In this document: in pieces, positions 1 through 64,000 of the stretch
Layout of the letters: each line of letters starts with the position of its first letter
How positions within the stretch are numbered: the first letter of the stretch is position 1
Assembly (NCBI GenBank): GCA_011526565.1
Contig: WYBL01000026.1
Coordinates: forward strand, 103,928-167,927
Source: Acidobacteriota bacterium
GTDB taxonomy: Bacteria; Acidobacteriota; Vicinamibacteria; Fen-336
Reading direction: 5' to 3'
DNA: 64,000 nt
Made by a program: the position numbers and the translations under genes
The notes under the pieces: model-generated
Databases searched by the model: none
What the model was told of the DNA's origin: nothing
Seen by the model: the letters and a program-made list of their open reading frames with translations, nothing else

Positions 1-604
1 CGCGCACGCCGATCACGGGGCGCAGGTCGAGCTCGGCCGCGGCGGCCAGGATCGTGTCCAGCTCGCCCATGCGGTCCATCGTGATCACGACCCGCCGGCC
101 GAGCTTCTGGGCCAGCAGCGCCGTCTCGATGAACGCCTTGTCCTTGTACCCGTTGCACAGGATCAGCGCCTCGGGGTCGTCGTGCAGCGCGAGCGCCACG
201 AGCAGCTCGGGCTTGGACCCGGCCTCGAGCCCGAGGTGGAACGGGCGGCCGAACTCGATCAGCTCCTCGACGACGTGGCGCTGCTGGTTGACCTTGATCG
301 GGTAGACGCCGCGGAAGGCGCCCTTGTAGTCGTTCTCGACGATCGCCTGCTGGAACGCGCCGAAGAGCTGCTCGACGCGGCGGCGCAGGATGTCGGAGAA
401 GCGGATCAGCAGCGGCAGGTTGCAGCCGCGGCTTCTCAGGTCGTCGACCAGTTCCTTGAGGTCGATGGCCGCGGAACCGGGTCCGCTCGGGGTGACCTGA
501 ACGTTGCCGTTCTCGCCGATGGTGAAGAAGTCCCGGCCCCAGCCGTTGACGTTGTAAAGCTCGAGTGAGTCCCGGACCGTCCACGCGCGGAGCTCGGTCT
601 GCAA
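1..604 (-). CDS. speA: Biosynthetic arginine decarboxylase, N-terminal portion. The gene continues beyond the window start. The start codon is uncertain: a TTG near 604 or an in-frame GTG further upstream. The 3' end is truncated by the window.
   Basis: The reverse-strand translation reads ...TVRDSLELYNVNGWGRDFFTIGENGNVQVTP...VYPIKVNQQRHVVEEL...GLEAGSKPELLVALAL...CNGYKDKAFIETALLAQKLG... These match SpeA N-terminal motifs (YNIAWWG..., YPIKVNQ, GLEAGSKAEL, CNGYKD). There is an AGGAGG upstream of the TTG. Confidence 0.8.
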   Translation of the reverse strand, partial: MQTELRAWTVRDSLELYNVNGWGRDFFTIGENGNVQVTPSGPGSAAIDLKELVDDLRSRGCNLPLLIRFSDILRRRVEQLFGAFQQAIVENDYKGAFRGVYPIKVNQQRHVVEELIEFGRPFHLGLEAGSKPELLVALALHDDPEALILCNGYKDKAFIETALLAQKLGRRVVITMDRMGELDTILAAAAELDLRPVIGVR

Positions 605-674
605 TTCGCCCTGCCACCTCCTGCGCCTCGCGGCGCGCGCGGATTCTAGCGCCCGCGCTCCTGCTGTCCACACA

Positions 675-716
675 AAAACGGGCCCGGGCCGCAAATAGTT
701 CCGCGGCCCCGGCCCG
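675..716 (-). terminator. Rho-independent terminator downstream of the DsbA-like gene
   Basis: On the minus strand there is a GC-rich imperfect inverted repeat, GGGCCGGGGCCGC...GCGGCCCGGGCCC, followed by TTTTT (plus-strand AAAAA at 675-679). It lies immediately 3' of the stop at 742. Confidence 0.65.
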
Positions 717-741
717 TCACGCCGCCGTCACCGGAGGCGAT

Positions 742-1800
742 CTAGCGCGCCAGCTCCTCGTCGATGATCTGCGCGAACGCCGAGAACGGCAGCGCGCCGG
801 CGATCTTGCGGCCGTTGATGAAGAACGTCGGCGTCGAGCTGACGCCGTAGTAGGCCGCCTCCGCCAGGCTCTTGCGGATCTGCTCCTCGTAGCGCTCCGA
901 GGCGTAGCAGGCGTCGAACTTCGCGCCGTCCACGCCCTGCTTCAGGGCCAGGCCGCGGATCTCGGCGTCGGAGAGGTCGCTTGCCTCGAGCAGCAGCGCG
1001 CGGTGCAGCTCCCAGAACTTGCCCTGCTCGCCGGCGCAGTGGGACGCCTTGGAGGCGAACGGCGCGCGGGTGTGGAAGTCGAGCGGGTAGTCGAGCGAGA
1101 CCAGCCGCACCTTGCCCGCGTACTTCGCCATCACCTCGTCCACCGTCTGCTGCGCGCGCTTGCAGAACGGGCACTGGTAGTCGGTGAACTGGACGATCGT
1201 GACCCGGGCGTCGGCCGGCCCCAGGCTCGGCGCGGCCGCGGGAAGCGGGATCGCCGTGCGCGGCGGATCGAGGGCGATCTTGACGCCGTGCTTGCGGAAC
1301 AGCTCGCCCCGGTACGCCTCCATCCGCTCCTGGGCGCCGCGCTGGCGCAGGAAGCGCTCGATCTGGGGCAGCACCGCCGCCTTGGGCTGGTTGCCGAGCC
1401 GGGGGTTGTTCTTGTTCTGCTCGTAGAGCGCGTCGACCTCGGCCGCCGCCGGCGCGGGCACCTTCGCCTCGACCTCGGCCGCGAGCAGCGCCTCGCGGGT
1501 CACGCCCCGGGCCTTCGCTTCGGCGTCGATCAGCTTGTCGAGCGTCAGCTTGTCGAGGGCCATCCGCCGCAGCTCGTACTCCTTGTCGCGCAGCTCGGCG
1601 AGCGGGCCGACGATCTCCTTGTCGACGTCGGCCAGGGTGACCCGGAAGCCGGGGCCCTCGGCGACCACGGTGCTGGCGCCCGACCCGGTCGCGGGGGTGG
1701 GGGCGGCCTTCGCCTGGGGCTCGGCCGCGCAGGCGGCGGCGGCGAGGCACAGGGGGAGCAGGAGCGCGGCGGTCCGCGCGGAAGACGAGTGCAGTCGCAT
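742..1800 (-). CDS. DsbA-family thiol:disulfide oxidoreductase lipoprotein (thioredoxin fold, CPFC active site)
   Basis: The signal/lipobox-like N-terminus is LLLPLCLAAAAC. The catalytic motif is YQCPFCKR. It has the DsbA-like C-terminal region (SSTPTFFINGRKIAGALPF). Confidence 0.85.
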   Translation of the reverse strand: MRLHSSSARTAALLLPLCLAAAACAAEPQAKAAPTPATGSGASTVVAEGPGFRVTLADVDKEIVGPLAELRDKEYELRRMALDKLTLDKLIDAEAKARGVTREALLAAEVEAKVPAPAAAEVDALYEQNKNNPRLGNQPKAAVLPQIERFLRQRGAQERMEAYRGELFRKHGVKIALDPPRTAIPLPAAAPSLGPADARVTIVQFTDYQCPFCKRAQQTVDEVMAKYAGKVRLVSLDYPLDFHTRAPFASKASHCAGEQGKFWELHRALLLEASDLSDAEIRGLALKQGVDGAKFDACYASERYEEQIRKSLAEAAYYGVSSTPTFFINGRKIAGALPFSAFAQIIDEELAR

Positions 1801-1848
1801 ATCCGTTCAGCGTACACGATCGGCGGCCCGTGGCACACTCCGGGGGCC

Positions 1849-4020
1849 ATGCGCCGCCTGCTCGCCGTGGCCGCCCTGCTGGCGCTCTTCGCGCTGGCGC
1901 GCGGTCCCCTTCACCGGGCCACCTTCGCGCTGCCGGTGTCGAACGACGACGCGATCCCGCTGCTGATCGCCCGCCACCTGCTCGCGGGCGAGGCCGCCAC
2001 CATCCTGTGGAACCAGCCCTACAACGGCACCCTCGACGCGTTCCTGCTGGCGCCGCTGCTGGCCGCGCTGCCGCACCACGCCGCGTTCCGACTCTACGAG
2101 CTCCTGTGCGCCCTGGCGATGGTCGGCCTCTGCCACGCCCTCGCGCGGCGGGCGGGGGGCGAGGCCGCCGGCTGGGCCGCCGCGGCGCTGGCCGCGATCG
2201 GCACGCCCTACGCCGCGCTGATGGCCGCGACCGGGCCGACGCCGAACTTCCTGGTCCCGCTGCTGGCGGGAGTCGTCGCGCTGTTCGGCTATCGCGAGCG
2301 CGAGCGGGGCGACGCCTCGACCTCGCTCGCCGCCGGCGTCGGCCTCGTCGCCGGGCTCGCGGTGTGGGACTCGGCGCTGGCGGTGCCGCAACTCTTCGGC
2401 GCGGCCCTCGGGCTGCTGCTGCTGGGCCTGCGGCCGCGGCCGCGGGTGATCGCGGCGCTGGCGCTGGGGGCCGCTCTCGGCGCCTCGCCGCTGCTGCTCG
2501 CGCGCGCGGTCGGCGCTTCGGCGGCCAGCACCGTCACCGACACCCGCCCGCAGTGGCTGTGGGCCGACGGCCTGCGCGACCTCGGCCACGCGACGGCCGG
2601 CCTCTCCGGCCTGGAACTGGCGCTGGTGATCGACGGCCCCGAGCGCGAGACGCTGCCCTTCGCTGCGCGGGCCGCGCTGGGTGCGGGCCTGCTGGCGACG
2701 CTCGCGGCCGGCGTGACCCGTCGCAGCGGCCTGCCGCTGCTGCTCCACGCGCTGGCACTGGCCGGCGCCTTCGCGTGGTCGCGGCGCACGGGCCCCGACG
2801 AGGTGCGCTACCTCTACGGGCTGCTGGTGCCCGGCTACGCGCTGGCGGGCTGCGGCCTGGCGCGGCTCGCGGGGGCGAAGTGGACGTCGGCGCGTGGTGC
2901 AGGCGCTGTCGCCGTGGCGCTGGCCGTCGCCGCACCGTGGGTCCACGGGCACTGGCGGCTGGCCGAAGTGTGGAGCGACCCGGCGCACGCCGCGCGCGTG
3001 TGGCAGGTGCCGCCGGTCGCGCCGGCCGTCGCGGCGCTGCAGTCGGCCGGCTCGACGAGCGCCTACGCCAGCCTCCAGTTCGCGGGCCGGCTCGGCCTCG
3101 AAGGCGGCTGGGGCGTGCGCGCTTCCCAGGCGTGGAACGAACGCATCCCCGACGACCCGCTGCGCTTCCGCGACGAGGTCGACCTCGACCCCGGTGCGTC
3201 GTGGGTGCTGCACCCGCACCTCTCGCGCGGCATGCCGCGCGCGGGCGGCTTCCGCGCGCTGCTCGCGAGCCAGGGCGTGCGGGCGCGCGAGACGGCGGCT
3301 GGCGAAGTGGTCGTGTTCCACGGCTTCGAGGGGCCCTGGGACGAGCGCCGCTCGCTGCCGGCGTCGCAACTCTCCGTCGAGCCGCTGTCCGGGGGCAGTC
3401 CGCTGCCGTCCGTCGTCGACCGCGATGCCGCGAGCGGGTGGACCTCGCCGACCGGGCTCGCTCGCGGCGTGGGCCTGCGGGTGCGGCTGGCGACGCCGCA
3501 GCCGGTCGCCGCGCTGGTGCTGGTCGTGGGCCTCGACGCCGACGTCGAGGAGGTCGCCTGGAGCGCGTCCCTGCGGGCGACGGCGGAGGCCCCCGGCGAG
3601 ATCGTCGCCAGCGGTCCCGCCCGCTTCGGCCTGCGCTTCTGGAACGGCGCGCCGCGCGCGGGGCGACAGGGCGCGATCGTCGTGCCGCTCGGCGGGCGCG
3701 AGGCGGCGGCCGTCGACTGGGTCGCCCAGGCCCCCGGGCCGCCGCTCGACCTGCGCGAGGTGTTCGTGCTGGCGCCCGGAGCTCCCGTCGCCGAGGGCGG
3801 CGGGGCGCAGGCGCGGCAGGCTCTCTCGGCGGCCCGCGACGGAACCTGGCGGGCCGCGGCCTCGTCTTATGCCGAGGCAGCGCGGGAGGCCCCGGAGCGG
3901 GCGTCGTTCCACGCGGCCCGGCTGCGCGCCGAGTGGCGCGCAGGGCGCCGGCAGCGGCTCGACGTGGAATCGCTGCCCGACGGCGCGCCAGGGGAGTGGG
4001 GCAGGTCGAGGCCGGAGTGA
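1849..4020 (+). CDS. Polytopic membrane protein, ArnT/PMT-like (GT39/GT83-type) glycosyltransferase candidate, with a large C-terminal soluble domain
   Basis: There is an ATG at 1849, after which the composition becomes protein-like. There are many hydrophobic helices in the first ~400 aa (LLALFALARGPL..., LLAPLLAALPHH..., GLVAGLAVWDSALAV...). The long ORF upstream of 1849 is antisense to the DsbA-like gene and is Arg-rich. Confidence 0.55.
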   Translation: MRRLLAVAALLALFALARGPLHRATFALPVSNDDAIPLLIARHLLAGEAATILWNQPYNGTLDAFLLAPLLAALPHHAAFRLYELLCALAMVGLCHALARRAGGEAAGWAAAALAAIGTPYAALMAATGPTPNFLVPLLAGVVALFGYRERERGDASTSLAAGVGLVAGLAVWDSALAVPQLFGAALGLLLLGLRPRPRVIAALALGAALGASPLLLARAVGASAASTVTDTRPQWLWADGLRDLGHATAGLSGLELALVIDGPERETLPFAARAALGAGLLATLAAGVTRRSGLPLLLHALALAGAFAWSRRTGPDEVRYLYGLLVPGYALAGCGLARLAGAKWTSARGAGAVAVALAVAAPWVHGHWRLAEVWSDPAHAARVWQVPPVAPAVAALQSAGSTSAYASLQFAGRLGLEGGWGVRASQAWNERIPDDPLRFRDEVDLDPGASWVLHPHLSRGMPRAGGFRALLASQGVRARETAAGEVVVFHGFEGPWDERRSLPASQLSVEPLSGGSPLPSVVDRDAASGWTSPTGLARGVGLRVRLATPQPVAALVLVVGLDADVEEVAWSASLRATAEAPGEIVASGPARFGLRFWNGAPRAGRQGAIVVPLGGREAAAVDWVAQAPGPPLDLREVFVLAPGAPVAEGGGAQARQALSAARDGTWRAAASSYAEAAREAPERASFHAARLRAEWRAGRRQRLDVESLPDGAPGEWGRSRPE

Positions 4021-4577
4021 CGCTGACGACGACCGGAAACGCGCGCGGGGGACTGTTCCTCAACGCGATCGCCTTCGTGCGCGAGCACCACGGCGTCGCC
4101 GCCCACGATGCCGTCGTCCGCGCCCTGCCCGCGGAACTCGCGGGCCCGTTCCTCAACCCGCCCGGCGAGGCCGCGTGGCGGCCGCTGTCGGCCCTGGCGG
4201 CCTACATGGAGACGGCGCAGTCCCGACTGGCCCCCGGCGACGAGGAGTTCTGGCGCGGGATGGGCCGCTTCGGCGGCGCCCACGACCTGCGCGCCCGCGC
4301 GGTCGCCTGGATGCTGCAGACGATCGAGATCGCGGCGCGCATGGCGCCGATCGCGTGGCGCTCGTACTACGACGTGGGCCGCCTCGAGGTCGCGGACCGC
4401 GGCGCCGCGGGCGCCACGGTCCGCCTCCACGACTTCGCCCCGCGCCGCAGCCTCTGCGTGCGCATCCACGGCGCCCTCGAGGGTCAGATGGCCGGCCGCG
4501 TGCGGCTGCGCGAGACGCAGTGCGCGGTGCGCGGCGACGCCTGCTGCGAGTGGCGCGCCGAGTGGGGGGGCTGCTAG
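4017..4577 (+). CDS. Hypothetical protein with a C-terminal Cys cluster. Possibly a V4R/DUF2378-like small-ligand-binding domain (tentative).
   Basis: A GTG start overlaps the upstream stop (GTGA). The translation is non-repetitive: GGLFLNAIAFVREHHGV...CVRIHGALEGQMAGRVRLRETQCAVRGDACCEWRAEW. Confidence 0.45.
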   Translation: MTLTTTGNARGGLFLNAIAFVREHHGVAAHDAVVRALPAELAGPFLNPPGEAAWRPLSALAAYMETAQSRLAPGDEEFWRGMGRFGGAHDLRARAVAWMLQTIEIAARMAPIAWRSYYDVGRLEVADRGAAGATVRLHDFAPRRSLCVRIHGALEGQMAGRVRLRETQCAVRGDACCEWRAEWGGC

Positions 4578-5410
4578 GCGAGGTCGCGGCGCAGGGTCAT
4601 TCCGCCGTCGATCGTGATCACCTGGCCGGTGACGTAGCTGTCGGGCTCGAGCAGCAGGCGCACCACGCGGGCCACGTCTTCGGGGCGGCCGAAGCGGGGG
4701 ATCACGCCGCGCTCGACGAAGCGGTCGTACTTGCCGCTCTCGATCGAGGCCCGCGCCATCCCCGCGCTGGTGGCGCCGGGGGCGATCACGTTGACGCGGA
4801 TGTCGTGGGCGCCGCCCAGCTCCTTGGCGAGCAGGCGCGCCGCGTGCAGCAGCGCGGCCTTCGGGCCCGCGTAGGCGAGGCTGCCCTCGAACGGGTAGAC
4901 GCCCTGCATCGACGAGCACAGCACGATGGCGCCCCGGGTGCCCTTCGCCAGCATCGCCGCCGCGCAGGCGCGGGCCAGCAGCACGGGCGCCGCGTAGTTG
5001 AGGTCGAAGGACGCGGAGAGCGCCGCCGCGTCGAGGTCCTCGGGCTTGACGCGCGCCGGGTCGCCGGTCAGCGCCACCAGCCCGTAGATCTCGCCTTTCA
5101 CCGACAGCGCCGCGTCGAGCATCGCCTGGCGGCCCGCGGCCGTCCCCGCGTCGCCTTCGGCCAGCGTGATCGGGCCGCCGTAGAGGTCCTGCAGCTTCTG
5201 CTGCATCGCCAGCGCGTGGCCGCGCCGGCTGCGGTAGCCGACGACGGGCATCGCGCCCTCGCGCAGCAGCAGCGCGGTGATCGCGGCGCCGAGGCCGCCG
5301 AAGCCCCCGGGCACCAGCACGACGCGGCCGGCGAGGCCGCGGGTCGTGAAGTCGTAGCGGTGCTCGGCCTGGCGGCGGACGTCTTCGGGATCGAGGAACT
5401 GCGACGGCAT
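4574..5410 (-). CDS. Short-chain dehydrogenase/reductase (SDR) family oxidoreductase
   Basis: The Rossmann glycine motif is VLVPGGFGGLGAAI. The catalytic region is SLAYAGPKAALLHAARLLAKE (YxxxK). It has the SDR C-terminal GQVITIDGG. Confidence 0.85.
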   Translation of the reverse strand: MPSQFLDPEDVRRQAEHRYDFTTRGLAGRVVLVPGGFGGLGAAITALLLREGAMPVVGYRSRRGHALAMQQKLQDLYGGPITLAEGDAGTAAGRQAMLDAALSVKGEIYGLVALTGDPARVKPEDLDAAALSASFDLNYAAPVLLARACAAAMLAKGTRGAIVLCSSMQGVYPFEGSLAYAGPKAALLHAARLLAKELGGAHDIRVNVIAPGATSAGMARASIESGKYDRFVERGVIPRFGRPEDVARVVRLLLEPDSYVTGQVITIDGGMTLRRDLA

Positions 5411-5414
5411 CGGG

Positions 5415-6122
5415 TCAGGCCTCCGCGGCGAGGGCGTGCAGGTCGGCGAGGGTGACCCGTTCGAGCGAGTCGACGACGCGCTGGGCCAGGCCCAGCTTCG
5501 GGGCCGGGCACGAGTTGGTGACGGCGACGACGCTCATTCCGGCCGCGCGGGCCGAGGCCACGCCGCCGACCGAGTCCTCGAAGGCGACGCACTCGCGCGA
5601 CGAGAGGCCGGCGGCGCGCGCCGCCGCGAGCCGGTCGCGGGCCGCGAGGAACGGCATCGGGTCGGGCTTCGTGCGCTCCACGTCGTCGGCGCCGCCGACG
5701 GCCGAGAACGCGTCGCGCAACCCGCCGGCGGTCAGGATCGCCTCGATCTCGCCGCGCAGGGCGCCGGAGGCGATCGCCAGCGGCAGCGCCCCGGCGAGGT
5801 CGCGCACCAGCTCGCGGGCACCGGGGAAGAAGCGGATCTCCGGCAGCCGCTGCTGGAACAGCAGCGCCTTGCGCTCCGACGTGGCCTCGAGCCGGGCGCG
5901 GTCGAAGGGCACGGCGTGGCGCTCGAACGCGACCCGGATCGCGGTGCGGTCGTCGTAGGCGAGGTAGACCTGCTCGTACTCCGTCTCGTCGACGGCGATG
6001 CCCTCGGGCGCCAGCGCGTCGCGCAGGCAGGCGAAGTGCAGCGGCTCGGAGTCCACGAGCACTCCGTCGAAGTCGAAGATCACGGCCCGCAACGCCGCCA
6101 CCCGGGTATCCTCCCCGCGCAA
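5415..6122 (-). CDS. HAD-superfamily hydrolase (beta-phosphoglucomutase/phosphatase-like)
   Basis: The HAD motifs are present: motif I VIFDFDGVLVDSEP, motif II LAIASGA, and motif IV ...VAFEDSVGGVASARAAGMSVVAV. Confidence 0.85.
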   Translation of the reverse strand: MRGEDTRVAALRAVIFDFDGVLVDSEPLHFACLRDALAPEGIAVDETEYEQVYLAYDDRTAIRVAFERHAVPFDRARLEATSERKALLFQQRLPEIRFFPGARELVRDLAGALPLAIASGALRGEIEAILTAGGLRDAFSAVGGADDVERTKPDPMPFLAARDRLAAARAAGLSSRECVAFEDSVGGVASARAAGMSVVAVTNSCPAPKLGLAQRVVDSLERVTLADLHALAAEA

Positions 6123-6154
6123 AAGAACGATTCTATCTGGAGGCGCCGCGCTGC

Positions 6155-7312
<1,158 letters not shown>

Positions 7313-7505
7313 CGGGCCTTGAGCGCCGCCGCGTGGCCGGCGTACTCGCGCAGCGGGATCAGGCCGCGCTGCTGGCGGGCCTTGAGCGCGCGCACGTCCT
7401 CCATGTAGCGGTCGTAGAGCCGGCCCTGCAGCTCGCGCGGCGACTCGCCGGGCGCCGGCTCGACGCCGTGGGCGCGGAGCTGCGCCACCACGTCGGCGCG
7501 CAGCG

Positions 7506-7808
7506 TCATGCTCGCGACGCCGGGCGGCGCCGCCGCCGCACGCGGGTGTCGATCAGGTCACCGAGCGGGGCGCCCTGCGCGAGAGCGAGCTTGGCGGCGC
7601 GCGGCAGCCGCTTGATCCGCGCCTCGAACGTCAGCGCGCGGGGAAAGGTGCGCACGGCGTGCGACCAGGCGAGTGCCACCGGCAGCCGGGCCCGGGTGTA
7701 CTTCGCGCCGCGGCCGGCCTGGTGCAGCGCGACGCGCGCCGCCAGGTCGCGCGCCGCTCCCGCGTAGAGCGAGCCGTCGGCGCAGCGCAGCAGGTAGACG
7801 AACGCCAC
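7506..7808 (-). CDS. GIY-YIG nuclease-domain protein (UPF0213-like)
   Basis: VYLLRCADGSLYAGAARDLAARVALHQAGRGAKYTRARLPVALAWSH...FEARIKRL matches the GIY-YIG small endonuclease motif family. Confidence 0.8.
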   Translation of the reverse strand: MAFVYLLRCADGSLYAGAARDLAARVALHQAGRGAKYTRARLPVALAWSHAVRTFPRALTFEARIKRLPRAAKLALAQGAPLGDLIDTRVRRRRRPASRA

Positions 7809-7809
7809 G

Positions 7810-8352
7810 TCACCACTTGTGCTCGGGGCGGTCCAGGCGGTGGTTCGCGTGGCGGGCCAGGACGAACAGCAGGTCGGCCAGGCGGTTCAGGTAGACGATC
7901 AGCAGCGGGTCGACGTGGGCCTGCCGCGACAGCCGCACGACCGCGCGCTCCGCCCGCCGGCACACGGTGCGCGCGAGGTGCAGGTGGGCGCCGAGCCGGG
8001 AGCCGCCGGGCAGGATGAAGGCCCGCAGCGGCGGCAGCTCGGCCTCGTGCTCGTCGATCGCGTCCTCGATCGCCTTGACGTGGGTGTCGGTGATCGCGGC
8101 CTTCTGCTTCTTCTCCGCGATCCGCTCCTTGGGGTCGGCGAGCCGGGCGCCGAGCGCGAACAGGTCGCGCTGCACCTCGTGCAGCAGCGCGTCGAGCGCG
8201 GGGCCCGCCTCTTCGGCCCGGGCCAGGCCCAGCACCGAGTTGAGCTCGTCGACGTCCCCGTAGGCCGAGACCCGCAGGTCGTCCTTGCCCACCCGCGAAC
8301 CGTCGATCAGCCCGGTGTCGCCGGCATCGCCCGTCTTCGTGTAGATCTTCAC
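7810..8352 (-). CDS. pduO: PduO-type ATP:cob(I)alamin adenosyltransferase (MMAB family)
   Basis: The GTG-start N-terminus VKIYTKTGDAGDTGLIDGSRVGKDD is the hallmark of the family. The conserved C-terminus is LRAFILPGGSRLGAHLHLARTVCRRAERAVV. Confidence 0.85.
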   Translation of the reverse strand: MKIYTKTGDAGDTGLIDGSRVGKDDLRVSAYGDVDELNSVLGLARAEEAGPALDALLHEVQRDLFALGARLADPKERIAEKKQKAAITDTHVKAIEDAIDEHEAELPPLRAFILPGGSRLGAHLHLARTVCRRAERAVVRLSRQAHVDPLLIVYLNRLADLLFVLARHANHRLDRPEHKW

Positions 8353-9205
8353 TCCCCGAGTCTCCACCGGATTCCGCCGTTGATCACGCGGCCCTCGAGC
8401 GGGGCCCAGGCGTCCACCGTCCAGCGGCCGTCGACGGCGCGCGCGGGCCGCAGCAGCGGGTCCCACCCGGTCTGCCGCACGTTCGTCAGGTTCTCGCCGT
8501 TGACGAAGACGCTGACTCGGCCGAGACGACGCTCGGCCAGCAGGCCGATCACCACGTAGGGCTCGCTGCGCGCCCGGTACCGTCGCCGTCGACGTCCTGT
8601 TGCGACTGGCGGTGGCCGCCGGCCAGCAGCGTCGCCCCCGAGCGCTCGCCGAGCGGGCCCGAGAGCCACAGCACGCCGTCGCTGGCGTCGCGCGTCGACT
8701 GGTTGAGCAGCAGCTCGCGCGCGGCCTCGTCGCCGGGGCGGCGCGAGAGCAGGTTGACGACGCCGCCCATGGCACCGCCGCCGTAGAGCGCGGAGGCGAC
8801 TCCCTTGACCACCTCGACCTGGCCGAGGTCCATCGGCGGCACCTGCAGCAGGCCGAGGCCACCGGGAGCCATGCCGTGCAGCGGCAGGCCGTCGGCGAGG
8901 AAGCGGGTGTAGCGGCCGCGCAGGCCCTGGACGCGGATGCTGGCGGCGCCCAGCGAAGGCGAGGTCGCCTGCACGCGCAGGCCGCCCATCTCGTTGAGCA
9001 TCATGACCACGTCGCCCGGGGTCATGAGCATCTTCTCCTCGATCTCCTCGCGGGAGAGCACCTCGACCCGCAGCGGCTCCACCACCACCTCTTCTTCGTG
9101 GTGGATCGGCTCGGCGGGCTCGGGGCTCGGGGCGGGCTTCGGTTCGTCGGCCGCGAGGCCCGCCGCGACCGCGAGGGGCAGGGCAACGAGGAGCAGCGAC
9201 CTCAA
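8349..9205 (-). pseudogene. TonB-dependent receptor remnant: signal peptide plus plug domain joined by a frame shift to only the last barrel strands
   Basis: One frame (ending 8549) encodes LRSLLLVALPLAVAAGLAA...LSREEIEEK...GGLRVQATSPSLGAASIRVQGLRGRYTRFLADGLPLHG...VEVVKGVASALYGGGAMGGVVNL, i.e. plug-domain motifs. A second frame (8349..8669) encodes ...VSVFVNGENLTNV...DGRWTVDAWAPLEGRVINGGIRWRL, a TBDR C-terminal-like sequence. Together these total about 280 aa, against more than 650 aa for an intact receptor. Confidence 0.5.
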
Positions 9206-10128
9206 GGGGCGAAGGGGAGGTCGACGACTTCGGCGGCCGCGCCTGCGACTTCGACCCGGGTCCCGGGGGCGAAGTGGTTGCGGTGCACGTAGCCCAGCGC
9301 GATCGGCCCCAGCCGCGGCGAGACCGCGGCCGTCGTCACCCGCCCCACCTCGGCTCCGGCCACGGTGATCGTCGCCCCGGCCGTCGCCGCGGCGCCCAGG
9401 CGCAGGCCGCGAATCGCCTTGTTGACGTGGCCGCCGCGGCCCTCGAGGCGGGCGACCACCTCCTGGCCGACGTAGCAGCCCTTCGAGGCCGAGTGCAGTT
9501 CGTTCAGCAGGCCCGTCTCGTGGAGCAGGTTGTCTTCGGTGACGTCCACGCCGTACCACGGCCGGCCGGCCTCGACCCGGGCGAGGTCGAACGCCTCGCG
9601 CGACAGCGGCGCCGCGCCGGCCGCGGCGAGGGCCGTCGTCAGGGCCGCTTCGCCCTCGGGCTCGACGTGGAGGACGAAGCTGCCCCCGGGGATGTCGCCG
9701 GCGCGGGCGACGCGCACCGCCTGCTCGCCCAGGGTCGTGCGGGCATGGCGCTCTGCTCCGGACTCCGGGACCGCGAGCCCGGCCGCGCGCAGCACGTCCT
9801 CGGCGCCGGCCCCGAGCAGCGCCAGCACGCGTGTCGCGGGCCGCGCGAAGCGCACCGGGGCGGCCACCTTGTAGTGGTTGAACAGGGCCTCGAGCCGCTC
9901 GGCGCGGTCGGCCGGCACCTCGAGCACGACCGGGTTCTCCTCGACCAGCACCCGCAGCAGCGCGAGCAGCTTGCCCTTGACGTCCATCAGCGCGGCCCGC
10001 CGGCCATGGCCGGGCGCGAGACCCGCGACGTCGTTCGACAGCAGCCCGTGCAGGAACTTCACGCGCTGGGGGCCGGTGGCGAGGATCAGCGAGCGCTCGG
10101 GGAGCGCGAGGTAGGTGGCGTCCTTCAT
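9202..10128 (-). CDS. ygfZ: Folate-binding YgfZ/CAF17-family protein (aminomethyltransferase/GcvT-like fold)
   Basis: It has GcvT-like motifs. These are LSNDVAGLAPGHGRRAALMDVKGKLL, the KGCYVGQEVVARL signature near the C-terminus, and GRVTTAAVSPRLGPIALGYV. Confidence 0.75.
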   Translation of the reverse strand: MKDATYLALPERSLILATGPQRVKFLHGLLSNDVAGLAPGHGRRAALMDVKGKLLALLRVLVEENPVVLEVPADRAERLEALFNHYKVAAPVRFARPATRVLALLGAGAEDVLRAAGLAVPESGAERHARTTLGEQAVRVARAGDIPGGSFVLHVEPEGEAALTTALAAAGAAPLSREAFDLARVEAGRPWYGVDVTEDNLLHETGLLNELHSASKGCYVGQEVVARLEGRGGHVNKAIRGLRLGAAATAGATITVAGAEVGRVTTAAVSPRLGPIALGYVHRNHFAPGTRVEVAGAAAEVVDLPFAP

Positions 10129-10140
10129 CGTCGTCGGGGA

Positions 10141-11364
10141 TCAGCTCTCGGTGAAGCGGCGCACGCGCTCGTTGCGGAAGTCCCCGGCGATCAGCGCGTG
10201 GACCTCGGGCATGCGCTCGGGATCGATCGAGACGTGGGGGTCGGCGATCGTCGTCTTGGGCATCAGCACGCCCTCGCGGTAGAGCAGGTCGATCGCGTCC
10301 TTGGCGATGCCCTTCTCGTGGTCCGCGACGCCACGGAAGACGTTGTCCTCGTGGGTGTGGGCGCCGCCGATCTTGCCCTTGGACACCAGCTTGCGCAGCA
10401 TCTGGCGGATCACCCGCCGTTTCGGGTTGGGGTCGGCCGCGATCGTGCTCGGGTGGTCGGGCGGCAGGCTCGCGTCTGCTTCCGCCTCGTCGTCGTCCGC
10501 GTCGCCTTCGTCGGCCTCGATCGCCGCGCCGGCCTCGGCGGCGGCCGCCTTCTCGGCCTCGTCGATCGCGAGCGCCCGCTCCAGCTTGCGGCGCAGGTGC
10601 TCGTTCTCCTTCTCGGCGCGTCGCAGCTTCTTCTCGAGGTCGGCGAGGCGCTCCTCCGACGGCGCGGCCGGCGCGGCGGCCGCCACCGCGCCCACGGCCT
10701 CCTGCAGCCGCTTCTCGAACCTCGCGCGCTCGGAGCGCAGCTCGTGGTTCTCGCGGCGCAGCTTCTTGAGCTCGTCGCGCAGCTCCTGCAGGCGGTCGCG
10801 CTCGCTCTCCAGGTGTTTCTTCAGGTCCTCGGCGTCGGCGGCCCAGTCCTCGAGCTCGTCCGCGGTCCGGCTCTGCTCGTCGAGCACGGCCTCGACGAAG
10901 TCCCAGGTCGGCGGCACGCAGGCGGGCGAGCGGCGGTAGGCGCCTACGCACTCCTCGGCCAGCCGCGGAAAGGCCTTGCGCACGTCCTTCTGGCTGGACA
11001 GGGCCGCGTTCCACAGCGCCTCGAGCGGCCGGTCCGGCGCCATCTGCTCCAGCTCGTCGAGGCTCGCGTCGCGGTCCCAGCCGAGCCGGTCGTGCAGCGC
11101 CTGCAGCACGCCGTAGCCCCAGTCCAGCGAGCGCTCGATCAGCGAGGCGCCCATCGAGGCCCACACCTCGGGCGGCAGCTCGGCGGCCTCGCGCTTCGGG
11201 AAGTTGGGCTTGACCAGCCGGCGCAGCGAGTCGAGCGGCAGCGTGCCGCGCACCAGCGTCTGCACTGCGCGTTCCTTCGACAGGCGAGCCACCGCCTCGT
11301 TCAGGACGTTGTCAGGAGGCAACGGGCGCCGCTTCTCGTCGCGGGCCGATTCCTGGGCGCTCAC
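10141..11364 (-). CDS. Hypothetical protein with a central charged coiled-coil
   Basis: There is a long, well-composed ORF. It has a heptad-like acidic/basic segment (LKKHLESERDRLQELRDELKKLRRENHELRSERARFEKRLQ). The C-terminus is KIGGAHTHEDNVFRGVADHEKGIAKDAIDLLYREGVL. No family was recognised. Confidence 0.55.
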   Translation of the reverse strand: MSAQESARDEKRRPLPPDNVLNEAVARLSKERAVQTLVRGTLPLDSLRRLVKPNFPKREAAELPPEVWASMGASLIERSLDWGYGVLQALHDRLGWDRDASLDELEQMAPDRPLEALWNAALSSQKDVRKAFPRLAEECVGAYRRSPACVPPTWDFVEAVLDEQSRTADELEDWAADAEDLKKHLESERDRLQELRDELKKLRRENHELRSERARFEKRLQEAVGAVAAAAPAAPSEERLADLEKKLRRAEKENEHLRRKLERALAIDEAEKAAAAEAGAAIEADEGDADDDEAEADASLPPDHPSTIAADPNPKRRVIRQMLRKLVSKGKIGGAHTHEDNVFRGVADHEKGIAKDAIDLLYREGVLMPKTTIADPHVSIDPERMPEVHALIAGDFRNERVRRFTES

Positions 11365-11427
11365 CGCTCCAGTCTAGCAAGCGCGCGGCGATTCGCCCGC
11401 CCGGCGGAGCGATACAATGACGGGACC

Positions 11428-11664
11428 ATGAGCGACATCAAGATCACCGTGCGCAACAACGGGCCGCTGCGGCTCGAGGGCAACATGACGATCGTCGACG
11501 CGGACGGCAACGCCTACGGGCTGGCCGGCCGGAGCGTCGTCTCGCTGTGTCGCTGCGGGCACTCGGCCAACAAGCCGTTCTGCGACGGCGCCCACAACCG
11601 GCAGGGCTTCGCCTCGGAGTGCAGGGCTTTCGAGCTGCCGCCGCCGGCGGCGCCGAAGGCCTGA
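11428..11664 (+). CDS. CDGSH-type iron-sulfur domain protein
   Basis: SLCRCGHSANKPFCDGAHNRQGF is the CDGSH motif. There is an ATG at 11428. A TACAAT hexamer lies 9 nt upstream. Confidence 0.8.
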   Translation: MSDIKITVRNNGPLRLEGNMTIVDADGNAYGLAGRSVVSLCRCGHSANKPFCDGAHNRQGFASECRAFELPPPAAPKA

Positions 11665-11722
11665 GAGGACGGCGCTGAACCGCCGGACGACCCGCGGGCT
11701 GCAACTCGCGGTCGCCCTGCTG

Positions 11723-12169
11723 GTGGCGTTCGCCGGCCTTGCCGGCGACGCGTTCTCGCGCTGGTTCGGCTCGGCGCCTGCGGCCGAGCCGCGGGTGGCG
11801 ACGGTCCCCGCGCCGGGCCCGGGAGGCGCGGGCGCCGAAGCGAAGGAGTCGACGCCCGACGCCTCGCCGGCGCTCGCTTCCGTCGGCGACGCCCGGCGCG
11901 ATCGACAGATCGCCGGCGTCGTGGCGGCGATGGACCGCACGGGCCGGCCGCCCGAAGGCGTCGCCCAGGGCGGGAGGCGCGGGGGACAGCGCGGCCTGTT
12001 CGAGAACGCCGAGGGCCGGCTGCCGCGCCGGCCCCGCGGCTACTACGTCGAGAGCGACGTCTGGCCGCGCGGTCCCGGGGGCCGCGGCGCCGAGCGGCTG
12101 GTCTTCGGCCGCGAGGGCGAGGTGTACTACACCAGCGACCACTACGATTCGTTCACGAGGTTGCGCTGA
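11723..12169 (+). CDS. Barnase-family (microbial RNase N1/T1/Sa-like) ribonuclease, probably secreted. The start may be an upstream in-frame CTG at 11675, which would add an RR-containing signal peptide.
   Basis: The C-terminal half, FENAEGRLPRRPRGYYVESDVWPRGPGGRGAERLVFGREGEVYYTSDHYDSFTRLR, parallels barnase ...FSNREGKLP...RILYSSDWLIYKTTDHYQTFTKIR. Confidence 0.7.
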   Translation: MAFAGLAGDAFSRWFGSAPAAEPRVATVPAPGPGGAGAEAKESTPDASPALASVGDARRDRQIAGVVAAMDRTGRPPEGVAQGGRRGGQRGLFENAEGRLPRRPRGYYVESDVWPRGPGGRGAERLVFGREGEVYYTSDHYDSFTRLR

Positions 12170-12588
12170 TGGCGGACTGGGTCGACCTGCACGAGGACTG
12201 GCCGGACCTGCGCGGCACCTTCCTGCACGCGTGGCCCGAGGCGGAGGTCGGCGCGCTGCGGGCGCGGCTGGAAGCGCGGGGCTTCCGCACGCTCTACGTC
12301 GACACCCGCGAGGGGAGCTTCCTCGACGGCCTGGCGGCGGGCCTGGGACGCGCGCGCGGCCCCGGGCTCGACGCCGCCAACGACCTGCTGCTCGACTGGG
12401 CGGGGCTCGACCGCGCGCCGCGCGCGGTGGTGTGGAGCGGCGCCGACGCCCTGGCCGCCCGCGACGCCCAGGCCTGTCTCGACGCCCTCTGGCTGCTCGA
12501 GGCGCTGGTCCCCTCCGACTACGCCGAGCCGCAGTGCGAGGTGTTCGTCGCGGGCGCGGGGCCCGCCTACCTCCGCCGCAGCACGTAG
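12169..12588 (+). CDS. Barstar-like ribonuclease inhibitor (immunity protein), start-coupled to the RNase gene (TGATG)
   Basis: It lies immediately downstream of the barnase-like gene with a 1-nt stop/start overlap. It is acidic, with CLDALWLLEAL resembling the barstar DALWD segment. The size (139 aa) is larger than barstar. Confidence 0.55.
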   Translation: MADWVDLHEDWPDLRGTFLHAWPEAEVGALRARLEARGFRTLYVDTREGSFLDGLAAGLGRARGPGLDAANDLLLDWAGLDRAPRAVVWSGADALAARDAQACLDALWLLEALVPSDYAEPQCEVFVAGAGPAYLRRST

Positions 12589-13400
12589 AAGGGGCGGCGG
12601 CGACCGCTCGCCTCGGTCGGGGCGAAGTCGGCGGCGACGTAGCCGCGGCCGAGGTACGCCGAGAGTGCGACCCGCACCTTGCGCTGCCAGTCGGAGGCGA
12701 CCCGCGGCGCGGCGGAGCTGAGCACGTCCCAGTCGGGCGGGATCTCGAGCAGCAGCGACTCGGCCTCGAGTTCCGTGCTGGGCTCGGAGGAGACCGGCCA
12801 GCCCGCCTTCCACACGACCTCGTTGACCGGCTCGCCGTCCGGGGTCGCGACGCTGCGCGGCAGTTCGCCGGCCGCGGCGCGCTCGCGGACCCGCTCGGAG
12901 TCCAGGTCCCAGCGCACGACCAGGCGGTCGGTGGGCAGCCCGTGATGCAGCGACGAGGTCGTGATGCCGTACATGTCGGGCACGAACTCCGGCGCGACGG
13001 CGCCGAGCCGGCGCAGGTTGAGGTTGGCGTTGCGCGCCTGGAGCGGGTCGAAGGTCCAGGTCACGAAGGACAGGCCGCGGGCCAGCGCTTCGTCGCGCTG
13101 CGCCCACTTGAGACGCGCTCCGATGCCCTGCGCCTGGCGGTTGGGCAGCACCGCCAGCATGTCGGAGTGCAGGTGCGGCACGCCGCCCTTGATCGCGGGG
13201 AACGCGTAGCAGAAGCCCACCGCGCGCCCGTCTGCGCCCTCGGCGAGGTGCACGATCCCGCCCGCGTGCACGGTGGCGATCAACTGGATCGCCGAGGTGA
13301 TCTCGAGGTCGTGCAGGCCCCACACGGCGCGCTGCAACTCGACGCACGCGTCGTAGTCGGCCCGCGACCCCGCGGGCCGGATGCGGATCTCTTCGCTCAT
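12567..13400 (-). CDS. GNAT-family N-acetyltransferase with C-terminal extension
   Basis: ATG start at MSEEIRIRPA. The acetyl-CoA motif region is VHLAEGADGRAVGFCYAFP...RQAQGIGARLKWAQRDEALARGLSFVTWTFDPL. Confidence 0.7.
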   Translation of the reverse strand: MSEEIRIRPAGSRADYDACVELQRAVWGLHDLEITSAIQLIATVHAGGIVHLAEGADGRAVGFCYAFPAIKGGVPHLHSDMLAVLPNRQAQGIGARLKWAQRDEALARGLSFVTWTFDPLQARNANLNLRRLGAVAPEFVPDMYGITTSSLHHGLPTDRLVVRWDLDSERVRERAAAGELPRSVATPDGEPVNEVVWKAGWPVSSEPSTELEAESLLLEIPPDWDVLSSAAPRVASDWQRKVRVALSAYLGRGYVAADFAPTEASGRRRPFYVLRRR

Positions 13401-13426
13401 GGGCGCGGAGTCTACCAAGCCGCGCG

Positions 13427-14392
13427 TCAGCGGCGGCGGCCGGTGCGATGGTCGGCTGCGGCAGCGGAGCGGTACCACTCGACCGCCTGCCGCAACCCGT
13501 CCATGAAGTCGACCCGCGGTTCCCACCCGAGCTCCGCGCGGGCGCGACGGCCGTCGCCGCACATGCGCCAGATCTCGTTCGGGCGGTCAGGCCGTGCCCG
13601 GACCTCGAGCGGCAGGCTCGATCCGGTCAGGGCATGCACCTGTTGCGCCACCTCGAGAACGGTCCGCTCCCGGCCGCTCGCCAGGTTGACGGGCCCCCGC
13701 GGCACCTGCTCCGCCACGGCCGCGGCCAGGATGCCGCGAACGAGGTCGCTCACGTGGTTGAACTCGCGAGTCTGGCGGCCCGACGAGATCCGCAGCGGCT
13801 GGCCGGCCAGGCCCGCGAGGATCAGCTCGGGAATCACCGCCTTCGCGGACTGGCCGGGACCGTAGGCGTTGAAGGGGCGGAGGATCACCACCTCGGGCCC
13901 GCCGGTCCGGCCCTGGAAAAGACGGCAGTACTGCTCGCCGGCCAGCTTGCTGACGCCGTAGGGCGAGGCCGGCTCGGGGGCGAAGCCCTCCTCGAACGGC
14001 ACCCGCTCCAGCCGTCCGTAGACCTCGGAGGTCGAGACGTGCACGAAGCGGCCGACTTCGCGGCACTCGTCGAGCAGGTTGGCCGTGCCCTTCGCGTTGA
14101 CGTCGAAGCACTCCTCGACCTGGACGAAGCTCTGCCCGACGTGGTTGTAGGCCGCGAGGTGGAACACCACGTCGACGCGGCGGCGCAGCGCCTCGCGCAG
14201 GGCCCCGCGGTTGCGCAGGTCGGCCTCGAGGACCTCGAGGTCCGTCCACACCTCGCGCAGCCGCGGGTTCCGCAGCGGATCGCGATAGCGCACGAGCGCC
14301 CGCACCGCCGCTCCGCCCTCGAGCAGCGCCTTCGTCAGCCACGAGCCGATGAACCCGGAAGCCCCCGTGACCAGGACCGCTCGGCCCTTCAT
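13427..14392 (-). CDS. NAD-dependent sugar epimerase/dehydratase (extended SDR; UDP-glucose 4-epimerase / dTDP-glucose 4,6-dehydratase-like)
   Basis: The glycine motif is MKGRAVLVTGASGFIGSWL. The catalytic motif is PASPYGVSKLAGEQY (YxxxK). There is an ATGA overlap with the upstream nucleotidyltransferase. Confidence 0.85.
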   Translation of the reverse strand: MKGRAVLVTGASGFIGSWLTKALLEGGAAVRALVRYRDPLRNPRLREVWTDLEVLEADLRNRGALREALRRRVDVVFHLAAYNHVGQSFVQVEECFDVNAKGTANLLDECREVGRFVHVSTSEVYGRLERVPFEEGFAPEPASPYGVSKLAGEQYCRLFQGRTGGPEVVILRPFNAYGPGQSAKAVIPELILAGLAGQPLRISSGRQTREFNHVSDLVRGILAAAVAEQVPRGPVNLASGRERTVLEVAQQVHALTGSSLPLEVRARPDRPNEIWRMCGDGRRARAELGWEPRVDFMDGLRQAVEWYRSAAAADHRTGRRR

Positions 14393-15111
14393 CGCCGCCA
14401 CTCCCGCATCCCGGGCCGGAAGCGGGCGCGAGCCTCGATCAGTTCGTCTGCGGTGTTGAACGTGAGGTGGTGGCCCCGGTGGCGGTGGGCCGCCAGCCGG
14501 CCGGCCCGGGCCAGCGCCTGGAGCAGGGCGTCGAGGTCGGTTCCGGACCGCAGCCGGTCGAGCGCGGCCGGCTCGCACAGCACGAACCCCACGTTCATCC
14601 AGTGGGGCAGCAGCGGCTTCTCGCGAAAGCGGCATACCCGGCCGTCGGCGGCGACCTCGGCGATCCCACCGGCCGCCCGCATCGGGACCACGGTGATGGT
14701 GGCCAGCGCCGCGCGCGCGCGATGGCGGCGGGCGAGCGCCCGCAGGTCCACGTCCGCCAGGGTGTCGCCGTAGCAGACGAGGACGCGGCCCGGGCAGTGG
14801 CGACGCGCGGCGATCAGGCGGTCGCTCATCGCCGCGGCCCCCGAGTCGACCACGACGACCTGGCGCCCGCGGCGACGCTCGCGGGAGGAGAAGGACGCGA
14901 ACGCCGCCGCTCCGTTTCCGACGGCGATCACGAAGCGCGTGATCCCCTGTCGCGCGAGGTCGTCGAGGAGCCGGCCCAGGATCGGCCGCCCGGCGAGCGG
15001 CACCAGCGGCTTGGGCACGAAGGCCGAGAGCGGGCGCAGGCGCCGAGCCTCGCCGCCGCACAGGATCACTGCGGTCAGGGAGTCGATTCCGGTTTCGGAG
15101 GCCGCGGTCAT
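14389..15111 (-). CDS. Sugar-phosphate nucleotidyltransferase (NDP-sugar pyrophosphorylase family)
   Basis: AVILCGGEARRLRPLSAFVPKPLVPLAGRPIL is the canonical NTP-transferase N-terminal signature. Confidence 0.8.
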   Translation of the reverse strand: MTAASETGIDSLTAVILCGGEARRLRPLSAFVPKPLVPLAGRPILGRLLDDLARQGITRFVIAVGNGAAAFASFSSRERRRGRQVVVVDSGAAAMSDRLIAARRHCPGRVLVCYGDTLADVDLRALARRHRARAALATITVVPMRAAGGIAEVAADGRVCRFREKPLLPHWMNVGFVLCEPAALDRLRSGTDLDALLQALARAGRLAAHRHRGHHLTFNTADELIEARARFRPGMREWRR

Positions 15112-15122
15112 CGGTCGCCGAG

Positions 15123-15142
15123 GCTAGCAGGCTCCTGCTAGC
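15123..15142. promoter_or_regulatory. Perfect 20-bp palindrome GCTAGCAGG-CT-CCTGCTAGC, a likely operator. It fills the ~38-bp divergent gap between the nucleotidyltransferase operon (minus) and the NTP_transf_5-like gene (plus).
   Basis: Read directly from the sequence. It sits 8 nt upstream of the ATG at 15150 and 12 nt from the minus-strand start at 15111. Confidence 0.5.
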
Positions 15143-15143
15143 T

Positions 15144-16250
15144 TTGGGCATGAGCGTGGCGCCGGCGGCCGGAGTCGTCGACTGCTGGCCACGGCCCGTC
15201 GAAGAACTCGTGCTCCAGGCCGGGCTCGGCGAAGGCGCGGCGCGAGACCGGGCCCTGTCGCAACTCGCCGGCCTCGACGTCACCGTCGAACGCCTGTCGC
15301 CCCAGGCGTTGCGCCTGCTCCCGCTCGCCCTGCAGGGAGCTCGCGCCGCCGGGGCTTCCGAGGCGCCGTGGATGGTGGCCGCGGAAGCCGTGTATGCCGG
15401 CTCCTGGCAGCGCCACGAACGCGCCTCGCCGCGCGTGGTCCGCGCCCTGCGAGCCCTCGCGGCCGCGGGCGTTCCCGTTCTCGTGCTGAAGGGCTGGGCG
15501 CTGGGCGACGTCTACGAAGACCCTGCGCTGCGGCCGGCCTCCGACCTCGACCTGCTGGTGCCCGCGGGCTCGTTCGAGGCCGCGGCCCGTGCGCTGGCCG
15601 GCGGAGGCTTTCGTCCACTCGCGGGCCCGGGCCCGACGGCGCACGCGCAGGCCTTCACCGCCCCCGACCTCGACGTCGACCTCCACCATCACGCGCTCGA
15701 GGAGTTCGTCGGCACCGCGCACGACGCCGCGCTGTGGGCCGACGCGGTCGCTTTCGACCTGTTCGGGCACGAGGCGCTACGGCTGGCCCCGATCGACCGG
15801 CTCCTGCTGACGTGCACCCACGGGCTGCGCTGGACGCCGGCCCCGGCTCTCCACTGGATCGCGGACGCGACGCTGGAGATCCGCACCCAGGGAGACGCGC
15901 TCGACTGGGATCGGCTCGCCGTGCGCGCCGAGGCCTTCGAACTCGCCTTGCCACTGCGGGCGGGCCTCGACTATCTCTCCGGGCTGGGCCTCGTGGTCGT
16001 GCCGCCGGAAGTGCTCCGCGCGCTCCACGCGGTCGGCGCACCGTGGGCCCGGCGGGTCGCGTTCGAAGCACGGCAGCGGGCCCCGGAGCGGCGCGGGCTG
16101 CTGCACGCCTGGGCGGTGCGCCACGAGTTCCGGAGACGGGCGCGGCGTGCGGGGTTCTCGCGCGCGCTGCACGCGGGGGGCTGGCGGCAGGACCTCGCCG
16201 GACTGTGGCGCGCGCTGCGCGTCTCGCTCGGGCTCAGCGCTCGCGGCTGA
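15144..16250 (+). CDS. NTP_transf_5-like (PF14907-type) uncharacterised nucleotidyltransferase. This is the family seen in kinase-containing lasso-peptide clusters. The probable true ATG is at 15150.
   Basis: ASDLDLLVPAGSFEAAARALAGGGF resembles the nucleotidyltransferase G[SG]xxDxD core. Size is about 365 aa. It is in genomic context with PqqD/HprK-like genes. Confidence 0.55.
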   Translation: MGMSVAPAAGVVDCWPRPVEELVLQAGLGEGAARDRALSQLAGLDVTVERLSPQALRLLPLALQGARAAGASEAPWMVAAEAVYAGSWQRHERASPRVVRALRALAAAGVPVLVLKGWALGDVYEDPALRPASDLDLLVPAGSFEAAARALAGGGFRPLAGPGPTAHAQAFTAPDLDVDLHHHALEEFVGTAHDAALWADAVAFDLFGHEALRLAPIDRLLLTCTHGLRWTPAPALHWIADATLEIRTQGDALDWDRLAVRAEAFELALPLRAGLDYLSGLGLVVVPPEVLRALHAVGAPWARRVAFEARQRAPERRGLLHAWAVRHEFRRRARRAGFSRALHAGGWRQDLAGLWRALRVSLGLSARG

Positions 16251-16965
16251 GCGGTCGTTGGCTTCCGCGCCCGCGGGCGACGGCGGCCCGCACGATCTCA
16301 CGCGCCGCGCGCGTTCGGCCGCGGACGATGCGGCTTCGAGAACGCTGCTGGAGCCGCCACACCATCGCGAGCAGACCCGGGACCCCGACGAACGTGGCCC
16401 GCTCACGCAGCCGCAGCATCAGGTCCCAGTCTTCCGACAACCGAAGGTGCGGAGCGTAACCGCCGACCGCCTTCAGCAAGCCGGTGCGGATCAGGCTCGC
16501 GGCATGGCAGATCCGGCCCGTCATCAGGTCCCACTGCGTGACCGGGGTCACGCCGATCAGCCGCGGCGGGCGCCGTCGGTCGGCGAACGTCTGGACGAGC
16601 AGGCCGCTCGCCGCGCCGGCGCCCGGGTTCGCGCGCAGCGCCTTCACCAGCGCAGACAGCGCTCCCGGCAGCAGCAGGTCGTCGGCGTCGCACGGGCTGC
16701 AGTAGGGTCCGCGCGCCAGCGCCAGCAGCCGGTTGCGGGTCGCCGCCGGAAACAGCCGCCGGCGATTGCGCAGCAGCCGCACCCGCGGATCGTGCCGCCA
16801 GGCGGCGAGCTTCGCCCAGGTGCCGTCCGTCGAGGCGTCGTCGCAGATCAGCAGCTCGAGGCGGACGCCGCGCTGCGACAACACGCAAACGATCTGCTCC
16901 TCGACCAGGTGCTCGGCGTTGCGGACGGCCATCAGCACGCTGACCTCGGGCCGGCGCTCGGTCAT
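16234..16965 (-). CDS. Family 2 glycosyltransferase
   Basis: VSVLMAVRNAEHLVEEQIVCVLSQ...LLICDDASTDGTW...SPCDADDLLLPGAL are the GT2 DxD motifs. ATGA overlap with upstream gene. Confidence 0.8.
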   Translation of the reverse strand: MTERRPEVSVLMAVRNAEHLVEEQIVCVLSQRGVRLELLICDDASTDGTWAKLAAWRHDPRVRLLRNRRRLFPAATRNRLLALARGPYCSPCDADDLLLPGALSALVKALRANPGAGAASGLLVQTFADRRRPPRLIGVTPVTQWDLMTGRICHAASLIRTGLLKAVGGYAPHLRLSEDWDLMLRLRERATFVGVPGLLAMVWRLQQRSRSRIVRGRTRAAREIVRAAVARGRGSQRPLSRER

Positions 16966-17666
16966 GGCCGGGTAGCTCGGCGTTGCCGTGCACGGCGGGC
17001 GAGGCTCAGGAAGGCGCGGGCCCAGTCCGGCCGCCGGCCACCGCGGGCCCGCCGCCGATAGACGTAGGTCAGCGCCCCCGGCACCAGCCGCAACTGCGTG
17101 ACCTCCGCGAGCTTCAACGTCAGGCTGACGCTGTCGAGTGGCGTGTCTTCGTCGTAGCCGCCGACGCCGAGCGCCAGCTCCCGGCGCAGCAGGGCGCCGG
17201 CGTGGTTGGCGGTGAACTCGAACAGGTCGGCGCCCGGGTCGTGCTGCCGGCCGCGCACCCACGGCGCGCGCTGCAGGCGCCTCCCGCGGCCCGTCTCCAG
17301 CATCAGGAAGCTGCCGTAGCAGTAACCGACCGCGGGATGGCGATCCAGGAAGCGGGCGAGGCGCGACACGCTGCCGGGCAGCAGCCAGTCGTCGGCGTCG
17401 CAAGGCATCACGTAGGCGCCGCGCGCCGCGCGCAGGAGCCGGTTGCGCACGGCGCCCACGGTGGTGCCGACCGCGTTGCGCAGCAGGCGCACGCGGGGGT
17501 CGCCGCGGAAGCGCTCCAGCTCGGCCCAGGTGCCGTCGGCCGAGCCGTTGTCGCAGGCGACCAGCTCGAAGCTCGCGTGGTCCTGGGCCAGCACGCAGCG
17601 CACCTGCTCCGCGACGAAGCGCTCGGCGTTGCGCGCCGGCATCAGCACCGAGACGCGCGGGCTCAA
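16962..17666 (-). CDS. Family 2 glycosyltransferase (second copy)
   Basis: VSVLMPARNAERFVAEQVRCVLAQ...LVACDNGSADGTW...MPCDADDWLLPGSV. The TTG start overlaps the PqqD-like stop (cgaTTGAgccc). Confidence 0.75.
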   Translation of the reverse strand: MSPRVSVLMPARNAERFVAEQVRCVLAQDHASFELVACDNGSADGTWAELERFRGDPRVRLLRNAVGTTVGAVRNRLLRAARGAYVMPCDADDWLLPGSVSRLARFLDRHPAVGYCYGSFLMLETGRGRRLQRAPWVRGRQHDPGADLFEFTANHAGALLRRELALGVGGYDEDTPLDSVSLTLKLAEVTQLRLVPGALTYVYRRRARGGRRPDWARAFLSLARRARQRRATRP

Positions 17667-18073
17667 TCGAGCTGGCCGAGGTACTTCAGGTTCCCGCGCT
17701 TCTCGAGGCGGGGCGCCCGATACGGCTGCGCGGCCGCGGCCCGCGCGCGCCGCGGCGCCGGAGCCGGATCGGCGAGAGTCCCCGGCTCGGCCAGCAGGCC
17801 CGCGGAGCGGAGCTGGCGGACGAACGCGTCGAAGTCCTTCGCCACCCGGGCCTCGGTGCCGCCGAGGGCCGCCGCCACCGCGGTGCAGATCGCCTCGCGC
17901 GTGGTGCGGCCGTCGAGCCGCTTCCAGATCGCGAGCGCCGCGCCGGCGAGTCCGTAGTACTCGCCGTTGGCCAGATCGAGCAGCATGCCTTCCTGCGGTC
18001 CGAACTCCTTGAACGGCACGTCGTCCCGGCGGCAGGGGAGCGCCGCGGGTGTTCGATTGCGATCTCGCGTCAT
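17663..18073 (-). CDS. PqqD-family peptide-binding chaperone (RiPP recognition element-like; lasso B1-like)
   Basis: VPFKEFGPQEGMLLDLANGEYYGLAGAALAIWKRLDGRTTREAICTAVAAALGGTEARVAKDFDAFVRQLRSAGLL follows the PqqD pattern. It has a Pro/Ala-rich tail. ATG at 18073. Confidence 0.7.
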   Translation of the reverse strand: MTRDRNRTPAALPCRRDDVPFKEFGPQEGMLLDLANGEYYGLAGAALAIWKRLDGRTTREAICTAVAAALGGTEARVAKDFDAFVRQLRSAGLLAEPGTLADPAPAPRRARAAAAQPYRAPRLEKRGNLKYLGQLD

Positions 18074-18096
18074 CCGCGGGAACGTAGCAGACGGGA

Positions 18097-18843
18097 ATGG
18101 GACCGGCAAAGAAGGTGGGGCCACGGCTGTTCGTCTTCGGGGGCTGCGACCCGCTCTCCGCGGGGGCGGCCGCTGCGCTCTCGCGGGCGATGCTGCGCCG
18201 TGCCTGCGCGGGTCCGCGCCCGCCCCGGCTCGGCCTGCTGGTGGCGGACGGCGTGGAGTCGGCGGACCTGGCCGGGTGGACGGCTCGCGCGCGCGGCTCC
18301 GGGCTGACGCTCGCCATCGCCGGCTTCGAGGACGTCCTGGCGGCCGCAGTCGCGGGCGACCTGGAGCTCGTGCACGTGCCGGCAGGCCACACCGCGCACC
18401 TGCTGCACCGCCTGGCCCCGTGGTCCGCGAGCCTGCGCGCTCGATGGGAGCGCGGGCTCGTGCTCTCGGGGCAGAGCGGCGGCGGGGCGTGTTTCGCGTT
18501 CCGGCTTTGGAGCGCGTCGCGTTTCGGGACGCCGGAATGGATCGACGGCCTTGGCTTCCTGCCCGTGGCACTGGGCGCGCACTTCGATCAGCCGATGTGG
18601 GCGACGCCCGAGTTGCCGGTGCCGGGGTTCGACGGGGACGTGCTGGCGCTCGATCACCACGCCGTGCTCGACTGGACGCCGGCGCGCGTCGCGTGCGTCG
18701 CCGCCCAGCCTGGCGCTCGAGCCTGGCGCCTGCGGGCGGGGCGGCAGCCGACGCCACTGCCAGCGCGCGATCTCAGCCGCATCCTCGCGTGGTGCACGCG
18801 CGGACGCCGCGCGCTCGGCCGGCTCGTCGGCCGCGCCCTGTAG
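18097..18843 (+). CDS. Peptidase S51-family protein (dipeptidase E/cyanophycinase-like; class I glutamine amidotransferase-like fold)
   Basis: Three blocks align with PepE. LFVFGGCDPLSAGAAAAL aligns with IIVGGGNTFQLL. LVLSGQSGGGACFAF aligns with YIGWSAGANLAC (Ser nucleophile). GLGFLPVALGAHFDQ aligns with LDLFPLQINPHFTN (His). The gene is divergent from PqqD with only a 24-bp gap. Confidence 0.6.
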   Translation: MGPAKKVGPRLFVFGGCDPLSAGAAAALSRAMLRRACAGPRPPRLGLLVADGVESADLAGWTARARGSGLTLAIAGFEDVLAAAVAGDLELVHVPAGHTAHLLHRLAPWSASLRARWERGLVLSGQSGGGACFAFRLWSASRFGTPEWIDGLGFLPVALGAHFDQPMWATPELPVPGFDGDVLALDHHAVLDWTPARVACVAAQPGARAWRLRAGRQPTPLPARDLSRILAWCTRGRRALGRLVGRAL

Positions 18844-18854
18844 AATCCGCGCGC

Positions 18855-19799
18855 GTGGAGACCTGGTACGACGTCTTCGGGCGGCGCTTCGTGGTCCGCT
18901 CTCAGCGTCGAGCCGTGCTCGAGCGGCTGCGCGGCAACGCCGCCTGGAGCCGGCTCGAGGCGCCCCCCGCGCCGAAGGCGGACGCCGAGATCGAGGTGCT
19001 GTTCCCGGCGGAGCCGAACCCGCTCCGCGAGGTGCAGTCCTTCGGCAACGAGACCTTCTTCCTCCACGCCAGCCGCCACAAGCTGATCACGGGACACTGC
19101 GCGGGCCGCCCCTGGCAGGTCCACGTGCAGAGCTTCGTCGCGGATCCCTTCCGCGTGGCTCACGCGATGGTGGTGCCGACGCTGCAGGACCTGGTCGAGC
19201 GCCGCGGGCTCTCGTCGCTGCACGCGGCCGCGGTCGCGTCCCGCGGCCGTGGCGTCCTGCTGTGCGGGGACACCGGCAGCGGCAAGAGCACGACCGCGCT
19301 CGCGCTCGTCGCCCAGGGGTTCGACTTCCTGACCGACAACGACGCGTACCTCGAGCTCGCGCGGGGTGCGGTCCGGGTGCGCAGCCGGGGCGCGAGGGTC
19401 GGCCTGCGGCCGGCAGCGGCCCGGCTGTTGCCCGGCGCGCCGGCGCTCGCTCGCTTCCCGCTGCGCGGGCGCGGCGCGCAGCGCAAGCGACAGGTGGACC
19501 CGGGCGCGATGTGGCCGCGCGCCTGCAGGAGCGCGGCGACCGTTCGGCTGCTGCTGTTCCCCCGCGTCGGCCGCGGCGGCCGCAGCCGGCTGCGGCCACT
19601 GTCGCCGACAGAGGCGCTGTCGAGGCTGCTCGACTCGTACCCGCTCGGTGGCAGCGTGCGAGGCGTGATCCCCGACGGCTGGGCCCAGCAACGGCGCTTC
19701 GAGCGCCTGTCCCTGCTCGTCGCCACGGCACCCGCGTACGCGCTGGACCTCGCTCCCGAGCTGGCGACGCTGGGCGAGCAGGTGCGAGAGCTGCTGTGA
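18855..19799 (+). CDS. HPr kinase C-terminal-domain-like P-loop kinase (HprK-related kinase). GTG start.
   Basis: LHAAAVASRGRGVLLCGDTGSGKSTTALALVAQGFDFLTDND matches HprK [25 protein letters not shown]. Confidence 0.7.
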   Translation: METWYDVFGRRFVVRSQRRAVLERLRGNAAWSRLEAPPAPKADAEIEVLFPAEPNPLREVQSFGNETFFLHASRHKLITGHCAGRPWQVHVQSFVADPFRVAHAMVVPTLQDLVERRGLSSLHAAAVASRGRGVLLCGDTGSGKSTTALALVAQGFDFLTDNDAYLELARGAVRVRSRGARVGLRPAAARLLPGAPALARFPLRGRGAQRKRQVDPGAMWPRACRSAATVRLLLFPRVGRGGRSRLRPLSPTEALSRLLDSYPLGGSVRGVIPDGWAQQRRFERLSLLVATAPAYALDLAPELATLGEQVRELL

Positions 19800-20884
19800 A
19801 GCGCCGCGGGCTGCGGCTCGCCTTCCAGCTCCATCCCCGGCTGTTCGGCGGCCAGGAGCGCTTCCTGCTGCGGCTGCTGGGCGCCCTGCGCGAACGGGGC
19901 CACGCCTGCTTCGTCGTTTCGGCGCCCGCGGGGCGCGTGCTGCGCGAGTTCGAGCGGGCCGGGTTCGAGTCGCTGCGGCTGGCCGGCCGCGACTTCGGCC
20001 GCGACCACGAACGCCTGGCTTCCTGGTTGCGCCAGCAGCGGGCGGACGTGGCGCAGACCAACCTCTACGCGCCGCTGGCGGGGCTGGCTGCCGCCGCTGC
20101 GGGCGTGCCCCACGTCTGGAGGGTCGGTGGCCATCCCGACGTGGCCCTCGCCGACATGGCACCGGCTCCCCGGCGGGGCCTGCTGCGGCTGCTCGCCTCG
20201 CTCTCCGCCGTGGTCGTGTGCAACTCGCGCTTCGTCGCCGGCGGGTTGCGCAACGGCGGTGTGCGCCGGCCTCGGGTGATTCCCAACGGCGCTCCGATCC
20301 CCCCTGCCGCGAGCCCGCGAGCCGCGGGCGACACCGTGCGGTTCGCGCTCGCCGCCCACTTCTATCCGGTGAAGCGCCACGCCGACTTCGTCCGCGCCGC
20401 CGCGTTCGTCGCGCGCCGCGTGCCCGCCCGCTTCCGGATCTACGGCTCGAGCTTCGGCCAGCCGGAGATGCGGCGTCACGAGCGCGCGGTCCGCGACCTG
20501 GTCCGGCGCCTGGGATTGCAGCGCCAGTTCGACTTCCGCTGCGCTCGCGCCGAGGGCGCGATCGCCGCGTGGAGCGACGTGGCCGTGCTGCCTTCGGTCG
20601 GCGAGAGCTGCAGCAACGCGGTGCTGGAGGCGATGGCCGCCGGCAGCGCCGTGGTGGCCGCTCGCTCCGGGGGCAACCCCGAGCTGGTGGTCCACGGGCG
20701 CAGCGGCCGGCTTCATCCACCGGGCGACTGGCGCGGGTTGGCGGCCGAGATGCTCGTCCTTGCCGCCGACCCGCGCCAGCGCGAGAAGCTCGGTCGTGCG
20801 GCTGCCCGGCGAGTGGTCGCGCGCTTCTCGATCGAGCGCTGCGCGTCGGCCTACGAGGAGCTCTACGGCGCGTTGGCCGGCTGA
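19796..20884 (+). CDS. Family 4 (GT-B, group 1) glycosyltransferase. The GTG start overlaps the upstream stop.
   Basis: The C-terminal GT4 signature is PSVGESCSNAVLEAMAAGSAVVAARSGGNPELVVHGRSGRL (E-x7-E region). Confidence 0.8.
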   Translation: MKRRGLRLAFQLHPRLFGGQERFLLRLLGALRERGHACFVVSAPAGRVLREFERAGFESLRLAGRDFGRDHERLASWLRQQRADVAQTNLYAPLAGLAAAAAGVPHVWRVGGHPDVALADMAPAPRRGLLRLLASLSAVVVCNSRFVAGGLRNGGVRRPRVIPNGAPIPPAASPRAAGDTVRFALAAHFYPVKRHADFVRAAAFVARRVPARFRIYGSSFGQPEMRRHERAVRDLVRRLGLQRQFDFRCARAEGAIAAWSDVAVLPSVGESCSNAVLEAMAAGSAVVAARSGGNPELVVHGRSGRLHPPGDWRGLAAEMLVLAADPRQREKLGRAAARRVVARFSIERCASAYEELYGALAG

Positions 20885-22526
20885 GCCAGCTCGCGCTCGA
20901 GCGCCTCCGCGACGACCTTCGCCGCCAGTGCCTGGCCCGCCTCGTTGAAGTGCCCGTCCCACGGCAGGTAGAGGTTGCGCGCCCTGGCGGCGTGGCGGAA
21001 CGCCTCGCTTGGATCGACCCAGGTGATGCGCTGCTCCTCGCAGAACGCGCGCAGCCGGTTCCGCTCCCGATCCAGGTCGAAGTCGGACGCGGCGAGGTTC
21101 CAGCGCCGTGCGAGCACCGACCAGTCCTGGGCCTGCACGGCGTGCCGCTGGGGCAGGTAGACGAGGACGAAGCGGGCGCCGCGTTCCTGCGCGGTCCGGT
21201 TCATCGCCGCGAGCAGCGGCAGCGAGACGGCCCACGAGTCGGCCGCCGGTGGCAGTTCCTCCCGATACGCGAAACCGAGGTTGGGAAACCCGTCGAACAG
21301 CAGCTTGCGGGGTCCCCGCTGGACGAGCGCCCCGCCGCTCACCGTCAGTTCGCCGCGGAACTCGTCGCTTCGCTCCGGGCCCGGCGGCGGCCGCAGCGCC
21401 CGCAGGGAGCGGAGGGCCAGCACGGCCTGCAGCGCCGGATGCGGCGCCCGGGGCGGAGCGGCGGTCGCGGCGATCGACGGATCGCCGTCGCGCGGATACG
21501 TCCACTGGCGCCACTGGCCGAACCGCACCCGGGCGGCCGGCCGTGCGACCCTGCGCAGCCGTCCGTCGGCGTCGAGGCGGATCGCACCCTGCGCCCCGCA
21601 GCCGAGCCAGCCCTGCAGGAGGTCGTTCCCCGAGAGGCCGAACAGCACGATGTCCGGTCGCAATGCGGCGCCGTGACGCTGCAGGTAGAGGGCGCCGTAG
21701 CAGGGATCCGAGACCTCGGCGTTCCAGACCCGCACCGGGCGCCGCAGGGCGGCGACGAGGCGGCGCTGGACCAGCGGACCCAGGAACGCGTGCTGGTCGA
21801 CGCCGAAGCCGATCCCGAACGAGTCGCCGAGGTTCAGCACGGTCAGGCCGCCCGGCAACGGCGGGGTGTCCGGCTCCTCGTCGTTGCGCAGCCCGATCCG
21901 GTTCGTCGCGAACCAGACGCGGCGTTCCGCATCCAGGCCCGAGCGCGCGATCCAGGTTCGTACCGACGGCCGCAGGCGCCCGCCGGGGCCAATCAGCGGT
22001 TCCTGCAGCGGGAAGAGGAACGCGAAGGTCCTGCGGTCGCCCCATCGCGGCACACCCTCGGACCGCTCCGAGCCGAGGCGCGCTGCGAACTCGGGGGCGA
22101 GCAACCCGCTCGCGGCGAGGGCCAGGCTGGCCAGCACGAGCAGTCCCTCGCCGCTGCGGCGCGACACGGCCCACGCCAGCGTCGCGAGATTCGCCGTCCA
22201 GAGCCAGGCGAGCAACCCGGCCACCTGGGAAGGGACCGCGATCGCCCACGCAGCCGCTCCCGCCACGGCGACCGCGCGGATCGCCACCCACCGGCGCGGC
22301 CGGTCCGCGACGGCCGCGGCGAGGGCGGGGAAGCGCCACGCGGCGAGCGCCTGGCCGCACGCGAGCGCCGCCAGCGGCAGCATCACGCCCACCGCATAGC
22401 GCCAGGACCATCCGAGCAGCACAGGGTCGTCACTGGCGTGCCGGCCGGCCAGGGCCAGCGAGACGGCCCCCAGCAACGCAACCGCACCTGCGGTGGCCGC
22501 CGCCAGCGCCGTCGGCACTCGCGGGC

Positions 22527-22530
<4 letters not shown>
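20863..22530 (-). CDS. Membrane-anchored SGNH/GDSL hydrolase-family protein (AlgJ/PatB-like acyl-esterase/acetyltransferase candidate)
   Basis: The N-terminal ~200 aa is polytopic. Block I is GLTVLNLGDSFGIGFG and block V is YLPWDGHFNEAG. The TTG start overlaps the ABC stop (tcTTGAgccc). Confidence 0.7.
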
Positions 22531-24163
<1,633 letters not shown>

Positions 24164-24167
<4 letters not shown>

Positions 24168-25930
24168 GCGGCGTGCCCCGTGGCGGGGCCGTCGACGTGG
24201 CGGCGATGCCAGGCCTCGATCACGAACAGGGCCCAGAGCCGATAGCCGTGCAGGGCCCGCAGCCGCGCATGTTCGTCCCACAGCCGCTGCACGTAACGCT
24301 GGCGGAACAGGCCGCGCTGCCGGCACCGGGGCGAAAAGAGGAGGTCCGCCACCTGGTCGCGGAACGGTCCCGGCTGCCAGAGCCAGGCATCGATCGGGAG
24401 CGCGAACCCGCGCTTGCGGCGCGTGAGCACGGGCGGCGGCAACAGCGCCGCAAAAGCGCGCCGCAGCAGCTTCTTGCCTGAGTGCCGGTCCACGCGCCAG
24501 GCGACCGGAAGGCCGGTGGCGTGGTCGGCGAAGGGGCGGGACAACGCGGGCACGCGGATCTCCAGCCCGGCCAGCATCCCGGCCCGGTCGCACTTGTGCA
24601 GCAGGTCCGCGGGCAGATAGCGGCGCAGGTCGTCGCTGAGCCGACGCTCGCGGCGGCTGGCCAACCGCGCGTGTGGAGGCAGGGACGCCGCCGGCTGCCA
24701 CGCGCCGAGCCGGCGGCGGAAGGCGGCTGACGGCAGGCCGCCCAGCGGAGTTCCCGCGCCGGGCCACGCGGCCAGTGCGTCGGCGGCGAGATCGAGACGG
24801 CGGTGCCAGAAATTGCCGCCATGCAACTCGTCGAGGCCTTCACCTCCCAGCACGGCCTTGACGTGGCCGCGCGCGAAGCGGGCCAGCAGGTGGGTCGGCA
24901 CCACCGAGGCGTCCGCGAACGGCTCGTCGAGGTCCTCGAAGAGCGCGGGGAGCGCGCGGGCGGCGGTCGTGGCGTCGATCGAGATCTCGTGGTGGGTGGT
25001 GCGGAAGCGCTGCGCGACCAGCCGCGCGAACGGCCCCTCGTCGAATCCCGGCGCGGCGATGCGGGCGGAGAAGGTGGGCAATCCGGGGCAGTGGCGGCTG
25101 GCGAGGGCCACGACGGCGCTGGAGTCGAGCCCACCGCTGAGGAACACGCCGACGGGGCCGTCGGCGCGCAAGCAGCGTTCGACCGAGGCGTCCAGGCGCC
25201 GGACCAGCGTGCGCGCCGCGTCGGCGGGCCGCCCGGCCCGCGCGGGGGTTCGCGCGGGCGGAGGCTCGTGGTACCGGCGCAGGGTGCTCGCTCCGTCCGC
25301 CTCGACGACCAGGACGTGTGCGGCCGGGAGGCGGCGCACGTCTCGCCAGATCGACCGCGTGTCGTCGATCGCGAGGCGCGTCAGGCAGTCCGCCAGCGCC
25401 CGCGGATCGACGCGTCGATCGAAGCCGGGAGCCGCCGCCAGCGCCCCGGGCTCGGACGCGAAGCGCAGCCGCCGCGCGTCGCGGACGTAGTAGAGCGGCT
25501 TGATCCCGAACGGGTCGCGGGCCAGCACCAGCCGCCGGCGCCGCGCATCCCACAGCGCGAAGGCGAACATCCCGCCGATCCGCTCGACGAAGCGGAGGGG
25601 ATCGTCCTCGTAGAGGTGCAGGATCACCTCGCAATCGCTGCCCGTGCGCAACGAGTGGCCGCGCCCGGCGAGCCGCACCCCCTGCTCGCGGGCGTCGTCC
25701 ACGTGGCCGTTGCAGACGAGCCACAGGCTCGCGTCCTCGTTGCTCAGCGGCTGGGCTCCCCCCGCGGCATCGATCACGGCGAGACGCCGATGGCCGAGAC
25801 CCAGCGTCCCGTCGAAGTGGAAGCCCGCGCCGTCGGGGCCGCGGTGGGCCAGTCGACGCGTCATCTCGCGCACGGCCCGCCGATCGACCGGCGCCCCGTC
25901 GAACCGCCACTCGCCCGCGATCCCGCACAT
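24164..25930 (-). CDS. Asparagine synthetase (glutamine-hydrolysing) family protein with intact Cys1 glutaminase domain. It is a candidate sugar/peptide amidotransferase or lasso-cyclase-like enzyme.
   Basis: MCGIAGEW is an Ntn Cys1 start. The PP-loop is VGVFLSGGLDSSAVVAL. The AsnB C-terminal domain is present. ATG at 25930. Confidence 0.85.
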
Positions 25931-25986
25931 CCGGCGCCAACGATATACGGATTGGCCGCGGGCGCCGCGGGCTAGGATCCCGGATC

Positions 25987-26784
25987 TTGATCCAGGCAGG
26001 ACGTGCAGCGGAGGACTCGACGCTGGTGCTCGGAGCCGCCGGTCGCGTCGGGCGCGTGCTCGCCGCGCGACGGGTCGGGGGCCCGCGGGCCGCCTTCGTC
26101 GACGTGGACGCCCTGGACGTGAAGGAGCCCGTCGCCCTGGCGCGGGCCGCGCGCTCCCACGAGCGCTGGGTTCACCTGGCGAGCGAACTGCGCACGGCCG
26201 CGGTCGATCCCGCTGCCGCCGACGCCGAGGCCTGGCGGTGGCGGCGGTCGCACGTCGAGATGGCGCGCCGCGTGCTCGCGGCTGCCGTGGCCGGCGGCGT
26301 GCGCCAGGTGGTGCTGGCCAGTTCGGTCCGGGCGGCGGACCAGGATGCCGCCGGTGCCGGCCCCGACAGGTTGACGCACGCCGGTATGAACCGCGCGATC
26401 GAGGAGGCGGGTCGCGAGGCGTCACGCTCCGGACCCGACGTCGCCTGCATTCGGCTCGGCAGCGTCTCGTGGCCCGACCGGCCCCGCAGCCCCGACGAGG
26501 CGCTGTGGCTCTCGCACGAGGACTGCGCGGCCGCGTTCGCGGCCGTGCTCGCCTCGCCCCCGGTCGGCGGCCGCTTCACGGCGTTCACGGCCGTCTCGGC
26601 GCTGGCGGGTACGCACCCGGACACGGCGAACCCCTTCGGCTGGCAACCACACACCAGGCGAGTGGGATGGCGCCGCCGGGCCCACGGGCGGGTCGTCGAC
26701 CTCAAGGGCCGGCTGCTCGACTCGCCGCTGGGACCGTTCCTCCGCGAGTGTCAGCGCTCCGGACGGCGCCTGGTGGGTTCCTGA
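25987..26784 (+). CDS. NAD(P)-binding Rossmann-fold protein (atypical SDR/NmrA/epimerase-like). TTG start inferred.
   Basis: TLVLGAAGRVGRVLAARR glycine-rich loop. It is divergent from the Asn-synthetase gene by 56 bp. Confidence 0.55.
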   Translation: MIQAGRAAEDSTLVLGAAGRVGRVLAARRVGGPRAAFVDVDALDVKEPVALARAARSHERWVHLASELRTAAVDPAAADAEAWRWRRSHVEMARRVLAAAVAGGVRQVVLASSVRAADQDAAGAGPDRLTHAGMNRAIEEAGREASRSGPDVACIRLGSVSWPDRPRSPDEALWLSHEDCAAAFAAVLASPPVGGRFTAFTAVSALAGTHPDTANPFGWQPHTRRVGWRRRAHGRVVDLKGRLLDSPLGPFLRECQRSGRRLVGS

Positions 26785-26805
26785 CGGCGCCTCGGGGACC
26801 CGGGC

Positions 26806-29148
26806 TCAGGCGGTCGGCGGCGCTTCCTTTCCGGAGGCCGTCGCGCCGCGCCACAGGAAGTGGGCGAGGGCGGGCAGCAGCAGGATCGCACCGAGCATGT
26901 TGAACAGGAACAGGAAGGTCAGCAGGATGCCCATGTCGGCCTGGAACTTGAGCGGCGAGAAGATCCAGGTGGCGACGCCCATCGCCAGCGTCAGGCCGGT
27001 GAAGATCACGCCGTTGCCGGTCGTCGTGAGCGCGTCGTGGTAGGCCTGCTTCAGCGGCTCGCCGGCCTCCAGCAGCCCGGCCATGCGCCCGAACAGGTAG
27101 ATCCCGTAGTCGACGCCGATGCCCACGCCGAGCGCGGCCACCGGCAGCGTCGAGACCTTGAGTCCGATCTCGAGCACCGCCATCAGCGCGTAGGCGAGCA
27201 GCGAGACGAGCGCGAGCGGCAGCACGATGCAGACCGCGATGCGCCAGGAGCGGAAGCTCAGCAGGCACAGGGCGATCACCGCGGCGAACACGCCGCCGAG
27301 GATCGGGAACTGGGCCGCGGCCACCTCCTCGTTGGTCGCCGCCATCACCCCCAGGTTGCCGGTCGCCAGCCGGAACTTCACGTCGGGGTTGCCGTGGGAG
27401 GCCTGGTAGGCCTTCACCTCGGCGACGATGCGGTCGATCGTCTGCGCCTTGTGATCTGTGGTGAAGATCAGCACCGGCATCACGCTGCACTCGCCGTTGA
27501 GCAGGCCGGTCGAGGTGTCGACGTAGGTGACGGCCTGGGCCAGCAGCGAGGTGTCGCGCGGCAGCACCCGCCACTCCAGGCTGCCCTCGTTCCAGCCCGC
27601 GGTCAGCAGCTTGGCGACCGTCGGCAGCGCGACGACCGACTGCACGCCGGGCACGTTGCGCATCTCCCACTCGAAGCGGTCGATCACGCTCATCACCGCG
27701 TGGTCGGTGCAGGCCTGGGCCGGCACCTCGGTGATCACCGTCAGCAGGTCGACGCCGATCGAGAAGTGGCGGGTGACCACGTCGGTGTCGATGTTGTAGC
27801 GCGAGTCGGCGTGCAGCTCGGGCACGCCGGCGTGCAGGTCGCCGATCTGCACCTTGTTCGACGTCGGGTAGCCCCAGGCCAGCAGCAGCAGGGCGATGCC
27901 CGCCACGACCAGCGCCCGCCGCCGCTCGGTCAGCCGCGACAGCGCGTGCCACAGCGGGTCGACGTGGGCGTGACGGCGCTTGAGCTGGAGCAGGTAGATC
28001 TCGTCGTGGTGGACCCACGACAGCAGCAGCGGGACCAGCAGCATGTTGATGATCAGGATCATCGCCACGCCGAGCGAGGCCGTGATCGCCATCTCGCGGA
28101 TCATCTGGATGTCGATCAGCAGGATGGTCACGAAGCCGATGCAGTCGGTCAGCAGCGCGACGCTGCCCGGCACCAGCAGCTTGCGGAACGCCGCGCGGGC
28201 CGCCGGTTCTCCCGTGTGGCCCAGCCAGAACTCGGCGCGGTGCACGCTGATCATCTGCACGCCGTGGCTGACGCCCACGGCGAACACCAGGAACGGGACC
28301 AGGATCGACATCGGGTCGATCCCGTAGCCGAGCAGCGGCAGCAGGCCCAGCGTCCACACCACGGCGGTCACGGAGGAGACCAGCGGGATCACGGTCAGCG
28401 CGATCGACTGCGAGTAGACGAACACGAACACCGCGGTCACGAAGAAGGCGATCGCGAAGAACAGCACGACCCGCCGCGCCCCGGACGCGATGTCGCCGAT
28501 CACCTTGGCGAAGCCCAGGATGTGGTAGTCGAAGGCGACGCCGACGCCGTTCGTCGAGTGCTTCAGGCGGATCGCCTCGAGCTGGTCGGCGACGTGGATG
28601 TAGTCGAGCCGGGCGCCGGTGCGCGGGTCGATCTCGAGCAGCTCGGCGCTGACCAGGGCCGCGGTGAAGTCGTTGGCGACCAGGCGGCCGACGTAGCCCG
28701 ACTTGAGCACGTTGCGCCGTACCTTGGCCAGGCCCTCGGCCGTCGGCTCGAAGTCGGCCGGCACCACGTTGCCGCCCGAGATGCCGTCCTCGACGACCTC
28801 CGTGAAGCGCACGTTGGGGGTGAACAGCGAGGAGACCCGCGCGCGGTCGACGCCGGGAATGAAGAACACGTCGTCGGTGACGGACTTGAGCGTCGCGAAG
28901 AACTGGGGCGTGAAGATGTCGCCCTCGCGCACCTTGAGCGCGATCAGCACGCGGTTGGCGCCGCCGAACTCGTCGCGGTACTGCATGTACGTTCGCATGT
29001 ACTCGTGCTGCAGCGGCAGCAGCTTGGCGAAGCCCGCGTCGACGCGCAGCCGCGAGGCGCTGGCGCCGAGCAGCACGGTGACCACGGCAAACAGCACGAG
29101 CACCAGCCGGCGGTGACCGAAGAGGAAGTTCTCGAGCCGGGCCTTCAT
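26806..29148 (-). CDS. MMPL/RND-superfamily exporter (SSD-containing; HpnN/MmpL-like)
   Basis: It has twelve-TM architecture with two large periplasmic loops. The conserved GxxxD/VSHGVQM-type regions are present. The RND-like C-terminal half is FPILGGVFAAVIALCLL... ATG at 29148. Confidence 0.85.
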   Translation of the reverse strand: MKARLENFLFGHRRLVLVLFAVVTVLLGASASRLRVDAGFAKLLPLQHEYMRTYMQYRDEFGGANRVLIALKVREGDIFTPQFFATLKSVTDDVFFIPGVDRARVSSLFTPNVRFTEVVEDGISGGNVVPADFEPTAEGLAKVRRNVLKSGYVGRLVANDFTAALVSAELLEIDPRTGARLDYIHVADQLEAIRLKHSTNGVGVAFDYHILGFAKVIGDIASGARRVVLFFAIAFFVTAVFVFVYSQSIALTVIPLVSSVTAVVWTLGLLPLLGYGIDPMSILVPFLVFAVGVSHGVQMISVHRAEFWLGHTGEPAARAAFRKLLVPGSVALLTDCIGFVTILLIDIQMIREMAITASLGVAMILIINMLLVPLLLSWVHHDEIYLLQLKRRHAHVDPLWHALSRLTERRRALVVAGIALLLLAWGYPTSNKVQIGDLHAGVPELHADSRYNIDTDVVTRHFSIGVDLLTVITEVPAQACTDHAVMSVIDRFEWEMRNVPGVQSVVALPTVAKLLTAGWNEGSLEWRVLPRDTSLLAQAVTYVDTSTGLLNGECSVMPVLIFTTDHKAQTIDRIVAEVKAYQASHGNPDVKFRLATGNLGVMAATNEEVAAAQFPILGGVFAAVIALCLLSFRSWRIAVCIVLPLALVSLLAYALMAVLEIGLKVSTLPVAALGVGIGVDYGIYLFGRMAGLLEAGEPLKQAYHDALTTTGNGVIFTGLTLAMGVATWIFSPLKFQADMGILLTFLFLFNMLGAILLLPALAHFLWRGATASGKEAPPTA

Positions 29149-30101
29149 CGCGTCCCCTCCGCCGCGGCCACGTCGGCCGCCGCCAGCTTGCGCACGCCGA
29201 ACTCGCCGCATTGCGCCAGACCGCCGTCAGGGGTCGGGGCCATCGCCTGGACCCCGAGGCGGTCTGGCCGCGCGTGCAGGGTGAAGGTGCGCCCGCCGTC
29301 GCTGCTGACGAGGACGACGCCAGCCAGTCCGGCCATCACGAGGCGGCCGTCCTTCAGCCGGGCCGCGCTGGTCAGCATGGTGTCGACGCCCGTCTCGAGC
29401 GGCGTCCAGGAGCGGCCGCCGTCGGGCGAACTGAGCGCGTGGCCACGCAGCCCGAAGAGCAGCAGCGCGTCGCCGTCGAGCGGCAGGGTGCCGAACAGCG
29501 AGCCCTCGTAGGGGACTGCCAGCTCGCGCCAGGTGGCGCCCTGGTCGTCGGAGCGCAGCAGCAGGCCTCCTTCGCCGGCGAGGTACAGGGCGCCGGAGGC
29601 GGCGCGCGAGACGTGGTGGTAGTGGGCGTCCGACTCGGTGATCGGCCGCGGCGCCCAGGTCGCGCCGCCGTCGGCCGACTCCAGGAAGCTGCCGTAGGCG
29701 CCGACCGCGAAGGCCCGCGCCGGGTCGACGAAGAAGACGTCGAAGAGCGGGGCGTCGGCCTCGGCGTCGACGTGGACCCGCTCCCACTTCAGGCCGCCGT
29801 CGGTCGTGCGCAGGATCGTCGAGTCGTGGCCGACGGCGAGTCCCAGCTTCGCGTCGGCGAAGGCGACGCCCGTGAGCAGCGCGGTGGTGGGAACCACGAC
29901 CTGACGCCAGTGTGCGCCCTGGTCGTCGGAGAGCAGCACGTGCCCGCGCTCGCCGACGGCCACCAGCCGCGAGCCCGCGGCCTCGACGTCGAGCAGCAGC
30001 GACCTGTCGGCGAGCGGCCGGAGGACGGAGGACTCGTCTGCCATGGCGGAGCTGGCGAGCGCGAGGGTGAGGGCGGCGGCGAGGCGGGCGGCCTTCTCCA
30101 T
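29145..30101 (-). CDS. Ycf48/BNR-repeat beta-propeller protein (photosystem II assembly factor-like) commonly paired with MMPL exporters
   Basis: It has a signal peptide. There are repeated SxDxGxTW BNR motifs (SDDQGAHW, TTDGGLKW, SADGGATW, SDDQGATW, SPDGGRSW, SSDGGRTF). Confidence 0.8.
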   Translation of the reverse strand: MEKAARLAAALTLALASSAMADESSVLRPLADRSLLLDVEAAGSRLVAVGERGHVLLSDDQGAHWRQVVVPTTALLTGVAFADAKLGLAVGHDSTILRTTDGGLKWERVHVDAEADAPLFDVFFVDPARAFAVGAYGSFLESADGGATWAPRPITESDAHYHHVSRAASGALYLAGEGGLLLRSDDQGATWRELAVPYEGSLFGTLPLDGDALLLFGLRGHALSSPDGGRSWTPLETGVDTMLTSAARLKDGRLVMAGLAGVVLVSSDGGRTFTLHARPDRLGVQAMAPTPDGGLAQCGEFGVRKLAAADVAAAEGTR

Positions 30102-30182
30102 GGAGCCTCCGGCGAGGGCGATGTGGCGGGGAGGGAGGGGCGGCCGGGCCCGCGGCGGGGCCCGGCCGGAACGGAGGAACGG

Positions 30183-31544
30183 CTAGCGGACGCCCTCGCG
30201 GCGCAGCGCGTCGGGGGCGAAGTCGGCCTCGACGATCTTCGCGCTGAAGTCGAAGGGGACCGTCTCGTTGGACAGGCCGTAGGCCAGGTACCGGCCAGCC
30301 TGCAGGTCGGTGTGGACCTCGGCCGTCACCCAGGTCAGCGGCACCTCGTAGTAGTTGAGGGCGAAGCCCTCGGACAGCCGCCAGAGCTGGTCGCGGTTGT
30401 CGTACTGGTCGACGGCCAGGATCTGCCACGAGTCCTCGTCGACGTAGAACGTGCGGCGCTTGTAGATGTGGCGCGCGCCTTCCTTCAGCGTCGCGTCGAC
30501 CACCCACACGCGGTGCAGCTCGTAGCGCAGGTGCTCCGGGTTGACGTGCAGCGGGGTCAGGATGTCCTTGTACTTCAGCTTGCCGCTGTGCAGCTTGTAG
30601 GAGTTGTAGGGGACGTACATCTCCTTCTTGCCGACCAGCTTCCAGTCGTAGCGGTCGACGCCGCCGTTGAACATGTCGAGGTTGTCCGAGGTGCGCATGC
30701 CGTCCGACGCCGTGCCCGGGTTGTCGTACGCGACGTTGGGGGCGCGGCGCACGCGGCGCTGGCCGGGGTTGTAGACCCAGGCGTCGCGCGGCTGCTTGAT
30801 CTGGTTGAGGGTCTCGTGCACCAGCAGGATGCCGCCCGCCAGCCGCGCCGGCGCCTGCACCTTCTGGCGGAACAGCAGGATGCGGTTCTTCACCGACGCC
30901 TCGGTCGCGTTCTTCTGCGAGTAGGGCGAGTAGAAGTCCTCCTCGAACTCGACCAGCGTGTAGTTCCCGCCGCGGGTCGGCGCCGCCTGCACGAACTGCC
31001 GCCGGGCGGCCTCGCCGCGGTAGCGCAACAGGTGGTTCCAGATCGGGTGCAGGCCCTCCTTCGGCACCGGGAACGGGATGCCGATCACGGAGTTCTCGAC
31101 CGCGTTGCCGTTGGGGCCGAGCTTGGCGGTGGCCGCCGTCTTCTTCGTGGCGTCGTAGATCCGCTGCGGGGCCGAGGCGCTGCGCCGCGTCGGGTACACG
31201 TTCATCTTGTAGCTGGGGTAGGCCTTCAGCAGCGCCTTGTGGCCCTCGGTCAGCTTCGCCGCGTACTGGTCCATGTTGGCTGCCGTGATCGTGAACTTCA
31301 CGGCGTCGGCGGCGAACGGGTCGACGTGGCGCATGCCCGGCTTGTAGCCGGCCGGCGCCTTGGTGATCCCGCCGTCCCAGGCCGGGATGCTGCCGTCGGC
31401 GTTGCCGGCCTTCTCGCCGCCCATCGGCGTCAGGTCGTTGCCCAGGCGGGCGACGTCGGAAGGCGCGAGCTGCGCCGTGCCGAGGCCGGCCAGCGCCAGC
31501 GCCAGCGCCCCGACCACCAGGGAGTTCTTGGCTCGCATGGTCAT
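30183..31544 (-). CDS. DUF1329-family protein (outer-membrane lipoprotein-sorting-like; LolA-like fold)
   Basis: It has a signal peptide and characteristic family composition. It is in conserved synteny with DUF1302, BNR and MMPL. Confidence 0.7.
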   Translation of the reverse strand: MTMRAKNSLVVGALALALAGLGTAQLAPSDVARLGNDLTPMGGEKAGNADGSIPAWDGGITKAPAGYKPGMRHVDPFAADAVKFTITAANMDQYAAKLTEGHKALLKAYPSYKMNVYPTRRSASAPQRIYDATKKTAATAKLGPNGNAVENSVIGIPFPVPKEGLHPIWNHLLRYRGEAARRQFVQAAPTRGGNYTLVEFEEDFYSPYSQKNATEASVKNRILLFRQKVQAPARLAGGILLVHETLNQIKQPRDAWVYNPGQRRVRRAPNVAYDNPGTASDGMRTSDNLDMFNGGVDRYDWKLVGKKEMYVPYNSYKLHSGKLKYKDILTPLHVNPEHLRYELHRVWVVDATLKEGARHIYKRRTFYVDEDSWQILAVDQYDNRDQLWRLSEGFALNYYEVPLTWVTAEVHTDLQAGRYLAYGLSNETVPFDFSAKIVEADFAPDALRREGVR

Positions 31545-31558
31545 CTGTCCTTTCGCAC

Positions 31559-33457
31559 TCAGAAGGAGAACTTGACGTTGGTCGCGAGGAAGTCGCGATC
31601 CGCGATCAGGTTGTAGCGCCCGGCGCCGCTGAACGCCGTGTAGCTGACGTCGAACTCCCAGTTGATCTTGTAGTTCGCCGTCAGGCCGACGGTCAGCGCC
31701 TTGCGGCCCTCCAGGAAGTTGCCGCCGGGGCCGGGCGAGACGCCCTTCACGTCGTGGGCCCACGAGAAGCGCGGGATCAGGTTCACCGAGCTGAAGGCGT
31801 TGTTGTACTCGAGGCGGCCGGCCACGACGTAGCCCCAGGACGTGGCGTCGGGGAAAGCCGACTCCGGCTCGGTACCGGGCTGCACGCCCGCCTGCTGGTG
31901 GATCGCGTTGCCCGAGGTGTACGTGCCCGGGCCGTCGAGGCGCAGCGTCGACTTGTCCGGCATGTCGTGGACGGTGCTGACCGCGCCCTCCGCAACCAGC
32001 GTCGCCTGGTCGGCGCCGAGCAGGTTGGCGAAGATCTTGGTCGCGGTCATCTGGTACTGGGTGGTGTCGAAGCGGCGGTAGCCCTCGATCACGACAGGGT
32101 TGGTCGCGGTGCTGAACTCGTAGCCGCCGAGCTGGCCGGTCTGGGCCAGCAGGCCGCCGACCTGGGCGAGCCGCACGAAGCTGGGGATCGTGATCCGTCG
32201 CAACGGGGTCAGCGCGGCGTAGAGCAGCTCGAGGTCGTCGACCTGCAGCGGCACGTCCTTGCGGTGGGCGACCTCGCCCTGCAGCGCGATGCCGGTGCGC
32301 CCGAGCTGGGTGTTGAAGCTGGCGCCGAAGAGCTTGATGTCCTCGGGGTAGCTCTGGAAGTAGCGGGCCGAGGCGGCGTAGTTGAGGCCCGGGGCGACGC
32401 CGCCCGGGGTGCCCGGCGGCAGCACCGCGCCGAACTGGCCGGTCACCGCGTTGATGAGCGGCAGCCGCGAGTGGTAGTTGATGAAGTACAGGCCGAACTC
32501 GGTGCCGCCGAGCGAGTCGACGAAGAAGCGCATCGCCGCGCCGTACTGACCCTGGTCGTCCGCCTCGAGGTCCGCCTGGCGGCGCACGACGAAGCCGATC
32601 GGGTTGGTCGGCACCGGAGCGATCGCGATCTGGTCGGGCACCGCGCCGAAGCCCAGCATCACGCGCTCGCCGCCGCGGCCGGCGAGGTCGGAGGTCGAGA
32701 AGTAGGTGCCCGACGGGTCGATGATCGTCGGCTCCCACTCGAACTGGTAGAAGCCTTCGAGCGAGATGGCCTTGGTGAGCCCGATCGAGGTCCACGCGAT
32801 GCCCACCGGCAGCAGGCCTTCGCGCAGCTCGGAGCCGGGCACGCGCAGGGCGCTGACGTCGATCGGGTTGATCACGTTGATGCCGTTCTGGATGAAGGTG
32901 CTCTCGCCCCAGCTCACCACCTGGCGGCCGACGCGCAGCTCGACCGGCACGCTGCCGAGGTCGAAGCCCGCGAACGCGAAGGCGTCGCGCAGCTCGATGC
33001 GGGTGCCGACCCGGTCGAGCGCGTCTTCGCTCAGCGGGGTGCGGGCGCGGTCACCTTCCTCGTTTTCGTAGTCGTAGTAGGCGAAGCCGCGGACGAAGGC
33101 GCCGAAGCGCTTCTTGTAGCGCAGCTCGGCCTCGCTGGTGGCCTTCAGGGCGTTGCTGTAGATGCCCTTGTCGTAGTTCAGGTTGCCGTCGTCCCCGTTC
33201 ACCGAGAAGGCACGACCGCCGTTGGTCAGGCCCACGATGTCGAGGTTGCGTTCGGCCATGCGGAAGGCGAGCCCGTAGGACACGGTCGTGTCCCAGCGGA
33301 ACTCGAGTTCGCTCGGTTGTTCGGAGCGTGGCTCTTCGGCGGGTTCCGCGTCCTGGGCCAGCGCGGTCCCTGCCGCCAGCGGCAGGATCGCGATCCCGAG
33401 GACGAGCCCGCGGAAGGCCGCGGCGTTGGTCCAAGACGACGCCCAGGTCATGCGCAT
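31559..33457 (-). CDS. DUF1302-family outer-membrane beta-barrel-like protein
   Basis: Signal peptide. It is aromatic-rich and ends ...NVKFSF (C-terminal Phe typical of outer-membrane beta-barrels). Synteny as above. Confidence 0.7.
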   Translation of the reverse strand: MRMTWASSWTNAAAFRGLVLGIAILPLAAGTALAQDAEPAEEPRSEQPSELEFRWDTTVSYGLAFRMAERNLDIVGLTNGGRAFSVNGDDGNLNYDKGIYSNALKATSEAELRYKKRFGAFVRGFAYYDYENEEGDRARTPLSEDALDRVGTRIELRDAFAFAGFDLGSVPVELRVGRQVVSWGESTFIQNGINVINPIDVSALRVPGSELREGLLPVGIAWTSIGLTKAISLEGFYQFEWEPTIIDPSGTYFSTSDLAGRGGERVMLGFGAVPDQIAIAPVPTNPIGFVVRRQADLEADDQGQYGAAMRFFVDSLGGTEFGLYFINYHSRLPLINAVTGQFGAVLPPGTPGGVAPGLNYAASARYFQSYPEDIKLFGASFNTQLGRTGIALQGEVAHRKDVPLQVDDLELLYAALTPLRRITIPSFVRLAQVGGLLAQTGQLGGYEFSTATNPVVIEGYRRFDTTQYQMTATKIFANLLGADQATLVAEGAVSTVHDMPDKSTLRLDGPGTYTSGNAIHQQAGVQPGTEPESAFPDATSWGYVVAGRLEYNNAFSSVNLIPRFSWAHDVKGVSPGPGGNFLEGRKALTVGLTANYKINWEFDVSYTAFSGAGRYNLIADRDFLATNVKFSF

Positions 33458-33734
33458 GAATCCCCCTTGTCGAACGGCTGTCGAGGCAATAGCCAAGGCT
33501 ATGCCAGAACCGAGCCACCCCGCGAGCCGGCCACCGACGCGTTCTCCGGCAATCCGTTCGCGGCCGCGCACGGACTGCGCCCGTCTTTTCGTGACGCGAT
33601 GCGTTATGCGGGGTCTCCCTGACGGTTCGTTCAGGGACTCTTCAGCGGCATGGATTCGGTCGGCCGCCGATCTTCCCGGACAGGCAAGGCCTCGGCCTGC
33701 GTTCGTGTGGCTTCGGGGTCTGGCAGGAGGAGCA

Positions 33735-34661
33735 ATGCGACATCATGAACATCGTCGGCGCTGGGCCGTGGGCCTCGCGCTGGCGGGCTGCCTGGCCTGG
33801 ATCACGGCGGCGACCGCCGCCAAGCCCCCGGAGAAGGCCGTGGACTGGCCCGGTTTCAACCCCGCGTTCGCGGGCGCCACCTACGTCGACGACGTCTCCA
33901 CGTGCGCGACCTGCCACGAGGACGCCGTCAAGGGCTTCGGTTCGACCCACCACGCCCGTGCGCTGGCCCAGGGCAAGGCCGAGGCGAACCAGTGCGAGAG
34001 CTGCCACGGCCCGCGGAGCAAGCACGTCGAGAACCCCGGCGACGAGCTGGCGTTCGACAAGCTGACCACGCCCCAGCAGTCCGCCGTCTGTCTCCAGTGC
34101 CACCAGGGCGGGACCCGGATGGGCTGGAAGGCCGGCGCCCACCACCGCGGCGACGTGAGCTGCACGTCGTGCCACGACGTGATGGCCAAGCGCAGCGACC
34201 GCGCGCTGCTGACGAAAGCCAGCGCGACCGACACCTGCTACCAGTGCCACGCCGACGTGCGCGGCGACATGAGCAAGCCTTCGCACCACCCCGTGCGCGA
34301 GGGCGCGATGGACTGCGCGAGCTGCCACAACGTGCACGGCTCCAAGCCGGGCCTGCTGGTGAAGAACACGCTCAACGAAACCTGCACCACCTGCCACGCC
34401 GAGAAGCGCGGGCCGTTCCTGTGGGAGCACGCGCCGGTGCGCGAGAGCTGCGCCAACTGCCACGAGGCGCACGGCTCGGCCAACCGCAACCTGCTCACGA
34501 TCAAGGACTCGTTCCTGTGCCTGAGCTGCCACTCCTACGGCGGCCACATCAACCTGCCGCGCTACAACCGCACCAACAACCCGCTCGGGTCCGGGTGCGT
34601 GAACTGCCACATCGCGACCCACGGATCGAACCACCCGTCGGGCGCCAAGCAGATGCGGTAA
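33735..34661 (+). CDS. mtrA: Periplasmic decaheme c-type cytochrome, MtrA/DmsE/MtoA/PioA family
   Basis: Ten CxxCH motifs: CATCH, CESCH, CLQCH, CTSCH, CYQCH, CASCH, CTTCH, CANCH, CLSCH, CVNCH. Size about 308 aa. Signal peptide. GGAGGAG Shine-Dalgarno before the ATG. Confidence 0.85.
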   Translation: MRHHEHRRRWAVGLALAGCLAWITAATAAKPPEKAVDWPGFNPAFAGATYVDDVSTCATCHEDAVKGFGSTHHARALAQGKAEANQCESCHGPRSKHVENPGDELAFDKLTTPQQSAVCLQCHQGGTRMGWKAGAHHRGDVSCTSCHDVMAKRSDRALLTKASATDTCYQCHADVRGDMSKPSHHPVREGAMDCASCHNVHGSKPGLLVKNTLNETCTTCHAEKRGPFLWEHAPVRESCANCHEAHGSANRNLLTIKDSFLCLSCHSYGGHINLPRYNRTNNPLGSGCVNCHIATHGSNHPSGAKQMR

Positions 34662-34671
34662 GGGAGGCACC

Positions 34672-37104
34672 ATGAACCCGATCATCCGAATCGCCCTCTC
34701 CGCCCTGCTGCTGGCTCCCCTCTGCGCCGTCGCGGAGGACGCCCCGGCCCAGGTCTCGGGCACGGTCAGCACCGGCGCCCGGGCTGTCGACAACGACACC
34801 AACTCGTCGAAGTTCACCGAGTACCGCGACCTCGACGACCAGGTGTTCGTGCCGCGGCTCACGCTCGACGTGTTCGATCCGAAGACGCGCCGGTACTTCG
34901 AGTTCGCCGGCCAGAACGTCAGCCTTGCCGACCAGCGGCTGTTCGGCCGCGTCGGCGAGCTCGATCGCTGGAAGGCCAGCGTCGACTGGGTCGACGTGCC
35001 GCACAACTTCAGCAACAAGGCGCAGACGCCGTACCTGCGCCGCGGCCCGGGCCTGCTCGAGGTGCCGTCGAACGTCGGCATCACCTTCAAGAAGCTGGCG
35101 ACGGCGGCGGCGGACGCGCCGGGCGTCCTGGCCTCGGACCTGCTGATCGCCGCCTACCAGGCGGGCGCTCTCGGCCCCACGCCGCTGGCGACGCAGAACG
35201 CGTTCGGCCGCCTGGCCTTCGAGTACTCCGCCGTCGACGACCTCAAGCTCGGCGTCCAGTACGACCGCCGCGGCCGCGAGGGCCTCAAGGTCGGCTACGG
35301 CCCGATCGGCGACCGGCCGCCGCGCACGCTCGGCGTGCAGCTCCCGGAACCCGTCGACCACCTGAACCAGGACCTGACGCTGTCGGCCGAGTGGGCGCGT
35401 GACCGCTTCCAGGCCCAGCTCAGCTACGTCTACTCCGACTTCGCGAACGCGATCGACACCCTGACCTGGGAGAACCTGTACGCGAGCCAGGCCCCGGGTG
35501 CGACGACCGACGTCTGGGACCGCGCGGTCTCGACCTACGGCCGCCGCCCGCTGGCCCCGGACAACCGCTCGCACACCGTCCAGGCCGCGTTCTCGGTCGA
35601 GCTGCCGAAGGACAGCCTGCTCAGCGCGACGCTCGCCTACGGCCGCCTCGAGCAGGACCAGGAGCTGCTGCCGTACAGCTACAACTCCGACGTTCTGGCC
35701 AACCGCACGCTGCCACGCTCGTCGGCCGAGGCGCAGATGACCACCGTCCAGGCGCTGGTCGACTACGTCGTCGCGCTCGGCTCGCGCGCCGACCTGCGCG
35801 CGTACGTGCGCCACTTCGAGCTCGAGAACGAGACGCCCGAAGCGCGGTGGCAGTACGTGACCTCCGACACGCCCAACCTCAACGGCACCGTCTCGTTCAA
35901 GAACCAGCGCGTCAACCTGGCTTACGCCCAGGACCGCACCAGCGCTGGCGCGACGGCGACCTTCCGCCTCGAGAGCGCGTGGAACGGCAGCCTGGGTCTC
36001 GGCTATGCGTGGGATTCGGTCGACCGCGACTACCGCGAGGCCGACACCGACGAGCACAGCTTCGTCGCCACCTTCCGGGCGCGGCCCGCGAAGTGGGCGC
36101 GCCTGCGCGCCAGCTACACGTACGGCCAGCGCGACGGCGACTACGACCCGTTCGTGACGCGGCAGAGCTACTGGTACCCGCAGTCGGCGGCAACCGACCT
36201 CGACAACCCCGCGCTCTCCTTCAGCAACCACCCGGACATGGTCCGCTACGACGTGTCCGACCGGCTGCGGCATCGGGCCGAGGCCTCGCTGAGCCTGGCC
36301 CCGAAGGACACCTGGTCGCTGACCGGCAGCGTGCGCTACACGAAGGACGACTTCGACTCCGAGGTGCAGCCGTGGGTGGCGAACGTCGGCCAGATCGGCG
36401 CCACCTCGCCGGGCGACCAGCTCGGCCTGCTCGAGCAGCAGTCCCTGCGCTTCGCCCTCGACGGCGTCTGGATGCCGACCGAGCGCGCGACCCTGAACGC
36501 GTTCGTGAGCTGGAACGCCGGCGCCAGCCTCCAGCGTTCGCTGGAGTACAACGAGAACAACAAGCTGAATCCGAGCACGGTGGCCACGGCGGAGCTGGGT
36601 CCCTGGACCCGCGCCTCCAGCCAGTGGACGGCCGACTTCGACGACGTCGCGTTGACGGCCGGCCTCGGCGCGGAGTTCAAGCTGCGCGACCGGGTGACGC
36701 TCAGCGCCCACTACACCGCCTCGATCACGGACATCGAGCTGCTGTATTCGGGCTACGGTGTCACCAACTGGGACGGCACGCCGTATCCGGCCAACCACCA
36801 GTTCGGGTTCCCGCAGAACCCGCCGGTGATCAACCAGGACTGGCATGTCGTCGACGTCCGCCTCGAGTTCCCCGTGATCCGGGACCTGATGGCCACCGTC
36901 GGCTACGGGTACGAGCGCTACCGCACCGACGACTGGCAGCAGTCGGCGGGCCAGTCGTGGTCCGAATCGGTCGGCAGCGAGTTCCTGGTCCGCGACTCGT
37001 CCCGCTCCCACCAGTGGGGCAACCGGTTCTTCAACCTCGGCAGCTACCTGGCGCCGAGCTACGACGCCCACGTCGCGTGGGCGGCGTTCACCTACCGCTT
37101 CTAG
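34672..37104 (+). CDS. mtrB: MtrB/PioB-family outer-membrane beta-barrel porin of a porin-cytochrome conduit
   Basis: It is 810 aa with a signal peptide and alternating amphipathic strands. The C-terminus is ...AWAAFTYRF. It lies immediately downstream of the decaheme gene (10-nt gap with GGGAGG). Confidence 0.8.
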   Translation: MNPIIRIALSALLLAPLCAVAEDAPAQVSGTVSTGARAVDNDTNSSKFTEYRDLDDQVFVPRLTLDVFDPKTRRYFEFAGQNVSLADQRLFGRVGELDRWKASVDWVDVPHNFSNKAQTPYLRRGPGLLEVPSNVGITFKKLATAAADAPGVLASDLLIAAYQAGALGPTPLATQNAFGRLAFEYSAVDDLKLGVQYDRRGREGLKVGYGPIGDRPPRTLGVQLPEPVDHLNQDLTLSAEWARDRFQAQLSYVYSDFANAIDTLTWENLYASQAPGATTDVWDRAVSTYGRRPLAPDNRSHTVQAAFSVELPKDSLLSATLAYGRLEQDQELLPYSYNSDVLANRTLPRSSAEAQMTTVQALVDYVVALGSRADLRAYVRHFELENETPEARWQYVTSDTPNLNGTVSFKNQRVNLAYAQDRTSAGATATFRLESAWNGSLGLGYAWDSVDRDYREADTDEHSFVATFRARPAKWARLRASYTYGQRDGDYDPFVTRQSYWYPQSAATDLDNPALSFSNHPDMVRYDVSDRLRHRAEASLSLAPKDTWSLTGSVRYTKDDFDSEVQPWVANVGQIGATSPGDQLGLLEQQSLRFALDGVWMPTERATLNAFVSWNAGASLQRSLEYNENNKLNPSTVATAELGPWTRASSQWTADFDDVALTAGLGAEFKLRDRVTLSAHYTASITDIELLYSGYGVTNWDGTPYPANHQFGFPQNPPVINQDWHVVDVRLEFPVIRDLMATVGYGYERYRTDDWQQSAGQSWSESVGSEFLVRDSSRSHQWGNRFFNLGSYLAPSYDAHVAWAAFTYRF

Positions 37105-37180
37105 AGCTTCCAGCGGGCGTCGGCCGCCAGAGGCCGGCGCCCGCATCCAAGGCCTGATCGTCCTTTCCGGTGGTGTTCCG

Positions 37181-37229
37181 GGCCGGAGCAGTCTCGCGGG
37201 TCGAGGGCCCCGCGCGACCCGCTCCGGCC
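37181..37229 (+). terminator. Strong nested GC hairpin between mtrB-like and the response regulator. It is a candidate terminator/attenuator with no U-tract.
   Basis: The hairpin is GGCCGGAGC-agtctc-GCGGGTCG-agggccccg-CGACCCGC-TCCGGCC. Confidence 0.35.
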
Positions 37230-37252
37230 CTCCTTTCGGGGAGCGGCCGGGT

Positions 37253-37984
37253 ATGCTCGAGCGCAACGAGATCGAGATGGCCGAGCCCGCCCCCGCCCGC
37301 ATCCTCGTCGTCGAAGACGAGCCGAAGGTCGCCGAGGCCCTGGGGGCCGGGCTCCGCGACGCGGGCTTCGCGATCGACGTGGCCCACGACGGCGAGGAGG
37401 GGTTCTTCCTGGCCGCGTCCGAGAGCTTCGACGCGATCGTGCTCGACCGCGTCCTGCCCGGCCGTGACGGCCTCTCGATCCTGGCCGCGCTGCGCCGCAA
37501 GGGCGTGCTGGTGCCCGTGCTGGTGCTGACCGCGCTGGACGGCGTGGACGAGCGGGTCGCGGGCCTCGAGGCCGGCGCCGACGACTACCTCGCCAAGCCG
37601 TTCGCCTTTCCCGAGCTGGTGGCGCGCCTGAAGGCGCTGCTGCGGCGCGGCCGCGGCGACAACCTGCTCCAGCTCGCCGTGGCCGACCTCAGGATCGCCG
37701 TCGCGCGTCGCGAGGTGACCCGGGCGGATCGGCTAATCGAGCTGACGCCCCGCGAGTACGAGCTGCTCGAGTACCTCGTGCGGCACCGCGGCCAGATCGT
37801 CTCCCGCGAGATGCTGGCCCGCGACGTGTGGAAAGAGACCCAGCGCGGCACGCCACTCGACAACGTGATCGACGTCCACGTCACCCGCCTGCGAAAGAAG
37901 ATCGACCAGGGCTTCGAGCCGCGCCTGATCCACACCGTGCGCGGGGTCGGCTTCCTGCTCGGGCCCCAGGGAGACGGCGCCTGA
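37253..37984 (+). CDS. OmpR/PhoB-family two-component response regulator (alternative start at 37277)
   Basis: The receiver is ILVVEDEPKVAEAL...IVLDRVLPGRDGL...LVLTALDG. The winged-helix output is TPREYELLEYLVRHRGQIVSRE...VRGVGFLL. Confidence 0.85.
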   Translation: MLERNEIEMAEPAPARILVVEDEPKVAEALGAGLRDAGFAIDVAHDGEEGFFLAASESFDAIVLDRVLPGRDGLSILAALRRKGVLVPVLVLTALDGVDERVAGLEAGADDYLAKPFAFPELVARLKALLRRGRGDNLLQLAVADLRIAVARREVTRADRLIELTPREYELLEYLVRHRGQIVSREMLARDVWKETQRGTPLDNVIDVHVTRLRKKIDQGFEPRLIHTVRGVGFLLGPQGDGA

Positions 37985-39378
37985 AGCGCGTCGGCTCGCT
38001 GCGCCGGCGCCTCACCCTCCACTACACTGGGGTGCTGGGCCTGACGCTGGCACTCTACGGGGCAGGCACCTGGGCGCTGCTCCGTTCCCATGCCCGCGAC
38101 GAGCTCGACCACCGGCTCGAGGAGGACCTCGGTCGCGCCGTGCGCGGCGCCGCGGTGGCGGCCGACGGCACGGTCTGGTGGCGCAACCCCGCGGAGTTCG
38201 CGCGGCGCACGTCCGACCCCAGCCGCGGCCACTGGGCCGAGATCTGGAGCGGCGAAGGACGGCTGTTGCTGGACGGGGCGACGAGCCAGCCGCTCGAACT
38301 GGGACCGGTCCCGTCGACCCACGAGTTGCACGCCGAGCCCCGGAGTCGCCGGATCGACGGGCGCCGGGTGCGCGTGATGGCGCGGCTGCAGCCGATCGAC
38401 GGCCAGCTCTTCGCCGTCCGTGTCGCCATCTCCGAAGAGCCGATGCACCACCGGCTCGGCGACCTGCTCAAGGGGCTGGCGGCCGCGTTCCCCCTGATGC
38501 TGGGCCTGGCCGCGCTGGGCGGCCGCGCGGTGCTGGGCCGGGCCCTGGCCCCGCTGGCGGAGATGGCGCGCCGCGCCCACCGCATCAGCGCCGAGCGGCT
38601 GTCCGATCGGCTGGCGGTCCCGGAGGACGGCGGCGAGCTCGCGCAGCTCGCTGCGGCCTTCAACGAGGCGTTCGCCCGGCTCGAGCAGTCGTTCGGCCAG
38701 TTGCAGCGCTTCACTGCCGACGCCTCGCACGAGCTGCGCACGCCGCTCACGGCGCTGCGCAGCGTCGGCGAGGTGGGCCTGGCCCCGGGCAAGTCCGCCG
38801 CGGAGTACCGCGAGGTCGTGGCCTCGATGCTGGAGGAAGCGGACCGGCTCACGCGGCTGGTCGACGCGCTGCTCCAGTTGTCGCGGGCGGAAGCGGGGCG
38901 CCTGGCGTTGCACGTGGAGCGGCTCGACCTCGGGGCGCTGGCCTGCGACGTCGCCCAGCAGCTCGCGGTGCTGGCCGAGGAGCGCGGCCAGCAGCTCGCC
39001 TGCGATTCCTGCGCGCGGGCCGAGATCGACGGCGACCGGGTCGTGCTGCGGATGGCCGTGATGAACCTGATCGACAATGCGATCAAGTACGGGCGGGTCG
39101 GCGGCCGCGTGGAACTTGCCACGACCACGCGCGACGACGGGGCGATCGATGTCGCCATTCGCGACGACGGCCCCGGGATCTCCCCCGAACACCACGAGCG
39201 CGTGTTCGACCGCTTCTTCCGCGTCGATCGCGACCGCGCCCGGGTGCCGGGCGGGGCGGGCCTCGGCCTGGCGCTGGCGCGCTGGGCCGCCGAAGCCCAC
39301 GGCGGGCGCATCGAGCTGGAGAGCACGCCCGGGGCGGGCAGCACGTTCCGCCTGGTGCTGCCCGCCGCCGCGCGCTGA
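37981..39378 (+). CDS. Sensor histidine kinase (HisKA plus HATPase_c). The start is uncertain: CTG at 37981 or GTG near 38028.
   Basis: H-box FTADASHELRTPLTAL. N-box NLIDNAIKY. G-boxes DDGPGI and GGAGLGLAL. Confidence 0.8.
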   Translation: MKRVGSLRRRLTLHYTGVLGLTLALYGAGTWALLRSHARDELDHRLEEDLGRAVRGAAVAADGTVWWRNPAEFARRTSDPSRGHWAEIWSGEGRLLLDGATSQPLELGPVPSTHELHAEPRSRRIDGRRVRVMARLQPIDGQLFAVRVAISEEPMHHRLGDLLKGLAAAFPLMLGLAALGGRAVLGRALAPLAEMARRAHRISAERLSDRLAVPEDGGELAQLAAAFNEAFARLEQSFGQLQRFTADASHELRTPLTALRSVGEVGLAPGKSAAEYREVVASMLEEADRLTRLVDALLQLSRAEAGRLALHVERLDLGALACDVAQQLAVLAEERGQQLACDSCARAEIDGDRVVLRMAVMNLIDNAIKYGRVGGRVELATTTRDDGAIDVAIRDDGPGISPEHHERVFDRFFRVDRDRARVPGGAGLGLALARWAAEAHGGRIELESTPGAGSTFRLVLPAAAR

Positions 39379-39382
39379 GCCG

Positions 39383-39748
39383 TCAGGCCTTGCGGCGGGC
39401 CTCCACGAAGGAGCGCACGCACAGGATCACGAACACGAGGCACAGCGCCGCCGTCAGCGACTGGCCGGCGACCGCTGCGGGGCGCGCGAGCGGCTCGCCG
39501 GAGAGCAGGGCGGGCAGCTGAGCCAGGCCGCGGGCCGACCCGAGGAAGCCGAGCAGGCCGAGCGCGGCCGCGCCGTGCATCGCGTGGCGGCGCAGGTTCT
39601 CGCGCGTCGCGAGGCCGCCGAGCAGGGCCAACGGCAGGCCGATGAAGGCGGGGATCAGGGCGGTGACGCTGGCGGCGCCGGTTCCGACGTAGAAACCGAC
39701 GCCGACCAGGACGAGCAGGGAGCCGAAGACGATCGCGATCCGGGGCAT
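39383..39748 (-). CDS. Small integral membrane protein (4 predicted TM helices), hypothetical
   Basis: MPRIAIVFGSLLVLVGVGFYVG...LIPAFIGLPLALLGGLA...AALGLLGFLG...LCLVFVILCV. ATG at 39748. Confidence 0.55.
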   Translation of the reverse strand: MPRIAIVFGSLLVLVGVGFYVGTGAASVTALIPAFIGLPLALLGGLATRENLRRHAMHGAAALGLLGFLGSARGLAQLPALLSGEPLARPAAVAGQSLTAALCLVFVILCVRSFVEARRKA

Positions 39749-39758
39749 GGCGGCAAGT

Positions 39759-41990
39759 CTACCGGGCGGCGCCCAGGAGCGTCTCCGCGGTGAACGCGTA
39801 CATCTGCTGCCGCATGTGCCACAGCAGCTTCGGGTCGGTGACACCGTGGCGCGACTTCGGGTACAGCATCAGCCGGAACGGCTTGCCGGCCTTCTGCAGC
39901 TCCCACGCGAACTGCATCGTGTTGGCGGGGTGCACGTTGTCGTCGAGCGCGCCGTGGATCAGCAGCAGCTCGCCGTGGAGGTCCTTCGCGGCCGCCCGCG
40001 GCGCGGTGCGCGCGTAGCCGTCGGGGTTGTTGGCCGGCGTCTTCATGTAGCGCTCGGTGTAGACCGAGTCGTAGTTGCGCCAGTCGGTGACCGAGCCGCC
40101 GGCGATACCCATCGCGAAGCTCTTCGAGTGGGTGAGCGCGTAGCTGACCATGAACCCGCCGTAGCTCCAGCCGTTGATGCCGATCCGCGCGGCGTCGACC
40201 CACGGCTGCTGCTTCAGGAACGCGATCCCGTCCTCGACGTCGGCCAGTTCCGTCTCGCCCAGCCGCAGGTAGCCGTGCCACGCCGACTGCGCGCCCTTGC
40301 CCGAGGCCGTGCGGTTGTCGCAGACCCAGACGACGATGCCCTGCTGGGCCAGGAACTGGCTGTACATGAACGACGTCCCGCCCCAGGCGTCGCGCACCTG
40401 CGGCGCGTGCGGACCGCCGTAGGTGAGCTGGAACACCGGGTACTTCTTCGCCGGGTCGAAGTCGGGCGGCTTGACCAGCATCGCCTCCATCTCGAACCCG
40501 TCGCGGGTCTTCACCTTCAGCAGCTCGGGCTTGCCGATCCGGAACTGCGCCAGGGCCTTCACCTCGTTGCCGTCGATCAGCCGCACCAGCTTGCCGTCCG
40601 CCGTGTGGAGCCGGACCTGGGTGGGCGTCGTGAGGTCGCTCCACGAGTCGACGTAGTGGGTGAAGCCGGGGTTGAAGGTCGCCGAGTGGGTGCCGGGTGT
40701 CTCGCTGAGGCGGCGCCGGCCGCTGCCGTCGAGCTTCACCGCGTAGACGTCGCTGCCGATCGGGCTGCGCTCGGTGCCCGAGAAGTAGACGAGCCCGGCC
40801 TTCTCGTCGACGCCGTGCAGCGTGCGCGCCTCCCACTCGCCCGTGGTCACGGCGCGGACGAGCGTCGCGTCCTTCGCGTAGTGGTAGAGGTGCTTGAAGC
40901 CGCTGCGCTCCGAGAACCACAGGAAGCCGCCGTCCTGAAGCCAGTGCGGCGCGCCCTGCGGCTCGACCCACGCCTTCGTGGTCTCGCGCAGCAGCACCTT
41001 CGTCTCGCCGCGCGTGCTCGCGGTCGCCAGGTCGAGCCAGGTCTGCTCGCGGTCCTGGACCTGGAACCCGACGCGGTCGGAGGCCGGCGCCCACGACACC
41101 TCGACGATCAGGATCTCGGAGGTGCCCCAGCGCCCGAGGTCGGCGAAGACCGGCGCACCGCCCGCGGCCGAAACGATGCCGAGCTTCACGCCCGGGTTCG
41201 GGTCACCGGCCTTGGGGTACGGCCACTGCTCGACGTCGGGGCGGTAGGCCATGTCGTCGACCAGCGTGAAGCGCGGCACCGCGTGCTCGTCGAGGCGCAG
41301 GAAGGCGAGCCGCGCCGAGTCCGGGCTCCACCAGTACGCGCGGCGCTGGCCGCGGCCGTAGATCTCCTCCTCGTAGACCCAGTCGAACTCGCCGTTCAGC
41401 ACGTTCGCCGAGCCGTCGGTGGTCAGCCGCCGCTCGCGCGCCGTCTCCACGTCGACGACGTGCAGGTCGTGCTCGCGCACGAAGGCGACGCTGCGGGCGT
41501 CGGGGCTGAAGCTGGCGAGGATCTCCTCGCCGGGCGTCGCGGTCAGCCGCACCAGTCGATCGCTGCCGAACCGCCACAGCCACAGGTCGCGGGCGAACGA
41601 GACGAGCGCGAGCTGGCGCGCCGGGTCCTTGACCAGGCCGCGCGAGCGGGCCAGCCGCTTCGCCTCGTCCGCGCCCGCACCCGGCACACGCGCGATGGCG
41701 GCGGTCAGCTTCGCGCTGTCGAACAGCGGCTCCTCGCGGCCGGTGGCCACGTCCACCTTGCGCCACTCGCCCCCGCTCGCGCGGCGCTCGCCGCCCGTCG
41801 GCGCGTCCGCCTTGAAGTAGACGTACGCGCGGTCGTCGAGCCACTCGACGCCCGACACGGGCTGCCCGGCGAAGTCGAGCTTCTTCTCGGGGTGGTACAG
41901 GTCCTCGAGCGTGAGCGGTCGCTGCTGCGCGAGGGCGGGGACGGAGAGGGTCGCGGCCAGCGCCGCGGCGGCGAACGGGGAGAATCGCAA
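39759..41990 (-). CDS. Dipeptidyl-peptidase IV-like S9B serine peptidase (beta-propeller plus alpha/beta-hydrolase)
   Basis: The DPP-IV N-terminal propeller has SPDSARLAF...EEEIYGR. The catalytic GWSYGG nucleophile motif is INGWSYGGFMVSYAL. Signal peptide. Confidence 0.85.
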   Translation of the reverse strand: MRFSPFAAAALAATLSVPALAQQRPLTLEDLYHPEKKLDFAGQPVSGVEWLDDRAYVYFKADAPTGGERRASGGEWRKVDVATGREEPLFDSAKLTAAIARVPGAGADEAKRLARSRGLVKDPARQLALVSFARDLWLWRFGSDRLVRLTATPGEEILASFSPDARSVAFVREHDLHVVDVETARERRLTTDGSANVLNGEFDWVYEEEIYGRGQRRAYWWSPDSARLAFLRLDEHAVPRFTLVDDMAYRPDVEQWPYPKAGDPNPGVKLGIVSAAGGAPVFADLGRWGTSEILIVEVSWAPASDRVGFQVQDREQTWLDLATASTRGETKVLLRETTKAWVEPQGAPHWLQDGGFLWFSERSGFKHLYHYAKDATLVRAVTTGEWEARTLHGVDEKAGLVYFSGTERSPIGSDVYAVKLDGSGRRRLSETPGTHSATFNPGFTHYVDSWSDLTTPTQVRLHTADGKLVRLIDGNEVKALAQFRIGKPELLKVKTRDGFEMEAMLVKPPDFDPAKKYPVFQLTYGGPHAPQVRDAWGGTSFMYSQFLAQQGIVVWVCDNRTASGKGAQSAWHGYLRLGETELADVEDGIAFLKQQPWVDAARIGINGWSYGGFMVSYALTHSKSFAMGIAGGSVTDWRNYDSVYTERYMKTPANNPDGYARTAPRAAAKDLHGELLLIHGALDDNVHPANTMQFAWELQKAGKPFRLMLYPKSRHGVTDPKLLWHMRQQMYAFTAETLLGAAR

Positions 41991-42044
41991 GGTGGGCCTC
42001 CTGCAGCGCCGGCCGGGGCCGACGCGCAGGAAGTATAGGCGGCG

Positions 42045-42452
42045 TCAGCGCGCGGGCGGCGACGGCGAAGGCGCGGCGGTTCCGCGGGGCTCGACGATCA
42101 GGTAGGCGACCGTCGTGTCGCCGACGTTCAGGACCTCGTGCCAGGCGACGCCGTCGCTCGCGAAGCTGGAGCCCGCCGCGATCTCGACCTCGCGCGTGCC
42201 GCGCTCGTCGGTGATCCGCATCCGGCCGCCGGACAGGGCGTAGCCGAAGTGCCGCGCGTGGAAGTGGCGCTCGTGGCCGACGCCGGGGGCGAAGCTGCAG
42301 CGCAGCACGCGCAGCGCCTCGTCCTCGCGCAGCCGCTCGCAGACGGGCGCCCCGCGCCAGCCCGCCGCCAGCGGATCGGGCAGCGGGGCCGGCGCCTCCG
42401 CGGCGAGCGCGAGCGGCACCACGACGATCGCGGCGACGCCCGCGGCTCGCAC
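42045..42452 (-). CDS. Secreted cupin-domain protein
   Basis: It has a GTG start with a signal peptide (RAAGVAAIVVVPLALAAEAP). The cupin motifs are GHERHFHARHFGYALSGG and EVLNVGDTTVAYLIVE. Confidence 0.65.
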   Translation of the reverse strand: MRAAGVAAIVVVPLALAAEAPAPLPDPLAAGWRGAPVCERLREDEALRVLRCSFAPGVGHERHFHARHFGYALSGGRMRITDERGTREVEIAAGSSFASDGVAWHEVLNVGDTTVAYLIVEPRGTAAPSPSPPAR

Positions 42453-42463
42453 GGCGACGCGGG

Positions 42464-44635
42464 CTACTGGCCGGCCGGCTTCGCGGGCGCCGGGGCCGGC
42501 GGCATCGCGAAGCGCGACGCGTCGAGCTGTGGGTCGACCTTCGCGGTCGCGACCTCCATCACCTCGACGCGGGCGTTGAACTCCAGCTCCAGCCGGAACG
42601 GCAGCATCAGCCCGTCGACCGCGCGGAAGTCGGAGTAGTAGGCGCGCTGGGCGAACGGCTGGGCGCCCTGCGTGTAGTCGAGGACCTGGCTGTCGACCGC
42701 GACCTCGAGGAACGTGCGCGGGTCGAGGTGCCAGGTCTCGACGGCCGCGGGCTGGCCGTCGCGCGCGGGGAAGGAGACCTTCAGCGCGATCGTCGGCGCG
42801 CCGTTGACCTCGCCGCGTCCGGCCTTCTCGACGGCCAGGCCGTGGGCAGCCGGATCGAGCAGCGGCGGGGCGAAGATCGCCTCGCGCCGCATCTGCGGCC
42901 CGTACGTCGCCATGTCCTTGTGGCCCGGCACGCGCAGCGGGGTCTGGCTGAGGAAGTGGTGCTGCAGCCAGGCGCCGGCTTCGTCCCACGCGCGGATCGC
43001 CGGCGTGCCGGCGACGCTGTACTGGAGGCGGAAGAGGTCGGCGGGCAGCGCGCGCTGCCGCAGCAGGACGAAGTCCGAGCGCTCGCTGAACGCGCGGTAC
43101 GTGCCGCGCAGCTCGAGGCCCTTCGCCTGCTTCCAGCGAGTGGCGCCGCCGCGGGCCGCAGCGTAGCGGCGCAGGATCTCGTCGGCCGCGAGGTCGCCCG
43201 AGGGCGCTTCGGGCGCCGCCGCACTCGCCGCGCCCTTCGCGGGCGCTGCGGGCGCGACCGGCGTCGCCGCGGCGGCCAGCGCCTTCTCGCCCACGTCGTA
43301 GGCGACCAGGTCCTGGTGGTCGCGCACGTAGAGGCGCGTCCCCGCCAGGCTCGGCGCGGTCCACGCGCGGGAGTTGCCGCTCAGCGCGCGCACGCGGCCC
43401 AGCTCCTGGTACGACTCGGGCGTCGCCCGCACCAGCGCGAGCGTGCCTTCGTCGCCGAGCACGAACAGCAGGTCGCCCGCCGCGATCAGCGAACCTTTGC
43501 CGAAGCCGCGGGCCGCCCACCGCCGCGCGCCGGTGGCTGCGTCGAGGCAGCGAAAGGTGCCGTTGTCGAACCCGTAGAGGTTGTCGCCGACTCGGACCGA
43601 GGCGTTGAAGTGGTTGCGCATCAGCCGCTCGGACCAAAGCGGCTCGGTCTTCCACGCGCCTGCCTCGCGACGCACGCGGATCGCGAGCGAGCCGAACGAG
43701 TCGTCGGAGGTCGAGACGAACACGACGTCGCCCGGCAGGATCACCGGGATCGCGATCGCCGAGCGCGGCGCGGTCTCGTGCTCCCACAGCAACGTGCCGT
43801 CGAGGCCGAGGCCGGCGACGCGCGTGCCGCGCGAGTACACGAGCTGGCGCACGCCGCCCAGCTCGGCGACCACCGGCGACGCGTACGACGCGGGCCCGGC
43901 GAAACCGCCGCGCCAGCGCAGCTCGCCCGTCGCCGCGTCGAACGCGGCCGCGGCGCCGATCGGACGCGGTCGTGCTGCCGCTGCGGCAGGGTTCGGGGTG
44001 GCATCCGGCGCCGGCGTGGGCGTCGGGCCGGCCTTGGCCGCCGCGTCCGCGAGCGCGCGGTCCACCAGGTCTTTCGTCCCCACTTCGACGACCACCAGGC
44101 CGTCGACCACCACCGGCGACATCGCGTAGCCGTAGCGCGGCACCGGGTCGTACGCCGTCAGGTCGCGCTCCCACACCCGCGCCCCGGTCGCCGCGTCGAG
44201 CGCCATCAGCCGCGAGGCGGACGAGACGACGTAGACGCGGTCGCCGTGCACGGTCGGCGTCGAGCGCGGGCCGTCGCCGAACTCCAGCCGGAACGGCTTG
44301 CCGAGCTCGACCCGCCACAACGTCTTGCCGTCGGCGGCGGAGAGCGCCAGCGCGACCTCGACCTCGCCTTCGGCCGCGAGCGTGAAGAGCCGGTCGCCCG
44401 CGGCCGTGATCGAGGAGAAGCCGGCGCCGAGCCCGCGCCGCCACAGCTCGACGGGGCCGCTCGCGGGCCACGCCTGCGCCACGCCTGCGGCGGGAGCCGT
44501 GCCGTCCTGCCGCGGCCCGCGGAACTGCGGCCAGTCTTCGGCCGCGGCGGTGCCCCCGAGCCCGACGACGAGCGCCAGGGCGCTGCAGCCGGCGATACGG
44601 CGGATCGGGCCTTTTTTCTGGCGGCGTGCGTTCAT
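42464..44635 (-). CDS. PQQ-like beta-propeller repeat protein (BamB-like) fused to a C-terminal LolA-like/lipoprotein-sorting-like domain
   Basis: Signal peptide. There are repeated WxxxxG...A.D..TG..W motifs (LWRVELGKP, ALDAATGARVWER, FDAATGELRWRG, LDAATGARRWAA). The C-terminal ~250 aa is distinct. GAGGGAG precedes the ATG. Confidence 0.7.
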   Translation of the reverse strand: MNARRQKKGPIRRIAGCSALALVVGLGGTAAAEDWPQFRGPRQDGTAPAAGVAQAWPASGPVELWRRGLGAGFSSITAAGDRLFTLAAEGEVEVALALSAADGKTLWRVELGKPFRLEFGDGPRSTPTVHGDRVYVVSSASRLMALDAATGARVWERDLTAYDPVPRYGYAMSPVVVDGLVVVEVGTKDLVDRALADAAAKAGPTPTPAPDATPNPAAAAARPRPIGAAAAFDAATGELRWRGGFAGPASYASPVVAELGGVRQLVYSRGTRVAGLGLDGTLLWEHETAPRSAIAIPVILPGDVVFVSTSDDSFGSLAIRVRREAGAWKTEPLWSERLMRNHFNASVRVGDNLYGFDNGTFRCLDAATGARRWAARGFGKGSLIAAGDLLFVLGDEGTLALVRATPESYQELGRVRALSGNSRAWTAPSLAGTRLYVRDHQDLVAYDVGEKALAAAATPVAPAAPAKGAASAAAPEAPSGDLAADEILRRYAAARGGATRWKQAKGLELRGTYRAFSERSDFVLLRQRALPADLFRLQYSVAGTPAIRAWDEAGAWLQHHFLSQTPLRVPGHKDMATYGPQMRREAIFAPPLLDPAAHGLAVEKAGRGEVNGAPTIALKVSFPARDGQPAAVETWHLDPRTFLEVAVDSQVLDYTQGAQPFAQRAYYSDFRAVDGLMLPFRLELEFNARVEVMEVATAKVDPQLDASRFAMPPAPAPAKPAGQ

Positions 44636-44860
44636 CGTGGCTCCCTCGTTGCTCCGGTGCCGGATTCTGGCACGCTGGCGCCGCCACGTGCGCCGGGTCA
44701 TCCAGGTGGCTGGTCACGCCGCAGCAACCGGGTTCCGGAGGCGGCGGAACGCGGGCGCCTAGGCGACGAGCGTCTCCTCGAGTCCCGGCCACGACTCCAG
44801 CAGTTCCGCGACTTTCGTCGACGGCAGGATCGGCACCCGCGGCTTCGGGTCGCCCACGTC

Positions 44861-46237
44861 TCAGGACTCGTACTGCAGCAGGCGGCGTTCGCCCTGCAGG
44901 GAGCGCTCGCGGGTCAGGTCCTGGGTCACCTCGAGGGTGCCGAGGTAGGCGCCCTTCTCGTCGCGCAGCGCGAAGTAGCGGATGTGGGCGAAGCGGCCGT
45001 GGAGCTCGATCCAGAACTCGGCCACGCTCTGCCGACCGGCGCGGAAGTCGGCGAGGATGCGCTCCACGACGTCGACGCTCGACGGCGGGTGGCAGTGCTG
45101 GACCCGTCGGCCGAGGATCGCCTTGGGCCGGGCGAAGACGCGGTTCGGGCCCTCGCTGAAGAAGCGCACGCGATCCTCGGCGTCGACGAAGGTGAGGTCG
45201 ACCGGCAGCGTCGCGAAGATCGCCTTGAGCTGCTCGAGGCCGAGCGCCCCGGTCGGCAGCACCACGAGCCCCTGGGCCAGCGCACCCCCGGGGGCTTGGG
45301 GGCGGAGGAGGCCGGAGTCGTCCGACGGAGCCCCCATGGGACCGGCGGCGGATTCACTCCGCCGCCGGAACCCGATGGTCGTGAACGCAACGCCGGAGCG
45401 CGAGGCCTCGGCCGCGGCTGCCTCGGGCACAGCGCTCGTCGCCGCGGCCGGCGTCCAGCCCGCGCGCGGGTCGACGATGCAGTAACCGAACTGCGGTGAC
45501 TGCGTGAAAATCTCGCCCCACTCGGTCTCAGTCAGGTTCTGGAGCGCCATCGGCAGCAGGATGCGCTCCTCCTTGAAGACCATCTCTTCGAGCGCTGCGA
45601 GCGCCGGCTCGGCCACGGCCTGTGCGACCAGCCGCCACTCGCCGGCGGTGCCGCCGCTCTCGGCGAGCGCCGTACCGAGTTCCTTCAGCAACCCGCGCAC
45701 CTCGTCGTCCTTGCCCCACATCACCTTCGAGGGGCCCGTGATGCCGTGCCGCTCGAGCACGGAGAACAGCAGGTGCTCCTTGCGCTGGTAGTGCTTCTCG
45801 ACGTCCATCAGGCCCGCGAACGCCTTGCGGCACTCGAGCAGCTTGCCAGGGTCGGCGGGCGCCTCCGGGTCGGCGTCCGGCGGCGCCAGCGCGGCGAGGG
45901 CGGCCCGCATCGCGCGCGCCTGCTCGCGCAGCGCCTCGTTCTCGCGGCGGAAGGTGTCGACCGGGTGGCCCGGCGGCGGCGGCGCGCTCGCGCGCTCGAC
46001 GAGGATGTCGCGCACGACCTGCGAGTGCAGGTCGCACATGCCCATGATCTGGCCTACCGGCACGCCTTCGGCCATCAGCTCCTGCTCCATGGCCGCGATC
46101 TCCGACGCGTCGCACTCGCGGACCAGCGCCGCGAGGCGCCGCTTCACCTCGGCCGGCGCGTGACCCTGGTGCAGGTGGCGGATGACTTCTTTGAGGGTGC
46201 GGATACGGTAGGCGCGGTTATCGATCAGTTCGCTCAT
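44861..46237 (-). CDS. DUF438/hemerythrin-like/PAS multi-domain sensor protein
   Basis: The N-terminal DUF438-like segment is ELIDNRAYRIRTLKEVIRHLHQGHAPAEVKRRL. The hemerythrin-like histidines are EKHYQRKEHLLF. The C-terminal PAS-like region is VDLTFVDAEDRVRFFSEG...RRVQHCHPPSSV. Confidence 0.65.
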   Translation of the reverse strand: MSELIDNRAYRIRTLKEVIRHLHQGHAPAEVKRRLAALVRECDASEIAAMEQELMAEGVPVGQIMGMCDLHSQVVRDILVERASAPPPPGHPVDTFRRENEALREQARAMRAALAALAPPDADPEAPADPGKLLECRKAFAGLMDVEKHYQRKEHLLFSVLERHGITGPSKVMWGKDDEVRGLLKELGTALAESGGTAGEWRLVAQAVAEPALAALEEMVFKEERILLPMALQNLTETEWGEIFTQSPQFGYCIVDPRAGWTPAAATSAVPEAAAAEASRSGVAFTTIGFRRRSESAAGPMGAPSDDSGLLRPQAPGGALAQGLVVLPTGALGLEQLKAIFATLPVDLTFVDAEDRVRFFSEGPNRVFARPKAILGRRVQHCHPPSSVDVVERILADFRAGRQSVAEFWIELHGRFAHIRYFALRDEKGAYLGTLEVTQDLTRERSLQGERRLLQYES

Positions 46238-46325
46238 CGGAATGGTCCCCGTGTCCCGCCACTGCGGGAATGACGATGCCAAAGGTCATTCTCTTCGGGC
46301 TCCAGTGCTCGCGACATGACCGCCG

Positions 46326-46832
46326 TCATGTCGCCACAGCCCCAGCCGACCCGAGCAGGCGCAAGGCACGCAGGTAGACGTCGCCCTGGACCCGGACCTG
46401 CAGGTCGCGCACGACCCATCGCCCGTCCCGCGCCAGGCTCCACAGCAACGCGGCGAGGTAGGGGCCGGTCGCACATTGGCGCGAACGCAACCACCAGCCG
46501 GCCAACTCGAACATCGGGCAGCCTCGGACGTGGCCGCGCGTGGCCTCAGTGGCCTCGTCGAGCGCCCGCTCCACCGCCGCGGCCACCGATCCGGGCTGCC
46601 TGCACCGCTCGACGAGGGCGGCCACCGCCGCGTCCTCCCGCGCCGCTTCCGGGGACTCCTCGAGTTCGAGCAAGCGCGCGACCGTGGACGACTCCAGCAG
46701 CACCCCCACTGCCAGGAACACGGCATCGGTCTCGATCTCCCAGATGCGGCGTGGGGCTTCCGGGGGATCTCTCCTGTCGTCGTCGCGCACGTGTGCGTCC
46801 TTTGGGTCGATCGGCCTCCGGTCGAACAACAT
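46326..46832 (-). CDS. Hypothetical protein (168 aa)
   Basis: MLFDRRPIDPKDAHVRDDDRRD...ELAGWWLRSRQCATGPYLAALLWSLARDGRWVV is non-repetitive. There is no family call. It sits between two confidently called genes. Confidence 0.35.
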   Translation of the reverse strand: MLFDRRPIDPKDAHVRDDDRRDPPEAPRRIWEIETDAVFLAVGVLLESSTVARLLELEESPEAAREDAAVAALVERCRQPGSVAAAVERALDEATEATRGHVRGCPMFELAGWWLRSRQCATGPYLAALLWSLARDGRWVVRDLQVRVQGDVYLRALRLLGSAGAVAT

Positions 46833-46873
46833 CGCTTCTCCCTGTCTCTGGACCCGCGCTGCCTCGCGGCGCC

Positions 46874-47446
46874 TCAGCCCATGCCGAAGACAACGAGGGC
46901 CGCGGCCGGCGGCAGGAGTCCCGCCGCGACCAGCCACTTGCCTCGTGCCGTCAGCCCATGGCGACCCTTCAGAATCAGTAGCCCGGTCACGTTGACCAGC
47001 ACGAGCAGCACCGAGAAGGCGTCGGAGAACCACTTCCAGGCCTTCAGGCTGTTGCGGTGGAGGACGTTCACCTCGTAGAAGACGGGGCGCCGAGCGAGCC
47101 GCTCGTAGAGGCCCCGCCGCTGGTCCAGGTACAAGTGCAGCGAAGCGTCGTCGTAGTAGACCTTCACTTGCCCTGGGGTCGGCACGTCGACGATCCGGTG
47201 CTCCTGCTCTCCGACCCGGCCGCCGAGTCTCCGGACGAGAGCCTCGTCGACCTCGGCCTCGGTGTACGCCCTTTCGAGCACGATCTCCTGCTTGTGCACG
47301 ACGAAGTCCGGGTTCCATTCGTCGACGTGGTTGAGGGCGATACCGGAGAGGCAGTACGAGATCACGAATGCCGTCAGGAAATAGCCGAAGTCGCGGTGGA
47401 GAATCCGGCTCCAGCGTCGCACCGCGGCGAAGAACGCCGTCGTCAT
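46874..47446 (-). CDS. PepSY-associated TM-helix family membrane protein
   Basis: ILHRDFGYFLTAFVISYCLSGIALNH...KWFSDAFSVLLVLVNVTGLLIL is the PepSY_TM pattern. Confidence 0.65.
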   Translation of the reverse strand: MTTAFFAAVRRWSRILHRDFGYFLTAFVISYCLSGIALNHVDEWNPDFVVHKQEIVLERAYTEAEVDEALVRRLGGRVGEQEHRIVDVPTPGQVKVYYDDASLHLYLDQRRGLYERLARRPVFYEVNVLHRNSLKAWKWFSDAFSVLLVLVNVTGLLILKGRHGLTARGKWLVAAGLLPPAAALVVFGMG

Positions 47447-48366
47447 CGCTCCCCGACGGGGCTCGGGCGCCCGAGGCCCGCCGCCAGGCCGCGGGCCGCC
47501 TCGACGAGCCAGGCGTCGATCGCGGGGTCAGGGAGGATGGCGTCGGGCGCGTAGGCGACTCGCTCGCGGTGGCGCGGGACGTCCGCGATGCCCTTGCCGA
47601 TGATCTTCACCTGGAACATCTCGTCGAACGCGACGAACACCGGCACCACCACGGCGCGCTCCTTGCGCGCGAGCACCTGCTCGATCGCCCGCGTGGTGTG
47701 GGCGGGGTCGTAGTGAGCGACGTGACCAGCCCAGCCCCACGCGAACTCGTCGATGCCAGCGCCGGCGCGGACGTGGGCGGCGATGTCCTTCATCAGCGCC
47801 GCCCATCGCTCCTCGTACTTCGCGTCGCCGTACGCGATCAGGACGAGGCCTTCGCGGGCAGGAACCTGCGACAACTCGCGCACGCGGCGCAGGACGTTCT
47901 CCCTGACCAGTGGCCCGAAATCGAGGCGCGGCGCGAAGTGGGTGCGGGCGCGAGGCGTGTAACGCTCGATCCTCTCGATCTTCAGTGCCTGGAGAGAGTG
48001 CGCGTCAGCCTTGCGTCCGAGGATCGTCGGGATGTCGTCGAAAGTGTGGGCGCTCACGGTGAGGAATACCGGCACGACGATCACGTCGCTGAAGCCCTCG
48101 GCGTCGAACTCCTTCATGCGCGTCGCAATCGACGGCTCCGTGTACTCCATGAACGCGGTCTTCACGCCGTGCACGAGTCCCGATTCGAGCAGTGGCTGGC
48201 GCACCCGGCGATCGAGGGCAAGCAGGGCCTCACGCCAAGCGGCCGAGCGAGAGCCGTGGTTCGCGAGCAGCACGCCGACCTTCGGCGCCGGCTGGGCGAG
48301 CGCCCTGTCCGGCGCGAGCGCAACCACGACGACGAGGGCGAGGGCGAGTGGCATTCCGCGGGTCAT
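47443..48366 (-). CDS. cbiX: CbiX/SirB-family (class II) chelatase, two-domain, with signal peptide. Predicted periplasmic metal/tetrapyrrole-handling protein.
   Basis: GVLLANHGSRSAAW is the N-terminal CbiX HGS motif. There is a duplicated fold in the second half (LVLIAYGDAKYEERWA). Confidence 0.65.
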   Translation of the reverse strand: MTRGMPLALALVVVVALAPDRALAQPAPKVGVLLANHGSRSAAWREALLALDRRVRQPLLESGLVHGVKTAFMEYTEPSIATRMKEFDAEGFSDVIVVPVFLTVSAHTFDDIPTILGRKADAHSLQALKIERIERYTPRARTHFAPRLDFGPLVRENVLRRVRELSQVPAREGLVLIAYGDAKYEERWAALMKDIAAHVRAGAGIDEFAWGWAGHVAHYDPAHTTRAIEQVLARKERAVVVPVFVAFDEMFQVKIIGKGIADVPRHRERVAYAPDAILPDPAIDAWLVEAARGLAAGLGRPSPVGER

Positions 48367-48367
48367 C

Positions 48368-50740
48368 TCAGAAGCTCGTCACGATCTTGGCCACGACGTA
48401 GCGGCCGGGCTGGTGTAGCGACTCCTGGGCGGGCCGGTAGCCCTCGTCCAGGAGGTTGCCGACCTCGACCGTGAAGCCGACGGGGACTCTCGAGCCGAAC
48501 TCGACGCCGCCGCGAGCCGAGAGGACGGTCCATCCCGGGTAGCGCTCGACGGCCCCGCGCTCCAGTTCCTCGTCGGCGGGGCCTGCGGCGCGCAGCGATA
48601 GCTCGCCGAAGAGCCGGCTGTCGCGCGCCCCCGTGCGGCCGACGCGCAGGCCACCACGCCCCCAGAACCTCGGGATGCCGGTGTCGGCGGTGGTGAAGCC
48701 CGTGTACTGGAACTCCCGGTGGAGGTAGGTCGTCTCGGCGAACACCTCGACCGGCACGAAGTCGAGTCGCCAGGCGGCGGACAGCTCGAGGCCGGTGGTG
48801 CGCGCACCGTTCACGTTGTCGTAGACGCGGTCGAGGCTCGGCGTCGAGCCGGACGGACAAGGAGAGCCTTCTCCGCACAGACGCGTCGTTACGTAGTCGC
48901 TGGCGCGCGTGTAGAAGACCGACGCGTCGAACGAGAGTCGCGTGGTGGCGAGCCGCCCGCCCAGTTCGAAGTTGTGGGAAGTTTCGGGATCGAGGTCCGG
49001 ATTCGGATAAAGCAATCCACCGCCGCCGTGGGCGGTGCCCTCGTACAGCTCGAGCAGCGAGGGGTTTCGATAGCCCTGCGAGTAGCTGGCCCGGAGCGCG
49101 CTCTTGTTCGAGGGCTCGAACACCAGCGAAGCCGCGCCGGAGAGTCGACCGTTGCGCGTGGAACCCGTCTCGAGCCTCTGGCTCGTGGTTGCCAGCAGCG
49201 AGGATGCGAAGGTGTTGAAGCGTGCTCCGAGAACGAGCTTCACCTGGCGGGCGAGGGTCCACTCGTCCTGGACGAAGGCGCCGAACGAGTCCTGGCGGCT
49301 CTCGTTGACGATGCTCTCGGTGGCGACGTCCACGATCGGGGCCGGCATGCGCGGGAAGGTCAGCGTGGTCGTGGACGAGTCCGCGACCGCCGCGTTCATC
49401 TCGTCGCGGACGAGGTCGAAGCCAGCGACCAAGCGATGAGCGCGGTCCGGCCTCCACTCCGCGCTGGCCAGCAGCCCGTGCGTGTCCTGGTCGTAGACGG
49501 TGTCGATCGCCAGGTCGACTTCGAGCCGGGATCCGGGCCCGGCGAAGCCGGTCTGCACGATGCCGAGTTCTTGGGCGAAATCGCGCTTCCGCTGCTGGAC
49601 GTACACCGTTGCTGACAACGAGGGCACTTGCGGCGAGAGGCCAAGGCCGCGCCAGGTGGCTGCGAAGGTGCGACGGTCCTGCCGCGGCAAATCGAGTTGG
49701 AACGAATCGAGCCCCGACTGGAGCACGTCGTCGCTCGTGTGGGACTCGATCGCCGAGCGGAATTCCTCGAGGCGGAACGCGACGCGAGACCCGCCCCAGC
49801 GGCGTCCGATCTCGGCCGTCACCGAGGTCGAGTCGAAGCCGGAGTTCTCGAGGGTTCCGATCGCGTTGGCGTATGCCGCGTTGTCCTGGACTTCGTCCGG
49901 GACTCGCCGATCGCCATGATCCGAGCGGGAGGCCGAGACCCGGTAGTCGAACCAGTCGAGGGTGCCCGACAGGCTGGCGCCACCGTCGTAGCCTGCAGTC
50001 GACGAGTTGAAGGCCCAGCTCGTCCGGCCCGAGACCGGGCGATCGGAGGGCGCCCGCGGGATGAAGTTCACCGTCCCGCCGATCGCCTTGGAGCCGTACA
50101 CGACGCTGCTGGGCCCGCGTACGAGTTCCACCCGCTCGACTTCGGCGAGGTCGAGGAGCAGTGGTGCGGCGCCGTGGAAGCTCCGCTGCTCCGAGAGCTC
50201 GCGCCCGTCGACGAGGACGAGGACGTTCGAACCGACCTCACCCCGGATCCGGACGCGCTTGTTGCCGGCCAGCGACGTGTCGGTGATCTGCACGCCTGGG
50301 ACGTCGCGCAGCAGTTCGCCTGCCGAGTCTGCGCCCGAGGCGTCGATCGCCGTGCGGTCGATCACCGAGATGCTGTAAGGGACCGTCCGCAGCTCGCGCT
50401 CGGCACGGGCGCCCGTCACGACGACAGCCTCCTCGCGCGCCGGGCGGAGAGTCAACACGATTCCGCCAGGCGCGGGGATCACGAAGGTCGCCCGTGCGGG
50501 GGCAAAGCCCGCCCGCAGGGCGGTGATCTCGTAAGCGCCGGCAGCGAGGCCCTGCGCGCAAGCCACGCCGCCGCCATCGGCGGCGATCACTTTGCCGGGC
50601 GGCGCGACGACGACTTCGGCGCCGGGCAGCGGCTGCCCGGTCGCATCGCGAACGACGATCGGGACGCTGCAATCGGCAGCGGAGAGATTCGGTGTGGGGA
50701 GGACGAGCAGATGGATCGCTACGAGGAGAAGGCTGCGCAT
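48368..50740 (-). CDS. TonB-dependent outer-membrane receptor with an N-terminal carboxypeptidase-regulatory-like extension
   Basis: Signal peptide. The plug is AIDASGADSAGELLRDVPGVQIT...VDGRELSEQ...VELVRGPSSVVYGSKAIGGTVNF. The barrel ends ...YVVAKIVTSF. It is adjacent to cbiX-like. Confidence 0.85.
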   Translation of the reverse strand: MRSLLLVAIHLLVLPTPNLSAADCSVPIVVRDATGQPLPGAEVVVAPPGKVIAADGGGVACAQGLAAGAYEITALRAGFAPARATFVIPAPGGIVLTLRPAREEAVVVTGARAERELRTVPYSISVIDRTAIDASGADSAGELLRDVPGVQITDTSLAGNKRVRIRGEVGSNVLVLVDGRELSEQRSFHGAAPLLLDLAEVERVELVRGPSSVVYGSKAIGGTVNFIPRAPSDRPVSGRTSWAFNSSTAGYDGGASLSGTLDWFDYRVSASRSDHGDRRVPDEVQDNAAYANAIGTLENSGFDSTSVTAEIGRRWGGSRVAFRLEEFRSAIESHTSDDVLQSGLDSFQLDLPRQDRRTFAATWRGLGLSPQVPSLSATVYVQQRKRDFAQELGIVQTGFAGPGSRLEVDLAIDTVYDQDTHGLLASAEWRPDRAHRLVAGFDLVRDEMNAAVADSSTTTLTFPRMPAPIVDVATESIVNESRQDSFGAFVQDEWTLARQVKLVLGARFNTFASSLLATTSQRLETGSTRNGRLSGAASLVFEPSNKSALRASYSQGYRNPSLLELYEGTAHGGGGLLYPNPDLDPETSHNFELGGRLATTRLSFDASVFYTRASDYVTTRLCGEGSPCPSGSTPSLDRVYDNVNGARTTGLELSAAWRLDFVPVEVFAETTYLHREFQYTGFTTADTGIPRFWGRGGLRVGRTGARDSRLFGELSLRAAGPADEELERGAVERYPGWTVLSARGGVEFGSRVPVGFTVEVGNLLDEGYRPAQESLHQPGRYVVAKIVTSF

Positions 50741-50745
50741 CGCGC

Positions 50746-50784
50746 CTGACTTCGTCAGTGGAGTGAAACTGAAAGTGACTTTCA
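50746..50784 (-). promoter_or_regulatory. Two inverted repeats in an AT-rich leader of the TBDR-cbiX operon: CTGAC-ttc-GTCAG at 50746-50758 and the perfect palindrome TGAAAGT-G-ACTTTCA at 50770-50784
   Basis: Read directly. They lie 6-45 nt upstream of the TBDR start, in an unusually AT-rich stretch for this GC-rich DNA. Confidence 0.4.
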
Positions 50785-50925
50785 ATATCATAACGACGGA
50801 AAGGTAGGCCGTAGGCAGTCACCTGTCAAGGGGGGGCGCCATCGGGCCGAACTCGCGCGGCCCCGACCTCAACGCTCAGGGGGTGGCCGTCGAGCGGGTC
50901 CCCGCTGGCGGTTGCGGCGGATCGG

Positions 50926-52179
50926 TCAGCGGGCTGGCGGCTGCAGCAGATCGAGGATCACGGCCGCCATGGCTCGGGCTCCCGTCTCGATGGCGGTTTC
51001 GTCGGCGACGTAGTCCGGGCTGTGAGGCACACCGGAGTAGCCCGCTTCGGGGTTGCCGACCCCGAGCCAGTACATCACCGTCGGCGCCAGCTCGCGGTAC
51101 CAGCCGAAGTCCTCGGAGAACGCCGTGGGAGCGGCAGACGAAACCACGAACGCCTCGGGTCCCAGCGCGCGCTGGATGGAGGCGCGGGCCATCGCCTCGA
51201 GCGACGGGTCGTTGGTGGCTCCGGGCACCCGCTGCACCCATTCGATCCGCGCCGCCGACCCGCCGATCTGGTTTCCCGCGAGAGCCGCCTCGAGCGAACG
51301 CCGAGCGGCCTGCCGTGCTTCCGGATCCGAGACCGTCAGGTTGGCGCTGACGCGCCACTCGCTCGCCCTGCCCACCCATTCGATGGTGGGGTCACCCTGC
51401 ACGACGACGAAGGGATCCGGCAGCGATCCGCCTGACGTGGTGGTGCCGAGCGCCGCCAGGGCAGCACGGACACTTTGCGCCCAGTCGCGCTCGTTGGCGG
51501 CGCCCCGCGCGGCCACAGTGACCCGATCGCGCGCCGGCAGCATCGCGCCGGCCTTGCCGGAGACGAAGCCCGCCCGCAACGGCGCCGTGTGGAACGCCAG
51601 GAACGCACTGGGCTCGATGCCCTCGAATGCGCCGGCATCGATCATCGCGCGGGCGCCCGTGGCGGTTTCTTCTGCAGGCTGAAGAACGAAGACGACCGTG
51701 CCGTGGAGTCGAGGCGCCACCGAAGCCAGGCTCTCGGCGAGTGCGAGCCCGACCGTCGTGTGCACGTCGTGGCCGCAGATGTGCCGCACGCCGGGCGTGC
51801 CGGACCGGAACGGGACCGGGTCCGGAGCCGAGGATGGCATCGCATCCATGTCCGCGCGGAACACGATCGTCGGCCCTGGCGATCCGCCACGAAGGATGGC
51901 GATCACCCCGTGGCCTGCGATCGCCGTTCGCACTTCCAGGCCACGCGCGCGCAGGCGTTCGGCCACGACGGTCGAAGTGCGCGCTTCGGAGCCGCTGAGC
52001 TCAGGGTGCTGGTGGAGGTCGCGACGGACCGCGATGTACGTCTCGCGCGCCTGGAGGATGGCCTGCGAAACCGTGTCGAATAGGGTTGGCTCGGCGGCCT
52101 GCGCTGCCGGTGCGCTGGCCAGGCGAGCGCCCAGCCAGAAGGCGAGCAGCCAGGCGGCGCGGCGGGTAAACGATCTCAT
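50926..52179 (-). CDS. Secreted M20-family metallopeptidase/amidohydrolase (M20D hippurate-hydrolase-like)
   Basis: Signal peptide. The metal-binding motifs are HQHPELSGSE, ADMDAMP and HICGHDVHTT. The family C-terminus is present. Confidence 0.8.
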   Translation of the reverse strand: MRSFTRRAAWLLAFWLGARLASAPAAQAAEPTLFDTVSQAILQARETYIAVRRDLHQHPELSGSEARTSTVVAERLRARGLEVRTAIAGHGVIAILRGGSPGPTIVFRADMDAMPSSAPDPVPFRSGTPGVRHICGHDVHTTVGLALAESLASVAPRLHGTVVFVLQPAEETATGARAMIDAGAFEGIEPSAFLAFHTAPLRAGFVSGKAGAMLPARDRVTVAARGAANERDWAQSVRAALAALGTTTSGGSLPDPFVVVQGDPTIEWVGRASEWRVSANLTVSDPEARQAARRSLEAALAGNQIGGSAARIEWVQRVPGATNDPSLEAMARASIQRALGPEAFVVSSAAPTAFSEDFGWYRELAPTVMYWLGVGNPEAGYSGVPHSPDYVADETAIETGARAMAAVILDLLQPPAR

Positions 52180-52349
52180 GTCCGCAGCTTACCCCCGGGG
52201 CTTGGGCCATGGACCAGACGCTCAACTGACTGGACCCGCTGAGCGAGGTCGGAGGCGGTGGCTCGCGTCGAAGTCGCAGGCGGCCGAACGCGCGGCGACC
52301 GTCTTCGCAGACAACCGTGATGTCCCGCTCGGCGTTGGCCCGCCGGTGC

Positions 52350-54137
52350 CTAGCGGGCTCCGAAGGCCAGCCTCAAGATCACGATCGCTTCGAGTGCCAG
52401 CAGCAGCGGCGCCCACGGCTGCTGGTAGGCCTCGCTGACCAGCCACAGGAACGTGAGGGCCGCCCCGGCCGCGAGGCTCGTGCGCGGGCTCCAGCACGCC
52501 CCGCCCCGGCGCCACCACAGGAGGCCCGCCCCGCAGAGGAGCAGCAGGGGCAAGGCCAGCGGCAGCGGGTTCTCCGCGAGGCGCGCGCGGGCCAGCGCCA
52601 GTTCCACGCCGAGGTCGAGGTCGACGACCGTGACGCGGGCCGGCAGCGGGACGTCGAGGCTGAGGAAGGGCGCCCGCCGCCAGCGGTAGTACGCGGAGGC
52701 CGGCTCCTCGCCGGGCGTTCCGGTCCCGAGGAAGGGCACCGGCCGTCCGTCGACGTAGACGAGCAGCGCCTCCGGCCCGTGCAGCTTTCCGGGGCGGCCC
52801 TGCAGCCACTCGTCCGGGATCGTGACCCGCGGGCCCTTGCCGTCCGGCGGCACATCGAGGAGTTCGGCGTGCAAGACGGCACTCGAGTCCCGGCCGAGGG
52901 CACGCTCCAGCGCAGCCTCGCCGGGAGGCTCCAGCCTGTGACCCCACCAGGCCGCGTGCTGCCCGGCCAGCACGGCGAGCAGGATCGCCACGCTGAAGCC
53001 GAGCGCCCGCCGTCGGACCGGCTCCGCCTCGCGCAGCGAGCGTCCGCGCCACAGCGCGAGCAGCGTCTCGCGCGCCGGCTCCTCGACCAGTTCGAAGAGC
53101 AGGGCGCTGACGGCGGTCACGCCGAGGTACAGCGTGAGCAGGTGCACGCCGTCGCCCGGCAGCAGCCAGAACACGAGGTCGTCCCCGAGCGGGCTGAAGT
53201 GGACGAGGTAGAACGCGTAGGACACGCGGCCGAGATAGACGAGCACGCCGGCCGACATCAGCCGCGCGATCGGGGCGCGGCCGCAGGTGAGCGCCAGCAC
53301 GATCGCCGTCGAGCCGGCGGCCGCCAGGTGGTTCCAGCGCCACAGGGCGTTCGGGTCGACCGCGTTGCGGACCATCCCCGCCTGGGCGGCGTAGACCAGG
53401 CCGGCGCCGGCCAGCGTCAGCAGCGTCGAGAGGACGGCGCCGCGCGGCCGGCGCCAGAGCGCGTCCACCCTTCCCGACAGGAAGATCAGGCCTGCCGCGG
53501 TGCCCATCGCGAAGTCGGCGTAGCGCCCGAACAGGGTGAACGAGCGCAGCAGCAGGGGATTGGCGAGGAAGTTCAACCCGGCCGCCGCCAGCGGCTCGGA
53601 GAACTGCAGCACCAGCGCGCCGGCGAGGCCGAGGCCGAGCGTCGTCCCCACGAGGCCGAGCGTCGCGCCGGCCCGCAGCCCCCAGCGGCGGCTGAGCCGG
53701 GCGATCGCGAGGAACACGAGCGGGGCGGAGGCGTAGTAGCACTCCTCGACCGTCAGCGACCAGGAGGTGCCGACGGTCAGATCCTCGAGTGAGGTGCCGA
53801 ACAGGGCCTGGGTCAGCGTCCACTCCGGCAGGTACTGCCAACCGAGCGGCGCGGCGCCCCGGGACACGACGTGCATCAGCACGAAGACGAAGAAGTAGAG
53901 GGGCAGGATGCGCGCGGCACGCCGCACGAAGTACTCGCCGATCCGGTGCTCGCCGCGCGCGATCGCGGGGAAGTAGCGCACCGTGATCAGGAAGCCCGAC
54001 AGCACGAAGAACGCCGTGACCCCGACGTGCCCCTGGCCGCACAGGATCTCCATCAGATCGCTGTCTGCCTGCGGCCGGAAGTGGAAGACGAAGACGAGCA
54101 GCGCGGCCAGCGCCCGGAACGACGTCAGGGCGGGCAT
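52350..54137 (-). CDS. Acyltransferase-3 (OatA/NolL-like) membrane protein with C-terminal extracytoplasmic domain
   Basis: The AT3 N-terminal motif is SFRALAALLVFVFHF...GVTAFFVLSGFLIT (catalytic His in FHF). There are about 10 TM helices, then a soluble C-terminal domain. Confidence 0.7.
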   Translation of the reverse strand: MPALTSFRALAALLVFVFHFRPQADSDLMEILCGQGHVGVTAFFVLSGFLITVRYFPAIARGEHRIGEYFVRRAARILPLYFFVFVLMHVVSRGAAPLGWQYLPEWTLTQALFGTSLEDLTVGTSWSLTVEECYYASAPLVFLAIARLSRRWGLRAGATLGLVGTTLGLGLAGALVLQFSEPLAAAGLNFLANPLLLRSFTLFGRYADFAMGTAAGLIFLSGRVDALWRRPRGAVLSTLLTLAGAGLVYAAQAGMVRNAVDPNALWRWNHLAAAGSTAIVLALTCGRAPIARLMSAGVLVYLGRVSYAFYLVHFSPLGDDLVFWLLPGDGVHLLTLYLGVTAVSALLFELVEEPARETLLALWRGRSLREAEPVRRRALGFSVAILLAVLAGQHAAWWGHRLEPPGEAALERALGRDSSAVLHAELLDVPPDGKGPRVTIPDEWLQGRPGKLHGPEALLVYVDGRPVPFLGTGTPGEEPASAYYRWRRAPFLSLDVPLPARVTVVDLDLGVELALARARLAENPLPLALPLLLLCGAGLLWWRRGGACWSPRTSLAAGAALTFLWLVSEAYQQPWAPLLLALEAIVILRLAFGAR

Positions 54138-54297
54138 GTCGGCGACGCCTCGGGCCTCCCCGGGGGCACCGAGCCCGACCTCCGGGCTGCCGTTCAGCAT
54201 CACTGACCGACTCTATCAGCATGAATGAACCAGCGACTCCCGGGTTGCCGGTCCCGAACGCGTCCGCTAGGGTGGCCGGACCAGGAACGGAGGCGCC

Positions 54298-55392
54298 ATG
54301 GATGAACCGCGCTGGCACGACGTCGGGGCGGCTGAAGAACTGGCCCGTCGACCGGTCACCGCGGTGCGAGCGGGCTCCACGGCCATCGCGCTGGTGTGGC
54401 GCGAGGGCGTCTTCTCGGCGATCTCCGGGGCCTGCAATCACGTGGGTGGCCCCCTCGGCGAAGGACGGCTCGACGGCGAGTACGTCGTCTGCCCCTGGCA
54501 CCAGTGGAAGTTCCACTGCCGGACCGGCGAAGGCGAGCCGGGCTTCGAGGAGGACCGCGTCCCGTCGCACGCCGTGAAGGTCGAAGGCGGCCGCGTTTTC
54601 GTCGACGCGCGGCCGGCGACGCCGCGCCACAAGAAGCCGCACGCGCCGCATCCGCTGGCTCGCGCCGTGCGCCGCGAGCCGGGGCCGGTGCGGGTGGCCG
54701 GCATCTCGACGACGGTGATGGACCGCGACAACCCGCGCTTCTCGGGCTCGGAGGCGCTGCTCGAGCACGCGCTCGCCCACGCCGCCGAGACGCTCGGCGC
54801 GCAGACCCGGATGCTGAAGCTCGGCGAGTTGTCGTTCCGCGCCTGCGAGGGCTACTACTCGAAGGCCGCTCGCGCCTGCACCTGGCCGTGCTCGATCACC
54901 CAGATGGACGCGGACGATCAGCTCGACCGGGTGTACGAGGCGCTCGTCCACTGGGCCGACGTGATCCTGGTGGCGACGCCGATCCGCTGGGGCGCGGCCA
55001 GCTCGCTCTACTACCGCATGGCCGAGCGCATGAACTGCATCCAGAACCAGGTCACCACCCACGACCGGGTGCTGATCCGCGACAAGGTCGCGGGCTTCAT
55101 CGTGATCGGCGGCCAGGACAACGTGCAGGCCGTGGCCGGGCAGATGCTCGGCTTCTTCGCGGAGCTCGGCTTCCTGTTCCCGCAGTTCCCCTACGTCGCC
55201 CACTCCCGCGGCTGGACGGCGGAGGACATGGAGCGCAACGTCGCCATCCTGCGCACGAGCGCGGAGCTGCGCGAGGGCGTCGAGTCGCTGGTGGCGCGCT
55301 GCGCGGAGCTGGCCGGGCGCCTGCTCGCCACCGGCGCGACGCCCGAGCGCGTCGCCCGCGGCGGGCGCAAGGCGCACGCGCTGCCGGAGTAG
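54298..55392 (+). CDS. Rieske [2Fe-2S] domain fused to an NADPH-dependent FMN-reductase/flavodoxin-like domain
   Basis: The Rieske ligands are CNHVGGPL...CPWHQWKF. The flavodoxin-like P-loop is GISTTVMDRDNPRFSGSEAL and ...ATPIRWGAASSLYYRMAER. Confidence 0.75.
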   Translation: MDEPRWHDVGAAEELARRPVTAVRAGSTAIALVWREGVFSAISGACNHVGGPLGEGRLDGEYVVCPWHQWKFHCRTGEGEPGFEEDRVPSHAVKVEGGRVFVDARPATPRHKKPHAPHPLARAVRREPGPVRVAGISTTVMDRDNPRFSGSEALLEHALAHAAETLGAQTRMLKLGELSFRACEGYYSKAARACTWPCSITQMDADDQLDRVYEALVHWADVILVATPIRWGAASSLYYRMAERMNCIQNQVTTHDRVLIRDKVAGFIVIGGQDNVQAVAGQMLGFFAELGFLFPQFPYVAHSRGWTAEDMERNVAILRTSAELREGVESLVARCAELAGRLLATGATPERVARGGRKAHALPE

Positions 55393-55407
55393 CGCGCCCG
55401 CCTTGGC

Positions 55408-56187
55408 TCAAGGCTGTGCGTTGAGCGACCAGTCGTAGGGCAGCCAGCGGACGCGCACCTGCACGCCGGCGTCGAGGGCTGCGCGCACCGCCGGCAACTC
55501 GCGGCCGACGTACTCCGCCACTGAAGGGGCCTGCTTCCGGAAGTCGTCGCCGTACCAGTCGTACAGGTGCGTCAGGTGCAGAACCCCGGTGGCGGCCTCG
55601 AACCGCACGAAACGCTCGTCCTGGTGCATCCGCCGTGACTGGTCGGCGAGCTGCTCGGCGAGGCGTGAACCCTCGTAGGCCTCTCTCCGCAGGGGCGGGC
55701 ATCCGCGCGCGGCGCAGACCAGCGCGAAGTGGATGCGCGGCTCGTCGAACTGCCGCCGAATCCGCTGGTGCTCGAGATCGTCCAGGCTCAACGTCTCGCC
55801 GGCGAGCCGGAAGCGGCGGGCACGCCAGCGTTCGCCGGACGGGATGTCCTTGATCGAAGCGACGGGATGGTGGTCGAGGATCAGGCGCAGCGTGAACGCG
55901 TTGTACGCGTTGATCTGCAGCGCGAGCTGCTCTTCGGGCGCCAGGCCGGAGAGCGCCACAGTGGCCAGCGAGGCGAGGTAGGCGTCGAGCTCCCGCGAGT
56001 CGCCTCGCAGCCGCCCGTAGTCCACCTGCCCATCCGCGTCGACCCGGGCCTTCAGCAGCCGGTCCAGGCCCGAGTGGTCGAAGCGGGCGGAGCCCGGAGC
56101 CTGGGCCGCGGCCGACGGGTGCAGCGCCAGGGTGGCGAGGGTGACGACGACGAGCGAGCGGGCCAGGGGGTTCGGGCTCTGGTTCAT
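55408..56187 (-). CDS. Secreted DUF547-domain protein
   Basis: Signal peptide. The DUF547 core is QLALQINAYNAFTLRLIL...IHFALVCAARGCPPL. Confidence 0.7.
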   Translation of the reverse strand: MNQSPNPLARSLVVVTLATLALHPSAAAQAPGSARFDHSGLDRLLKARVDADGQVDYGRLRGDSRELDAYLASLATVALSGLAPEEQLALQINAYNAFTLRLILDHHPVASIKDIPSGERWRARRFRLAGETLSLDDLEHQRIRRQFDEPRIHFALVCAARGCPPLRREAYEGSRLAEQLADQSRRMHQDERFVRFEAATGVLHLTHLYDWYGDDFRKQAPSVAEYVGRELPAVRAALDAGVQVRVRWLPYDWSLNAQP

Positions 56188-56457
56188 GGCCTCTCCATCA
56201 TCGCCCCGAGAGCGGATTGCGGCCGTCGGGCCGCAGGCCCTCACGGCTCGCGGCGCGGGGGATGAACGTGGTGCACGGCGCCGGCAGGTCGGGGCCCGGT
56301 AGCGGGGGTGGTCGAGCGGGAGGACGACGGCACGCCAGGCGTCGCAGTCTTCACCGAGGCAATATGACAACTCCCCGTCACTGACGACTCGGCGACGCGC
56401 CGCGGGAATGGGGTGCCCGGGCGCGGCGTTCTCGGTACGGGAGGAAGGGCACCGTCG

Positions 56458-57756
56458 ATGCGCTACGTGATCCTGGGCAACGGCGTCGCGGGGATGGAGA
56501 CGGCGCTCGCGCTGCGGCGGCGCGACGAGACGGCGTCGATCGCGCTGGTCTCGGCCGAGCACGACCACTTCTTCTCGCGGCCGGCGCTGATGTACGTCTT
56601 CGCCGGGCAGCTCGCGCTGAAGGACACCGAGCCCTACGACCGGGGCCTTTACGAGCGGATGGGCTTCGAGCGGGTGCGCGGGGCGGTGACGGCGCTGGAC
56701 GCGGCGGGCAAGGCGCTCGTGCTCGAGGGCGGGGCGCGCGTGGCGTACGACCGGCTGCTGCTGGCCTGTGGCTCGAAGGCGCGGCCGGCGCCGTGGCCCG
56801 GCAGCGACGGGCCGGGCGTGCACGGGTTCGTGACGCTGCGCGACCTCGAGCGGCTCGACGCCGAGGCGAAGCCCGGGGGGCGCGCCGTCGTGATCGGTGG
56901 CGGGCTGATCGGCGTCGAGGTGGCCGAGATCCTGAAGGACAGGGGACTCCACGTCACCTTCGTGGTGCGCGAGAGCTGGTACTTCCCGCTGGCGCTCGAC
57001 GCGCGCGAGGCGGCGCTGGTCGGCGAGCACATGCGCGACCACGGCATCGACGTGCGGCTGGGCGCCAACGTCGCCGAGATCCTGCGCGGCGGCGCCGGCT
57101 CCCGGCCGCGGGCGGTCCGACTCGCCGAGACGGGCGAAGAACTGGGCTGCGACCTGGCCGCCTGCTGCATCGGCGTGGTGCCCAACACGGGCTTCCTCGC
57201 CGGCAGCGGGCTCGCGCTGTCGAAAGGCGGGGCGATCGAGACGGACGACGACCTGCGCACGAACCTCGACGGCGTGTGGGCGGCGGGCGACTGCGCCAAC
57301 GTGACCTGGGCCGACGGCTCGCGGCGGCCGGAGCCGCTGTGGTACACGGCGCGCGACCAGGGCCGCGCCGCCGCCGCGTCGATGCTGGGCGACGAGGTCC
57401 GCTACCGGCGCGGCACCTGGTACAACTCGGCCAAGTTCTTCGACCTCGAGTGGACGACGGCCGGCTTCGTCCCGGTCGCGCTCAACTTCGACAACACGCC
57501 GCTGCCGCGGCCCGAGGGCGTGCGCGAGTGGTTCCAGCGGGTGCCCGGGCGCCCCGAGAGCCAGCGCATCGTGCTGAAGGGCGACCGGGTGGTGGGCTTC
57601 AACATGCTCGGCTCACGCTGGAACCACGAGCCGCTGCTCGAGTGGATCCACGAGCGGCGCGAGTTGCCGTGGGTGCTCAAGCACCTGCCCGAGGCCCAGT
57701 TCGACGAGGAGTTCGCGCCCCGTTTCGCCGTGCAGCCCACGGCGGAAGTGGCGTAG
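56458..57756 (+). CDS. FAD/NAD(P)-dependent pyridine-nucleotide-disulfide-family oxidoreductase
   Basis: FAD motif RYVILGNGVAGMETA. NAD motif AVVIGGGLIGVEVAE. The second FAD motif is GVWAAGDCA. Confidence 0.8.
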   Translation: MRYVILGNGVAGMETALALRRRDETASIALVSAEHDHFFSRPALMYVFAGQLALKDTEPYDRGLYERMGFERVRGAVTALDAAGKALVLEGGARVAYDRLLLACGSKARPAPWPGSDGPGVHGFVTLRDLERLDAEAKPGGRAVVIGGGLIGVEVAEILKDRGLHVTFVVRESWYFPLALDAREAALVGEHMRDHGIDVRLGANVAEILRGGAGSRPRAVRLAETGEELGCDLAACCIGVVPNTGFLAGSGLALSKGGAIETDDDLRTNLDGVWAAGDCANVTWADGSRRPEPLWYTARDQGRAAAASMLGDEVRYRRGTWYNSAKFFDLEWTTAGFVPVALNFDNTPLPRPEGVREWFQRVPGRPESQRIVLKGDRVVGFNMLGSRWNHEPLLEWIHERRELPWVLKHLPEAQFDEEFAPRFAVQPTAEVA

Positions 57757-57766
57757 GAGGGGCGCG

Positions 57767-58864
57767 ATGCAGGCAGGGCTCCTCAACACCTACCAGCACC
57801 CGGTCAGCCGCCGCGCGTGGCCCGCGTGGGCGCTCTCGGCGCTGCTGCTCGTCTCCTACGTGCTGCTGTACTTCGGCCCGATGCCGAAGCTCGGCATCCC
57901 GATCGACGTCTTCGAGACGCTCGCCAAGGCGGTCGGCCTCGGCTCCAAGTGGACGCTCTACGGACTCGCCTACACCGTGGCGATGATCGCGGGCGGCGCA
58001 TTCGTGCTGCGCCGCCACGGCAACAGCCCGTACCAGCGCGTGCGCACGATCACCGTCGTGCTCGTGCAGGTCGTGCTGGCCTTCGCGCTGCCGATCGTGC
58101 TGACGGTGTTCCGGCAGAAGGAGTACTACTTCTCGTACTTCTGGCCGCTGAAGATCGAGTACTTCTACCCGGGCGTGATCCTGCAGCAGCCGTTCCTGAT
58201 CGTCGCCTGGAGCTTTCTCGGCTCGCTGGTCGCCTTCCCGCTGCTCGCGTACTTCTTCGGCAAGCGCTTCTACTGCTCCTGGATCTGCGGCTGCGGCGGT
58301 CTCGCCAACACCGCGGGCGAACCGTGGCGCCACCTCTCCGACAAGTCCGCCGGCGCCTGGCGCCTGGAGCGGATCTCGATCCACCTGGTGCTGTTCGTCG
58401 CGCTGGTGACCACCGCGATCGTCTGGGTCAACTGGGCGGTGGGCAAGCAGTACCCGGCGTTCTCGCGCTTCGCGTTCCAGGTCCAGGACTGGTACGGCTT
58501 CGCGATCGGCGCGATGTTCGCGGGCGTGATCGGCGTCGGCCTCTATCCGCTGATGGGGACCCGTGTCTGGTGCCGCTTCGGCTGCCCGATGGCGGCGATG
58601 CTGGGCCTCGCCCAGAAGCTGGGCCGCTTCCGCATCACCGTCAAGAAGGACATGTGCATCTCGTGCGGCAACTGCTCGACCTACTGCGAGATGGGCATCG
58701 ACGTGCGCCAGTACGCGATGGCCAACCAGAGCTTCACCCGCGCGGCGTGCGTCGGCTGCGGGATGTGCGCGCACGTCTGCCCGCGCGGGGTGCTGAAGCT
58801 CGAGAATCGGCCGCGCACCTTCGCCGCCGGCCGCCAGATCCGCGTGGTCTCGATCGATCTCTGA
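57767..58864 (+). CDS. NapH/MauN-like integral-membrane polyferredoxin (two 4Fe-4S CxxCxxCxxxCP motifs)
   Basis: The TM helices are followed by CISCGNCSTYCE and CVGCGMCAHVCP. CSWICGCGG is a NapH-like membrane Cys motif. Confidence 0.7.
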   Translation: MQAGLLNTYQHPVSRRAWPAWALSALLLVSYVLLYFGPMPKLGIPIDVFETLAKAVGLGSKWTLYGLAYTVAMIAGGAFVLRRHGNSPYQRVRTITVVLVQVVLAFALPIVLTVFRQKEYYFSYFWPLKIEYFYPGVILQQPFLIVAWSFLGSLVAFPLLAYFFGKRFYCSWICGCGGLANTAGEPWRHLSDKSAGAWRLERISIHLVLFVALVTTAIVWVNWAVGKQYPAFSRFAFQVQDWYGFAIGAMFAGVIGVGLYPLMGTRVWCRFGCPMAAMLGLAQKLGRFRITVKKDMCISCGNCSTYCEMGIDVRQYAMANQSFTRAACVGCGMCAHVCPRGVLKLENRPRTFAAGRQIRVVSIDL

Positions 58865-58922
58865 GCCCGGCCGCCCCGCTCGCGTAGGCACGGCGACGAC
58901 GATGCGCGACAATCGGAGGGTG

Positions 58923-60062
58923 ATGCGCTCCGGGTGGTCGCGAGTGCTGGTGGTCGCGGCGGTGGTCGGCGCCGGGTTCGCGCTGCGGGCGACCGTGTTC
59001 GCGCCCGCGCCGATCGAGGTCAAGGTCTTCGTCGTCGCCGCGGGCCGGGTCGAAGAAACGGTGACCAACTCGCGCGCCGGCACCGTCAAGGCGCGGCGGC
59101 GCGCCAAGCTCGCGCCGGAGACGGGCGGCCACGTCGTCCTGCTGCCGCACCGGCGCGGTGCCCAGGTCCGGCGAGGCGACGTGCTGCTGAAGATCGACGA
59201 TGCCCTGCAGCAGGCGCAGCTCGGCCTCGCCCGCGACGAGGCGCGCGCCGGGGCCGCCCAGCGCGACCAGGCCTGCCTCGTGGCCGAGCGGGCGGCCCGC
59301 GAGCGCGGCCGCACCCGCGAGCTCGCCGCCCAGGGCATCGTCTCCACCGACCTCGTGGACGGCGTCGAGAGCCAGGCGCGCACCGCGGAAGCCGCCTGCC
59401 GCGCCGCCGAGGCGGTGGCCGCGCGCCATGCCTCCGCGGTGGCGCTGGCCGAGGCCCAGCTCGCGCAGACGGTGCTGCGCGCGCCGTTCGACGGGCTCGT
59501 TGCCGAGACGCTCGTCGAGGTGGGCGAGTGGACGTCGCCGTCGCCCGCGGCGCTGCCGATCCCGCCGGTGCTGGACCTGATCGACACCCGCTCCATCTAC
59601 GTCAGCGCGCCGATGGACGAGGTCGACTCCGCGCGCATCCAGGCCGGGCAGCCGGCGCGCGTCACGGTCGACTCCCACCGCGGGCAGCAGTTCGCGGCCC
59701 GCGTGGGCGTGGTCGCGCCGTACGTCACCGACCGCCTGGAGCAGAACCGCACGATCGAGATCGAGCTGGAGCTGGACGACGCCGAGGTGGCCCGCTCGCT
59801 GCTGCCCGGGACCTCCGCCGACGTCGAGGTGATCCTGATCGCCCGCGAGGGCGCGCTGCACGTGCCGACCTCCGCGCTGCTCGAGGGCGGCAAGGTGCTG
59901 GTGCTCGAGGACGGGATCCTGGTCGAGCGCGCGCTCGAGGTCGGGCTGCGCAACTGGGACCGCACCGAGGTGCGATCGGGCCTGCGCGCGGGCGAAGCCG
60001 TCGTCACCTCGCTCGACCGCCCCGAGGTCAAGGCCGGCGCCCGCGCCCGCGCCGCGCCGTGA
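58923..60062 (+). CDS. HlyD/MacA-family periplasmic adaptor subunit
   Basis: It has an N-terminal TM and a coiled-coil (QQAQLGLARDEARAGAAQRDQACLVAERAARERGRTRELAAQG). The beta-barrel/MP domain is LVAETLVEVGEWTSP. Confidence 0.8.
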   Translation: MRSGWSRVLVVAAVVGAGFALRATVFAPAPIEVKVFVVAAGRVEETVTNSRAGTVKARRRAKLAPETGGHVVLLPHRRGAQVRRGDVLLKIDDALQQAQLGLARDEARAGAAQRDQACLVAERAARERGRTRELAAQGIVSTDLVDGVESQARTAEAACRAAEAVAARHASAVALAEAQLAQTVLRAPFDGLVAETLVEVGEWTSPSPAALPIPPVLDLIDTRSIYVSAPMDEVDSARIQAGQPARVTVDSHRGQQFAARVGVVAPYVTDRLEQNRTIEIELELDDAEVARSLLPGTSADVEVILIAREGALHVPTSALLEGGKVLVLEDGILVERALEVGLRNWDRTEVRSGLRAGEAVVTSLDRPEVKAGARARAAP

Positions 60063-60811
60063 TCCGCCTCGTCGACATCTGCCGCACCTACGACCTCGGC
60101 GGTAACCCGGTCCGGGCCCTGGTCGACGTCACCGAAGAGATCGCGAGCGGCGAGCACCTCGCGATCATGGGGCCCTCGGGCTCCGGAAAGTCGACGCTGC
60201 TGCACGTGCTGGGCTGCCTCGACCGCCCCGACGCCGGCCGCTACGAGCTGGACGGCCGCGACGTCTCGGCGCTCGACGACGACGCTCTCAGCCTGCTGCG
60301 CCGCCACACGATCGGCTTCGTGTTCCAGTCGTTCCACCTGGTGCCGCGGCTCACCGCACGGGAGAACGTCGAGCTGCCGATGGTGTTCGCGGGGGTGCCG
60401 GCCGCGGAACGCCGCGAGCGGGCGATGGCGAAGCTGCGCGCCGTCGGCCTCGAGCCGCGCGCCTCGCACCGCCCCGACCAGCTCTCGGGCGGCGAGCGGC
60501 AGCGCGTGGCGCTGGCGCGGGCCACGGTGCTCGAGCCCAAGCTGCTGCTGGCCGACGAACCCACGGGCAACCTCGACGGCGCGTCGGGGCGGCACGTGCT
60601 CGAGATCCTGTCGCGGATGAACGCCGACGGGCTGACGCTCGTCGTCGTCACCCACGACCCCGCGGTGGCGCGGCGGGCGCGCCGGCTGATCGTGCTGCGC
60701 GACGGCCACGTCGTGTTCCGCGGCAGCGGCGAGCAGATCCACGAGGCGGTCGAGCTGCTGTCGACGGGTGACGGCGAGGGCGACGCCGCCCCGGCGCCCG
60801 GCCGGCCGTGA
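60059..60811 (+). CDS. MacB/LolD-type ABC transporter ATP-binding protein
   Basis: The GTG start overlaps the upstream stop. Walker A GPSGSGKST. Signature LSGGERQRVALARA. Walker B LLLADEPT. Confidence 0.85.
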   Translation: MIRLVDICRTYDLGGNPVRALVDVTEEIASGEHLAIMGPSGSGKSTLLHVLGCLDRPDAGRYELDGRDVSALDDDALSLLRRHTIGFVFQSFHLVPRLTARENVELPMVFAGVPAAERRERAMAKLRAVGLEPRASHRPDQLSGGERQRVALARATVLEPKLLLADEPTGNLDGASGRHVLEILSRMNADGLTLVVVTHDPAVARRARRLIVLRDGHVVFRGSGEQIHEAVELLSTGDGEGDAAPAPGRP

Positions 60812-62010
60812 CCGCGGGCGACGTCGTCGGCTTCGCCTTCCGCGCGCTGCGCGGGCATCGGCTGCGCACCGCCCTGAGCCTGCTCGGCGTCTCGATCGGC
60901 GTGGCGGCCGTGATCACGCTGACCGCGCTGGGCGAAGGCGCGCGGCGCTACGTGCTGGCGCAGTTCGCGGCGGTCGGCAGCAACATGGTCGTCGTGCTGC
61001 CGGGCCGCGCCGAGACGACGGGGGCGATGCCGGGCTTCGGCGGCACGCCGCGCGACCTGACGCTCGACGACGCGCTCGCGGTCGCGCGCGGCGTGCCCGG
61101 CGTCGACAAGGCGGCGCCGCTGGTGATCGGCACCGAGACCGTGGCGTTCGGCGCGCGCCGCCGCCAGGTGGCGGTCGCGGGCAGCAGTCACGAGATGCTC
61201 GAGGTGCGGCGGCTGAGCGTGGCCCGCGGGCGCTTCCTGCCGGAGCAGCCCTGGGACCGCGGCGCGCCGGTCGTGGTGCTGGGCAGCAAGCTCGCGGCCG
61301 AGCTGTTCCCCGGCGCCGAGCCGCTCGGCCAGGTGGTCCGCATCGGCGACTGGCGGATGCGGGTGATCGGCGTGACCGCGCCGCGCGGACAGCAGCTCGG
61401 CATGGACATGGACGACGTCGCGATCGTGCCGGTCGCCACCGCGATGCAGATGTTCGACCGCAGCAGCCTGTTCCGGCTGCTGCTGCAGGCCCGCAGCCAC
61501 CACCGGCTCGACACCGTGAAGGCCGCCACGCTGAAGCTGCTGAGCGAGCGCCACGGCGAGGAGGACGTCACCGTCATCACCCAGGATGCCGTGCTGTCGG
61601 CCTTCGACTCGATCCTCGGCGCCCTGACCCGCGCGCTGGGCGGGCTGGCCGCGATCTCGCTGGCGGTCGCCGGGGTCGGGATCATGAACGTGATGCTGGT
61701 CTCGGTCTCGGAGCGTACCCGCGAGATCGGCCTGCTCAAGGCTCTGGGCGCGGGCCGCCGGCAGGTGCTCGCCGCGTTCCTCGCGGAGGCCGTGCTCATC
61801 TCCTCGGCCGGCGGCGTGCTCGGCCTCGCCCTCGGCTTCGCCGCCGTGCAGGTGCTGGTCGCGATCTTTCCGGCGCTGCCGGCGTCGCCGCCCGCGTGGG
61901 CCGTGGCGGCGGCGTTCCTGATGTCGGTCGCGGTCGGCGCCGTGTTCGGCGTGGTGCCCGCGCGCCGCGCCACCCGCCTCGACCCGGTGGCGGCGCTGGG
62001 TGGCCGCTGA
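60808..62010 (+). CDS. FtsX-like ABC permease (MacB-type, with MacB_PCD periplasmic domain)
   Basis: There is an N-terminal TM, then the periplasmic domain, then the C-terminal FtsX helices (ISLAVAGVGIMNVMLVSVSERTREIGLLKALGA). Confidence 0.85.
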   Translation: MTAGDVVGFAFRALRGHRLRTALSLLGVSIGVAAVITLTALGEGARRYVLAQFAAVGSNMVVVLPGRAETTGAMPGFGGTPRDLTLDDALAVARGVPGVDKAAPLVIGTETVAFGARRRQVAVAGSSHEMLEVRRLSVARGRFLPEQPWDRGAPVVVLGSKLAAELFPGAEPLGQVVRIGDWRMRVIGVTAPRGQQLGMDMDDVAIVPVATAMQMFDRSSLFRLLLQARSHHRLDTVKAATLKLLSERHGEEDVTVITQDAVLSAFDSILGALTRALGGLAAISLAVAGVGIMNVMLVSVSERTREIGLLKALGAGRRQVLAAFLAEAVLISSAGGVLGLALGFAAVQVLVAIFPALPASPPAWAVAAAFLMSVAVGAVFGVVPARRATRLDPVAALGGR

Positions 62011-63206
62011 TGGCGGGAGAGCTGCTGCGGCTGGCGCTCGGCGCGGTGCGCGCCCATCGCCTGCGTTCCTTCCTGTCCGCCCTCGGCATCGCGATCGGGG
62101 TGGCGGCGGTGATCCTGCTGACCTCGATCGGCGAGGGCACCCGACTGTACGTCGTCTCCCAGTTCACCCAGTTCGGCACCAACATCATCGCGATCAACCC
62201 GGGCCGCTCGAAGACGATGGGCATCCCTGGCGTGCTCGGCGGCAGCACCCGCAAGCTGACCATCGACGACGCCGAGGCGCTGACGCGAATCCGCGGCGTC
62301 GAGGTCGTGGTGCCGGTGACGATGGGCCTCGGCGCGGTCGAGCTCGGGGGGCGCTCGCGCAGCGTGACGATCCTCGGCGCGACGCCCGATCTCCCGGTGC
62401 TCTGGCGCTTCGGAGCGCGCCAGGGCTCGTTCTGGCCGCGCGGCGACCCGCGCCAGGGCGGGGCGAGCGCCGTGCTGGGGCCGAAGCTCGCGCGCGAGCT
62501 GTTCGGCGAGCGCAGCCCGCTGGGTGCCGTCGTGCGCATCGCCGGCGGGCGCTTCCGGGTCGTCGGCGTGATGCAGCCCAAAGGACAGATGATGGGCTTC
62601 GACGTCGACGACATCGCGATCGTGCCGGTCGCCAGCGCGCTGCGGCTGTTCAACCAGGACGAGCTGATGGAGATCGACCTCGTCTACGCCAACGCGCGCG
62701 ACACCGCCCGCGTCGAGGCCGAGGTCAAGCGCGTGCTGATCGAGCGCCACGGCGACGAGGACTTCACGGTCACCACCCAGGAGGCGATGCTCGACGTCTT
62801 CGGCAACGTGATGGACGTGCTGACGACCGCCGTCGGCGCGATCGCCTCCATCTCGCTGCTGGTCGGCGCGACCGGCATCCTGACCATGATGTGGATCGCG
62901 GTCGGCGAGCGCACGTCCGAGATCGGGCTGCTGCGCGCGGTCGGCGCGACCGCGGCGCAGGTGCAGGCCGTCTTCCTGGCCGAGGCCGCGGCGCTGGCGA
63001 CGCTGGGGGGCGTGCTCGGCATCGCGATCGGGCTCGGGGGCGGGCTCCTGCTGCGGCTGGTGGTGCCGGGGCTGCCGCTGGAGACGCCGCTGCGCTTCGT
63101 GCTGGCCGGCCTCGCGGTCAGCGCCGCCACCGGGCTCGTCGCCGGCGTCGGCCCGGCCCGCCGCGCCGCCGCGCTCGACCCCATCGACGCCCTGCGCGCA
63201 GAGTAG
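62010..63206 (+). CDS. Second FtsX-like ABC permease (paralog)
   Basis: TGATG start overlap. The architecture is the same (ISLLVGATGILTMMWIAVGERTSEIGLLRAVGA). Confidence 0.85.
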   Translation: MAGELLRLALGAVRAHRLRSFLSALGIAIGVAAVILLTSIGEGTRLYVVSQFTQFGTNIIAINPGRSKTMGIPGVLGGSTRKLTIDDAEALTRIRGVEVVVPVTMGLGAVELGGRSRSVTILGATPDLPVLWRFGARQGSFWPRGDPRQGGASAVLGPKLARELFGERSPLGAVVRIAGGRFRVVGVMQPKGQMMGFDVDDIAIVPVASALRLFNQDELMEIDLVYANARDTARVEAEVKRVLIERHGDEDFTVTTQEAMLDVFGNVMDVLTTAVGAIASISLLVGATGILTMMWIAVGERTSEIGLLRAVGATAAQVQAVFLAEAAALATLGGVLGIAIGLGGGLLLRLVVPGLPLETPLRFVLAGLAVSAATGLVAGVGPARRAAALDPIDALRAE

Positions 63207-63217
63207 TCGCGAAGCGG

Positions 63218-63240
63218 CGCGCGAGCCGCCGGGCTCGCGC
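63218..63240 (+). terminator. Short GC hairpin after the permease operon (GCGCGAGCC-gcc-GGGCTCGCGC), a candidate terminator
   Basis: It is a perfect 9-bp stem with no U-tract. It is followed by GGAGG before the next ATG. Confidence 0.35.
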
Positions 63241-63268
63241 ATAATCGGAGGCGGGGGAGTTCTCGTCG

Positions 63269-64000
63269 ATGAGAACGCGTGACACGGCTGCCGTGGCGGG
63301 CGTCGTGATCGCGACGGCGCTCGCGATCGGGCTGCCGGCCTGTCGCGCGCCGGAGCAGCGCGCGCCCGCGGCGCCGTCGGCACTGCAGGTGACGCGCGAC
63401 CCGGACCTCGAGTTCTACCCGAGCCTGTCGCCCGACGGCGAGCGGATCGCCTTCGCCGCCGAGCGCGAGGGCCGCTTCGAGCTGTTCGTGGCGGCCCGCG
63501 ACGGCAGCGGGGTGCGGGCCCTGACCAGCGACGGCTTCCACAACGTGCAGCCCGCGTGGTCACCGGACGGGCGGCGCATCGCCTACTTCTCCCGCGAGCG
63601 AGGCGGCATCTGGACCGTGCCGGCGGAAGGCGGCGCGCCAGCGCAGGTCTCGACGTTCGGGGCTCGCGCCGCCTGGTCCCCGGACGGCAAGTGGATCGCG
63701 TTCCAGTCGGAGCCGCAGATCGACGTCTCCTACACGTCCGTCGTGCCGCTGCCGCCGTGCTCGATCTGGGTGGTCGCGGCCGCGGGCGGGGAGCCGCGGC
63801 AGGTGACGCGGCCGGGGCAGCCGGCGGGCGGCCACGGCACGCCCGCCTGGACGCCGGACGGCGCGGAGATCGTGTTCGTGGCCTACGACCGCGTCGGCGC
63901 GGCGCTGTGGCGGGTGCGGCCCGACGGCCAGCAGGTGCGGCGGGTGCCGCTGCCCGCGGACCAGCCGTCCGTCAGCGATCCCGCCTCGTGTCCCCGCTGC
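63269..64000 (+). CDS. TolB-like/WD40-like beta-propeller (PD40 repeat) lipoprotein, 5' part. It continues past the window end.
   Basis: ATG at 63269. The lipobox-like motif is LAIGLPAC. The PD40 repeats are SLSPDGERIAFAAEREGRFELFV, PAWSPDGRRIAYFS, AAWSPDGKWIAFQS and PAWTPDGAEIVFVA. Confidence 0.7.
   Translation, partial: MRTRDTAAVAGVVIATALAIGLPACRAPEQRAPAAPSALQVTRDPDLEFYPSLSPDGERIAFAAEREGRFELFVAARDGSGVRALTSDGFHNVQPAWSPDGRRIAYFSRERGGIWTVPAEGGAPAQVSTFGARAAWSPDGKWIAFQSEPQIDVSYTSVVPLPPCSIWVVAAAGGEPRQVTRPGQPAGGHGTPAWTPDGAEIVFVAYDRVGAALWRVRPDGQQVRRVPLPADQPSVSDPASCPRC

Follow-up and report, generated by a model that had tools for sequence, protein, structure and literature searches.

A barnase/barstar-type gene pair with a probable CTG-initiated ribonuclease and a diverged inhibitor in a probable acidobacterium

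The window analysed here, a stretch of 64,000 nucleotides with a G+C content of 73%, carries on its forward strand two adjacent genes, ORF1 and ORF2, that appear to encode a ribonuclease and its inhibitor (Table 1). ORF1 stops at 12169 and its earliest canonical start codon is a GTG at 11723; the proposed full-length gene begins at a CTG further upstream. As the first-pass annotation had read it, ORF2 starts at an overlapping TGATG, with its ATG at 12169. The same one-base overlap is found in five related loci (L001, L005, L007, L028 and L029), and more distant ribonuclease-inhibitor pairs have gaps of 4-14 nt instead. Judged from the stop/start overlap, the two genes are predicted to be translationally coupled.

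Table 1. Positions of the genes and features of the ribonuclease-inhibitor locus, in window coordinates
Feature	Position	Strand	Remarks
CDGSH iron-sulfur protein gene, upstream	11430..11664	+	78 aa; CRCGHS...CDGAH motif in translation
Shine-Dalgarno-like GAGAGGA	11663..11669	+	5 nt upstream of CTG 11675
ORF1, ribonuclease gene, proposed full length	11675..12169	+	164 codons plus stop, from CTG
Predicted N-terminal export signal or membrane anchor	11675..11746	+	residues 1-24: basic NRRTTR, then hydrophobic LQLAVALLVAFAGLA
GTG, first canonical start, probably an internal Val17 codon	11723..11725	+	midway along the conserved hydrophobic segment
Pro/Ala-rich disordered linker	11747..11869	+	residues 25-65; pLDDT <50 at 21-62
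Catalytic ribonuclease domain	11870..12166	+	residues 66-164, 99 residues; HMMER alignments to 1py3, 1mgr, 4haa
E126, general base	12050-12052	+	aligned to RNase Sa E54, barnase E73
H156, general acid	12140-12142	+	aligned to RNase Sa H85, barnase H102
GAGG Shine-Dalgarno of the inhibitor gene	12157..12160	+	8 nt before ATG, within the ribonuclease CDS; scored SD-positive
TGATG stop/start overlap, ribonuclease/inhibitor	12167..12171	+	one base common to both codons
ORF2, barstar-family (very probable) ribonuclease inhibitor gene, long form	12169..12588	+	ATG start; 139 aa, acidic, predicted cytoplasmic
D68-A-A-N-D72, DxxxD motif on the putative RNase-binding helix (within LDAAND)	12370..12384	+	aligned to barstar D35, D39
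DALW string, residues 105-108	12481..12492	+	in the helix corresponding to barstar helix 4

A small gene for a CDGSH iron-sulfur protein precedes the ribonuclease gene. The Pfam scan of the window's own CDGSH protein returned no match; an orthologue is recorded as PF09360 (zf-CDGSH). Since just 10 nt lie between the CDGSH stop codon and the CTG, this gene is probably co-transcribed with the ribonuclease. The order CDGSH-ribonuclease-inhibitor is kept in L001-L007 and L029, and the longer order that ends with a convergent GNAT-like gene is kept down to 66% ribonuclease identity. The flanking genes are of the housekeeping kind, among them a GcvT-like protein, a TonB-dependent receptor and sugar-nucleotide enzymes. 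In a scan of genome contigs, the nearest genome among the GTDB representatives, and the sole close one, was a Vicinamibacteria MAG with 66% identity. The host itself is probably a Vicinamibacteria-like acidobacterium. The adjacency of ribonuclease and inhibitor is kept in every related locus examined. More distant ribonuclease-barstar pairs lie in differing neighbourhoods, so that the functional unit is the pair of genes itself. PADLOC gave no defence-system match for either the ribonuclease gene or the inhibitor gene; the matches that it returned for an upstream 407-aa protein are coiled-coil noise. A promoter and terminator scan of positions 11200-12900 found nothing, and searches for Rfam families, tRNA genes and tandem repeats across the window gave nothing of relevance.

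ORF1 almost certainly encodes a ribonuclease of the N1/T1 superfamily, to which barnase and RNase Sa belong. It matched the Pfam profile PF00545 with 49.4 bits (E 7e-13) over profile positions 37-97 of 98, about twice the gathering score of 24. With HMMER it matched 53 distinct PDB sequences, namely RNase Sa, Sa2, Sa3, barnase and binase, the top match being RNase Sa2 (1py3, E 3.8e-10); 1mgr matched with E 2.1e-9. In all, 217 homologues were found. These results bear out the earlier observation that the C-terminal half of ORF1 tracks barnase, and the string given for it, TSDHYDSFTRLR, is present in the translation. The accompanying motif, quoted as REG.LP, holds in part: the window reads NAEGRLP against REGKLP in barnase, and NREGRLP occurs in many homologues.

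The catalytic Glu and His, whose loss was to be looked for, are both kept on alignment to RNase Sa2, RNase Sa3 and binase, together with both Arg residues. The phosphate-binding R137 and R141 align to R65 and R69 of RNase Sa and to R83 and R87 of barnase, and Y157 aligns to Y86 and Y103, respectively. E113 takes the place of the guanine-binding Glu (E41 in RNase Sa, E60 in barnase). In an alignment of 21 homologues, E126, R137, R141, H156 and Y157 are invariant and E113 is not. Both N111 and E113 of the guanine loop are present in the window's enzyme, which is predicted to be guanyl-specific. The domain is strongly basic, with a pI of 10.4, and its dN/dS of 0.13-0.18 against five relatives indicates purifying selection. 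The linker in front of it has a dN/dS of about 1 against L005 and L029, and the window and L005 differ there by an indel.

The AlphaFold model of the ribonuclease has a mean pLDDT of 62 over the whole chain, with block means of 35-89 within the domain; the overall value is just moderate because residues 21-62 are disordered. Within the limits of this moderate quality, the model shows a helix at residues 73-89 followed by strands, as in the alpha+beta fold of the N1/T1 superfamily. All of the best 50 Foldseek matches to the model are RNase Sa2, RNase Sa3, barnase or binase, with probabilities of 0.98-1.00 and TM scores (target) of 0.42-0.58.

The identity of ORF2 was less easily reached. Compared directly with the Pfam Barstar profile PF01337, it scored 17.8 bits over residues 51-112 (E 0.0032), below the cut-off of 23.4. 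An NCBIfam scan of ORF2 gave nothing, a phmmer search of PDB sequences gave chance matches and no barstar, and a word-indexed homologue search with ORF2 alone recovered just two close relatives. The family was reached instead through gene position, profile searches and profile alignment. In other contigs, ribonuclease orthologues of 52-60% identity are directly followed by a gene of 144-172 aa recorded as PF01337, and ORF2 aligned over its full length with such a gene, that of L008, at 29% identity (BLASTP, E 4e-9). When 1.84 billion representatives were searched exhaustively with an HMM, the cluster of ORF2 itself and 27 weak matches came back and nothing else; ten of the 27 were scanned and all scored 43-80 bits on PF01337. 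When the window clade was aligned by hhalign with 24 Pfam-verified PF01337 proteins, the probability was 99.7% (E 4e-27, columns 1-137), and the joint family profile matched barstar chains only among PDB entries at E <0.2. ORF2 is thus very probably a diverged barstar-type inhibitor. The first-pass annotation, which called it barstar-like, was right about the family.

The residues of ORF2 are in line with this assignment. D68 and D72 do not vary among 35 sequences, and DxxxD is the motif by which Imm-Barstar is defined (PMC3482391). Barstar W44, W53 and E76 have their counterparts in W77, W89 and E111. Two aromatic residues of barstar, Y29 and W38, have no aromatic equivalents, their places being taken by G64 and N71, and the window clade carries a two-residue deletion ahead of the DxxxD motif. 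The loss of the Y29 and W38 equivalents together with this deletion explains why ORF2 misses the Pfam threshold. Because these aromatic equivalents are absent, binding of the ribonuclease by ORF2 is not guaranteed. The protein is acidic, as had been noted, with a pI of 4.54 (22 Asp and Glu against 13 Lys and Arg), close to the 4.66 of barstar, and its dN/dS of 0.09-0.26 indicates purifying selection.

The barstar-like DALW segment singled out in the first reading is present as a string, and it is not the homologous motif. Taking it as the counterpart of barstar D35-A-L-W38 shifts the alignment out of register; the true equivalent is LDAAND, with D68 and D72. Aligned by hhalign with the single Bacillus barstar sequence, the ORF2 clade matched over LDALW alone with a probability of 1.2%, and DALW is therefore a chance match. 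The AF2 model of ORF2 is of good quality (pLDDT 90, pTM 0.86) and shows the strand and helix order of barstar with one extra N-terminal beta-alpha unit at residues 19-36, which is common to the whole 144-aa family. Foldseek related the model to barstar (1x1w_D) with a probability of 0.95 and a TM score (target) of 0.66; the top scorers were generic AAA+-type alpha/beta domains.

Where translation of the ribonuclease begins was examined by comparison with relatives. The frame is open upstream to a stop codon at 11486 and holds no ATG, GTG or TTG between that stop and GTG 11723. CTG 11675 is in frame, and translation from it gives LNRRTTRGLQLAVALLVAFAGLA. The Shine-Dalgarno-like GAGAGGA ahead of the CTG is kept as GAGGGGA in L005, and GAGRGGA is rare in the window, with 10 occurrences in 128 kb (both strands). 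As a measure of chance, an SD-like 4-mer at a spacing of 4-10 nt is met by 8% of positions. No SD-like motif precedes GTG 11723, ACG 11687 or CTG 11699. Other near-cognate codons were considered and set aside: ACG 11669 abuts the SD itself, ACG 11687 and CTG 11699 have no SD at a workable distance, and CTG 11717 and CTG 11720 lie within the hydrophobic core.

L001-L003, L028 and L005, which make up four further distinct sequences, all keep the CTG, its SD and the extension of 16 codons that would follow. Over the 16 codons before the GTG, the window and L005 differ by three synonymous changes and one non-synonymous change, and the extension has a GC3 of 0.93, as does the remainder of the ribonuclease gene. 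The sister clade, consisting of L007 (a Vicinamibacteria MAG) and L029, has a GTG start with its own SD a few codons from the equivalent place, which gives MKGLRLAAVVLVALAVLAG. Automatic gene callers chose the GTG corresponding to 11723 in the relatives P0001-P0003, and in L010, also called short, a GTG upstream was left unused. CTG starts are rare in bacteria. Initiation at CUG in E. coli reaches about 1-2% of that at AUG (10.1101/063800). The comparison with relatives, the SD and the missing canonical start upstream nevertheless favour CTG 11675 as the probable start, in agreement with the earlier suggestion that the ribonuclease may need it.

The choice of start decides whether the protein would carry an export signal. 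The CTG version has three Arg residues followed by an uncharged stretch of 14-17 residues that ends in G-L-A; residues 6-20 are modelled as a helix. Mean Kyte-Doolittle hydropathy over 12 residues is 2.77 from the CTG and 1.12 from the GTG, which would retain just MAFAGLAG and cut the hydrophobic segment in half. That the GTG start would cost the protein its predicted signal, as claimed before, is thus upheld. A basic-plus-hydrophobic N-terminus was found in 99 of 120 homologues. Of the other 21, most miss the strict filter by the length of the uncharged run alone, and about 10 of the 120 are without such a segment, these being the window's clade and calls that appear to be truncated or fragmentary.

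The G-L-A of the window aligns with VLA and GLA of relatives, and the conserved G/V-L-A after the hydrophobic stretch is compatible with a signal peptidase cleavage site. The pair of Arg residues, which the first-pass annotation had pointed to, does not indicate a Tat signal. The window reads N-R-R-T-T-R-G, which does not fit the Tat consensus S/T-R-R-x-F-L-K and has no hydrophobic pair after RR, and orthologues begin with MKGLRL, MKRKLG or MTRKL, in which RR is not conserved. For these reasons Sec export or a signal anchor is likelier than Tat, and export of the ribonuclease is probably of the Sec type.

Other accounts of the locus were weighed against these data. If translation began at GTG 11723, the ribonuclease would lack an export signal and the pair would be an intracellular module resembling a toxin-antitoxin system. 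The GTG is canonical, is the earliest such start of the ORF and was picked by the automated calls in P0001-P0003, yet it has no SD-like motif before it and it cuts the conserved hydrophobic segment to MAFAGLAG, with 1.12 instead of 2.77 on the hydropathy scale. The 16 codons ahead of it have the GC3 of coding sequence (0.93) and differ from L005 by three synonymous changes to one non-synonymous change, and sister lineages make full signals from canonical starts. We therefore regard this reading as unlikely. The absence of a canonical codon at the expected position, together with the low efficiency of CUG in E. coli (about 1-2% of AUG; 10.1101/063800), could also mean that the start codon was lost in the window's lineage, so that little or no ribonuclease is made and the inhibitor is left as an orphan immunity gene. 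Against such a loss, which we hold to be quite improbable, stand the purifying selection on the ribonuclease domain within the CTG clade (dN/dS of 0.17 for L028 and 0.135 for L005), the intact set of catalytic residues, and the conservation of CTG, SD and extension across five sequences.

The extension might instead be read through a +1 frameshift out of the CDGSH gene, giving a CDGSH-ribonuclease fusion without CTG initiation; the ribonuclease frame is indeed open from 11489 and lies at +1 relative to the CDGSH frame. The sister clade, however, has an independent GTG with its own SD 20 nt after the TAA stop, the overlap region has no slippery or stimulatory feature, and a cytoplasmic Fe-S domain placed before a signal sequence makes no functional sense, so that the chance of such a fusion is negligible. 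As for ORF2, it could be imagined as an acidic alpha/beta protein that is unrelated to barstar and inhibits no ribonuclease, such as a degenerate P-loop or AAA+-like domain. The structural matches of that kind are 9-18% identical and extend over a three-layer alpha/beta sandwich of a generic type, and the sequence contains no Walker A motif. The full-length hhalign match to verified barstars at 99.7%, the PF01337 genes that hold the same slot after orthologous ribonucleases elsewhere and the invariant DxxxD motif make an unrelated protein very improbable.

We conclude, with a probability of about 85%, that the locus is a chromosomal two-gene module of the barnase/barstar type, composed of a ribonuclease, which is probably exported, and its inhibitor. 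The toxin/immunity-style pair recognised in the first reading is sustained: a PF00545 ribonuclease lies directly before a diverged barstar gene, and neither a lack of barnase and barstar relationship nor a loss of the catalytic Glu and His was found.

How such a module would work can be outlined from the family. The ribonuclease precursor would consist of an export signal or anchor, a disordered Pro/Ala linker of about 40 residues and the 99-residue catalytic domain, and the Sec pathway would probably carry it out of the cytoplasm, into the periplasm or further. The acidic inhibitor would stay in the cytoplasm, where its DxxxD helix may plug the active site and shield the RNA of the producer from ribonuclease that folds before export. 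A weak CUG on the ribonuclease combined with an ATG on the inhibitor could hold the amount of toxin well under that of the inhibitor. Such an excess would follow from a CUG worth about 1-2% of AUG and from an inhibitor ATG with GAGG 8 nt upstream, and a dosage effect of the start codons is offered here as speculation. Going one step further, it is conceivable, and put forward only tentatively, that the fixed CTG and its strong SD are a start-codon device of this sub-lineage and that the long-form barstar binds through a partly different interface. If so, the sub-lineage would possess a hard-wired device that holds the toxin far below the inhibitor, whose gene keeps its ATG, and the differing interface would be tied to the extra beta-alpha unit and to the missing equivalents of Tyr29 and Trp38 of classical barstar.

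What the locus adds is modest: the toxin gene has a probable CTG start that is conserved, and the inhibitor belongs to a barstar clade that Pfam fails to reach. The former is a clean example of such a start in a high-GC bacterium and the latter widens the sequence range of the family; neither alters the understanding of barnase/barstar systems. The practical value lies in annotation. In the window lineage, gene callers shorten the ribonuclease, which loses its predicted export signal, and at least one relative, with the L010 gene, is affected likewise. The inhibitor is left unannotated by Pfam, and public records list it as a 'hypothetical protein'.

Zhang et al. 2012 (PMC3482391) had already described, as Tox-Barnase and Imm-Barstar, simple barnase-barstar gene pairs with the toxin gene ahead of the immunity gene; such pairs are widespread, and the same authors reported Imm-Barstar from Acidobacteria. 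The window locus is a diverged further member of this group, with the same toxin-then-immunity order and the same DxxxD motif. It does not have the RHS or filamentous repeats, the secretion-system domain or the cassette array of polymorphic toxins; the pair lies in a syntenic housekeeping neighbourhood and is not part of a polymorphic toxin.

The window pair resembles barnase and barstar of Bacillus amyloliquefaciens (1brs, 1x1w) in combining a basic secreted ribonuclease with an acidic cytoplasmic inhibitor, properties that in the window are read from sequence, and barnase E73, R83, R87 and H102 are conserved in its ribonuclease. Its inhibitor, unlike Bacillus barstar, carries an additional beta-alpha unit of about 45 residues at the N-terminus and has no equivalents of Y29 and W38. 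The two genes of the window are adjacent and overlapping, whereas barnase and barstar of B. amyloliquefaciens are not known to share an operon.

RNases Sa, Sa2 and Sa3 of Streptomyces aureofaciens, of which Sa2 and Sa3 come closest, give the window ribonuclease its best matches in both sequence and fold, with Foldseek ranks 1-6. Barstar-like inhibitors of the S. aureofaciens ribonucleases, SaI14 and SaI20, were reportedly described by Krajcikova et al. in 1998. Identity to these enzymes over the domain is just about 30-35%, and the window enzyme differs from Streptomyces RNase Sa in an insertion, AQGGRRGGQR, before the guanine-binding loop, in the 40-residue Pro/Ala linker between signal and domain and in a start codon that is apparently CTG; its host, unlike Streptomyces, is probably an acidobacterium with an outer membrane. 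The catalytic set of Streptomyces RNase Sa (E41, E54, R65, R69, H85 and Y86) is common to the window enzyme, and the two systems are alike in having a high-GC host, an exported enzyme (predicted in the window) and an inhibitor larger than Bacillus barstar.

Shortened gene calls are also found outside the clade in which the ribonuclease is proposed to start at CTG. In an orthologue of the RNase (L010, 877-904, contig_94608 of ERZ25039459), the public call P0025 begins at an internal GTG and lacks a signal peptide, while an in-frame GTG lies 27 nt upstream of this start and gives MRRKLGALLVVAAGLL. Since P0025 is shortened as well, the N-terminal truncation of the RNase family by gene callers extends beyond the CTG clade.

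The linkage of the CDGSH gene with the RNase-inhibitor pair is kept in all close relatives (L001-L007 and L029). The zf-CDGSH assignment is present in the precomputed table and absent from our own Pfam scan of the 78-aa protein. About 12-20 nt 5' of its ATG, the conserved sequence GATACAATG (11410-11418) could serve as a -10 element. On the other side, the convergent GNAT-like gene overlaps the last 22 nt of the inhibitor gene, an overlap that is identical in L001, L005 and L007. Within the inhibitor, position 103 (12475-12477), located in the helix-4 equivalent, is Cys in the window, Leu in L001 and Phe in L028, L005, L007 and L029, making C103 a substitution specific to the window among the close relatives.

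Genes flanking the RNase-inhibitor pair
Feature	Position	Strand	Remark
407-aa protein, long central coiled coil	10141-11364	-	divergent to CDGSH gene
CDGSH iron-sulfur protein, 78 aa	11430-11664	+	stop 10 nt before RNase CTG
GNAT-type acetyltransferase-like	12567-13400	-	PF00583, 25.3 bits

The synteny of the 407-aa protein gene is likewise kept in all close relatives. No Pfam family scored above threshold for this protein, and its only matches were weak coiled-coil ones, to ZapB, LmuB and JetC.

Follow-up and report, generated by a model that had tools for sequence, protein, structure and literature searches.

RiPP genome mining relies on a precursor gene beside the RRE gene, and clusters without one are discarded or termed orphan. 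A cluster in the stretch of Acidobacteriota DNA analyzed here (64 kb, hereafter the window) combines a PqqD-family RRE protein with a kinase and a nucleotidyltransferase, and raises the question of what these enzymes act on. A first-pass annotation had offered two answers: a ribosomal peptide encoded elsewhere, or a non-peptide or protein substrate. Its premise, that there is no separate precursor gene, holds. The dichotomy itself missed a third option, which the evidence favors: the 3′ end of the PqqD gene codes, in frame, for a leader-like peptide. The protein-substrate option survives in one form, with the RRE protein itself as the possible substrate. Since the RRE gene ends in a leader-like tail, the "orphan" peptide-modifying enzymes probably act on or through this tail.

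The cluster has no room for a separate precursor gene

GC3 frame analysis combined with Pfam searches and an ORF scan revealed a contiguous gene set spanning positions 13427-26784, with neither a stand-alone precursor gene nor space for one, as the first-pass annotation had claimed. The gaps that it had listed were confirmed at 15112-15149 (38 bp), 18074-18096 (23 bp), 18844-18854 (11 bp) and 25931-25986 (56 bp); at the remaining junctions genes overlap by 4-22 nt. Start codons were compared with those of orthologues. The long PqqD start at 18073 is backed by a conserved N-terminus, PCRRxDVPFKEFGP, and the start of the SGNH gene at 22530 by an orthologue alignment from residue 1. A later start (26026) is possible only for the last gene (25987), and the adjoining gap would then be about 95 bp, the largest that can be obtained with an alternative start. 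Dense packing is common throughout the window, so that of the cluster itself is unremarkable.

A scan of positions 11000-30500 for ORFs of 18-120 aa overlapping called genes by less than 60% returned none inside 12.5-27 kb, which rules out a hidden intergenic precursor of at least 18 aa in the cluster. Alignment of the AsnB/Rossmann intergenic region to a related locus (L004) revealed no conserved small ORF. Six-frame motif scans of the whole window agreed with the earlier statement that no lasso-type core is present: a precursor with a YxxPxL...T-2 leader and a core starting with G/A/S/C and carrying Asp/Glu at 7-9 was absent, and the pattern YxxPx[LIVMF]x8[TSI] followed by a 5-45 aa core was found in no ORF. 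These scans likewise rule out lasso-type precursors in the rest of the window. The sole small real gene near the cluster (11428-11664) codes for a 78-aa CDGSH protein; this protein and a 32-aa ORF at 44759-44857 were considered as precursors and are unrelated.

A short precursor ORF might also have been missed in an alternative frame inside an annotated gene. Long open alternative frames are common at the 74% GC of this DNA, and ORF statistics alone are insufficient to dismiss them. The leader motif, however, is present in no alternative-frame ORF, and none was found in a homologous cluster of 41% GC either. We consider this explanation exceedingly improbable.

Enzymes encoded by the cluster

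The plus-strand gene at 18855..19799 codes for a 314-aa homologue of HprK-like (ScmC-type) P-loop kinases (PF07475, E=1.7e-6). The P-loop GDTGSGKST is invariant, and homologues of the protein carry the precomputed Pfam family PF27840 (ScmC). The nucleotidyltransferase (15150..16250, plus) belongs to PF14907 (NTP_transf_5, E=5e-34), the family of PsmN and LppN, whose role in pseudomycoidin is described in PMC8498205. A 248-aa homologue of S51-like serine peptidases (18097..18843, plus) occupies the position of the B2 or SpI leader peptidases in related clusters. The window protein matches PF03575 under the cut-off (E=3e-4; 20.9 bits, cut-off 23.9); 7 of 7 members of its family match this model, the best at 2.4e-39, with Ser127, His162 and Asp164 invariant throughout. 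Its AlphaFold2 model is poor (pLDDT 62), and a comparison with PDB sequences gave no match.

The AsnB-type glutamine-dependent amidotransferase (588 aa, 24164..25930, minus) starts with MCGIAG and matches GATase_7 (1.5e-38) and Asn_synthase (1.6e-82), with GATase_6 also strong. It passes TIGR01536 (378 bits, cut-off 267) and fails the lasso cyclase models NF033535 (214.6 against 525) and NF033561 (62 against 300). These models place the Asn-synthase homologue with intact glutamine amidotransferases and not with lasso cyclases. PF13471, the B2 transglutaminase-type leader peptidase, was found neither in the cluster nor among the other window genes scanned with Pfam (51 of ~58). Thus, although one lasso feature, a B1-type RRE of PqqD fold, is present, this is no lasso cluster, and the lasso framing of the first-pass annotation fails.

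The minus-strand gene at 22527..24167 codes for a fused TMD-NBD ABC exporter that is MsbA/CydD-like (ABC_tran 2.6e-30 and ABC_membrane); its top NCBIfam matches are MsbA, CydD and type I secretion models. Two small GT2 glycosyltransferases are encoded on the minus strand at 16234-16965 and 16962-17666 (PF00535, 1e-21 and 4e-25), the latter translationally coupled to the RRE stop codon by a TTGA overlap. A GT4 glycosyltransferase follows at 19796..20884, plus (Glyco_trans_1_4 7e-22, Glyco_transf_4 5e-17). The membrane-anchored SGNH/AlgX-like protein (20863..22530, minus; ALGX 2.5e-10, Lipase_GDSL_2 1.5e-9) has a hydrophobic N-terminal region of ~200 aa and, judging from these matches, is probably an extracytoplasmic O-acyl(acetyl)transferase or esterase. 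Two accessory sugar-nucleotide genes were identified with Pfam on the minus strand, an NAD-dependent epimerase/dehydratase (13427-14401) and a sugar-1-phosphate nucleotidyltransferase (14389-15111). At the right edge of the conserved cluster, a Rossmann-fold (GxxGxxG) SDR/epimerase-like protein with the motif VLGAAGRVG (25987..26784, plus) has no Pfam match and only weak epimerase-like NCBIfam matches.

With so many glycan genes, the locus might be an ordinary exopolysaccharide or surface-glycan locus in which the PqqD protein, kinase and nucleotidyltransferase are non-RiPP components, as in the HPr-rel-A systems of Haft in EPS regions, and the tail is a plain protein-protein contact. The best NCBIfam matches of the amidotransferase and of the GT4 enzyme are indeed XrtA/PEP-CTERM EPS-system models, the kinase and the RRE protein weakly match HPr-rel-A models, and LPP clusters, with which the present one is compared below, themselves lie inside capsule loci (PMC13381572). 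All those NCBIfam matches are far under the curated cut-offs, however (TIGR03108 amidotransferase 417 against 817 bits, TIGR03088 glycosyltransferase 108 against 409 bits), and no exosortase, PEP-CTERM domain, Wzx/Wzy, Wza or priming transferase was found by Pfam in 51 of ~58 window genes. The fit of the tail to a leader motif in both sequence and spacing, and the conservation of the RRE cleft, also argue against this explanation, which we regard as improbable.

The RRE protein ends in a leader-like tail

The PqqD-family RRE protein (136 aa, 17663..18073, minus; PF05402, E=1.1e-15) is encoded by an ORF that extends ~40 codons beyond its domain, a feature overlooked in the first-pass annotation. 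It consists of a complete lasso-B1-like RRE (approximately residues 29-96, positions 17786-17989), a variable linker (residues 97-117) and a conserved 19-residue C-terminal tail, YRAPRLEKRGNLKYLGQLD (residues 118-136). The tail, Y118-RAPRLEKRGNLKYLGQL-D136 (17666..17722, minus), is a candidate fused precursor or scaffold peptide, and comes close to the short precursor overlapping annotated genes that the first-pass annotation had allowed it might have missed. A leader-like YxxPxL motif in it is followed by an invariant end, RGNLK[YF]LGQLD. The sequence YRAPRLEKRGNLKYLGQLD fits the [Y/W]xxPx[L/V/I/F/A] motif by which lasso and LPP leaders are recognized by the RRE (defined in PMC13381572), and is the only credible match to [YWF]xxPxΦxxxG in the window.

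An alignment of 11 homologous sequences (43-99% identity) shows no variation in the last 11 residues and hardly any at Y118, P121 and R122; by contrast, the RRE domain is ~50-60% conserved and the linker is variable. Across four loci the last 11 codons have accumulated at least 9 synonymous and no non-synonymous changes. Computation thus shows that the tail is extremely conserved and under purifying selection. In a 41%-GC organism (locus L017) a near-identical tail, KGNLKYLGQLD, is attached to an RRE of 34% identity.

The closest solved relatives of the RRE are the leader-bound lasso B1 proteins TbiB1 and TfuB1, both by sequence (TbiB1 profile match, E=1.9e-12) and by fold (TM 0.82-0.84). Its cleft residues D80/F84/L88/L93 are conserved and align with LppB D70/F74/M78/L83 (PMC13381572). 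In an AlphaFold2 model built on a 9-sequence alignment, residues 122-128 form a strand (pLDDT ~87) between the low-confidence linker and a less confident C-terminus. Counted from Y(-16), this strand occupies positions -12 to -6 and overlaps the leader strand of LppA, which is at -12 to -7 in the LppB-LppA crystal structure (PMC13381572). From the predicted secondary structure and its confidence, together with the conserved cleft residues, we infer that the tail may dock in the RRE cleft.

Thirteen residues follow the Leu of this motif, the one YxxPxL that the six-frame scans of the window found. The ring-forming arrangement is absent from them, and the invariant tail contains no Ser or Thr. 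We also weighed and set aside a Lys130-Asp136 macrolactam, with a lasso-like 7-residue spacing, since P0074 has Arg in place of Lys130 and the glutaminase of the Asn synthase is intact. Tyr131 is unlikely as a phosphorylation site, since it is Phe in several homologues.

Tails and stand-alone motif peptides in related loci

Six distinct loci encode tail-bearing RREs: the window, L004, L013, L015, L016 and L017. All relatives are metagenomic. The two GT2 genes adjoin the tail-bearing RRE gene in the other five loci too. The set of RRE, kinase, PF14907 protein and exporter is conserved in L004 and L016, which also keep the Rossmann gene; the flank beyond it varies among loci. The accessory sugar-nucleotide genes are less constant: both are present in the window, only the epimerase in L016 and neither in L004. 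In L017 the RRE is accompanied by the nucleotidyltransferase, two GT2 enzymes, an intact AsnB, a GT4 enzyme, an HprK-like kinase gene, which is frameshifted, and an S51-like gene; no exporter match was found within its 20-kb locus.

No motif-bearing small ORF was found in the six tail-bearing loci (the whole window, and in the other five within 10 kb, or to the contig end, of the RRE or kinase gene). Tail-less RREs of three relatives (L002, L006, L012), on the other hand, co-occur with stand-alone small ORFs bearing the motif, so that tail and stand-alone ORF have a complementary distribution across the loci. The stand-alone motif peptides of relatives are 24-58 aa long. The L002 ORF is of 24 aa and is located ~10 kb from the kinase module; a near-identical copy adjoins the kinase gene in L005, whose contig does not include the RRE gene. 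No convincing precursor was seen in either gap beside the N-B1-B2-K module of L002 (7.6-8.2 kb and 10.9-11.9 kb). L006, an Scm-type locus, encodes the stand-alone peptide TYKKPAIVKHGDLSFIKIGLS, which is similar to the tail. The B2 peptidase (PF13471) is present in L002 and L012.

These data also bear on the possibility that a conventional precursor is encoded elsewhere in the genome and recruited in trans, with the tail as an autoinhibitory or regulatory element competing for the cleft. Distant precursors do occur, as the L002 ORF indicates, and our view of the source genome is 64 kb. Yet the window yielded no candidate, and neither did the regions searched around the five other tail-bearing RRE/kinase loci, among them the 41%-GC locus, where small ORFs show easily. 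Moreover, the most conserved part of the protein is its extreme C-terminus past the RRE-binding motif, which a mere competitor would not need. We hold a trans-encoded precursor to be very unlikely.

Relation to known systems

The four core components of the LPP system (LppA/K/B/S/D/N; Popov et al. [quoted passage not shown] The LPP leader and the tail share YxxPxΦ, an aliphatic residue at -5 and an aromatic one at -3, and the span from the Tyr to the modified position, Asp136 being the candidate in the tail, is 19 residues in each. The LPP precursor, however, is a separate protein of 35-200 aa with an N-terminal YxxPxVLxHQxIxFETxxS, in which Ser(+3) is the phosphorylation site and the S3T and S3Y variants are inactive (PMC13381572), whereas here the motif core is C-terminal, fused to the RRE, and has the C-terminal Asp at +3. 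In place of the archaeal-type signal peptidase I (LppS), for which no signal-peptidase match was found in the cluster, there is an S51-like gene, and an intact AsnB-type amidotransferase is a core gene. LPP has been described as restricted to Bacillota; the hosts here are Acidobacteriota (Vicinamibacteria-like) and an unrelated low-GC lineage. Among known kinds of cluster, the Bacillota LPP family is thus the closest, and on the computed evidence the present cluster is a new variant.

Lasso clusters of the paeninodin/pseudomycoidin type (PMC8498205, citing Zhu 2016 and Zyubko 2019) share with the window a B1-type RRE, an HprK-like kinase, a PF14907 protein, an Asn-synthase-family protein and an ABC exporter, and pseudomycoidin likewise has no B2 peptidase. 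The window differs from them in having no lasso precursor or ring-forming core and in an Asn-synthase homologue that keeps Cys2 and a full glutaminase. In the HPr-rel-A system of Haft (TIGR04352/TIGR04353) and in SynChlorMet (ScmC/ScmD), too, an HprK-related P-loop protein and a PqqD-family chaperone occur together. The window proteins are far under the equivalog cut-offs of these families (kinase against TIGR04352, 47.5 against 200 bits; TIGR04353 PqqD_rel_X, 20.9 against 35 bits; and 28 against 100), and radical SAM genes are absent. Literature searches on the Haft families, tail motifs and RRE-precursor fusion returned nothing relevant.

Mycofactocin, PQQ and the scaffold or carrier peptides of pearlins and LysW offer a mechanistic analogy only. 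A PqqD-type RRE holds a short peptide of which only the last few residues are modified, and a dedicated peptidase frees a small product; in mycofactocin the released product is glycosylated by a GT2 enzyme, and in LysW a C-terminal acidic residue is the handle. The enzyme families differ, with no radical SAM, PEARL or ATP-grasp enzyme here, and we know of no peptide fused to the RRE in any of these four systems.

Possible role of the tail

The fusion, the motif and its conservation, the conserved cleft residues, the predicted strand, the gene set and the lack of another candidate peptide were computed directly. The explanation that we favor, with confidence slightly short of even, is that the RRE protein carries the missing precursor as an in-frame fusion and that the docked tail is presented to the cluster enzymes. 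Beyond a flexible linker, Y118xxP121xL123 would form an additional β-strand docked in cis in the cleft of the RRE and leave the last 6-9 residues exposed. The tethered end would be offered to the HprK-like kinase, the PF14907 nucleotidyltransferase, the AsnB-type amidotransferase and the GT2/GT4 glycosyltransferases. In place of a B2 or SpI leader peptidase, the S51-like enzyme may cleave off a small, modified piece of the C-terminus. Export of the product would fall to the MsbA-like ABC protein, and the SGNH/AlgX-like protein would modify its glycan outside the cytoplasm. The chemical modification of the tail and the order of steps are put forward conditionally. Our best guess for the residue that may be modified is Asp136: its spacing aligns with the phospho-Ser(+3) of LPP, and AsnB and S51 are both aspartate-directed families.

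Several observations weigh against the tail as a substrate. The HprK-like RiPP kinases that have been characterized act strictly on Ser, whereas Ser and Thr are absent from the tail, and Tyr131 is sometimes Phe. Beyond the position that aligns with the cleavage site of LPP there are only three residues, which would make for a tiny "core", and tail cleavage would consume one 136-aa protein per product. The S51 match of the window protein is sub-threshold alone and its model poor. Tail invariance would be predicted equally by a docking or activating element.

Indeed, the tail could be a built-in leader, adaptor or activator that fills the cleft permanently, its invariant end recruiting or activating the kinase, nucleotidyltransferase and peptidase, while these enzymes act on a leaderless substrate: another protein, a lipid-linked intermediate or a glycan under construction. 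Such an arrangement would be nature's counterpart of engineered leader-enzyme fusions. The same conservation and docking evidence fits such an adaptor, which need not offer a Ser kinase any Ser/Thr. The many glycan genes and an extracytoplasmic SGNH/AlgX-like protein, typical of polysaccharide modification, are consistent with it, and pseudomycoidin is reported to form without a leader or leader peptidase. However, the homologous motif is present in relatives on stand-alone 24-58 aa peptides, which are difficult to account for as pure adaptors, and other RRE-tail fusion families terminate in core-like sequences. The cluster lacks genes for a priming phosphoglycosyl transferase, a flippase and a polymerase, by which an independent glycan acceptor would be recognized, and the peptidase homologue is a conserved core gene. 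We consider the adaptor role rather unlikely.

Should fusion of a precursor or leader to the RRE prove possible, as we favor, clusters that seem to lack a precursor could as a class be interpreted and put directly to the test, with the tagged RRE protein as the available substrate. LPP-type kinase/nucleotidyltransferase/RRE chemistry would then reach from Bacillota to Acidobacteriota and other lineages, and would gain new partners, an S51 peptidase and a genuine amidotransferase. A bolder and rather doubtful proposal is that RRE-precursor fusion is a widespread, overlooked RiPP architecture. The RRE protein of the present cluster would then be a self-presenting scaffold whose invariant C-terminal Gln-Leu-Asp, above all Asp136, is the handle for amidation and phospho- or glycosyl chemistry, and an Asp-directed S51 peptidase would free the product. 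If true, small glycosylated products derived from peptides would form a new class, in Acidobacteriota and beyond, and many "orphan" RRE clusters would be accounted for. The proposal would also give a concrete hypothesis for over-long PF05402 proteins; in 2025, 21% of PF05402 proteins were observed to be larger than a discrete RRE and to have no other domain. Among the 150 best RRE-related representatives, 44 have long tails (at least 25 aa); the motif is present in 30 of these 44, and several of the motif-bearing long tails end in core-like sequences.

Gene content and packing of the cluster

Because the window has a G+C content of about 74%, gene calls relied on the GC frame signal at third codon positions together with Pfam matches, rather than on ORF lists. 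Fourteen contiguous genes were found at 13427-26784. Their products run, in window order, from an NAD-dependent epimerase/dehydratase, a sugar-1-phosphate nucleotidyltransferase and a PF14907 nucleotidyltransferase through two small GT2 glycosyltransferases, a PqqD-family RRE protein, an S51-like protein, an HprK-like P-loop kinase homologue, a GT4 glycosyltransferase, a membrane SGNH/AlgX-like protein, an MsbA-like ABC exporter and an Asn-synthase-family protein to a Rossmann-fold protein. The Asn-synthase homologue begins with MCGIAG, matches glutaminase-domain models strongly, passes the AsnB equivalog and scores far under lasso-cyclase models. A scan of 51 of the approximately 58 window genes against Pfam revealed no transglutaminase-type (B2) or signal-peptidase-type leader peptidase, no exosortase and no second RRE. 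Since the AsnB-type amidotransferase fails the cyclase models and no B2 peptidase was found among the genes scanned, identification as a lasso cluster was rejected.

The first-pass annotation had stated that the cluster contains neither a precursor peptide gene, nor intergenic space for one, nor a lasso-like core. This observation is correct. The four gaps that it listed are the sole non-overlapping junctions, of 38, 23, 11 and 56 bp; no ORF of 18-120 aa overlapping called genes by less than 60% was present in the 12.5-27 kb interval, and none in the whole window matched a lasso leader followed by a core. Orthologue alignments back the long starts of the PqqD (18073) and SGNH (22530) genes, and the last cluster gene alone might begin 39 bp later, leaving a gap of about 95 bp. 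A hidden alternative-frame ORF that was missed is scarcely credible. Tight packing is usual throughout the window, so that of the cluster is not remarkable by itself. The divergent RRE and S51-like genes are separated by 23 bp (18074-18096). Given this spacing and the homology that backs both long starts, their promoters must lie within coding sequence, or the transcripts must be leaderless.

A conserved leader-type tail is fused to the RRE protein

The PqqD ORF (17663-18073, minus strand, 136 aa) continues for about 40 codons past the PqqD domain. Comparison with L004, a Vicinamibacteria MAG contig, revealed a variable linker followed by a near-identical end, PYRAPRL(E/H)KRGNLKYLGQLD. Across 11 sequences whose identity ranges from 43 to 99%, RGNLK[YF]LGQLD is invariant and Y118, P121 and R122 are nearly so, while the RRE domain is much less conserved. 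A comparison of the last 11 codons at four loci counted nine or more synonymous differences and not one non-synonymous, so that selection acts on the encoded peptide rather than on the DNA itself. Purifying selection is strongest at the extreme C-terminus. A whole-library profile search recovered the same end in five further 50%-identity representatives, one of them from the low-GC organism of locus L017. A variant of the RRE tail (protein P0096, loci L018 and L019) ends in WRKPTLEHYGNLRMITPLN, with the same length and GNL core and with a C-terminal Asn in place of the main family's Asp.

The tail (residues 118-136) opens with YxxPxL, an instance of the [Y/W]xxPx[L/V/I/F/A] motif bound by discrete RREs of lasso peptides and of linear polyphosphorylated peptides (LPPs) (PMC13381572). 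A leader-type motif is, then, fused in frame to an RRE. Among solved structures, this RRE is closest to TbiB1 and TfuB1, lasso B1 proteins with a bound leader. Its residues D80, F84, L88 and L93, the last three invariant, align with D70, F74, M78 and L83 of the LPP RRE LppB, residues lining the Tyr and Val/Leu pockets of the LppB structure (PMC13381572); key residues of the cleft are conserved. AlphaFold2 modeled the protein with a mean pLDDT of 79.6 and confidently predicted a strand at residues 122-128 (pLDDT about 87), between a low-confidence linker and a less confident C-terminus. With the Tyr at −16, this strand occupies positions −12 to −6 and overlaps the leader strand at −12 to −7 in the crystal structure of LppB with its precursor LppA (PMC13381572). 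From the predicted strand and its confidence, the tail may dock in cis on its own RRE.

The gene set is retained across diverse genomes

The kinase has few close relatives. The same cluster occupies the same chromosomal site in L004, where the genes on its left, from GCV_T to GNAT, are conserved as well, and a second orthologous cluster was found on a 102-kb contig (L016). The sugar-nucleotide genes at the left edge (13427-15111) vary: both are present in the window, one in L016 and none in L004, which suggests that sugar donor supply is accessory. A plain surface-glycan locus, with the tail making some unrelated contact, appears rather improbable beside the leader-type motif and the conserved cleft. 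The right flank differs at each locus, so the conserved unit extends from the PF14907 gene through the Rossmann gene. The same partners are retained in the more distant loci L013 and L015. L017, from a 41%-GC organism, retains the PF14907 gene, the RRE, both GT2s, an intact AsnB, the GT4 and the S51-like gene; its HprK-like gene is present and frameshifted in that assembly. The gene set is kept across very different genomes. No other candidate peptide was found, and L004, L016, L013, L015 and L017 showed no stand-alone precursor, called or detectable, within 10 kb on each side of the RRE or kinase gene (or as far as the contig reached). A precursor encoded in trans, elsewhere in the genome, is unlikely.

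Codon-usage log-odds were 0.2-0.5 per codon for cluster genes versus 0.7-0.9 for flanking genes, with the model trained partly on scored genes (a 15-gene set including five cluster and three flank genes). The lower score may reflect low expression or foreign origin; despite it, three related genomes carry the cluster at a common chromosomal site.

Stand-alone counterparts and other RRE tails

In related loci with a tail-less RRE, the same motif is carried by a small ORF. In L012 this is a 58-aa ORF (7813-7989, plus strand; ...RRPYERPRIVKG...) directly upstream of the kinase gene. The L005 ORF (about 1750-1850, minus strand; ...SYKKPVLRRLGLLRRLTRFTF) adjoins the kinase gene, the RRE gene being off the contig; an almost identical 24-aa ORF in L002 (about 20580-20650, minus strand) is separated from the kinase module by about 10 kb. 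In L006 the ORF (about 6925-7040, minus strand; ...TYKKPAIVKHGDLSFIKIGLS) is located beside ScmC/ScmD-type genes. From Tyr to the end there are 20 residues in the L002, L005 and L006 peptides and 19 in the window's tail. These motif-bearing ORFs are likely precursors of cyclase-less modules of nucleotidyltransferase, RRE, leader peptidase and kinase (N-B1-B2-K). All four were uncalled or unannotated, in HprK-like/PqqD loci of Conexibacter-like, Omnitrophota and other metagenomic origin. A 20-residue end, Y[KR]KPVLRRLGLLRRLTRFTF, recurs almost identically in two of the loci.

Tails of at least 25 residues past the last RRE domain occur in 44 of the 150 best representatives related to this RRE, and a [YWF]xxPxΦ motif is present in 30 of these 44 tails. 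Tail families drawn from the representative search (proteins P0079-P0223) end in GNLKYLGQLD, in TD(M/L)QxLLLLDPIHEVxxxGWP, in GG(S)HYW[WYF]P[STN] or in Ser/Gly-rich sequence. The same search yielded proteins with two or three RRE-plus-motif units and others, of about 780 aa, in which RREs are fused to an HprK-like domain. In a 2025 survey, 21% of PF05402 proteins were longer than a discrete RRE and had no other domain, for which no explanation was offered. Our literature search found no paper describing an RRE-precursor fusion or these tail motifs.

Relation to known systems and a proposed pathway

The closest known kind is the LPP family, published in 2026 as confined to Bacillota (PMC13381572), followed by kinase/nucleotidyltransferase-tailored lasso clusters. 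The cluster shares with both the core of RRE, kinase, nucleotidyltransferase and exporter and the leader motif. It departs from the features that define one family or the other, having no separate precursor with Ser+3, no cyclase and no peptidase of the SpI or B2 type, and it adds the RRE-peptide fusion, a putative S51-like peptidase and a genuine amidotransferase. On sequence and comparative evidence we provisionally classed it as a variant form close to these kinds. The LPP consensus, YxxPxVLxHQxIxFET|xxS, has Tyr at −16, cleavage after −1 and polyphosphorylation at Ser+3 (PMC13381572). Against it, the tail places Leu at −5, Tyr/Phe at −3 and the C-terminal Asp136 at +3, and the L002/L005 peptide has Thr at −1 and at +3.

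In the pathway that we propose, the tail would bind in cis to its own RRE and offer its free end to the glycosyltransferases, the amidotransferase, the PF14907 enzyme and the kinase homologue. In place of a leader peptidase of the B2 or SpI type, the S51-like protein would act; the product would leave through the ABC protein, and the SGNH/AlgX-like protein might modify it outside the cytoplasm. By analogy, Asp136 is the favoured candidate for the reactive site, since its spacing equals that of the LPP phospho-Ser and the AsnB and S51 enzyme families are aspartate-directed. In AsnB enzymes the carboxylate of aspartate is activated, whereas aspartate is the cleavage site for S51 enzymes such as aspartyl dipeptidase and cyanophycinase. 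Weak points of a fused substrate are that the tail offers a Ser-type kinase neither Ser nor Thr and that the implied core is tiny. Invariance of the tail by itself cannot tell a substrate from an adaptor. A possible, if somewhat unlikely, alternative is that the tail serves as a leader built into the RRE protein and brings together or switches on the enzymes, which would then act on a substrate without a leader of its own, whether glycan, lipid or protein.

Genes flanking the cluster

To the left, the interval 11723-12588 contains a gene for a barnase-like ribonuclease (PF00545) and, after it and overlapping it by 1 nt, one for a barstar-like inhibitor; both are kept in the flanks of L004 and L016. 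Directly to the right (26806-33457) lies a four-gene set encoding an MMPL transporter, a BNR/Ycf48-like protein, DUF1329 and DUF1302, which is missing from the corresponding position in L004 and L016. At 33768-37104 a gene for a multihaem cytochrome c with paired CXXCH motifs adjoins one for an MtrB/PioB-type outer-membrane porin, and the pair looks like an extracellular electron-transfer module.

Follow-up and report, generated by a model that had tools for sequence, protein, structure and literature searches.

A 9-2-9 inverted repeat between divergent genes of a Vicinamibacteria genome is most likely a pair of back-to-back leaderless promoters

The inverted repeat GCTAGCAGGCTCCTGCTAGC, which has a 9-2-9 architecture and occupies positions 15123-15142 of the window (the whole 64-kb stretch of DNA that was analyzed; G+C content, 74%), is probably formed by two sigma-70-type extended -10 elements (TGnTAnnnT) that lie back to back, face outward, and produce leaderless mRNAs. 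The window is nearly identical to contig JAHDVO010000002.1, which belongs to a Vicinamibacteria (Acidobacteriota) metagenome-assembled genome. Judged from its sequence, the locus is most likely an ordinary divergent leaderless promoter pair of a high-GC Vicinamibacteria genome, in which the consensus boxes happen to form a palindrome.

The repeat lies in a 38-bp divergent gap (15112-15149) between ATG 15111 on the minus strand and ATG 15150 on the plus strand. This is where the initial annotation had placed it, and Pfam searches confirmed the families of the flanking genes. The plus-strand gene (15150..16250) encodes an NTP_transf_5 protein (PF14907; E = 5e-34) and is predicted to be leaderless. 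The minus-strand gene (14389..15111) encodes an NTP_transferase (PF00483; E = 5e-17), is predicted to be leaderless or nearly so, and heads an operon in which it is followed by an epimerase gene and then by a GNAT-like gene of 277 aa. Public-record gene calls concur for both flanking genes, and codon-position G+C supports both reading frames.

We compared the window with four further lineages: the L001 type (81% protein identity), which also takes in L011, L026, L070, and L071, as well as L069, L002, and L003. ATG 15111 and ATG 15150 are invariant across four lineages, and the N-terminal codons adjacent to them vary. The plus-strand gene has no earlier start, because L002 carries an in-frame TGA two codons upstream. 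That TGA stands at the codon of TTG 15144, which is thereby excluded as a start for this gene. For the minus-strand gene, GTG 15069 is an unlikely start, given that the ATG is fixed in four lineages and the codons after it vary. None of the Shine-Dalgarno cores GGAG, GAGG, AGGA, GGGA, and AAGG was found at -17 to -7 of either flanking gene. A minus-strand AGGAG in the middle of the palindrome was rejected as a ribosome site; at 20 nt from ATG 15111, it is too far away.

The initial annotation had described the feature as a perfect 20-bp palindrome. The inverted repeat itself, GCTAGCAGG-CT-CCTGCTAGC (15123..15142, with no strand of its own), is real, but it falls short of a strictly perfect 20-bp palindrome, as CT, its center, is not its own reverse complement. 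Nor does it stand out simply as an inverted repeat: when we counted perfect inverted repeats whose arms reach 9 nt or more and whose spacer does not exceed 6 nt, the window contained 18, compared with 10.9 ± 4.5 in order-2 Markov simulations. It is distinguished by its lower G+C content, its intergenic location, and its conservation. Two of the 12 CTAG tetramers in the window sit inside it.

Each arm, read outward, gives TGnTAnnnT, with the TG exactly one base 5' of the hexamer. On the plus strand, the extended -10 element TGCTAGCTT (15136..15144) consists of a TG at 15136-15137 and the hexamer TAGCTT at 15139-15144. It ends 5 nt ahead of ATG 15150, so that the first T of TAGCTT is at -11, and is separated from the predicted start, A15150, by the discriminator TGGGC (15145..15149). 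On the minus strand, the extended -10 element TGCTAGCCT (15121..15129) consists of a TG at 15129-15128 and the hexamer TAGCCT at 15126-15121. It ends 9 nt ahead of ATG 15111, with the first T of TAGCCT at -15; the stretch between box and ATG, CGGCGACCG (15112..15120), would be a discriminator or a very short leader. Neither discriminator contains a Shine-Dalgarno site. The 9-nt spacing on the minus strand is at the long end of the range and implies a leader of 2 to 3 nt rather than of zero. The region contained nothing that matches the E. coli-type two-hexamer (-35/-10) promoter consensus, and the 38-bp gap has no space for a -35 box. On the strand relevant to each gene, no further TANNNT occurs within about 1.3 kb upstream.

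We propose that the primary-sigma holoenzyme reads both extended -10 promoters. Oriented toward the plus-strand gene, polymerase would recognize TGCTAGCTT and initiate at A15150 or an adjacent base; in the opposite orientation, it would recognize TGCTAGCCT and initiate at about 15114-15111. These start sites are deduced from the usual 6 to 8 nt between a -10 box and its start site. Both mRNAs would begin at the AUG or within about 3 nt of it and, being leaderless, would be translated without a Shine-Dalgarno sequence. The TG extension would dispense with a -35 box, which fits a gap lacking room for one. The palindrome itself would arise where the lineage consensus c-y-TG-c-TA-G-n-n-T occurs once per strand with 6 bp between the TGs. 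Simultaneous occupancy of the two promoters is probably impossible, because two polymerase footprints would overlap.

The placement of the motif across the window supports this promoter reading. When both strands were searched, we found only six copies of TGNTANNNT in the 64 kb, and all six stand 5 to 9 nt ahead of a start codon (11364-, 13400-, 15111-, 15150+, 18073-, and 54203-, with the strand given after each position) of a long open reading frame with high third-position G+C. Markov models predict about six to seven copies; thus, the number of copies is unremarkable, and the information lies in where they stand. The shorter TANNNT occurs about threefold less often than expected (42 copies observed compared with 130 ± 11 in order-2 Markov simulations), which suggests selection against spurious -10 boxes. 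About a third of these copies lie at leaderless distance from start codons. Their first T falls at -11 to -15 in 14 of the approximately 57 predicted genes of the window; by our own estimate from the background frequency, about 0.13 genes would be expected to have such a box. Thirteen of the 14 TANNNT-led genes lack a Shine-Dalgarno-like match, and the lone match (25987) overlaps the TAGGAT box. Shine-Dalgarno-like sites do occur before many operon-internal genes of the window.

A TG at -15/-14 is present in 6 of the 14 leaderless-type promoters. The context 5' of the boxes in the window is mostly c-y-TG-c-TA-G, and therefore arm CCTGCTAGC is mostly lineage consensus. Two outward-facing boxes in the same layout also occur in the divergent gaps 11365-11427 and 25931-25986. 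Within the minus-strand operon, TGGTAGACT lies at 13409-13417 on the minus strand, 8 nt before ATG 13400 and inside the 26-nt spacer downstream of the stop codon of the epimerase gene. This gives the GNAT-like gene a separate promoter within the apparent operon, and the box is kept in L002 (as TGCTAGACT) and in L003. A 15-mer, TAGAATCCGCGCGCG, occurs twice in the window, at 648 (minus strand) and at 18841 (plus strand). The copy at 18841 precedes GTG 18855, and the copy at 648 has no start codon at the usual distance.

We found that the orthologous loci keep the promoter pattern and lose the symmetry with distance. The palindrome is identical in L001, L011, L026, L070, and L071, and of the 38 gap positions, only one, in the minus-strand discriminator, is different in L001. 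In L069, whose NTP_transferase is 81% identical, the repeat reads GCTAtCAGGgTCCTGCTAGC, and the arms match at 8 of 9 positions. The half-site change (GCTAtCAGG) sits in the middle of the half-site; on the minus strand, which reads TGATAGCCT, only the free n of TGn and one central base are altered. In L002 (77% identical), the NTP_transferase gene has been lost and the gap has been kept, with 33 of 38 positions identical to the window. Its right arm reads CCTGCTAcc, and the arms match at 7 of 9 positions. TGCTACCGT-N5-ATG is still present there: the substitutions alter two n positions of the hexamer, and two of the five substitutions in the gap fall in the plus-strand discriminator TGGGC. L003 (55% identical) has no palindrome. 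Its NTP_transf_5 gene is still led by TGTTACCTT-N6-ATG, and the gene that heads its minus-strand operon by TGGTAGACT-N9-ATG.

L069, L002, and L003 all preserve the TG, the TA, the final T, and the distance to the start codon, and L001 preserves the TG as well. All eight gap positions substituted in L001, L002, or L069 are outside the ten TG/TA/T positions, an outcome whose probability by chance is about 0.06 by our own hypergeometric estimate. Two of the eight are within the arms, and neither is compensated in the opposite arm. The minus-strand discriminator (15112-15120) carries substitutions in both L001 and L002. Elsewhere in the cluster, promoters likewise retain their boxes and spacing in L002 and L003, and the sequence in between diverges, even in length. 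A locus with 44% identity (P0005) has a different gene arrangement and no palindrome and was set aside as uninformative as a distant ortholog.

In L002, the promoter and ATG of the deleted NTP_transferase gene persist (3889-3962 of that contig) and open a remnant open reading frame of 24 codons, the TGA of which overlaps the epimerase ATG (ATGA). Translational coupling thus seems to preserve the leaderless start of the minus-strand operon in L002.

Over its full length, the gap has changed less than synonymous sites have: identity is 37/38 and 33/38 in L001 and L002, compared with values of 78% and 72% for third codon positions. Some constraint therefore acts on more than the ten critical bases. 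The non-palindromic 23-bp gap at 18074-18096 has 0 and 1 differences from L001 and L002, respectively. Being at least as conserved, it indicates that these tight promoter gaps are generally conserved.

The initial annotation had interpreted the palindrome as a dimeric transcription-factor operator controlling both directions. That it is a cis-acting transcription signal serving both genes agrees with our results; we found no support for an operator of a dimeric factor. In the operator reading, the gene for a dimeric transcription factor would lie elsewhere, and its product, bound to the 9-2-9 repeat, would mask both -10 boxes and in this way repress or coactivate both operons. It can coexist with the promoter reading, and we consider it unlikely. 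The repeat has the layout of an operator, two half-sites and a short spacer, and its symmetry extends without a mismatch past what the minimal promoter pattern requires. For two extended -10 boxes, the probability that the arms agree at the five free positions is about 0.01, a hand-computed, post hoc value that takes the other 12 leaderless promoters of the window as background. Such agreement is somewhat unlikely. In addition, the 21-nt core GAGGCTAGCAGGCTCCTGCTA is unchanged in the window, L001, and L002, and the conservation of the whole gap exceeds that of synonymous sites. Arm agreement and gap conservation together leave room for a possible extra constraint, such as a factor acting on top of the promoters.

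Several results argue against the operator. The half-site GCTAGCAGG has no further exact copy in the 64-kb window. Copies with one mismatch are near chance level (24 compared with 16.9 ± 3.8; 4 of 100 shuffles reached 24), and none of them is paired. The half-sites are altered in L069 and L002 and missing in L003, where both promoters persist, and the symmetry decays in the orthologs only at positions that the promoter pattern leaves free. The adjacent promoter gap at 18074-18096 is equally conserved with no palindrome, and every TGnTAnnnT copy in the window has the same placement before a start codon as the two arms. The initial annotation had also stated that the cluster encodes no regulator, and this held: a Pfam scan of 30 open reading frame translations (about 29 distinct genes, covering about 0.7 to 29 kb) identified no gene with a DNA-binding domain.

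Searches beyond the window likewise point away from an operator. Among 185,579 species-representative genomes, the only match to GCTAGCAGGNNCCTGCTAGC, with any central dinucleotide allowed, was the contig of the L001 ortholog. A metagenome scan with the looser pattern GCTAGCAGGNNCCTGCTA returned 59 loci, of which only L011 and L026 are orthologous. Of the nonorthologs, L016 and L061 have the identical 20-mer within coding sequence from an unrelated organism (65 to 67% G+C), a chance match, and others are the longer palindromes of low-GC contigs described below. A repeat element scattered over many nonregulatory sites, the outcome that would have spoken against the initial annotation, was looked for in the window and in the 185,579 genomes and was not found. 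We therefore rejected both a repeat element and a regulon, since the ortholog is the only match among the representative genomes and the metagenome nonorthologs are unrelated loci.

The same scan turned up two kinds of unrelated loci. Longer palindromes surround GCTAGCAGG-NN-CCTGCTAGC in L009, L012, L017, L019, L022, L038, L055, and L057, which have 36 to 41% G+C. Several of these low-G+C contigs have common flanks, and the palindromes look like a repeated hairpin element of an unrelated organism. The unrelated high-GC contigs L063 and L040, which were fetched by the arm pattern, have TGnTAnnnT-N7-ATG before open reading frames. By eye, the N terminus of the plus-strand open reading frame of L063 resembles a cation-efflux protein.

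A further reading holds that the symmetry itself was selected: the repeat would be a single docking site that accepts polymerase in one orientation at a time, so that the two operons are mutually exclusive, possibly with an unlinked dimeric factor. We regard this reading as quite improbable. If it were true, the sugar-nucleotide operon and the NTP_transf_5 gene of a lasso-like peptide cluster would not be transcribed at the same time, the two near-identical arms would determine the ratio between them, and an unlinked dimeric factor might act on the symmetric core.

We give little credence to the view that the inverted repeat arose by chance in a G+C-rich genome and is itself functionless. Inverted repeats this long are common in the window (the 18 observed against 10.9 ± 4.5 simulated), and the identical 20-mer has arisen by chance in the coding region of an unrelated organism. 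Against this, the bases involved are conserved across lineages with 72 to 78% third-position identity, and they fit a motif found only before start codons in the window. The sequence is therefore functional, though its exact symmetry may be accidental. An RNA hairpin or DNA cruciform is hardly credible. In this reading, promoters inside the opposite coding region would place the repeat in both 5' leaders, where its folding would influence stability or translation. Folded as DNA, the gap reaches -9.6 kcal/mol, and flanking bases lengthen the stem, but the z-score is a modest -1.85, and 9 of 200 shuffles did equally well. No T/U tract follows the stem, and there is no terminator-like site (termination is needless in the gap, because the flanking genes diverge). 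The substitutions in L069 and L002 are uncompensated, leadered mRNAs would have no Shine-Dalgarno site, a search of about 1.3 kb upstream gave no -10 candidate, and Rfam gave no match.

To the right of the palindrome, the cluster at 17663-26784 looks like a lasso-peptide-type (RiPP) system with sugar-modifying genes. The Pfam scan identified PqqD (17663-18073), a weak Peptidase_S51-like gene (18097-18843), an HPr-kinase-like gene (18855-19799), a GT1 glycosyltransferase (19796-20884), an AlgX/SGNH protein within the cluster, an ABC exporter (22527-24167), and an asparagine-synthase-like gene (24164-25930). Two GT2 genes lie at 16234-17666. The gap at 18074-18096 separates the divergent PqqD and S51-like genes by 23 bp and is almost invariant in L001 and L002. 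On its minus strand, TGCTACGTT lies 7 nt before ATG 18073, and the complement of TGCTACGTT gives a plus-strand TAGCAG 6 nt before ATG 18097. We regard this gap as a candidate bidirectional promoter of the shared-box kind, whose two starts would be about 24 bp apart.

The main value of the divergent promoter pair at 15112-15149 is as a caution. In high-GC genomes with leaderless genes, a short palindrome in a tight divergent gap can be two -10 boxes on opposite strands, and such palindromes should not be annotated as operators. For this Vicinamibacteria lineage, we also derive the rule that TGnTAnnnT 5 to 9 nt before an ATG or GTG marks operon starts. The rule helps to fix gene starts and operon boundaries in the neighboring cluster for a lasso-like peptide and its glycosylation.

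Extended -10 (TGn) promoters work without a -35 box and make contacts with region 3.0 of sigma-70. The two elements described here resemble them in having a TG one base before the hexamer in both arms, as 6 of the 14 window promoters do, and in lacking a match to the E. coli-type two-hexamer consensus; their independence of a -35 box is a prediction. Their hexamers (TAGCTT and TAGCCT) are G+C-rich, unlike TATAAT. Operators of dimeric repressors share with the repeat 9-bp arms that are centered in a short divergent gap and overlap both -10 boxes. The repeat differs from such operators in that an adjacent regulator gene and a second site are absent and the half-sites are not kept in orthologs.

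Leaderless genes of other bacteria provide a close comparison. Zheng et al. described "TA-led" genes, which have TANNNT about 12 nt upstream of the start codon, and found the signal in all three Acidobacteria genomes examined, in an average of 13% of genes (2011; PMC3160421). The mean spacer from promoter to start is about 6 nt (bioRxiv 10.1101/2022.07.25.500264), and group C of GeneMarkS-2, as described there, comprises such promoters. Like these high-GC leaderless promoters, the pair described here has the first T of TANNNT at -11 (plus strand) and -15 (minus strand) and no Shine-Dalgarno sequence; the mid-hexamer positions are low in information, and the pattern is present in about a quarter of the window genes. 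Unlike the known leaderless promoters, the two abut on opposite strands and read jointly as a palindrome.

Bidirectional promoters are a further relevant class. As summarized in PMC12825309, those of Warman et al. (2021) have a shared, symmetric -10 element and divergent starts 10, 18, or 23 bp apart. The promoter pair at 15112-15149 resembles that class, as so described, in the symmetry of its -10 region and in that polymerase would bind in either orientation but not in both. It differs in having two separate hexamers (15121-15126 and 15139-15144), 12 bp apart, in place of one shared box, and its predicted starts are 36 to 39 bp apart. The gap at 18074-18096 comes close to the 23-bp class of E. 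coli and, going by the same description, fits the shared-box promoters of Warman et al. better than the palindromic gap does.

Follow-up and report, generated by a model that had tools for sequence, protein, structure and literature searches.

The window examined here is a stretch of 64,000 nucleotides from the genome of an Acidobacteriota bacterium. It contains a group of genes centred on a predicted S51-family serine peptidase, which lies between genes for a PqqD-like protein and an HprK-like kinase and is flanked by genes for glycosyltransferases and other enzymes. Many of these genes recur together in other lineages, and we refer to the recurring set as the cassette. The features are as follows:

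13427-14401, minus strand: NAD-dependent epimerase/dehydratase, an accessory sugar-nucleotide gene (forming one entry, 13427-15111, with the next gene)
14389-15111, minus strand: sugar-1-phosphate nucleotidyltransferase, also an accessory sugar-nucleotide gene, absent from loci L001 and L004
15144-16250, plus strand: nucleotidyltransferase-fold protein of PF14907 (NTP_transf_5), 118 bits, placed between both GT2 genes in all cassette loci
16234-16965, minus strand: GT2 glycosyltransferase "b", 243 aa
16962-17666, minus strand: GT2 glycosyltransferase "a", about 234 aa, its start overlapping the PqqD stop by 4 nt
17663-18073, minus strand: PqqD-like RRE protein, 136 aa, in which a variable linker joins the RRE domain to an invariant C-terminal tail (PF05402, 58 bits)
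17666-17722, minus strand: leader-like tail of that protein, Y118-R-A-P-R-L-E-K-R-G-N-L-K-Y-L-G-Q-L-D136, matching the consensus of lasso leaders, YxxPxLx3Gx5(T)x
18074-18096, no strand: divergent spacer of 23 bp between the PqqD and S51 start codons
18097-18843, plus strand: S51-family serine peptidase, 248 aa, a divergent orthologue of the cassette S51 by profile, homologues and fold match
18855-19799, plus strand: HprK-like (ScmC-like) P-loop kinase, 314 aa, with a checked Walker A motif GDTGSGKST, starting 11 nt past the S51 stop
19796-20884, plus strand: GT4 glycosyltransferase, its start overlapping the kinase stop by 4 nt, kept after the kinase in all cassette loci
20863-22476, minus strand: membrane-anchored SGNH/AlgX-like protein with N-terminal hydrophobic segments, a putative acyl-transferase or esterase, kept in L080, L083, L092 and L093
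22527-24167, minus strand: ABC exporter (transmembrane domain fused to ATPase), specific to the cassette as it occurs in Vicinamibacteria
24164-25930, minus strand: glutamine-hydrolysing asparagine synthase of the AsnB type, beginning MCGIAG, an optional cassette member

Third-position GC and homologues back the three central gene calls, 17663-18073 (minus), 18097-18843 (plus) and 18855-19799 (plus). The first-pass annotation of this DNA had described the S51 gene as transcribed head-to-head with PqqD across 24 bp and followed directly by the HprK-like kinase gene. The orientation and the position of the kinase gene stand; the figure of 24 comes from subtracting one start coordinate from the other, and the true gap is that of the spacer listed above, or 41 bases if S51 starts at an alternative GTG at 18115. 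No sigma-70-like site was found in the 23-bp spacer. The tight head-to-head arrangement occurs in the Vicinamibacteria lineage only, whereas elsewhere S51 opens its operon behind a gap of 285-520 bp. Because the layout is lineage-specific, we regard the spacer as a local rearrangement and not as a feature of the system.

Sequence profiles and the predicted fold together confirm that the product of 18097-18843 is a divergent S51 peptidase whose Ser/His pair can be aligned with that of known members. The three S51 blocks that had been recognised by eye are all present, as FVFGG (aa 12-16), GQSGGGA (aa 125-131) and LPVALGAHFD (aa 155-164). Compared with the PDB, the S51 family profile retrieved S51 structures only; cyanophycinases were the top matches (E 6e-10, full length), and the profile is nearer to these than to PepE-like chains. 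In the alignments, Ser127 in GQSGGGA falls on Ser120 of PepE (GWSAGAN) and Ser132 of CphB (GTSAGAA), and His162 in AHFD falls on His157 of PepE (NPHF), the CphB counterpart being His174. In Foldseek, the 13 top-ranking PDB matches were likewise all S51 enzymes (dipeptidase E, PepE and cyanophycinases; probability 1.00, TM about 0.5-0.6), obtained with a mediocre AlphaFold model (mean pLDDT 62). In other words, the protein shares with PepE and CphB (MEROPS S51) the fold, the Gly-x-Ser-x-Gly nucleophile and the aligned His. It differs from them in an extra C-terminal basic helix (aa 227-247) and a wholly different genomic context, and the DQHF/Arg pocket that binds cyanophycin is not conserved.

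The candidate catalytic triad consists of Ser127 (nt 18475-18477), His162 (18580-18582) and Asp186 (18652-18654), with the codons checked. Ser127, His162 and Gly129 do not vary among 11 cassette-type S51 proteins, and Asp186 hardly does (Glu in P0006). Of the Ser-His-Glu triad for which a check had been suggested, the alignments support the Ser and the His. Asp186, the candidate acidic residue, lies one column before CphB Glu201 (PepE Glu192), a column that holds H, D, N or Q in the cassette proteins, and the model, with pLDDT below 50 at residues 127-169 (the active-site half), is unreliable around this third residue.

The window protein is the most diverged copy of the cassette S51. It scores 20.9 bits on PF03575 (E 3e-4), under the gathering score of 23.9, whereas its orthologues score from 26.8 (P0017) through 42 (L004) to 60-97 bits (L088, L092-L094, P0093 and P0127). 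Throughout the Vicinamibacteria clade, the window protein included, the GGN motif of S51 enzymes has become AGHT, and S51 has evolved faster than the neighbouring genes (56% identity against 65-88%). We count the low score, the AGHT motif and the non-acidic residue that the window protein has in the Glu201 column against our favoured reading, in which S51 is the peptidase of the cassette. The low score, the AGHT motif and the faster evolution could indicate that it is an inactive pseudo-peptidase, kept as a scaffold or binding subunit of a kinase complex, and members of S51 clade II that lack peptidase activity have been reported (PMC9239234). Counter to this, all clade members keep Ser127, His162, Gly129 and Asp186, and the orthologues of other lineages carry fully canonical motifs. 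We consider the loss of activity quite improbable.

The cassette was found in at least five divergent lineages, with GC contents of 53-75%, on the basis of tblastn searches and gene tables for L001, L004, L082, L083, L084, L088, L092, L093 and L094. It consists of S51, the HprK-like kinase, GT4, in some loci AsnB, a GT2, NTP_transf_5, a second GT2 and PqqD/RRE, together with the AlgX-like protein and an NAD-binding protein. S51 lies directly upstream of the kinase gene in every cassette locus, with a junction that is either an overlap of 4-19 nt or an 11-nt gap, and this coupling outlasts rearrangements of gene order between lineages. An S51 HMM matched every long-enough cassette locus (264-394 bits) and gave no match in the sister or variant loci L095-L098. 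The kinases are similarly well delimited, with a sharp gap between the cassette orthologue group (at least 331 bits) and other HprK-like proteins (at most 116 bits). The co-occurrence of S51 and PqqD, which the first-pass annotation had picked out at this one site, is in this way a recurrent one, and the pattern supports a conserved partnership of S51 with the PqqD/RRE and HprK-like genes over a chance adjacency.

The PqqD-like protein is most similar, as judged from its predicted structure (AlphaFold, pLDDT 79.6), to the B1 proteins of lasso peptide pathways: its top structural matches in the PDB are TbiB1 (5v1u and 5v1v, both B1-leader complexes) and 6jx3. The NCBIfam lasso PqqD models place it below cutoff (33 bits against 70), as does the PqqD model TIGR04353 (20.9 bits against 35). 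Its sequence predicts that the protein carries its own lasso-type leader in the canonical register, fused at the C terminus ahead of Leu-Asp only. In lasso leaders, the YxxPxL motif occupies positions -17 to -12 (PMC10368454). The window tail has Gly at leader position -2, then a two-residue "core", Leu135-Asp136, and then the stop codon (17663-17665). In an alignment that includes the tails of L088 and L092-L094, the cassette consensus is Y-x-x-P-x-[LIV]-x-x-[RK]-G-N-L-K-[YF]-L-G-Q-L-D-COOH, and residues R126-D136 are kept across all orthologues, down to 35% identity. A scan for the leader motif gave one C-terminal match per locus, at a constant 19 residues from the stop, where the background rate is one hit in 80,440 residues, and it found no separate precursor ORF with this motif in the cassette loci. 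Tail residues 122-128 are predicted to form a beta-strand (pLDDT about 87) and the linker is poorly ordered; the partner of this strand in the model, beta3, is an assumption.

The first-pass annotation had also found no B2 Cys protease and had read S51 as standing in its position. Both observations extend beyond the window. No PF13471/B2 gene was found by Pfam scans of all called genes (0.7 to 47 kb), and a six-frame search with a B2 HMM returned nothing, either across the whole window or in any of the cassette loci. L095 and L097, the nearest sister modules, have the gene order PqqD, B2, HprK-like, NTP_transf_5, and their B2 (NF033537 58 and 53 bits, cutoff 33) lies directly upstream of the HprK-like gene. 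The slot upstream of the kinase thus holds B2 in the sister modules and S51 in the cassette loci, and the two never occur together.

The closest relatives of the cassette kinase are found in these sister modules, which resemble the cassette further in their PF14907 protein, in a lasso-type leader followed by a very short core, and in having no cyclase. Their leaders are found on separate mini-precursors, MDNKRTYEKPEMQRLGLLRRLTK followed by the core FSFSPPPHWG and MNKKTYSKPQLKRLGRLRNRTH followed by FSF. Unlike the cassette, they have a B2 Cys protease, a separate small precursor gene and Ser in their cores, and they lack glycosyltransferases. They resemble the HPr-rel-A system of NCBIfam, although their kinases, at about 55 bits, fall far below the model's cutoff (TIGR04352, 200). 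The window kinase (PF07475 E 1.7e-6) scores 47.5 bits on the same model.

The locus had originally been placed in a lasso peptide framework, and this framework survives only in part: the locus is not a lasso system. On a canonical lasso reading, S51 would replace B2 as the leader peptidase and the Asn-synthase homologue, whose gene is 5 kb from S51, would be the cyclase; the B1-like RRE, the lasso-type leader motif and the ABC exporter would all be in keeping with this. The Asn synthase, however, scores 371 bits on the model for true AsnB (TIGR01536, cutoff 267) and 205 bits on the lasso-cyclase model (NF033535, cutoff 525), and its best match is a PEP-CTERM amidotransferase model. It retains the Cys2 glutaminase nucleophile in its MCGIAG start, and its gene, present in L088 and L094, is missing in L092 and L093. 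The pass on the AsnB model, the failure on the cyclase model, Cys2 and these two absences rule it out as a lasso cyclase. Formation of a 7-9-membered macrolactam is impossible because the tail leaves a two-residue core only. Nor is there a lasso-type precursor, which would have its own gene and an acidic residue (Asp or Glu) at core position 7-9; here the leader forms part of the B1-like protein and the core is Leu-Asp. The canonical reading is already contradicted, and we give it almost no credence.

Kinship with lasso systems is nevertheless apparent from a comparison with split-B pathways (paeninodin, pseudomycoidin and Bradymonas Bsf). Shared with these are the B1-like RRE, the YxxPxLx3G leader in register, the HprK-like kinase, the nucleotidyltransferase-fold protein and a peptidase gene beside the RRE and kinase genes. 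Split-B pathways have a lasso cyclase, B2 and a separate precursor, whereas the cassette is without cyclase and B2, has its leader fused to the RRE, presents a core of two residues without Ser, and includes three glycosyltransferases and the AlgX-like protein as core members. In split-B systems, modification takes place at or near the peptide C terminus, and B1 serves both kinase and protease (PMC8498205, PMC10368454); specifically, B1 speeds the HprK-like kinase BsfK and aids B2 (PMC10368454). The HPr-kinase homologues phosphorylate the C-terminal Ser of the precursor, and the nucleotidyltransferase PsmN adds hexoses onto that phosphate (PMC8498205).

Given its neighbours, the locus might instead be an ordinary glycan or exopolysaccharide locus. 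PqqD, the HprK-like protein and S51 would then form a regulatory or accessory trio, the tail would be a docking or autoinhibitory motif, and S51 would be unrelated to it, acting for example in peptide salvage. Arguing for this are the three glycosyltransferases, the sugar-nucleotide enzymes, the AlgX/SGNH-like protein, the match of AsnB to a PEP-CTERM amidotransferase, and the ABC exporter. Against it, Pfam scans found no initiating phosphoglycosyltransferase, Wzx/Wzy or Wza/Wzc at the locus, and the tail of the B1-like RRE protein bears the full lasso leader pattern in register. The sister modules, moreover, have B2 and mini-precursors and no glycan genes, and the S51-kinase coupling is kept where gene order is otherwise rearranged. 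We judge a pure glycan locus to be unlikely.

The reading that we favour, to which we give about an even chance, is that S51 serves as the peptidase dedicated to a conserved peptide-modification cassette, which derives from lasso machinery and has no cyclase, and that it acts in B2's place on a self-presented tail. This is suggested by gene order and by analogy with lasso systems. The PqqD tail would bind the RRE of the same molecule (in cis) or of another copy (in trans), and this binding would present the extreme C terminus to partner enzymes. There, the C-terminal Leu-Asp may be decorated by the kinase together with the PF14907 protein and the three glycosyltransferases, by analogy with lasso precursors, which homologous pairs of kinase and nucleotidyltransferase phosphorylate and phospho-glycosylate; AsnB, where present, may amidate the Asp side chain. 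Members of the S51 family (PepE and cyanophycinase) are dipeptidases or dipeptide releasers with Asp specificity (PMC10206079). As a member of a family whose enzymes cleave Asp-X bonds or set free dipeptides that contain Asp, S51 would do the job that B2 does in the sister modules. Its cut may fall at the junction of leader and core or close to it, or else at the bond that follows Asp136, and a small modified product derived from the dipeptide would be released or edited. We infer S51 cleavage of the RRE-presented tail from position and family chemistry only.

The Leu-Asp core offers no hydroxyl for a Ser-type kinase, and this counts against the proposal. Characterised S51 enzymes require a free N-terminal Asp (PepE and MccG) or a beta-Asp-Arg unit (cyanophycinase), and to our knowledge none cuts an internal Gln-Leu bond or releases an X-Asp dipeptide, which counts against it too. 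Alternatively, the invariant tail could serve in docking or autoinhibition, and the gene for the true substrate would then lie elsewhere.

S51 might also be a self-protection or editing enzyme similar to MccG, with no role in maturation. It would hydrolyse the Asp-linked phospho-, nucleotide or sugar adduct of a degraded or mis-made product, the product would be detoxified or recycled, and leader removal would be unnecessary or left to a housekeeping protease. MccG, encoded like the cassette S51 within a RiPP cluster, is the only characterised S51 enzyme in such a cluster; its substrate is a C-terminal adduct derived from Asp and carrying a phospho-nucleotide, and it cleaves the Asp-carboxamide-nucleotide and spares the intact peptide (PMC9239234). 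MccG falls with B. subtilis PepE in clade V of the S51 family (PMC9239234). The cassette tail ends in Asp, a nucleotidyltransferase-fold protein and a kinase are at hand, and known S51 enzymes favour a free N-terminal Asp. Counter to this, S51 is universal to the cassette, where it heads the operon and its translation is coupled to that of the kinase; sister modules have their maturation protease, B2, at this very position; and S51 is the one peptidase that the cassette conserves. MccG, an enzyme of immunity, works on a processed toxic Asp-nucleotide, not on a peptide, and the MccB-type (E1-like) chemistry is absent from the cassette. We regard a protective role as a minority possibility.

For S51 as the peptidase of a tail-modifying cassette, mycofactocin offers a parallel. 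In that pathway (MftA-F), the C-terminal dipeptide of the precursor undergoes RRE-dependent modification, is released by a dedicated peptidase and is then glycosylated by a GT2. The analogy is in how the systems would work, the shared homology being that of generic RRE and GT2 folds; the second-best NCBIfam match of GT2 "b" is the mycofactocin glycosyltransferase MftF (TIGR03965), at 54 bits and below cutoff. The cassette differs in having no radical-SAM enzyme, a peptidase of another family and a precursor fused to the RRE.

Looking across the analysis, we found no description of a cassette of this kind in the searchable literature. The locus probably represents a previously undescribed peptide-modifying cassette, descended from lasso machinery, that does without a ring-forming enzyme and without the usual Cys protease. 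In the Vicinamibacteria, the ABC transporter would export the small dipeptide-derived product that such a cassette may make.

The S51-like gene of the window is a member of a conserved cassette, in which it holds the one slot that related modules give to the lasso B2 cysteine protease, in company with a B1-like PqqD protein (the RRE) bearing a fused leader-like tail. Genes were called in this stretch (GC about 74%) by third-position GC and then checked by homology, with domain labels drawn from Pfam and NCBIfam.

Genes around the S51-like ORF of the window (coordinates, strand, assignment)
13427-14401, minus: NAD-dependent epimerase/dehydratase
14389-15111, minus: sugar-1-phosphate nucleotidyltransferase
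15144-16250, plus: PF14907 NTP_transf_5
16234-16965, minus: GT2
16962-17666, minus: GT2
17663-18073, minus: PqqD
18097-18843, plus: S51-like ORF
18855-19799, plus: HprK-like kinase
19796-20884, plus: GT4
20863-22476, minus: SGNH/AlgX-like membrane protein
22527-24167, minus: ABC exporter
24164-25930, minus: asparagine synthase

The first-pass annotation had described PqqD and S51 as a head-to-head pair 24 bp apart, directly followed by the HprK-like kinase. The arrangement holds, with the divergent spacer corrected to 23 bases, and the kinase gene begins 11 nt past the S51 stop codon. Scanning the spacer for promoters and terminators returned none, which is uninformative given that 0.0 sites were expected by chance.

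Several neighbouring features deserve mention in their own right. The sugar-1-phosphate nucleotidyltransferase gene (14389-15111) is present in the window and in two related loci (L003, L084) and missing from two others (L001, L004), a pattern that points to recent insertion or deletion within the cluster. A TonB-dependent receptor flanks the syntenic contig L001. Upstream, a CDGSH iron-sulfur protein gene (about 11428-11664) precedes a PF00545 guanyl-specific ribonuclease gene and, directly after it, a barstar-like inhibitor gene (11723-12588), a barnase/barstar-type pair; all three are kept in syntenic loci. A 723-aa ORF with strong coding signal and no Pfam match lies at 1849-4020. Directly beside the cassette is a row of four minus-strand genes (26806-33457) for an MMPL/RND-like transporter and BNR/YCF48-like, DUF1329 and DUF1302 proteins. 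At 33768-37104 an MtrB/PioB-type outer-membrane porin gene has beside it the gene of an NrfB/MtrC-like cytochrome with several haems (paired CXXCH); together they make up an extracellular electron-transfer-like module in this Vicinamibacteria genome and are followed by a two-component system (37253-39378).

The assignment of the ORF to S51, made earlier on three motifs, is supported. All three motifs are present, and family profile, Ser/His alignment and orthologue scores agree, while the ORF's own PF03575 score (20.9 bits) lies just below the gathering score of 23.9; its orthologues reach 42-97 bits. A single-sequence phmmer search of the PDB gave no useful match. The profile built from the seven closest relatives matched only S51 structures there, aligning Ser127 with PepE Ser120 and His162 with PepE His157, and a broader profile of cassette-type proteins matched cyanophycinases over the full length (E 6e-10). 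Confidence in the AlphaFold model is low (pLDDT 62, below 50 in the active-site half), yet Foldseek ranks dipeptidase E, PepE and cyanophycinases as its 13 best matches. Ser127, Gly129 and His162 show no variation in 11 sequences, and Asp186 almost none. As for the acidic member of the triad, no acidic residue stands in the column of CphB Glu201; the conserved Asp186, a candidate, sits one column earlier. An inactive pseudo-peptidase is quite improbable in our judgement. The window clade is the most diverged S51 branch, with AGHT instead of GGN. Among relatives of the cassette-type S51 of locus L094 the closest are P0093 and P0127, which are also the nearest outgroup to the window clade; this fits orthology of the window protein combined with fast evolution. 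An Arg-rich C-terminal helix past the S51 domain (residues 227-247 of the window protein) occurs in all cassette-type S51 proteins and is lacking from PepE; docking to the RRE or to the kinase is a possible role.

How widely S51 is linked to PqqD depended on what was searched. A word-indexed search of 5.8 billion sequences brought up just seven proteins related to S51 of the window, and an exhaustive profile search gave 2,608 matches, with three close clusters within the large S51 superfamily. Scanning species genomes for the S51 motif found mostly unrelated Gaiellaceae genes without cluster neighbours, and syntenic loci came from Vicinamibacteria only, flanked by the same housekeeping genes. 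The possibility that the linkage is a single-lineage accident was dropped once a scan for the conserved PqqD C-terminus and a kinase search found distant cassettes. The former found, among others, L088 (GC 53%, PqqD 35% identical), whose order differs from that of the window: epimerase-like, PqqD, GT2, NTP_transf_5, GT2, AsnB, GT4, HprK-like, S51. In the kinase profile search the orthologue group stands sharply apart (at least 331 bits vs at most 116 bits for all others). Its longest contigs, L092, L093 and L094 (GC 63-67%), read S51, HprK-like, GT4, optional AsnB, GT2, NTP_transf_5, GT2, PqqD, with S51 and kinase genes overlapping by 4-19 nt; L092 also has an epimerase-like gene, and both L092 and L093 have an AlgX-like one. 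Because the S51 HMM matches all sufficiently long cassette loci (264-394 bits), S51 is a core, kinase-coupled member of the cassette. Its head-to-head contact with PqqD, judged by gene order, is a Vicinamibacteria-specific rearrangement.

The earlier expectation that no B2 protein occurs here extends to the whole window: Pfam scans of all called genes from 0.7 to 47 kb and a six-frame search of the window with a B2 HMM detected no B2 gene. The nearest outgroup kinases, P0182 and P0187, both belong to four-gene sister modules (L095 and L097) of PqqD, B2, HprK-like kinase and NTP_transf_5. Their B2 proteins pass the NCBI lasso B2 model, and these modules likewise have no cyclase. The B2 HMM matches sister loci only and the S51 HMM cassette loci only, so the intuition that S51 sits where B2 would be is borne out: directly upstream of the kinase gene, B2 in the sister branch and S51 in the cassette branch are mutually exclusive in these loci. 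The PqqD model (pLDDT 79.6) has lasso B1 proteins as its best matches, superposes on TbiB1-leader complexes (TM 0.82, 28-29% identity) and also matches 6jx3. A canonical lasso system, the frame in which the locus was first read, is not what is found: the asparagine synthase homologue passes a genuine AsnB model, fails the lasso-cyclase model and starts MCGIAG, and its absence from L092 and L093 also removes it from the cassette core. On this comparison of genes, the cassette is a derivative of lasso machinery and not itself a lasso system.

Two further loci were noted. The third variant is L098 (1961-4347), whose PqqD gene, coding for 149 aa with a different tail, stands divergent from a 253-aa gene that overlaps the HprK-like kinase gene; considered as a hidden S51, this gene proved to encode a GT-like protein instead, so the slot upstream of the kinase is variable (B2, S51 or GT). 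Two ORFs follow downstream of the L098 PqqD: one, of 69 aa, is a GT2 fragment, and the other, of 407 aa, has both GT2-like and NTP_transf_5-like regions. Besides its cassette, L094 holds another NTP_transf_5/PqqD-like gene pair, not related to the first (1218-2968), whose 147-aa PqqD-like protein has an Ala/Ser-rich hydrophobic C-terminal extension, not GNLKYLGQLD.

The 136-aa PqqD protein of the window consists of a domain ending near residue 94, a variable linker and a 19-residue tail (Tyr118 to Asp136). No orthologue, even at 35% identity, departs from residues R126-D136, and the tail follows Y-x-x-P-x-[LIV]-x-x-[RK]-G-N-L-K-[YF]-L-G-Q-L-D-COOH with one exception, P0014 (YRPARL). By alignment it is the pattern YxxPxLx3Gx5Tx by which lasso leaders are recognised, in which YxxPxL occupies leader positions -17 to -12 (PMC10368454). 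With Tyr118 at -17, the conserved Gly127 falls at -8 and Gly133 at -2, leaving Leu135-Asp136 as the 'core'. In a six-frame regular-expression scan the tail was the only C-terminal match per cassette locus, always 19 residues from the stop, against a background of 1 match in 80,440 residues of unrelated proteins. The same scan revealed separate, unannotated mini-precursors in the sister modules, each with a canonical lasso leader, Thr at -2 and a tiny core starting FSF: MDNKRTYEKPEMQRLGLLRRLTK followed by FSFSPPPHWG in L097, adjoining PqqD (4932-5033, plus), and MNKKTYSKPQLKRLGRLRNRTH followed by FSF in L095 (12387-12464, minus). Since one sister module has a core of three residues, a core of two in the cassette is credible. 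AlphaFold places tail residues 122-128 in a confident beta-strand (pLDDT about 87) past the poorly ordered linker, and leaders bind RREs as a beta-strand. The tail thus has the features of a leader-like element carried by the RRE protein itself, and the mini-precursors suggest a family of lasso-derived systems making 2-10-residue phospho- or glyco-peptides without a macrolactam. That the locus is a plain glycan locus, its tail serving for docking, would accommodate the glycosyltransferases; given the match of the tail to lasso leaders, we consider it distinctly unlikely.

In lasso systems, homologues of the kinase and nucleotidyltransferase phosphorylate and phospho-glycosylate precursors at or near the C-terminus, and B1 assists the HprK-like kinase (PMC8498205, PMC10368454). 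In the cassette, the tail would fill the RRE groove and present its C-terminus to partner enzymes, on which the HprK-like kinase and PF14907 protein would act; a glycan would be lengthened by the two GT2 and the GT4 proteins, AsnB, in the loci that have it, may convert the Asp side chain to an amide, and S51 would make the cut that B2 makes in sister modules. The S51 family cuts Asp-X bonds, MccG cutting Asp-carboxamide-nucleotides (PMC9239234), and also releases beta-Asp-Arg dipeptides (PMC10206079). In the literature found, no S51 enzyme other than MccG is described from a RiPP cluster. An MccG-like immunity or editing role for the cassette enzyme seems unlikely to us, with S51 occupying the B2 slot. 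The Leu-Asp 'core' offers no hydroxyl for a Ser kinase. We know of no S51 enzyme that cleaves a site like this tail end.

The most far-reaching reading, held tentatively and with clearly less than even confidence, is of a new RiPP-like class built from lasso machinery: the RRE would carry leader and two-residue core, Leu-Asp would undergo phosphorylation or activation and nucleotidylation or phospho-glycosylation, three glycosyltransferases would lengthen it, with optional AsnB amidation and AlgX-like acylation, and S51, a non-orthologous replacement of B2, would cut off a glyco-dipeptide small molecule for export. The logic would resemble that of mycofactocin. On this view the sister modules of B1, B2, kinase and nucleotidyltransferase, with their FSF cores, would apply the same principle to a separate precursor.

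The literature that was searchable had nothing on the tail sequence, on S51 with lasso peptides or on RRE-precursor fusions. We read the finding as RRE-dependent, lasso-derived peptide modification, with a realistic chance of a new RiPP-like class. If the proposed pathway holds, the cassette would combine three features that, to our knowledge, RiPP research has not described: leader and core joined covalently to the RRE protein, recognition machinery of the lasso type put to use with no cyclase for very small products (two or three residues), and an S51 serine peptidase doing the work of the B2 cysteine protease. S51 enzymes would also gain a new substrate class, and genome mining a new signature (a PqqD ending GNLK[YF]LGQLD beside S51 and HprK-like genes); being compact and self-contained, the cassette would lend itself to studies of how an RRE guides C-terminal modification.
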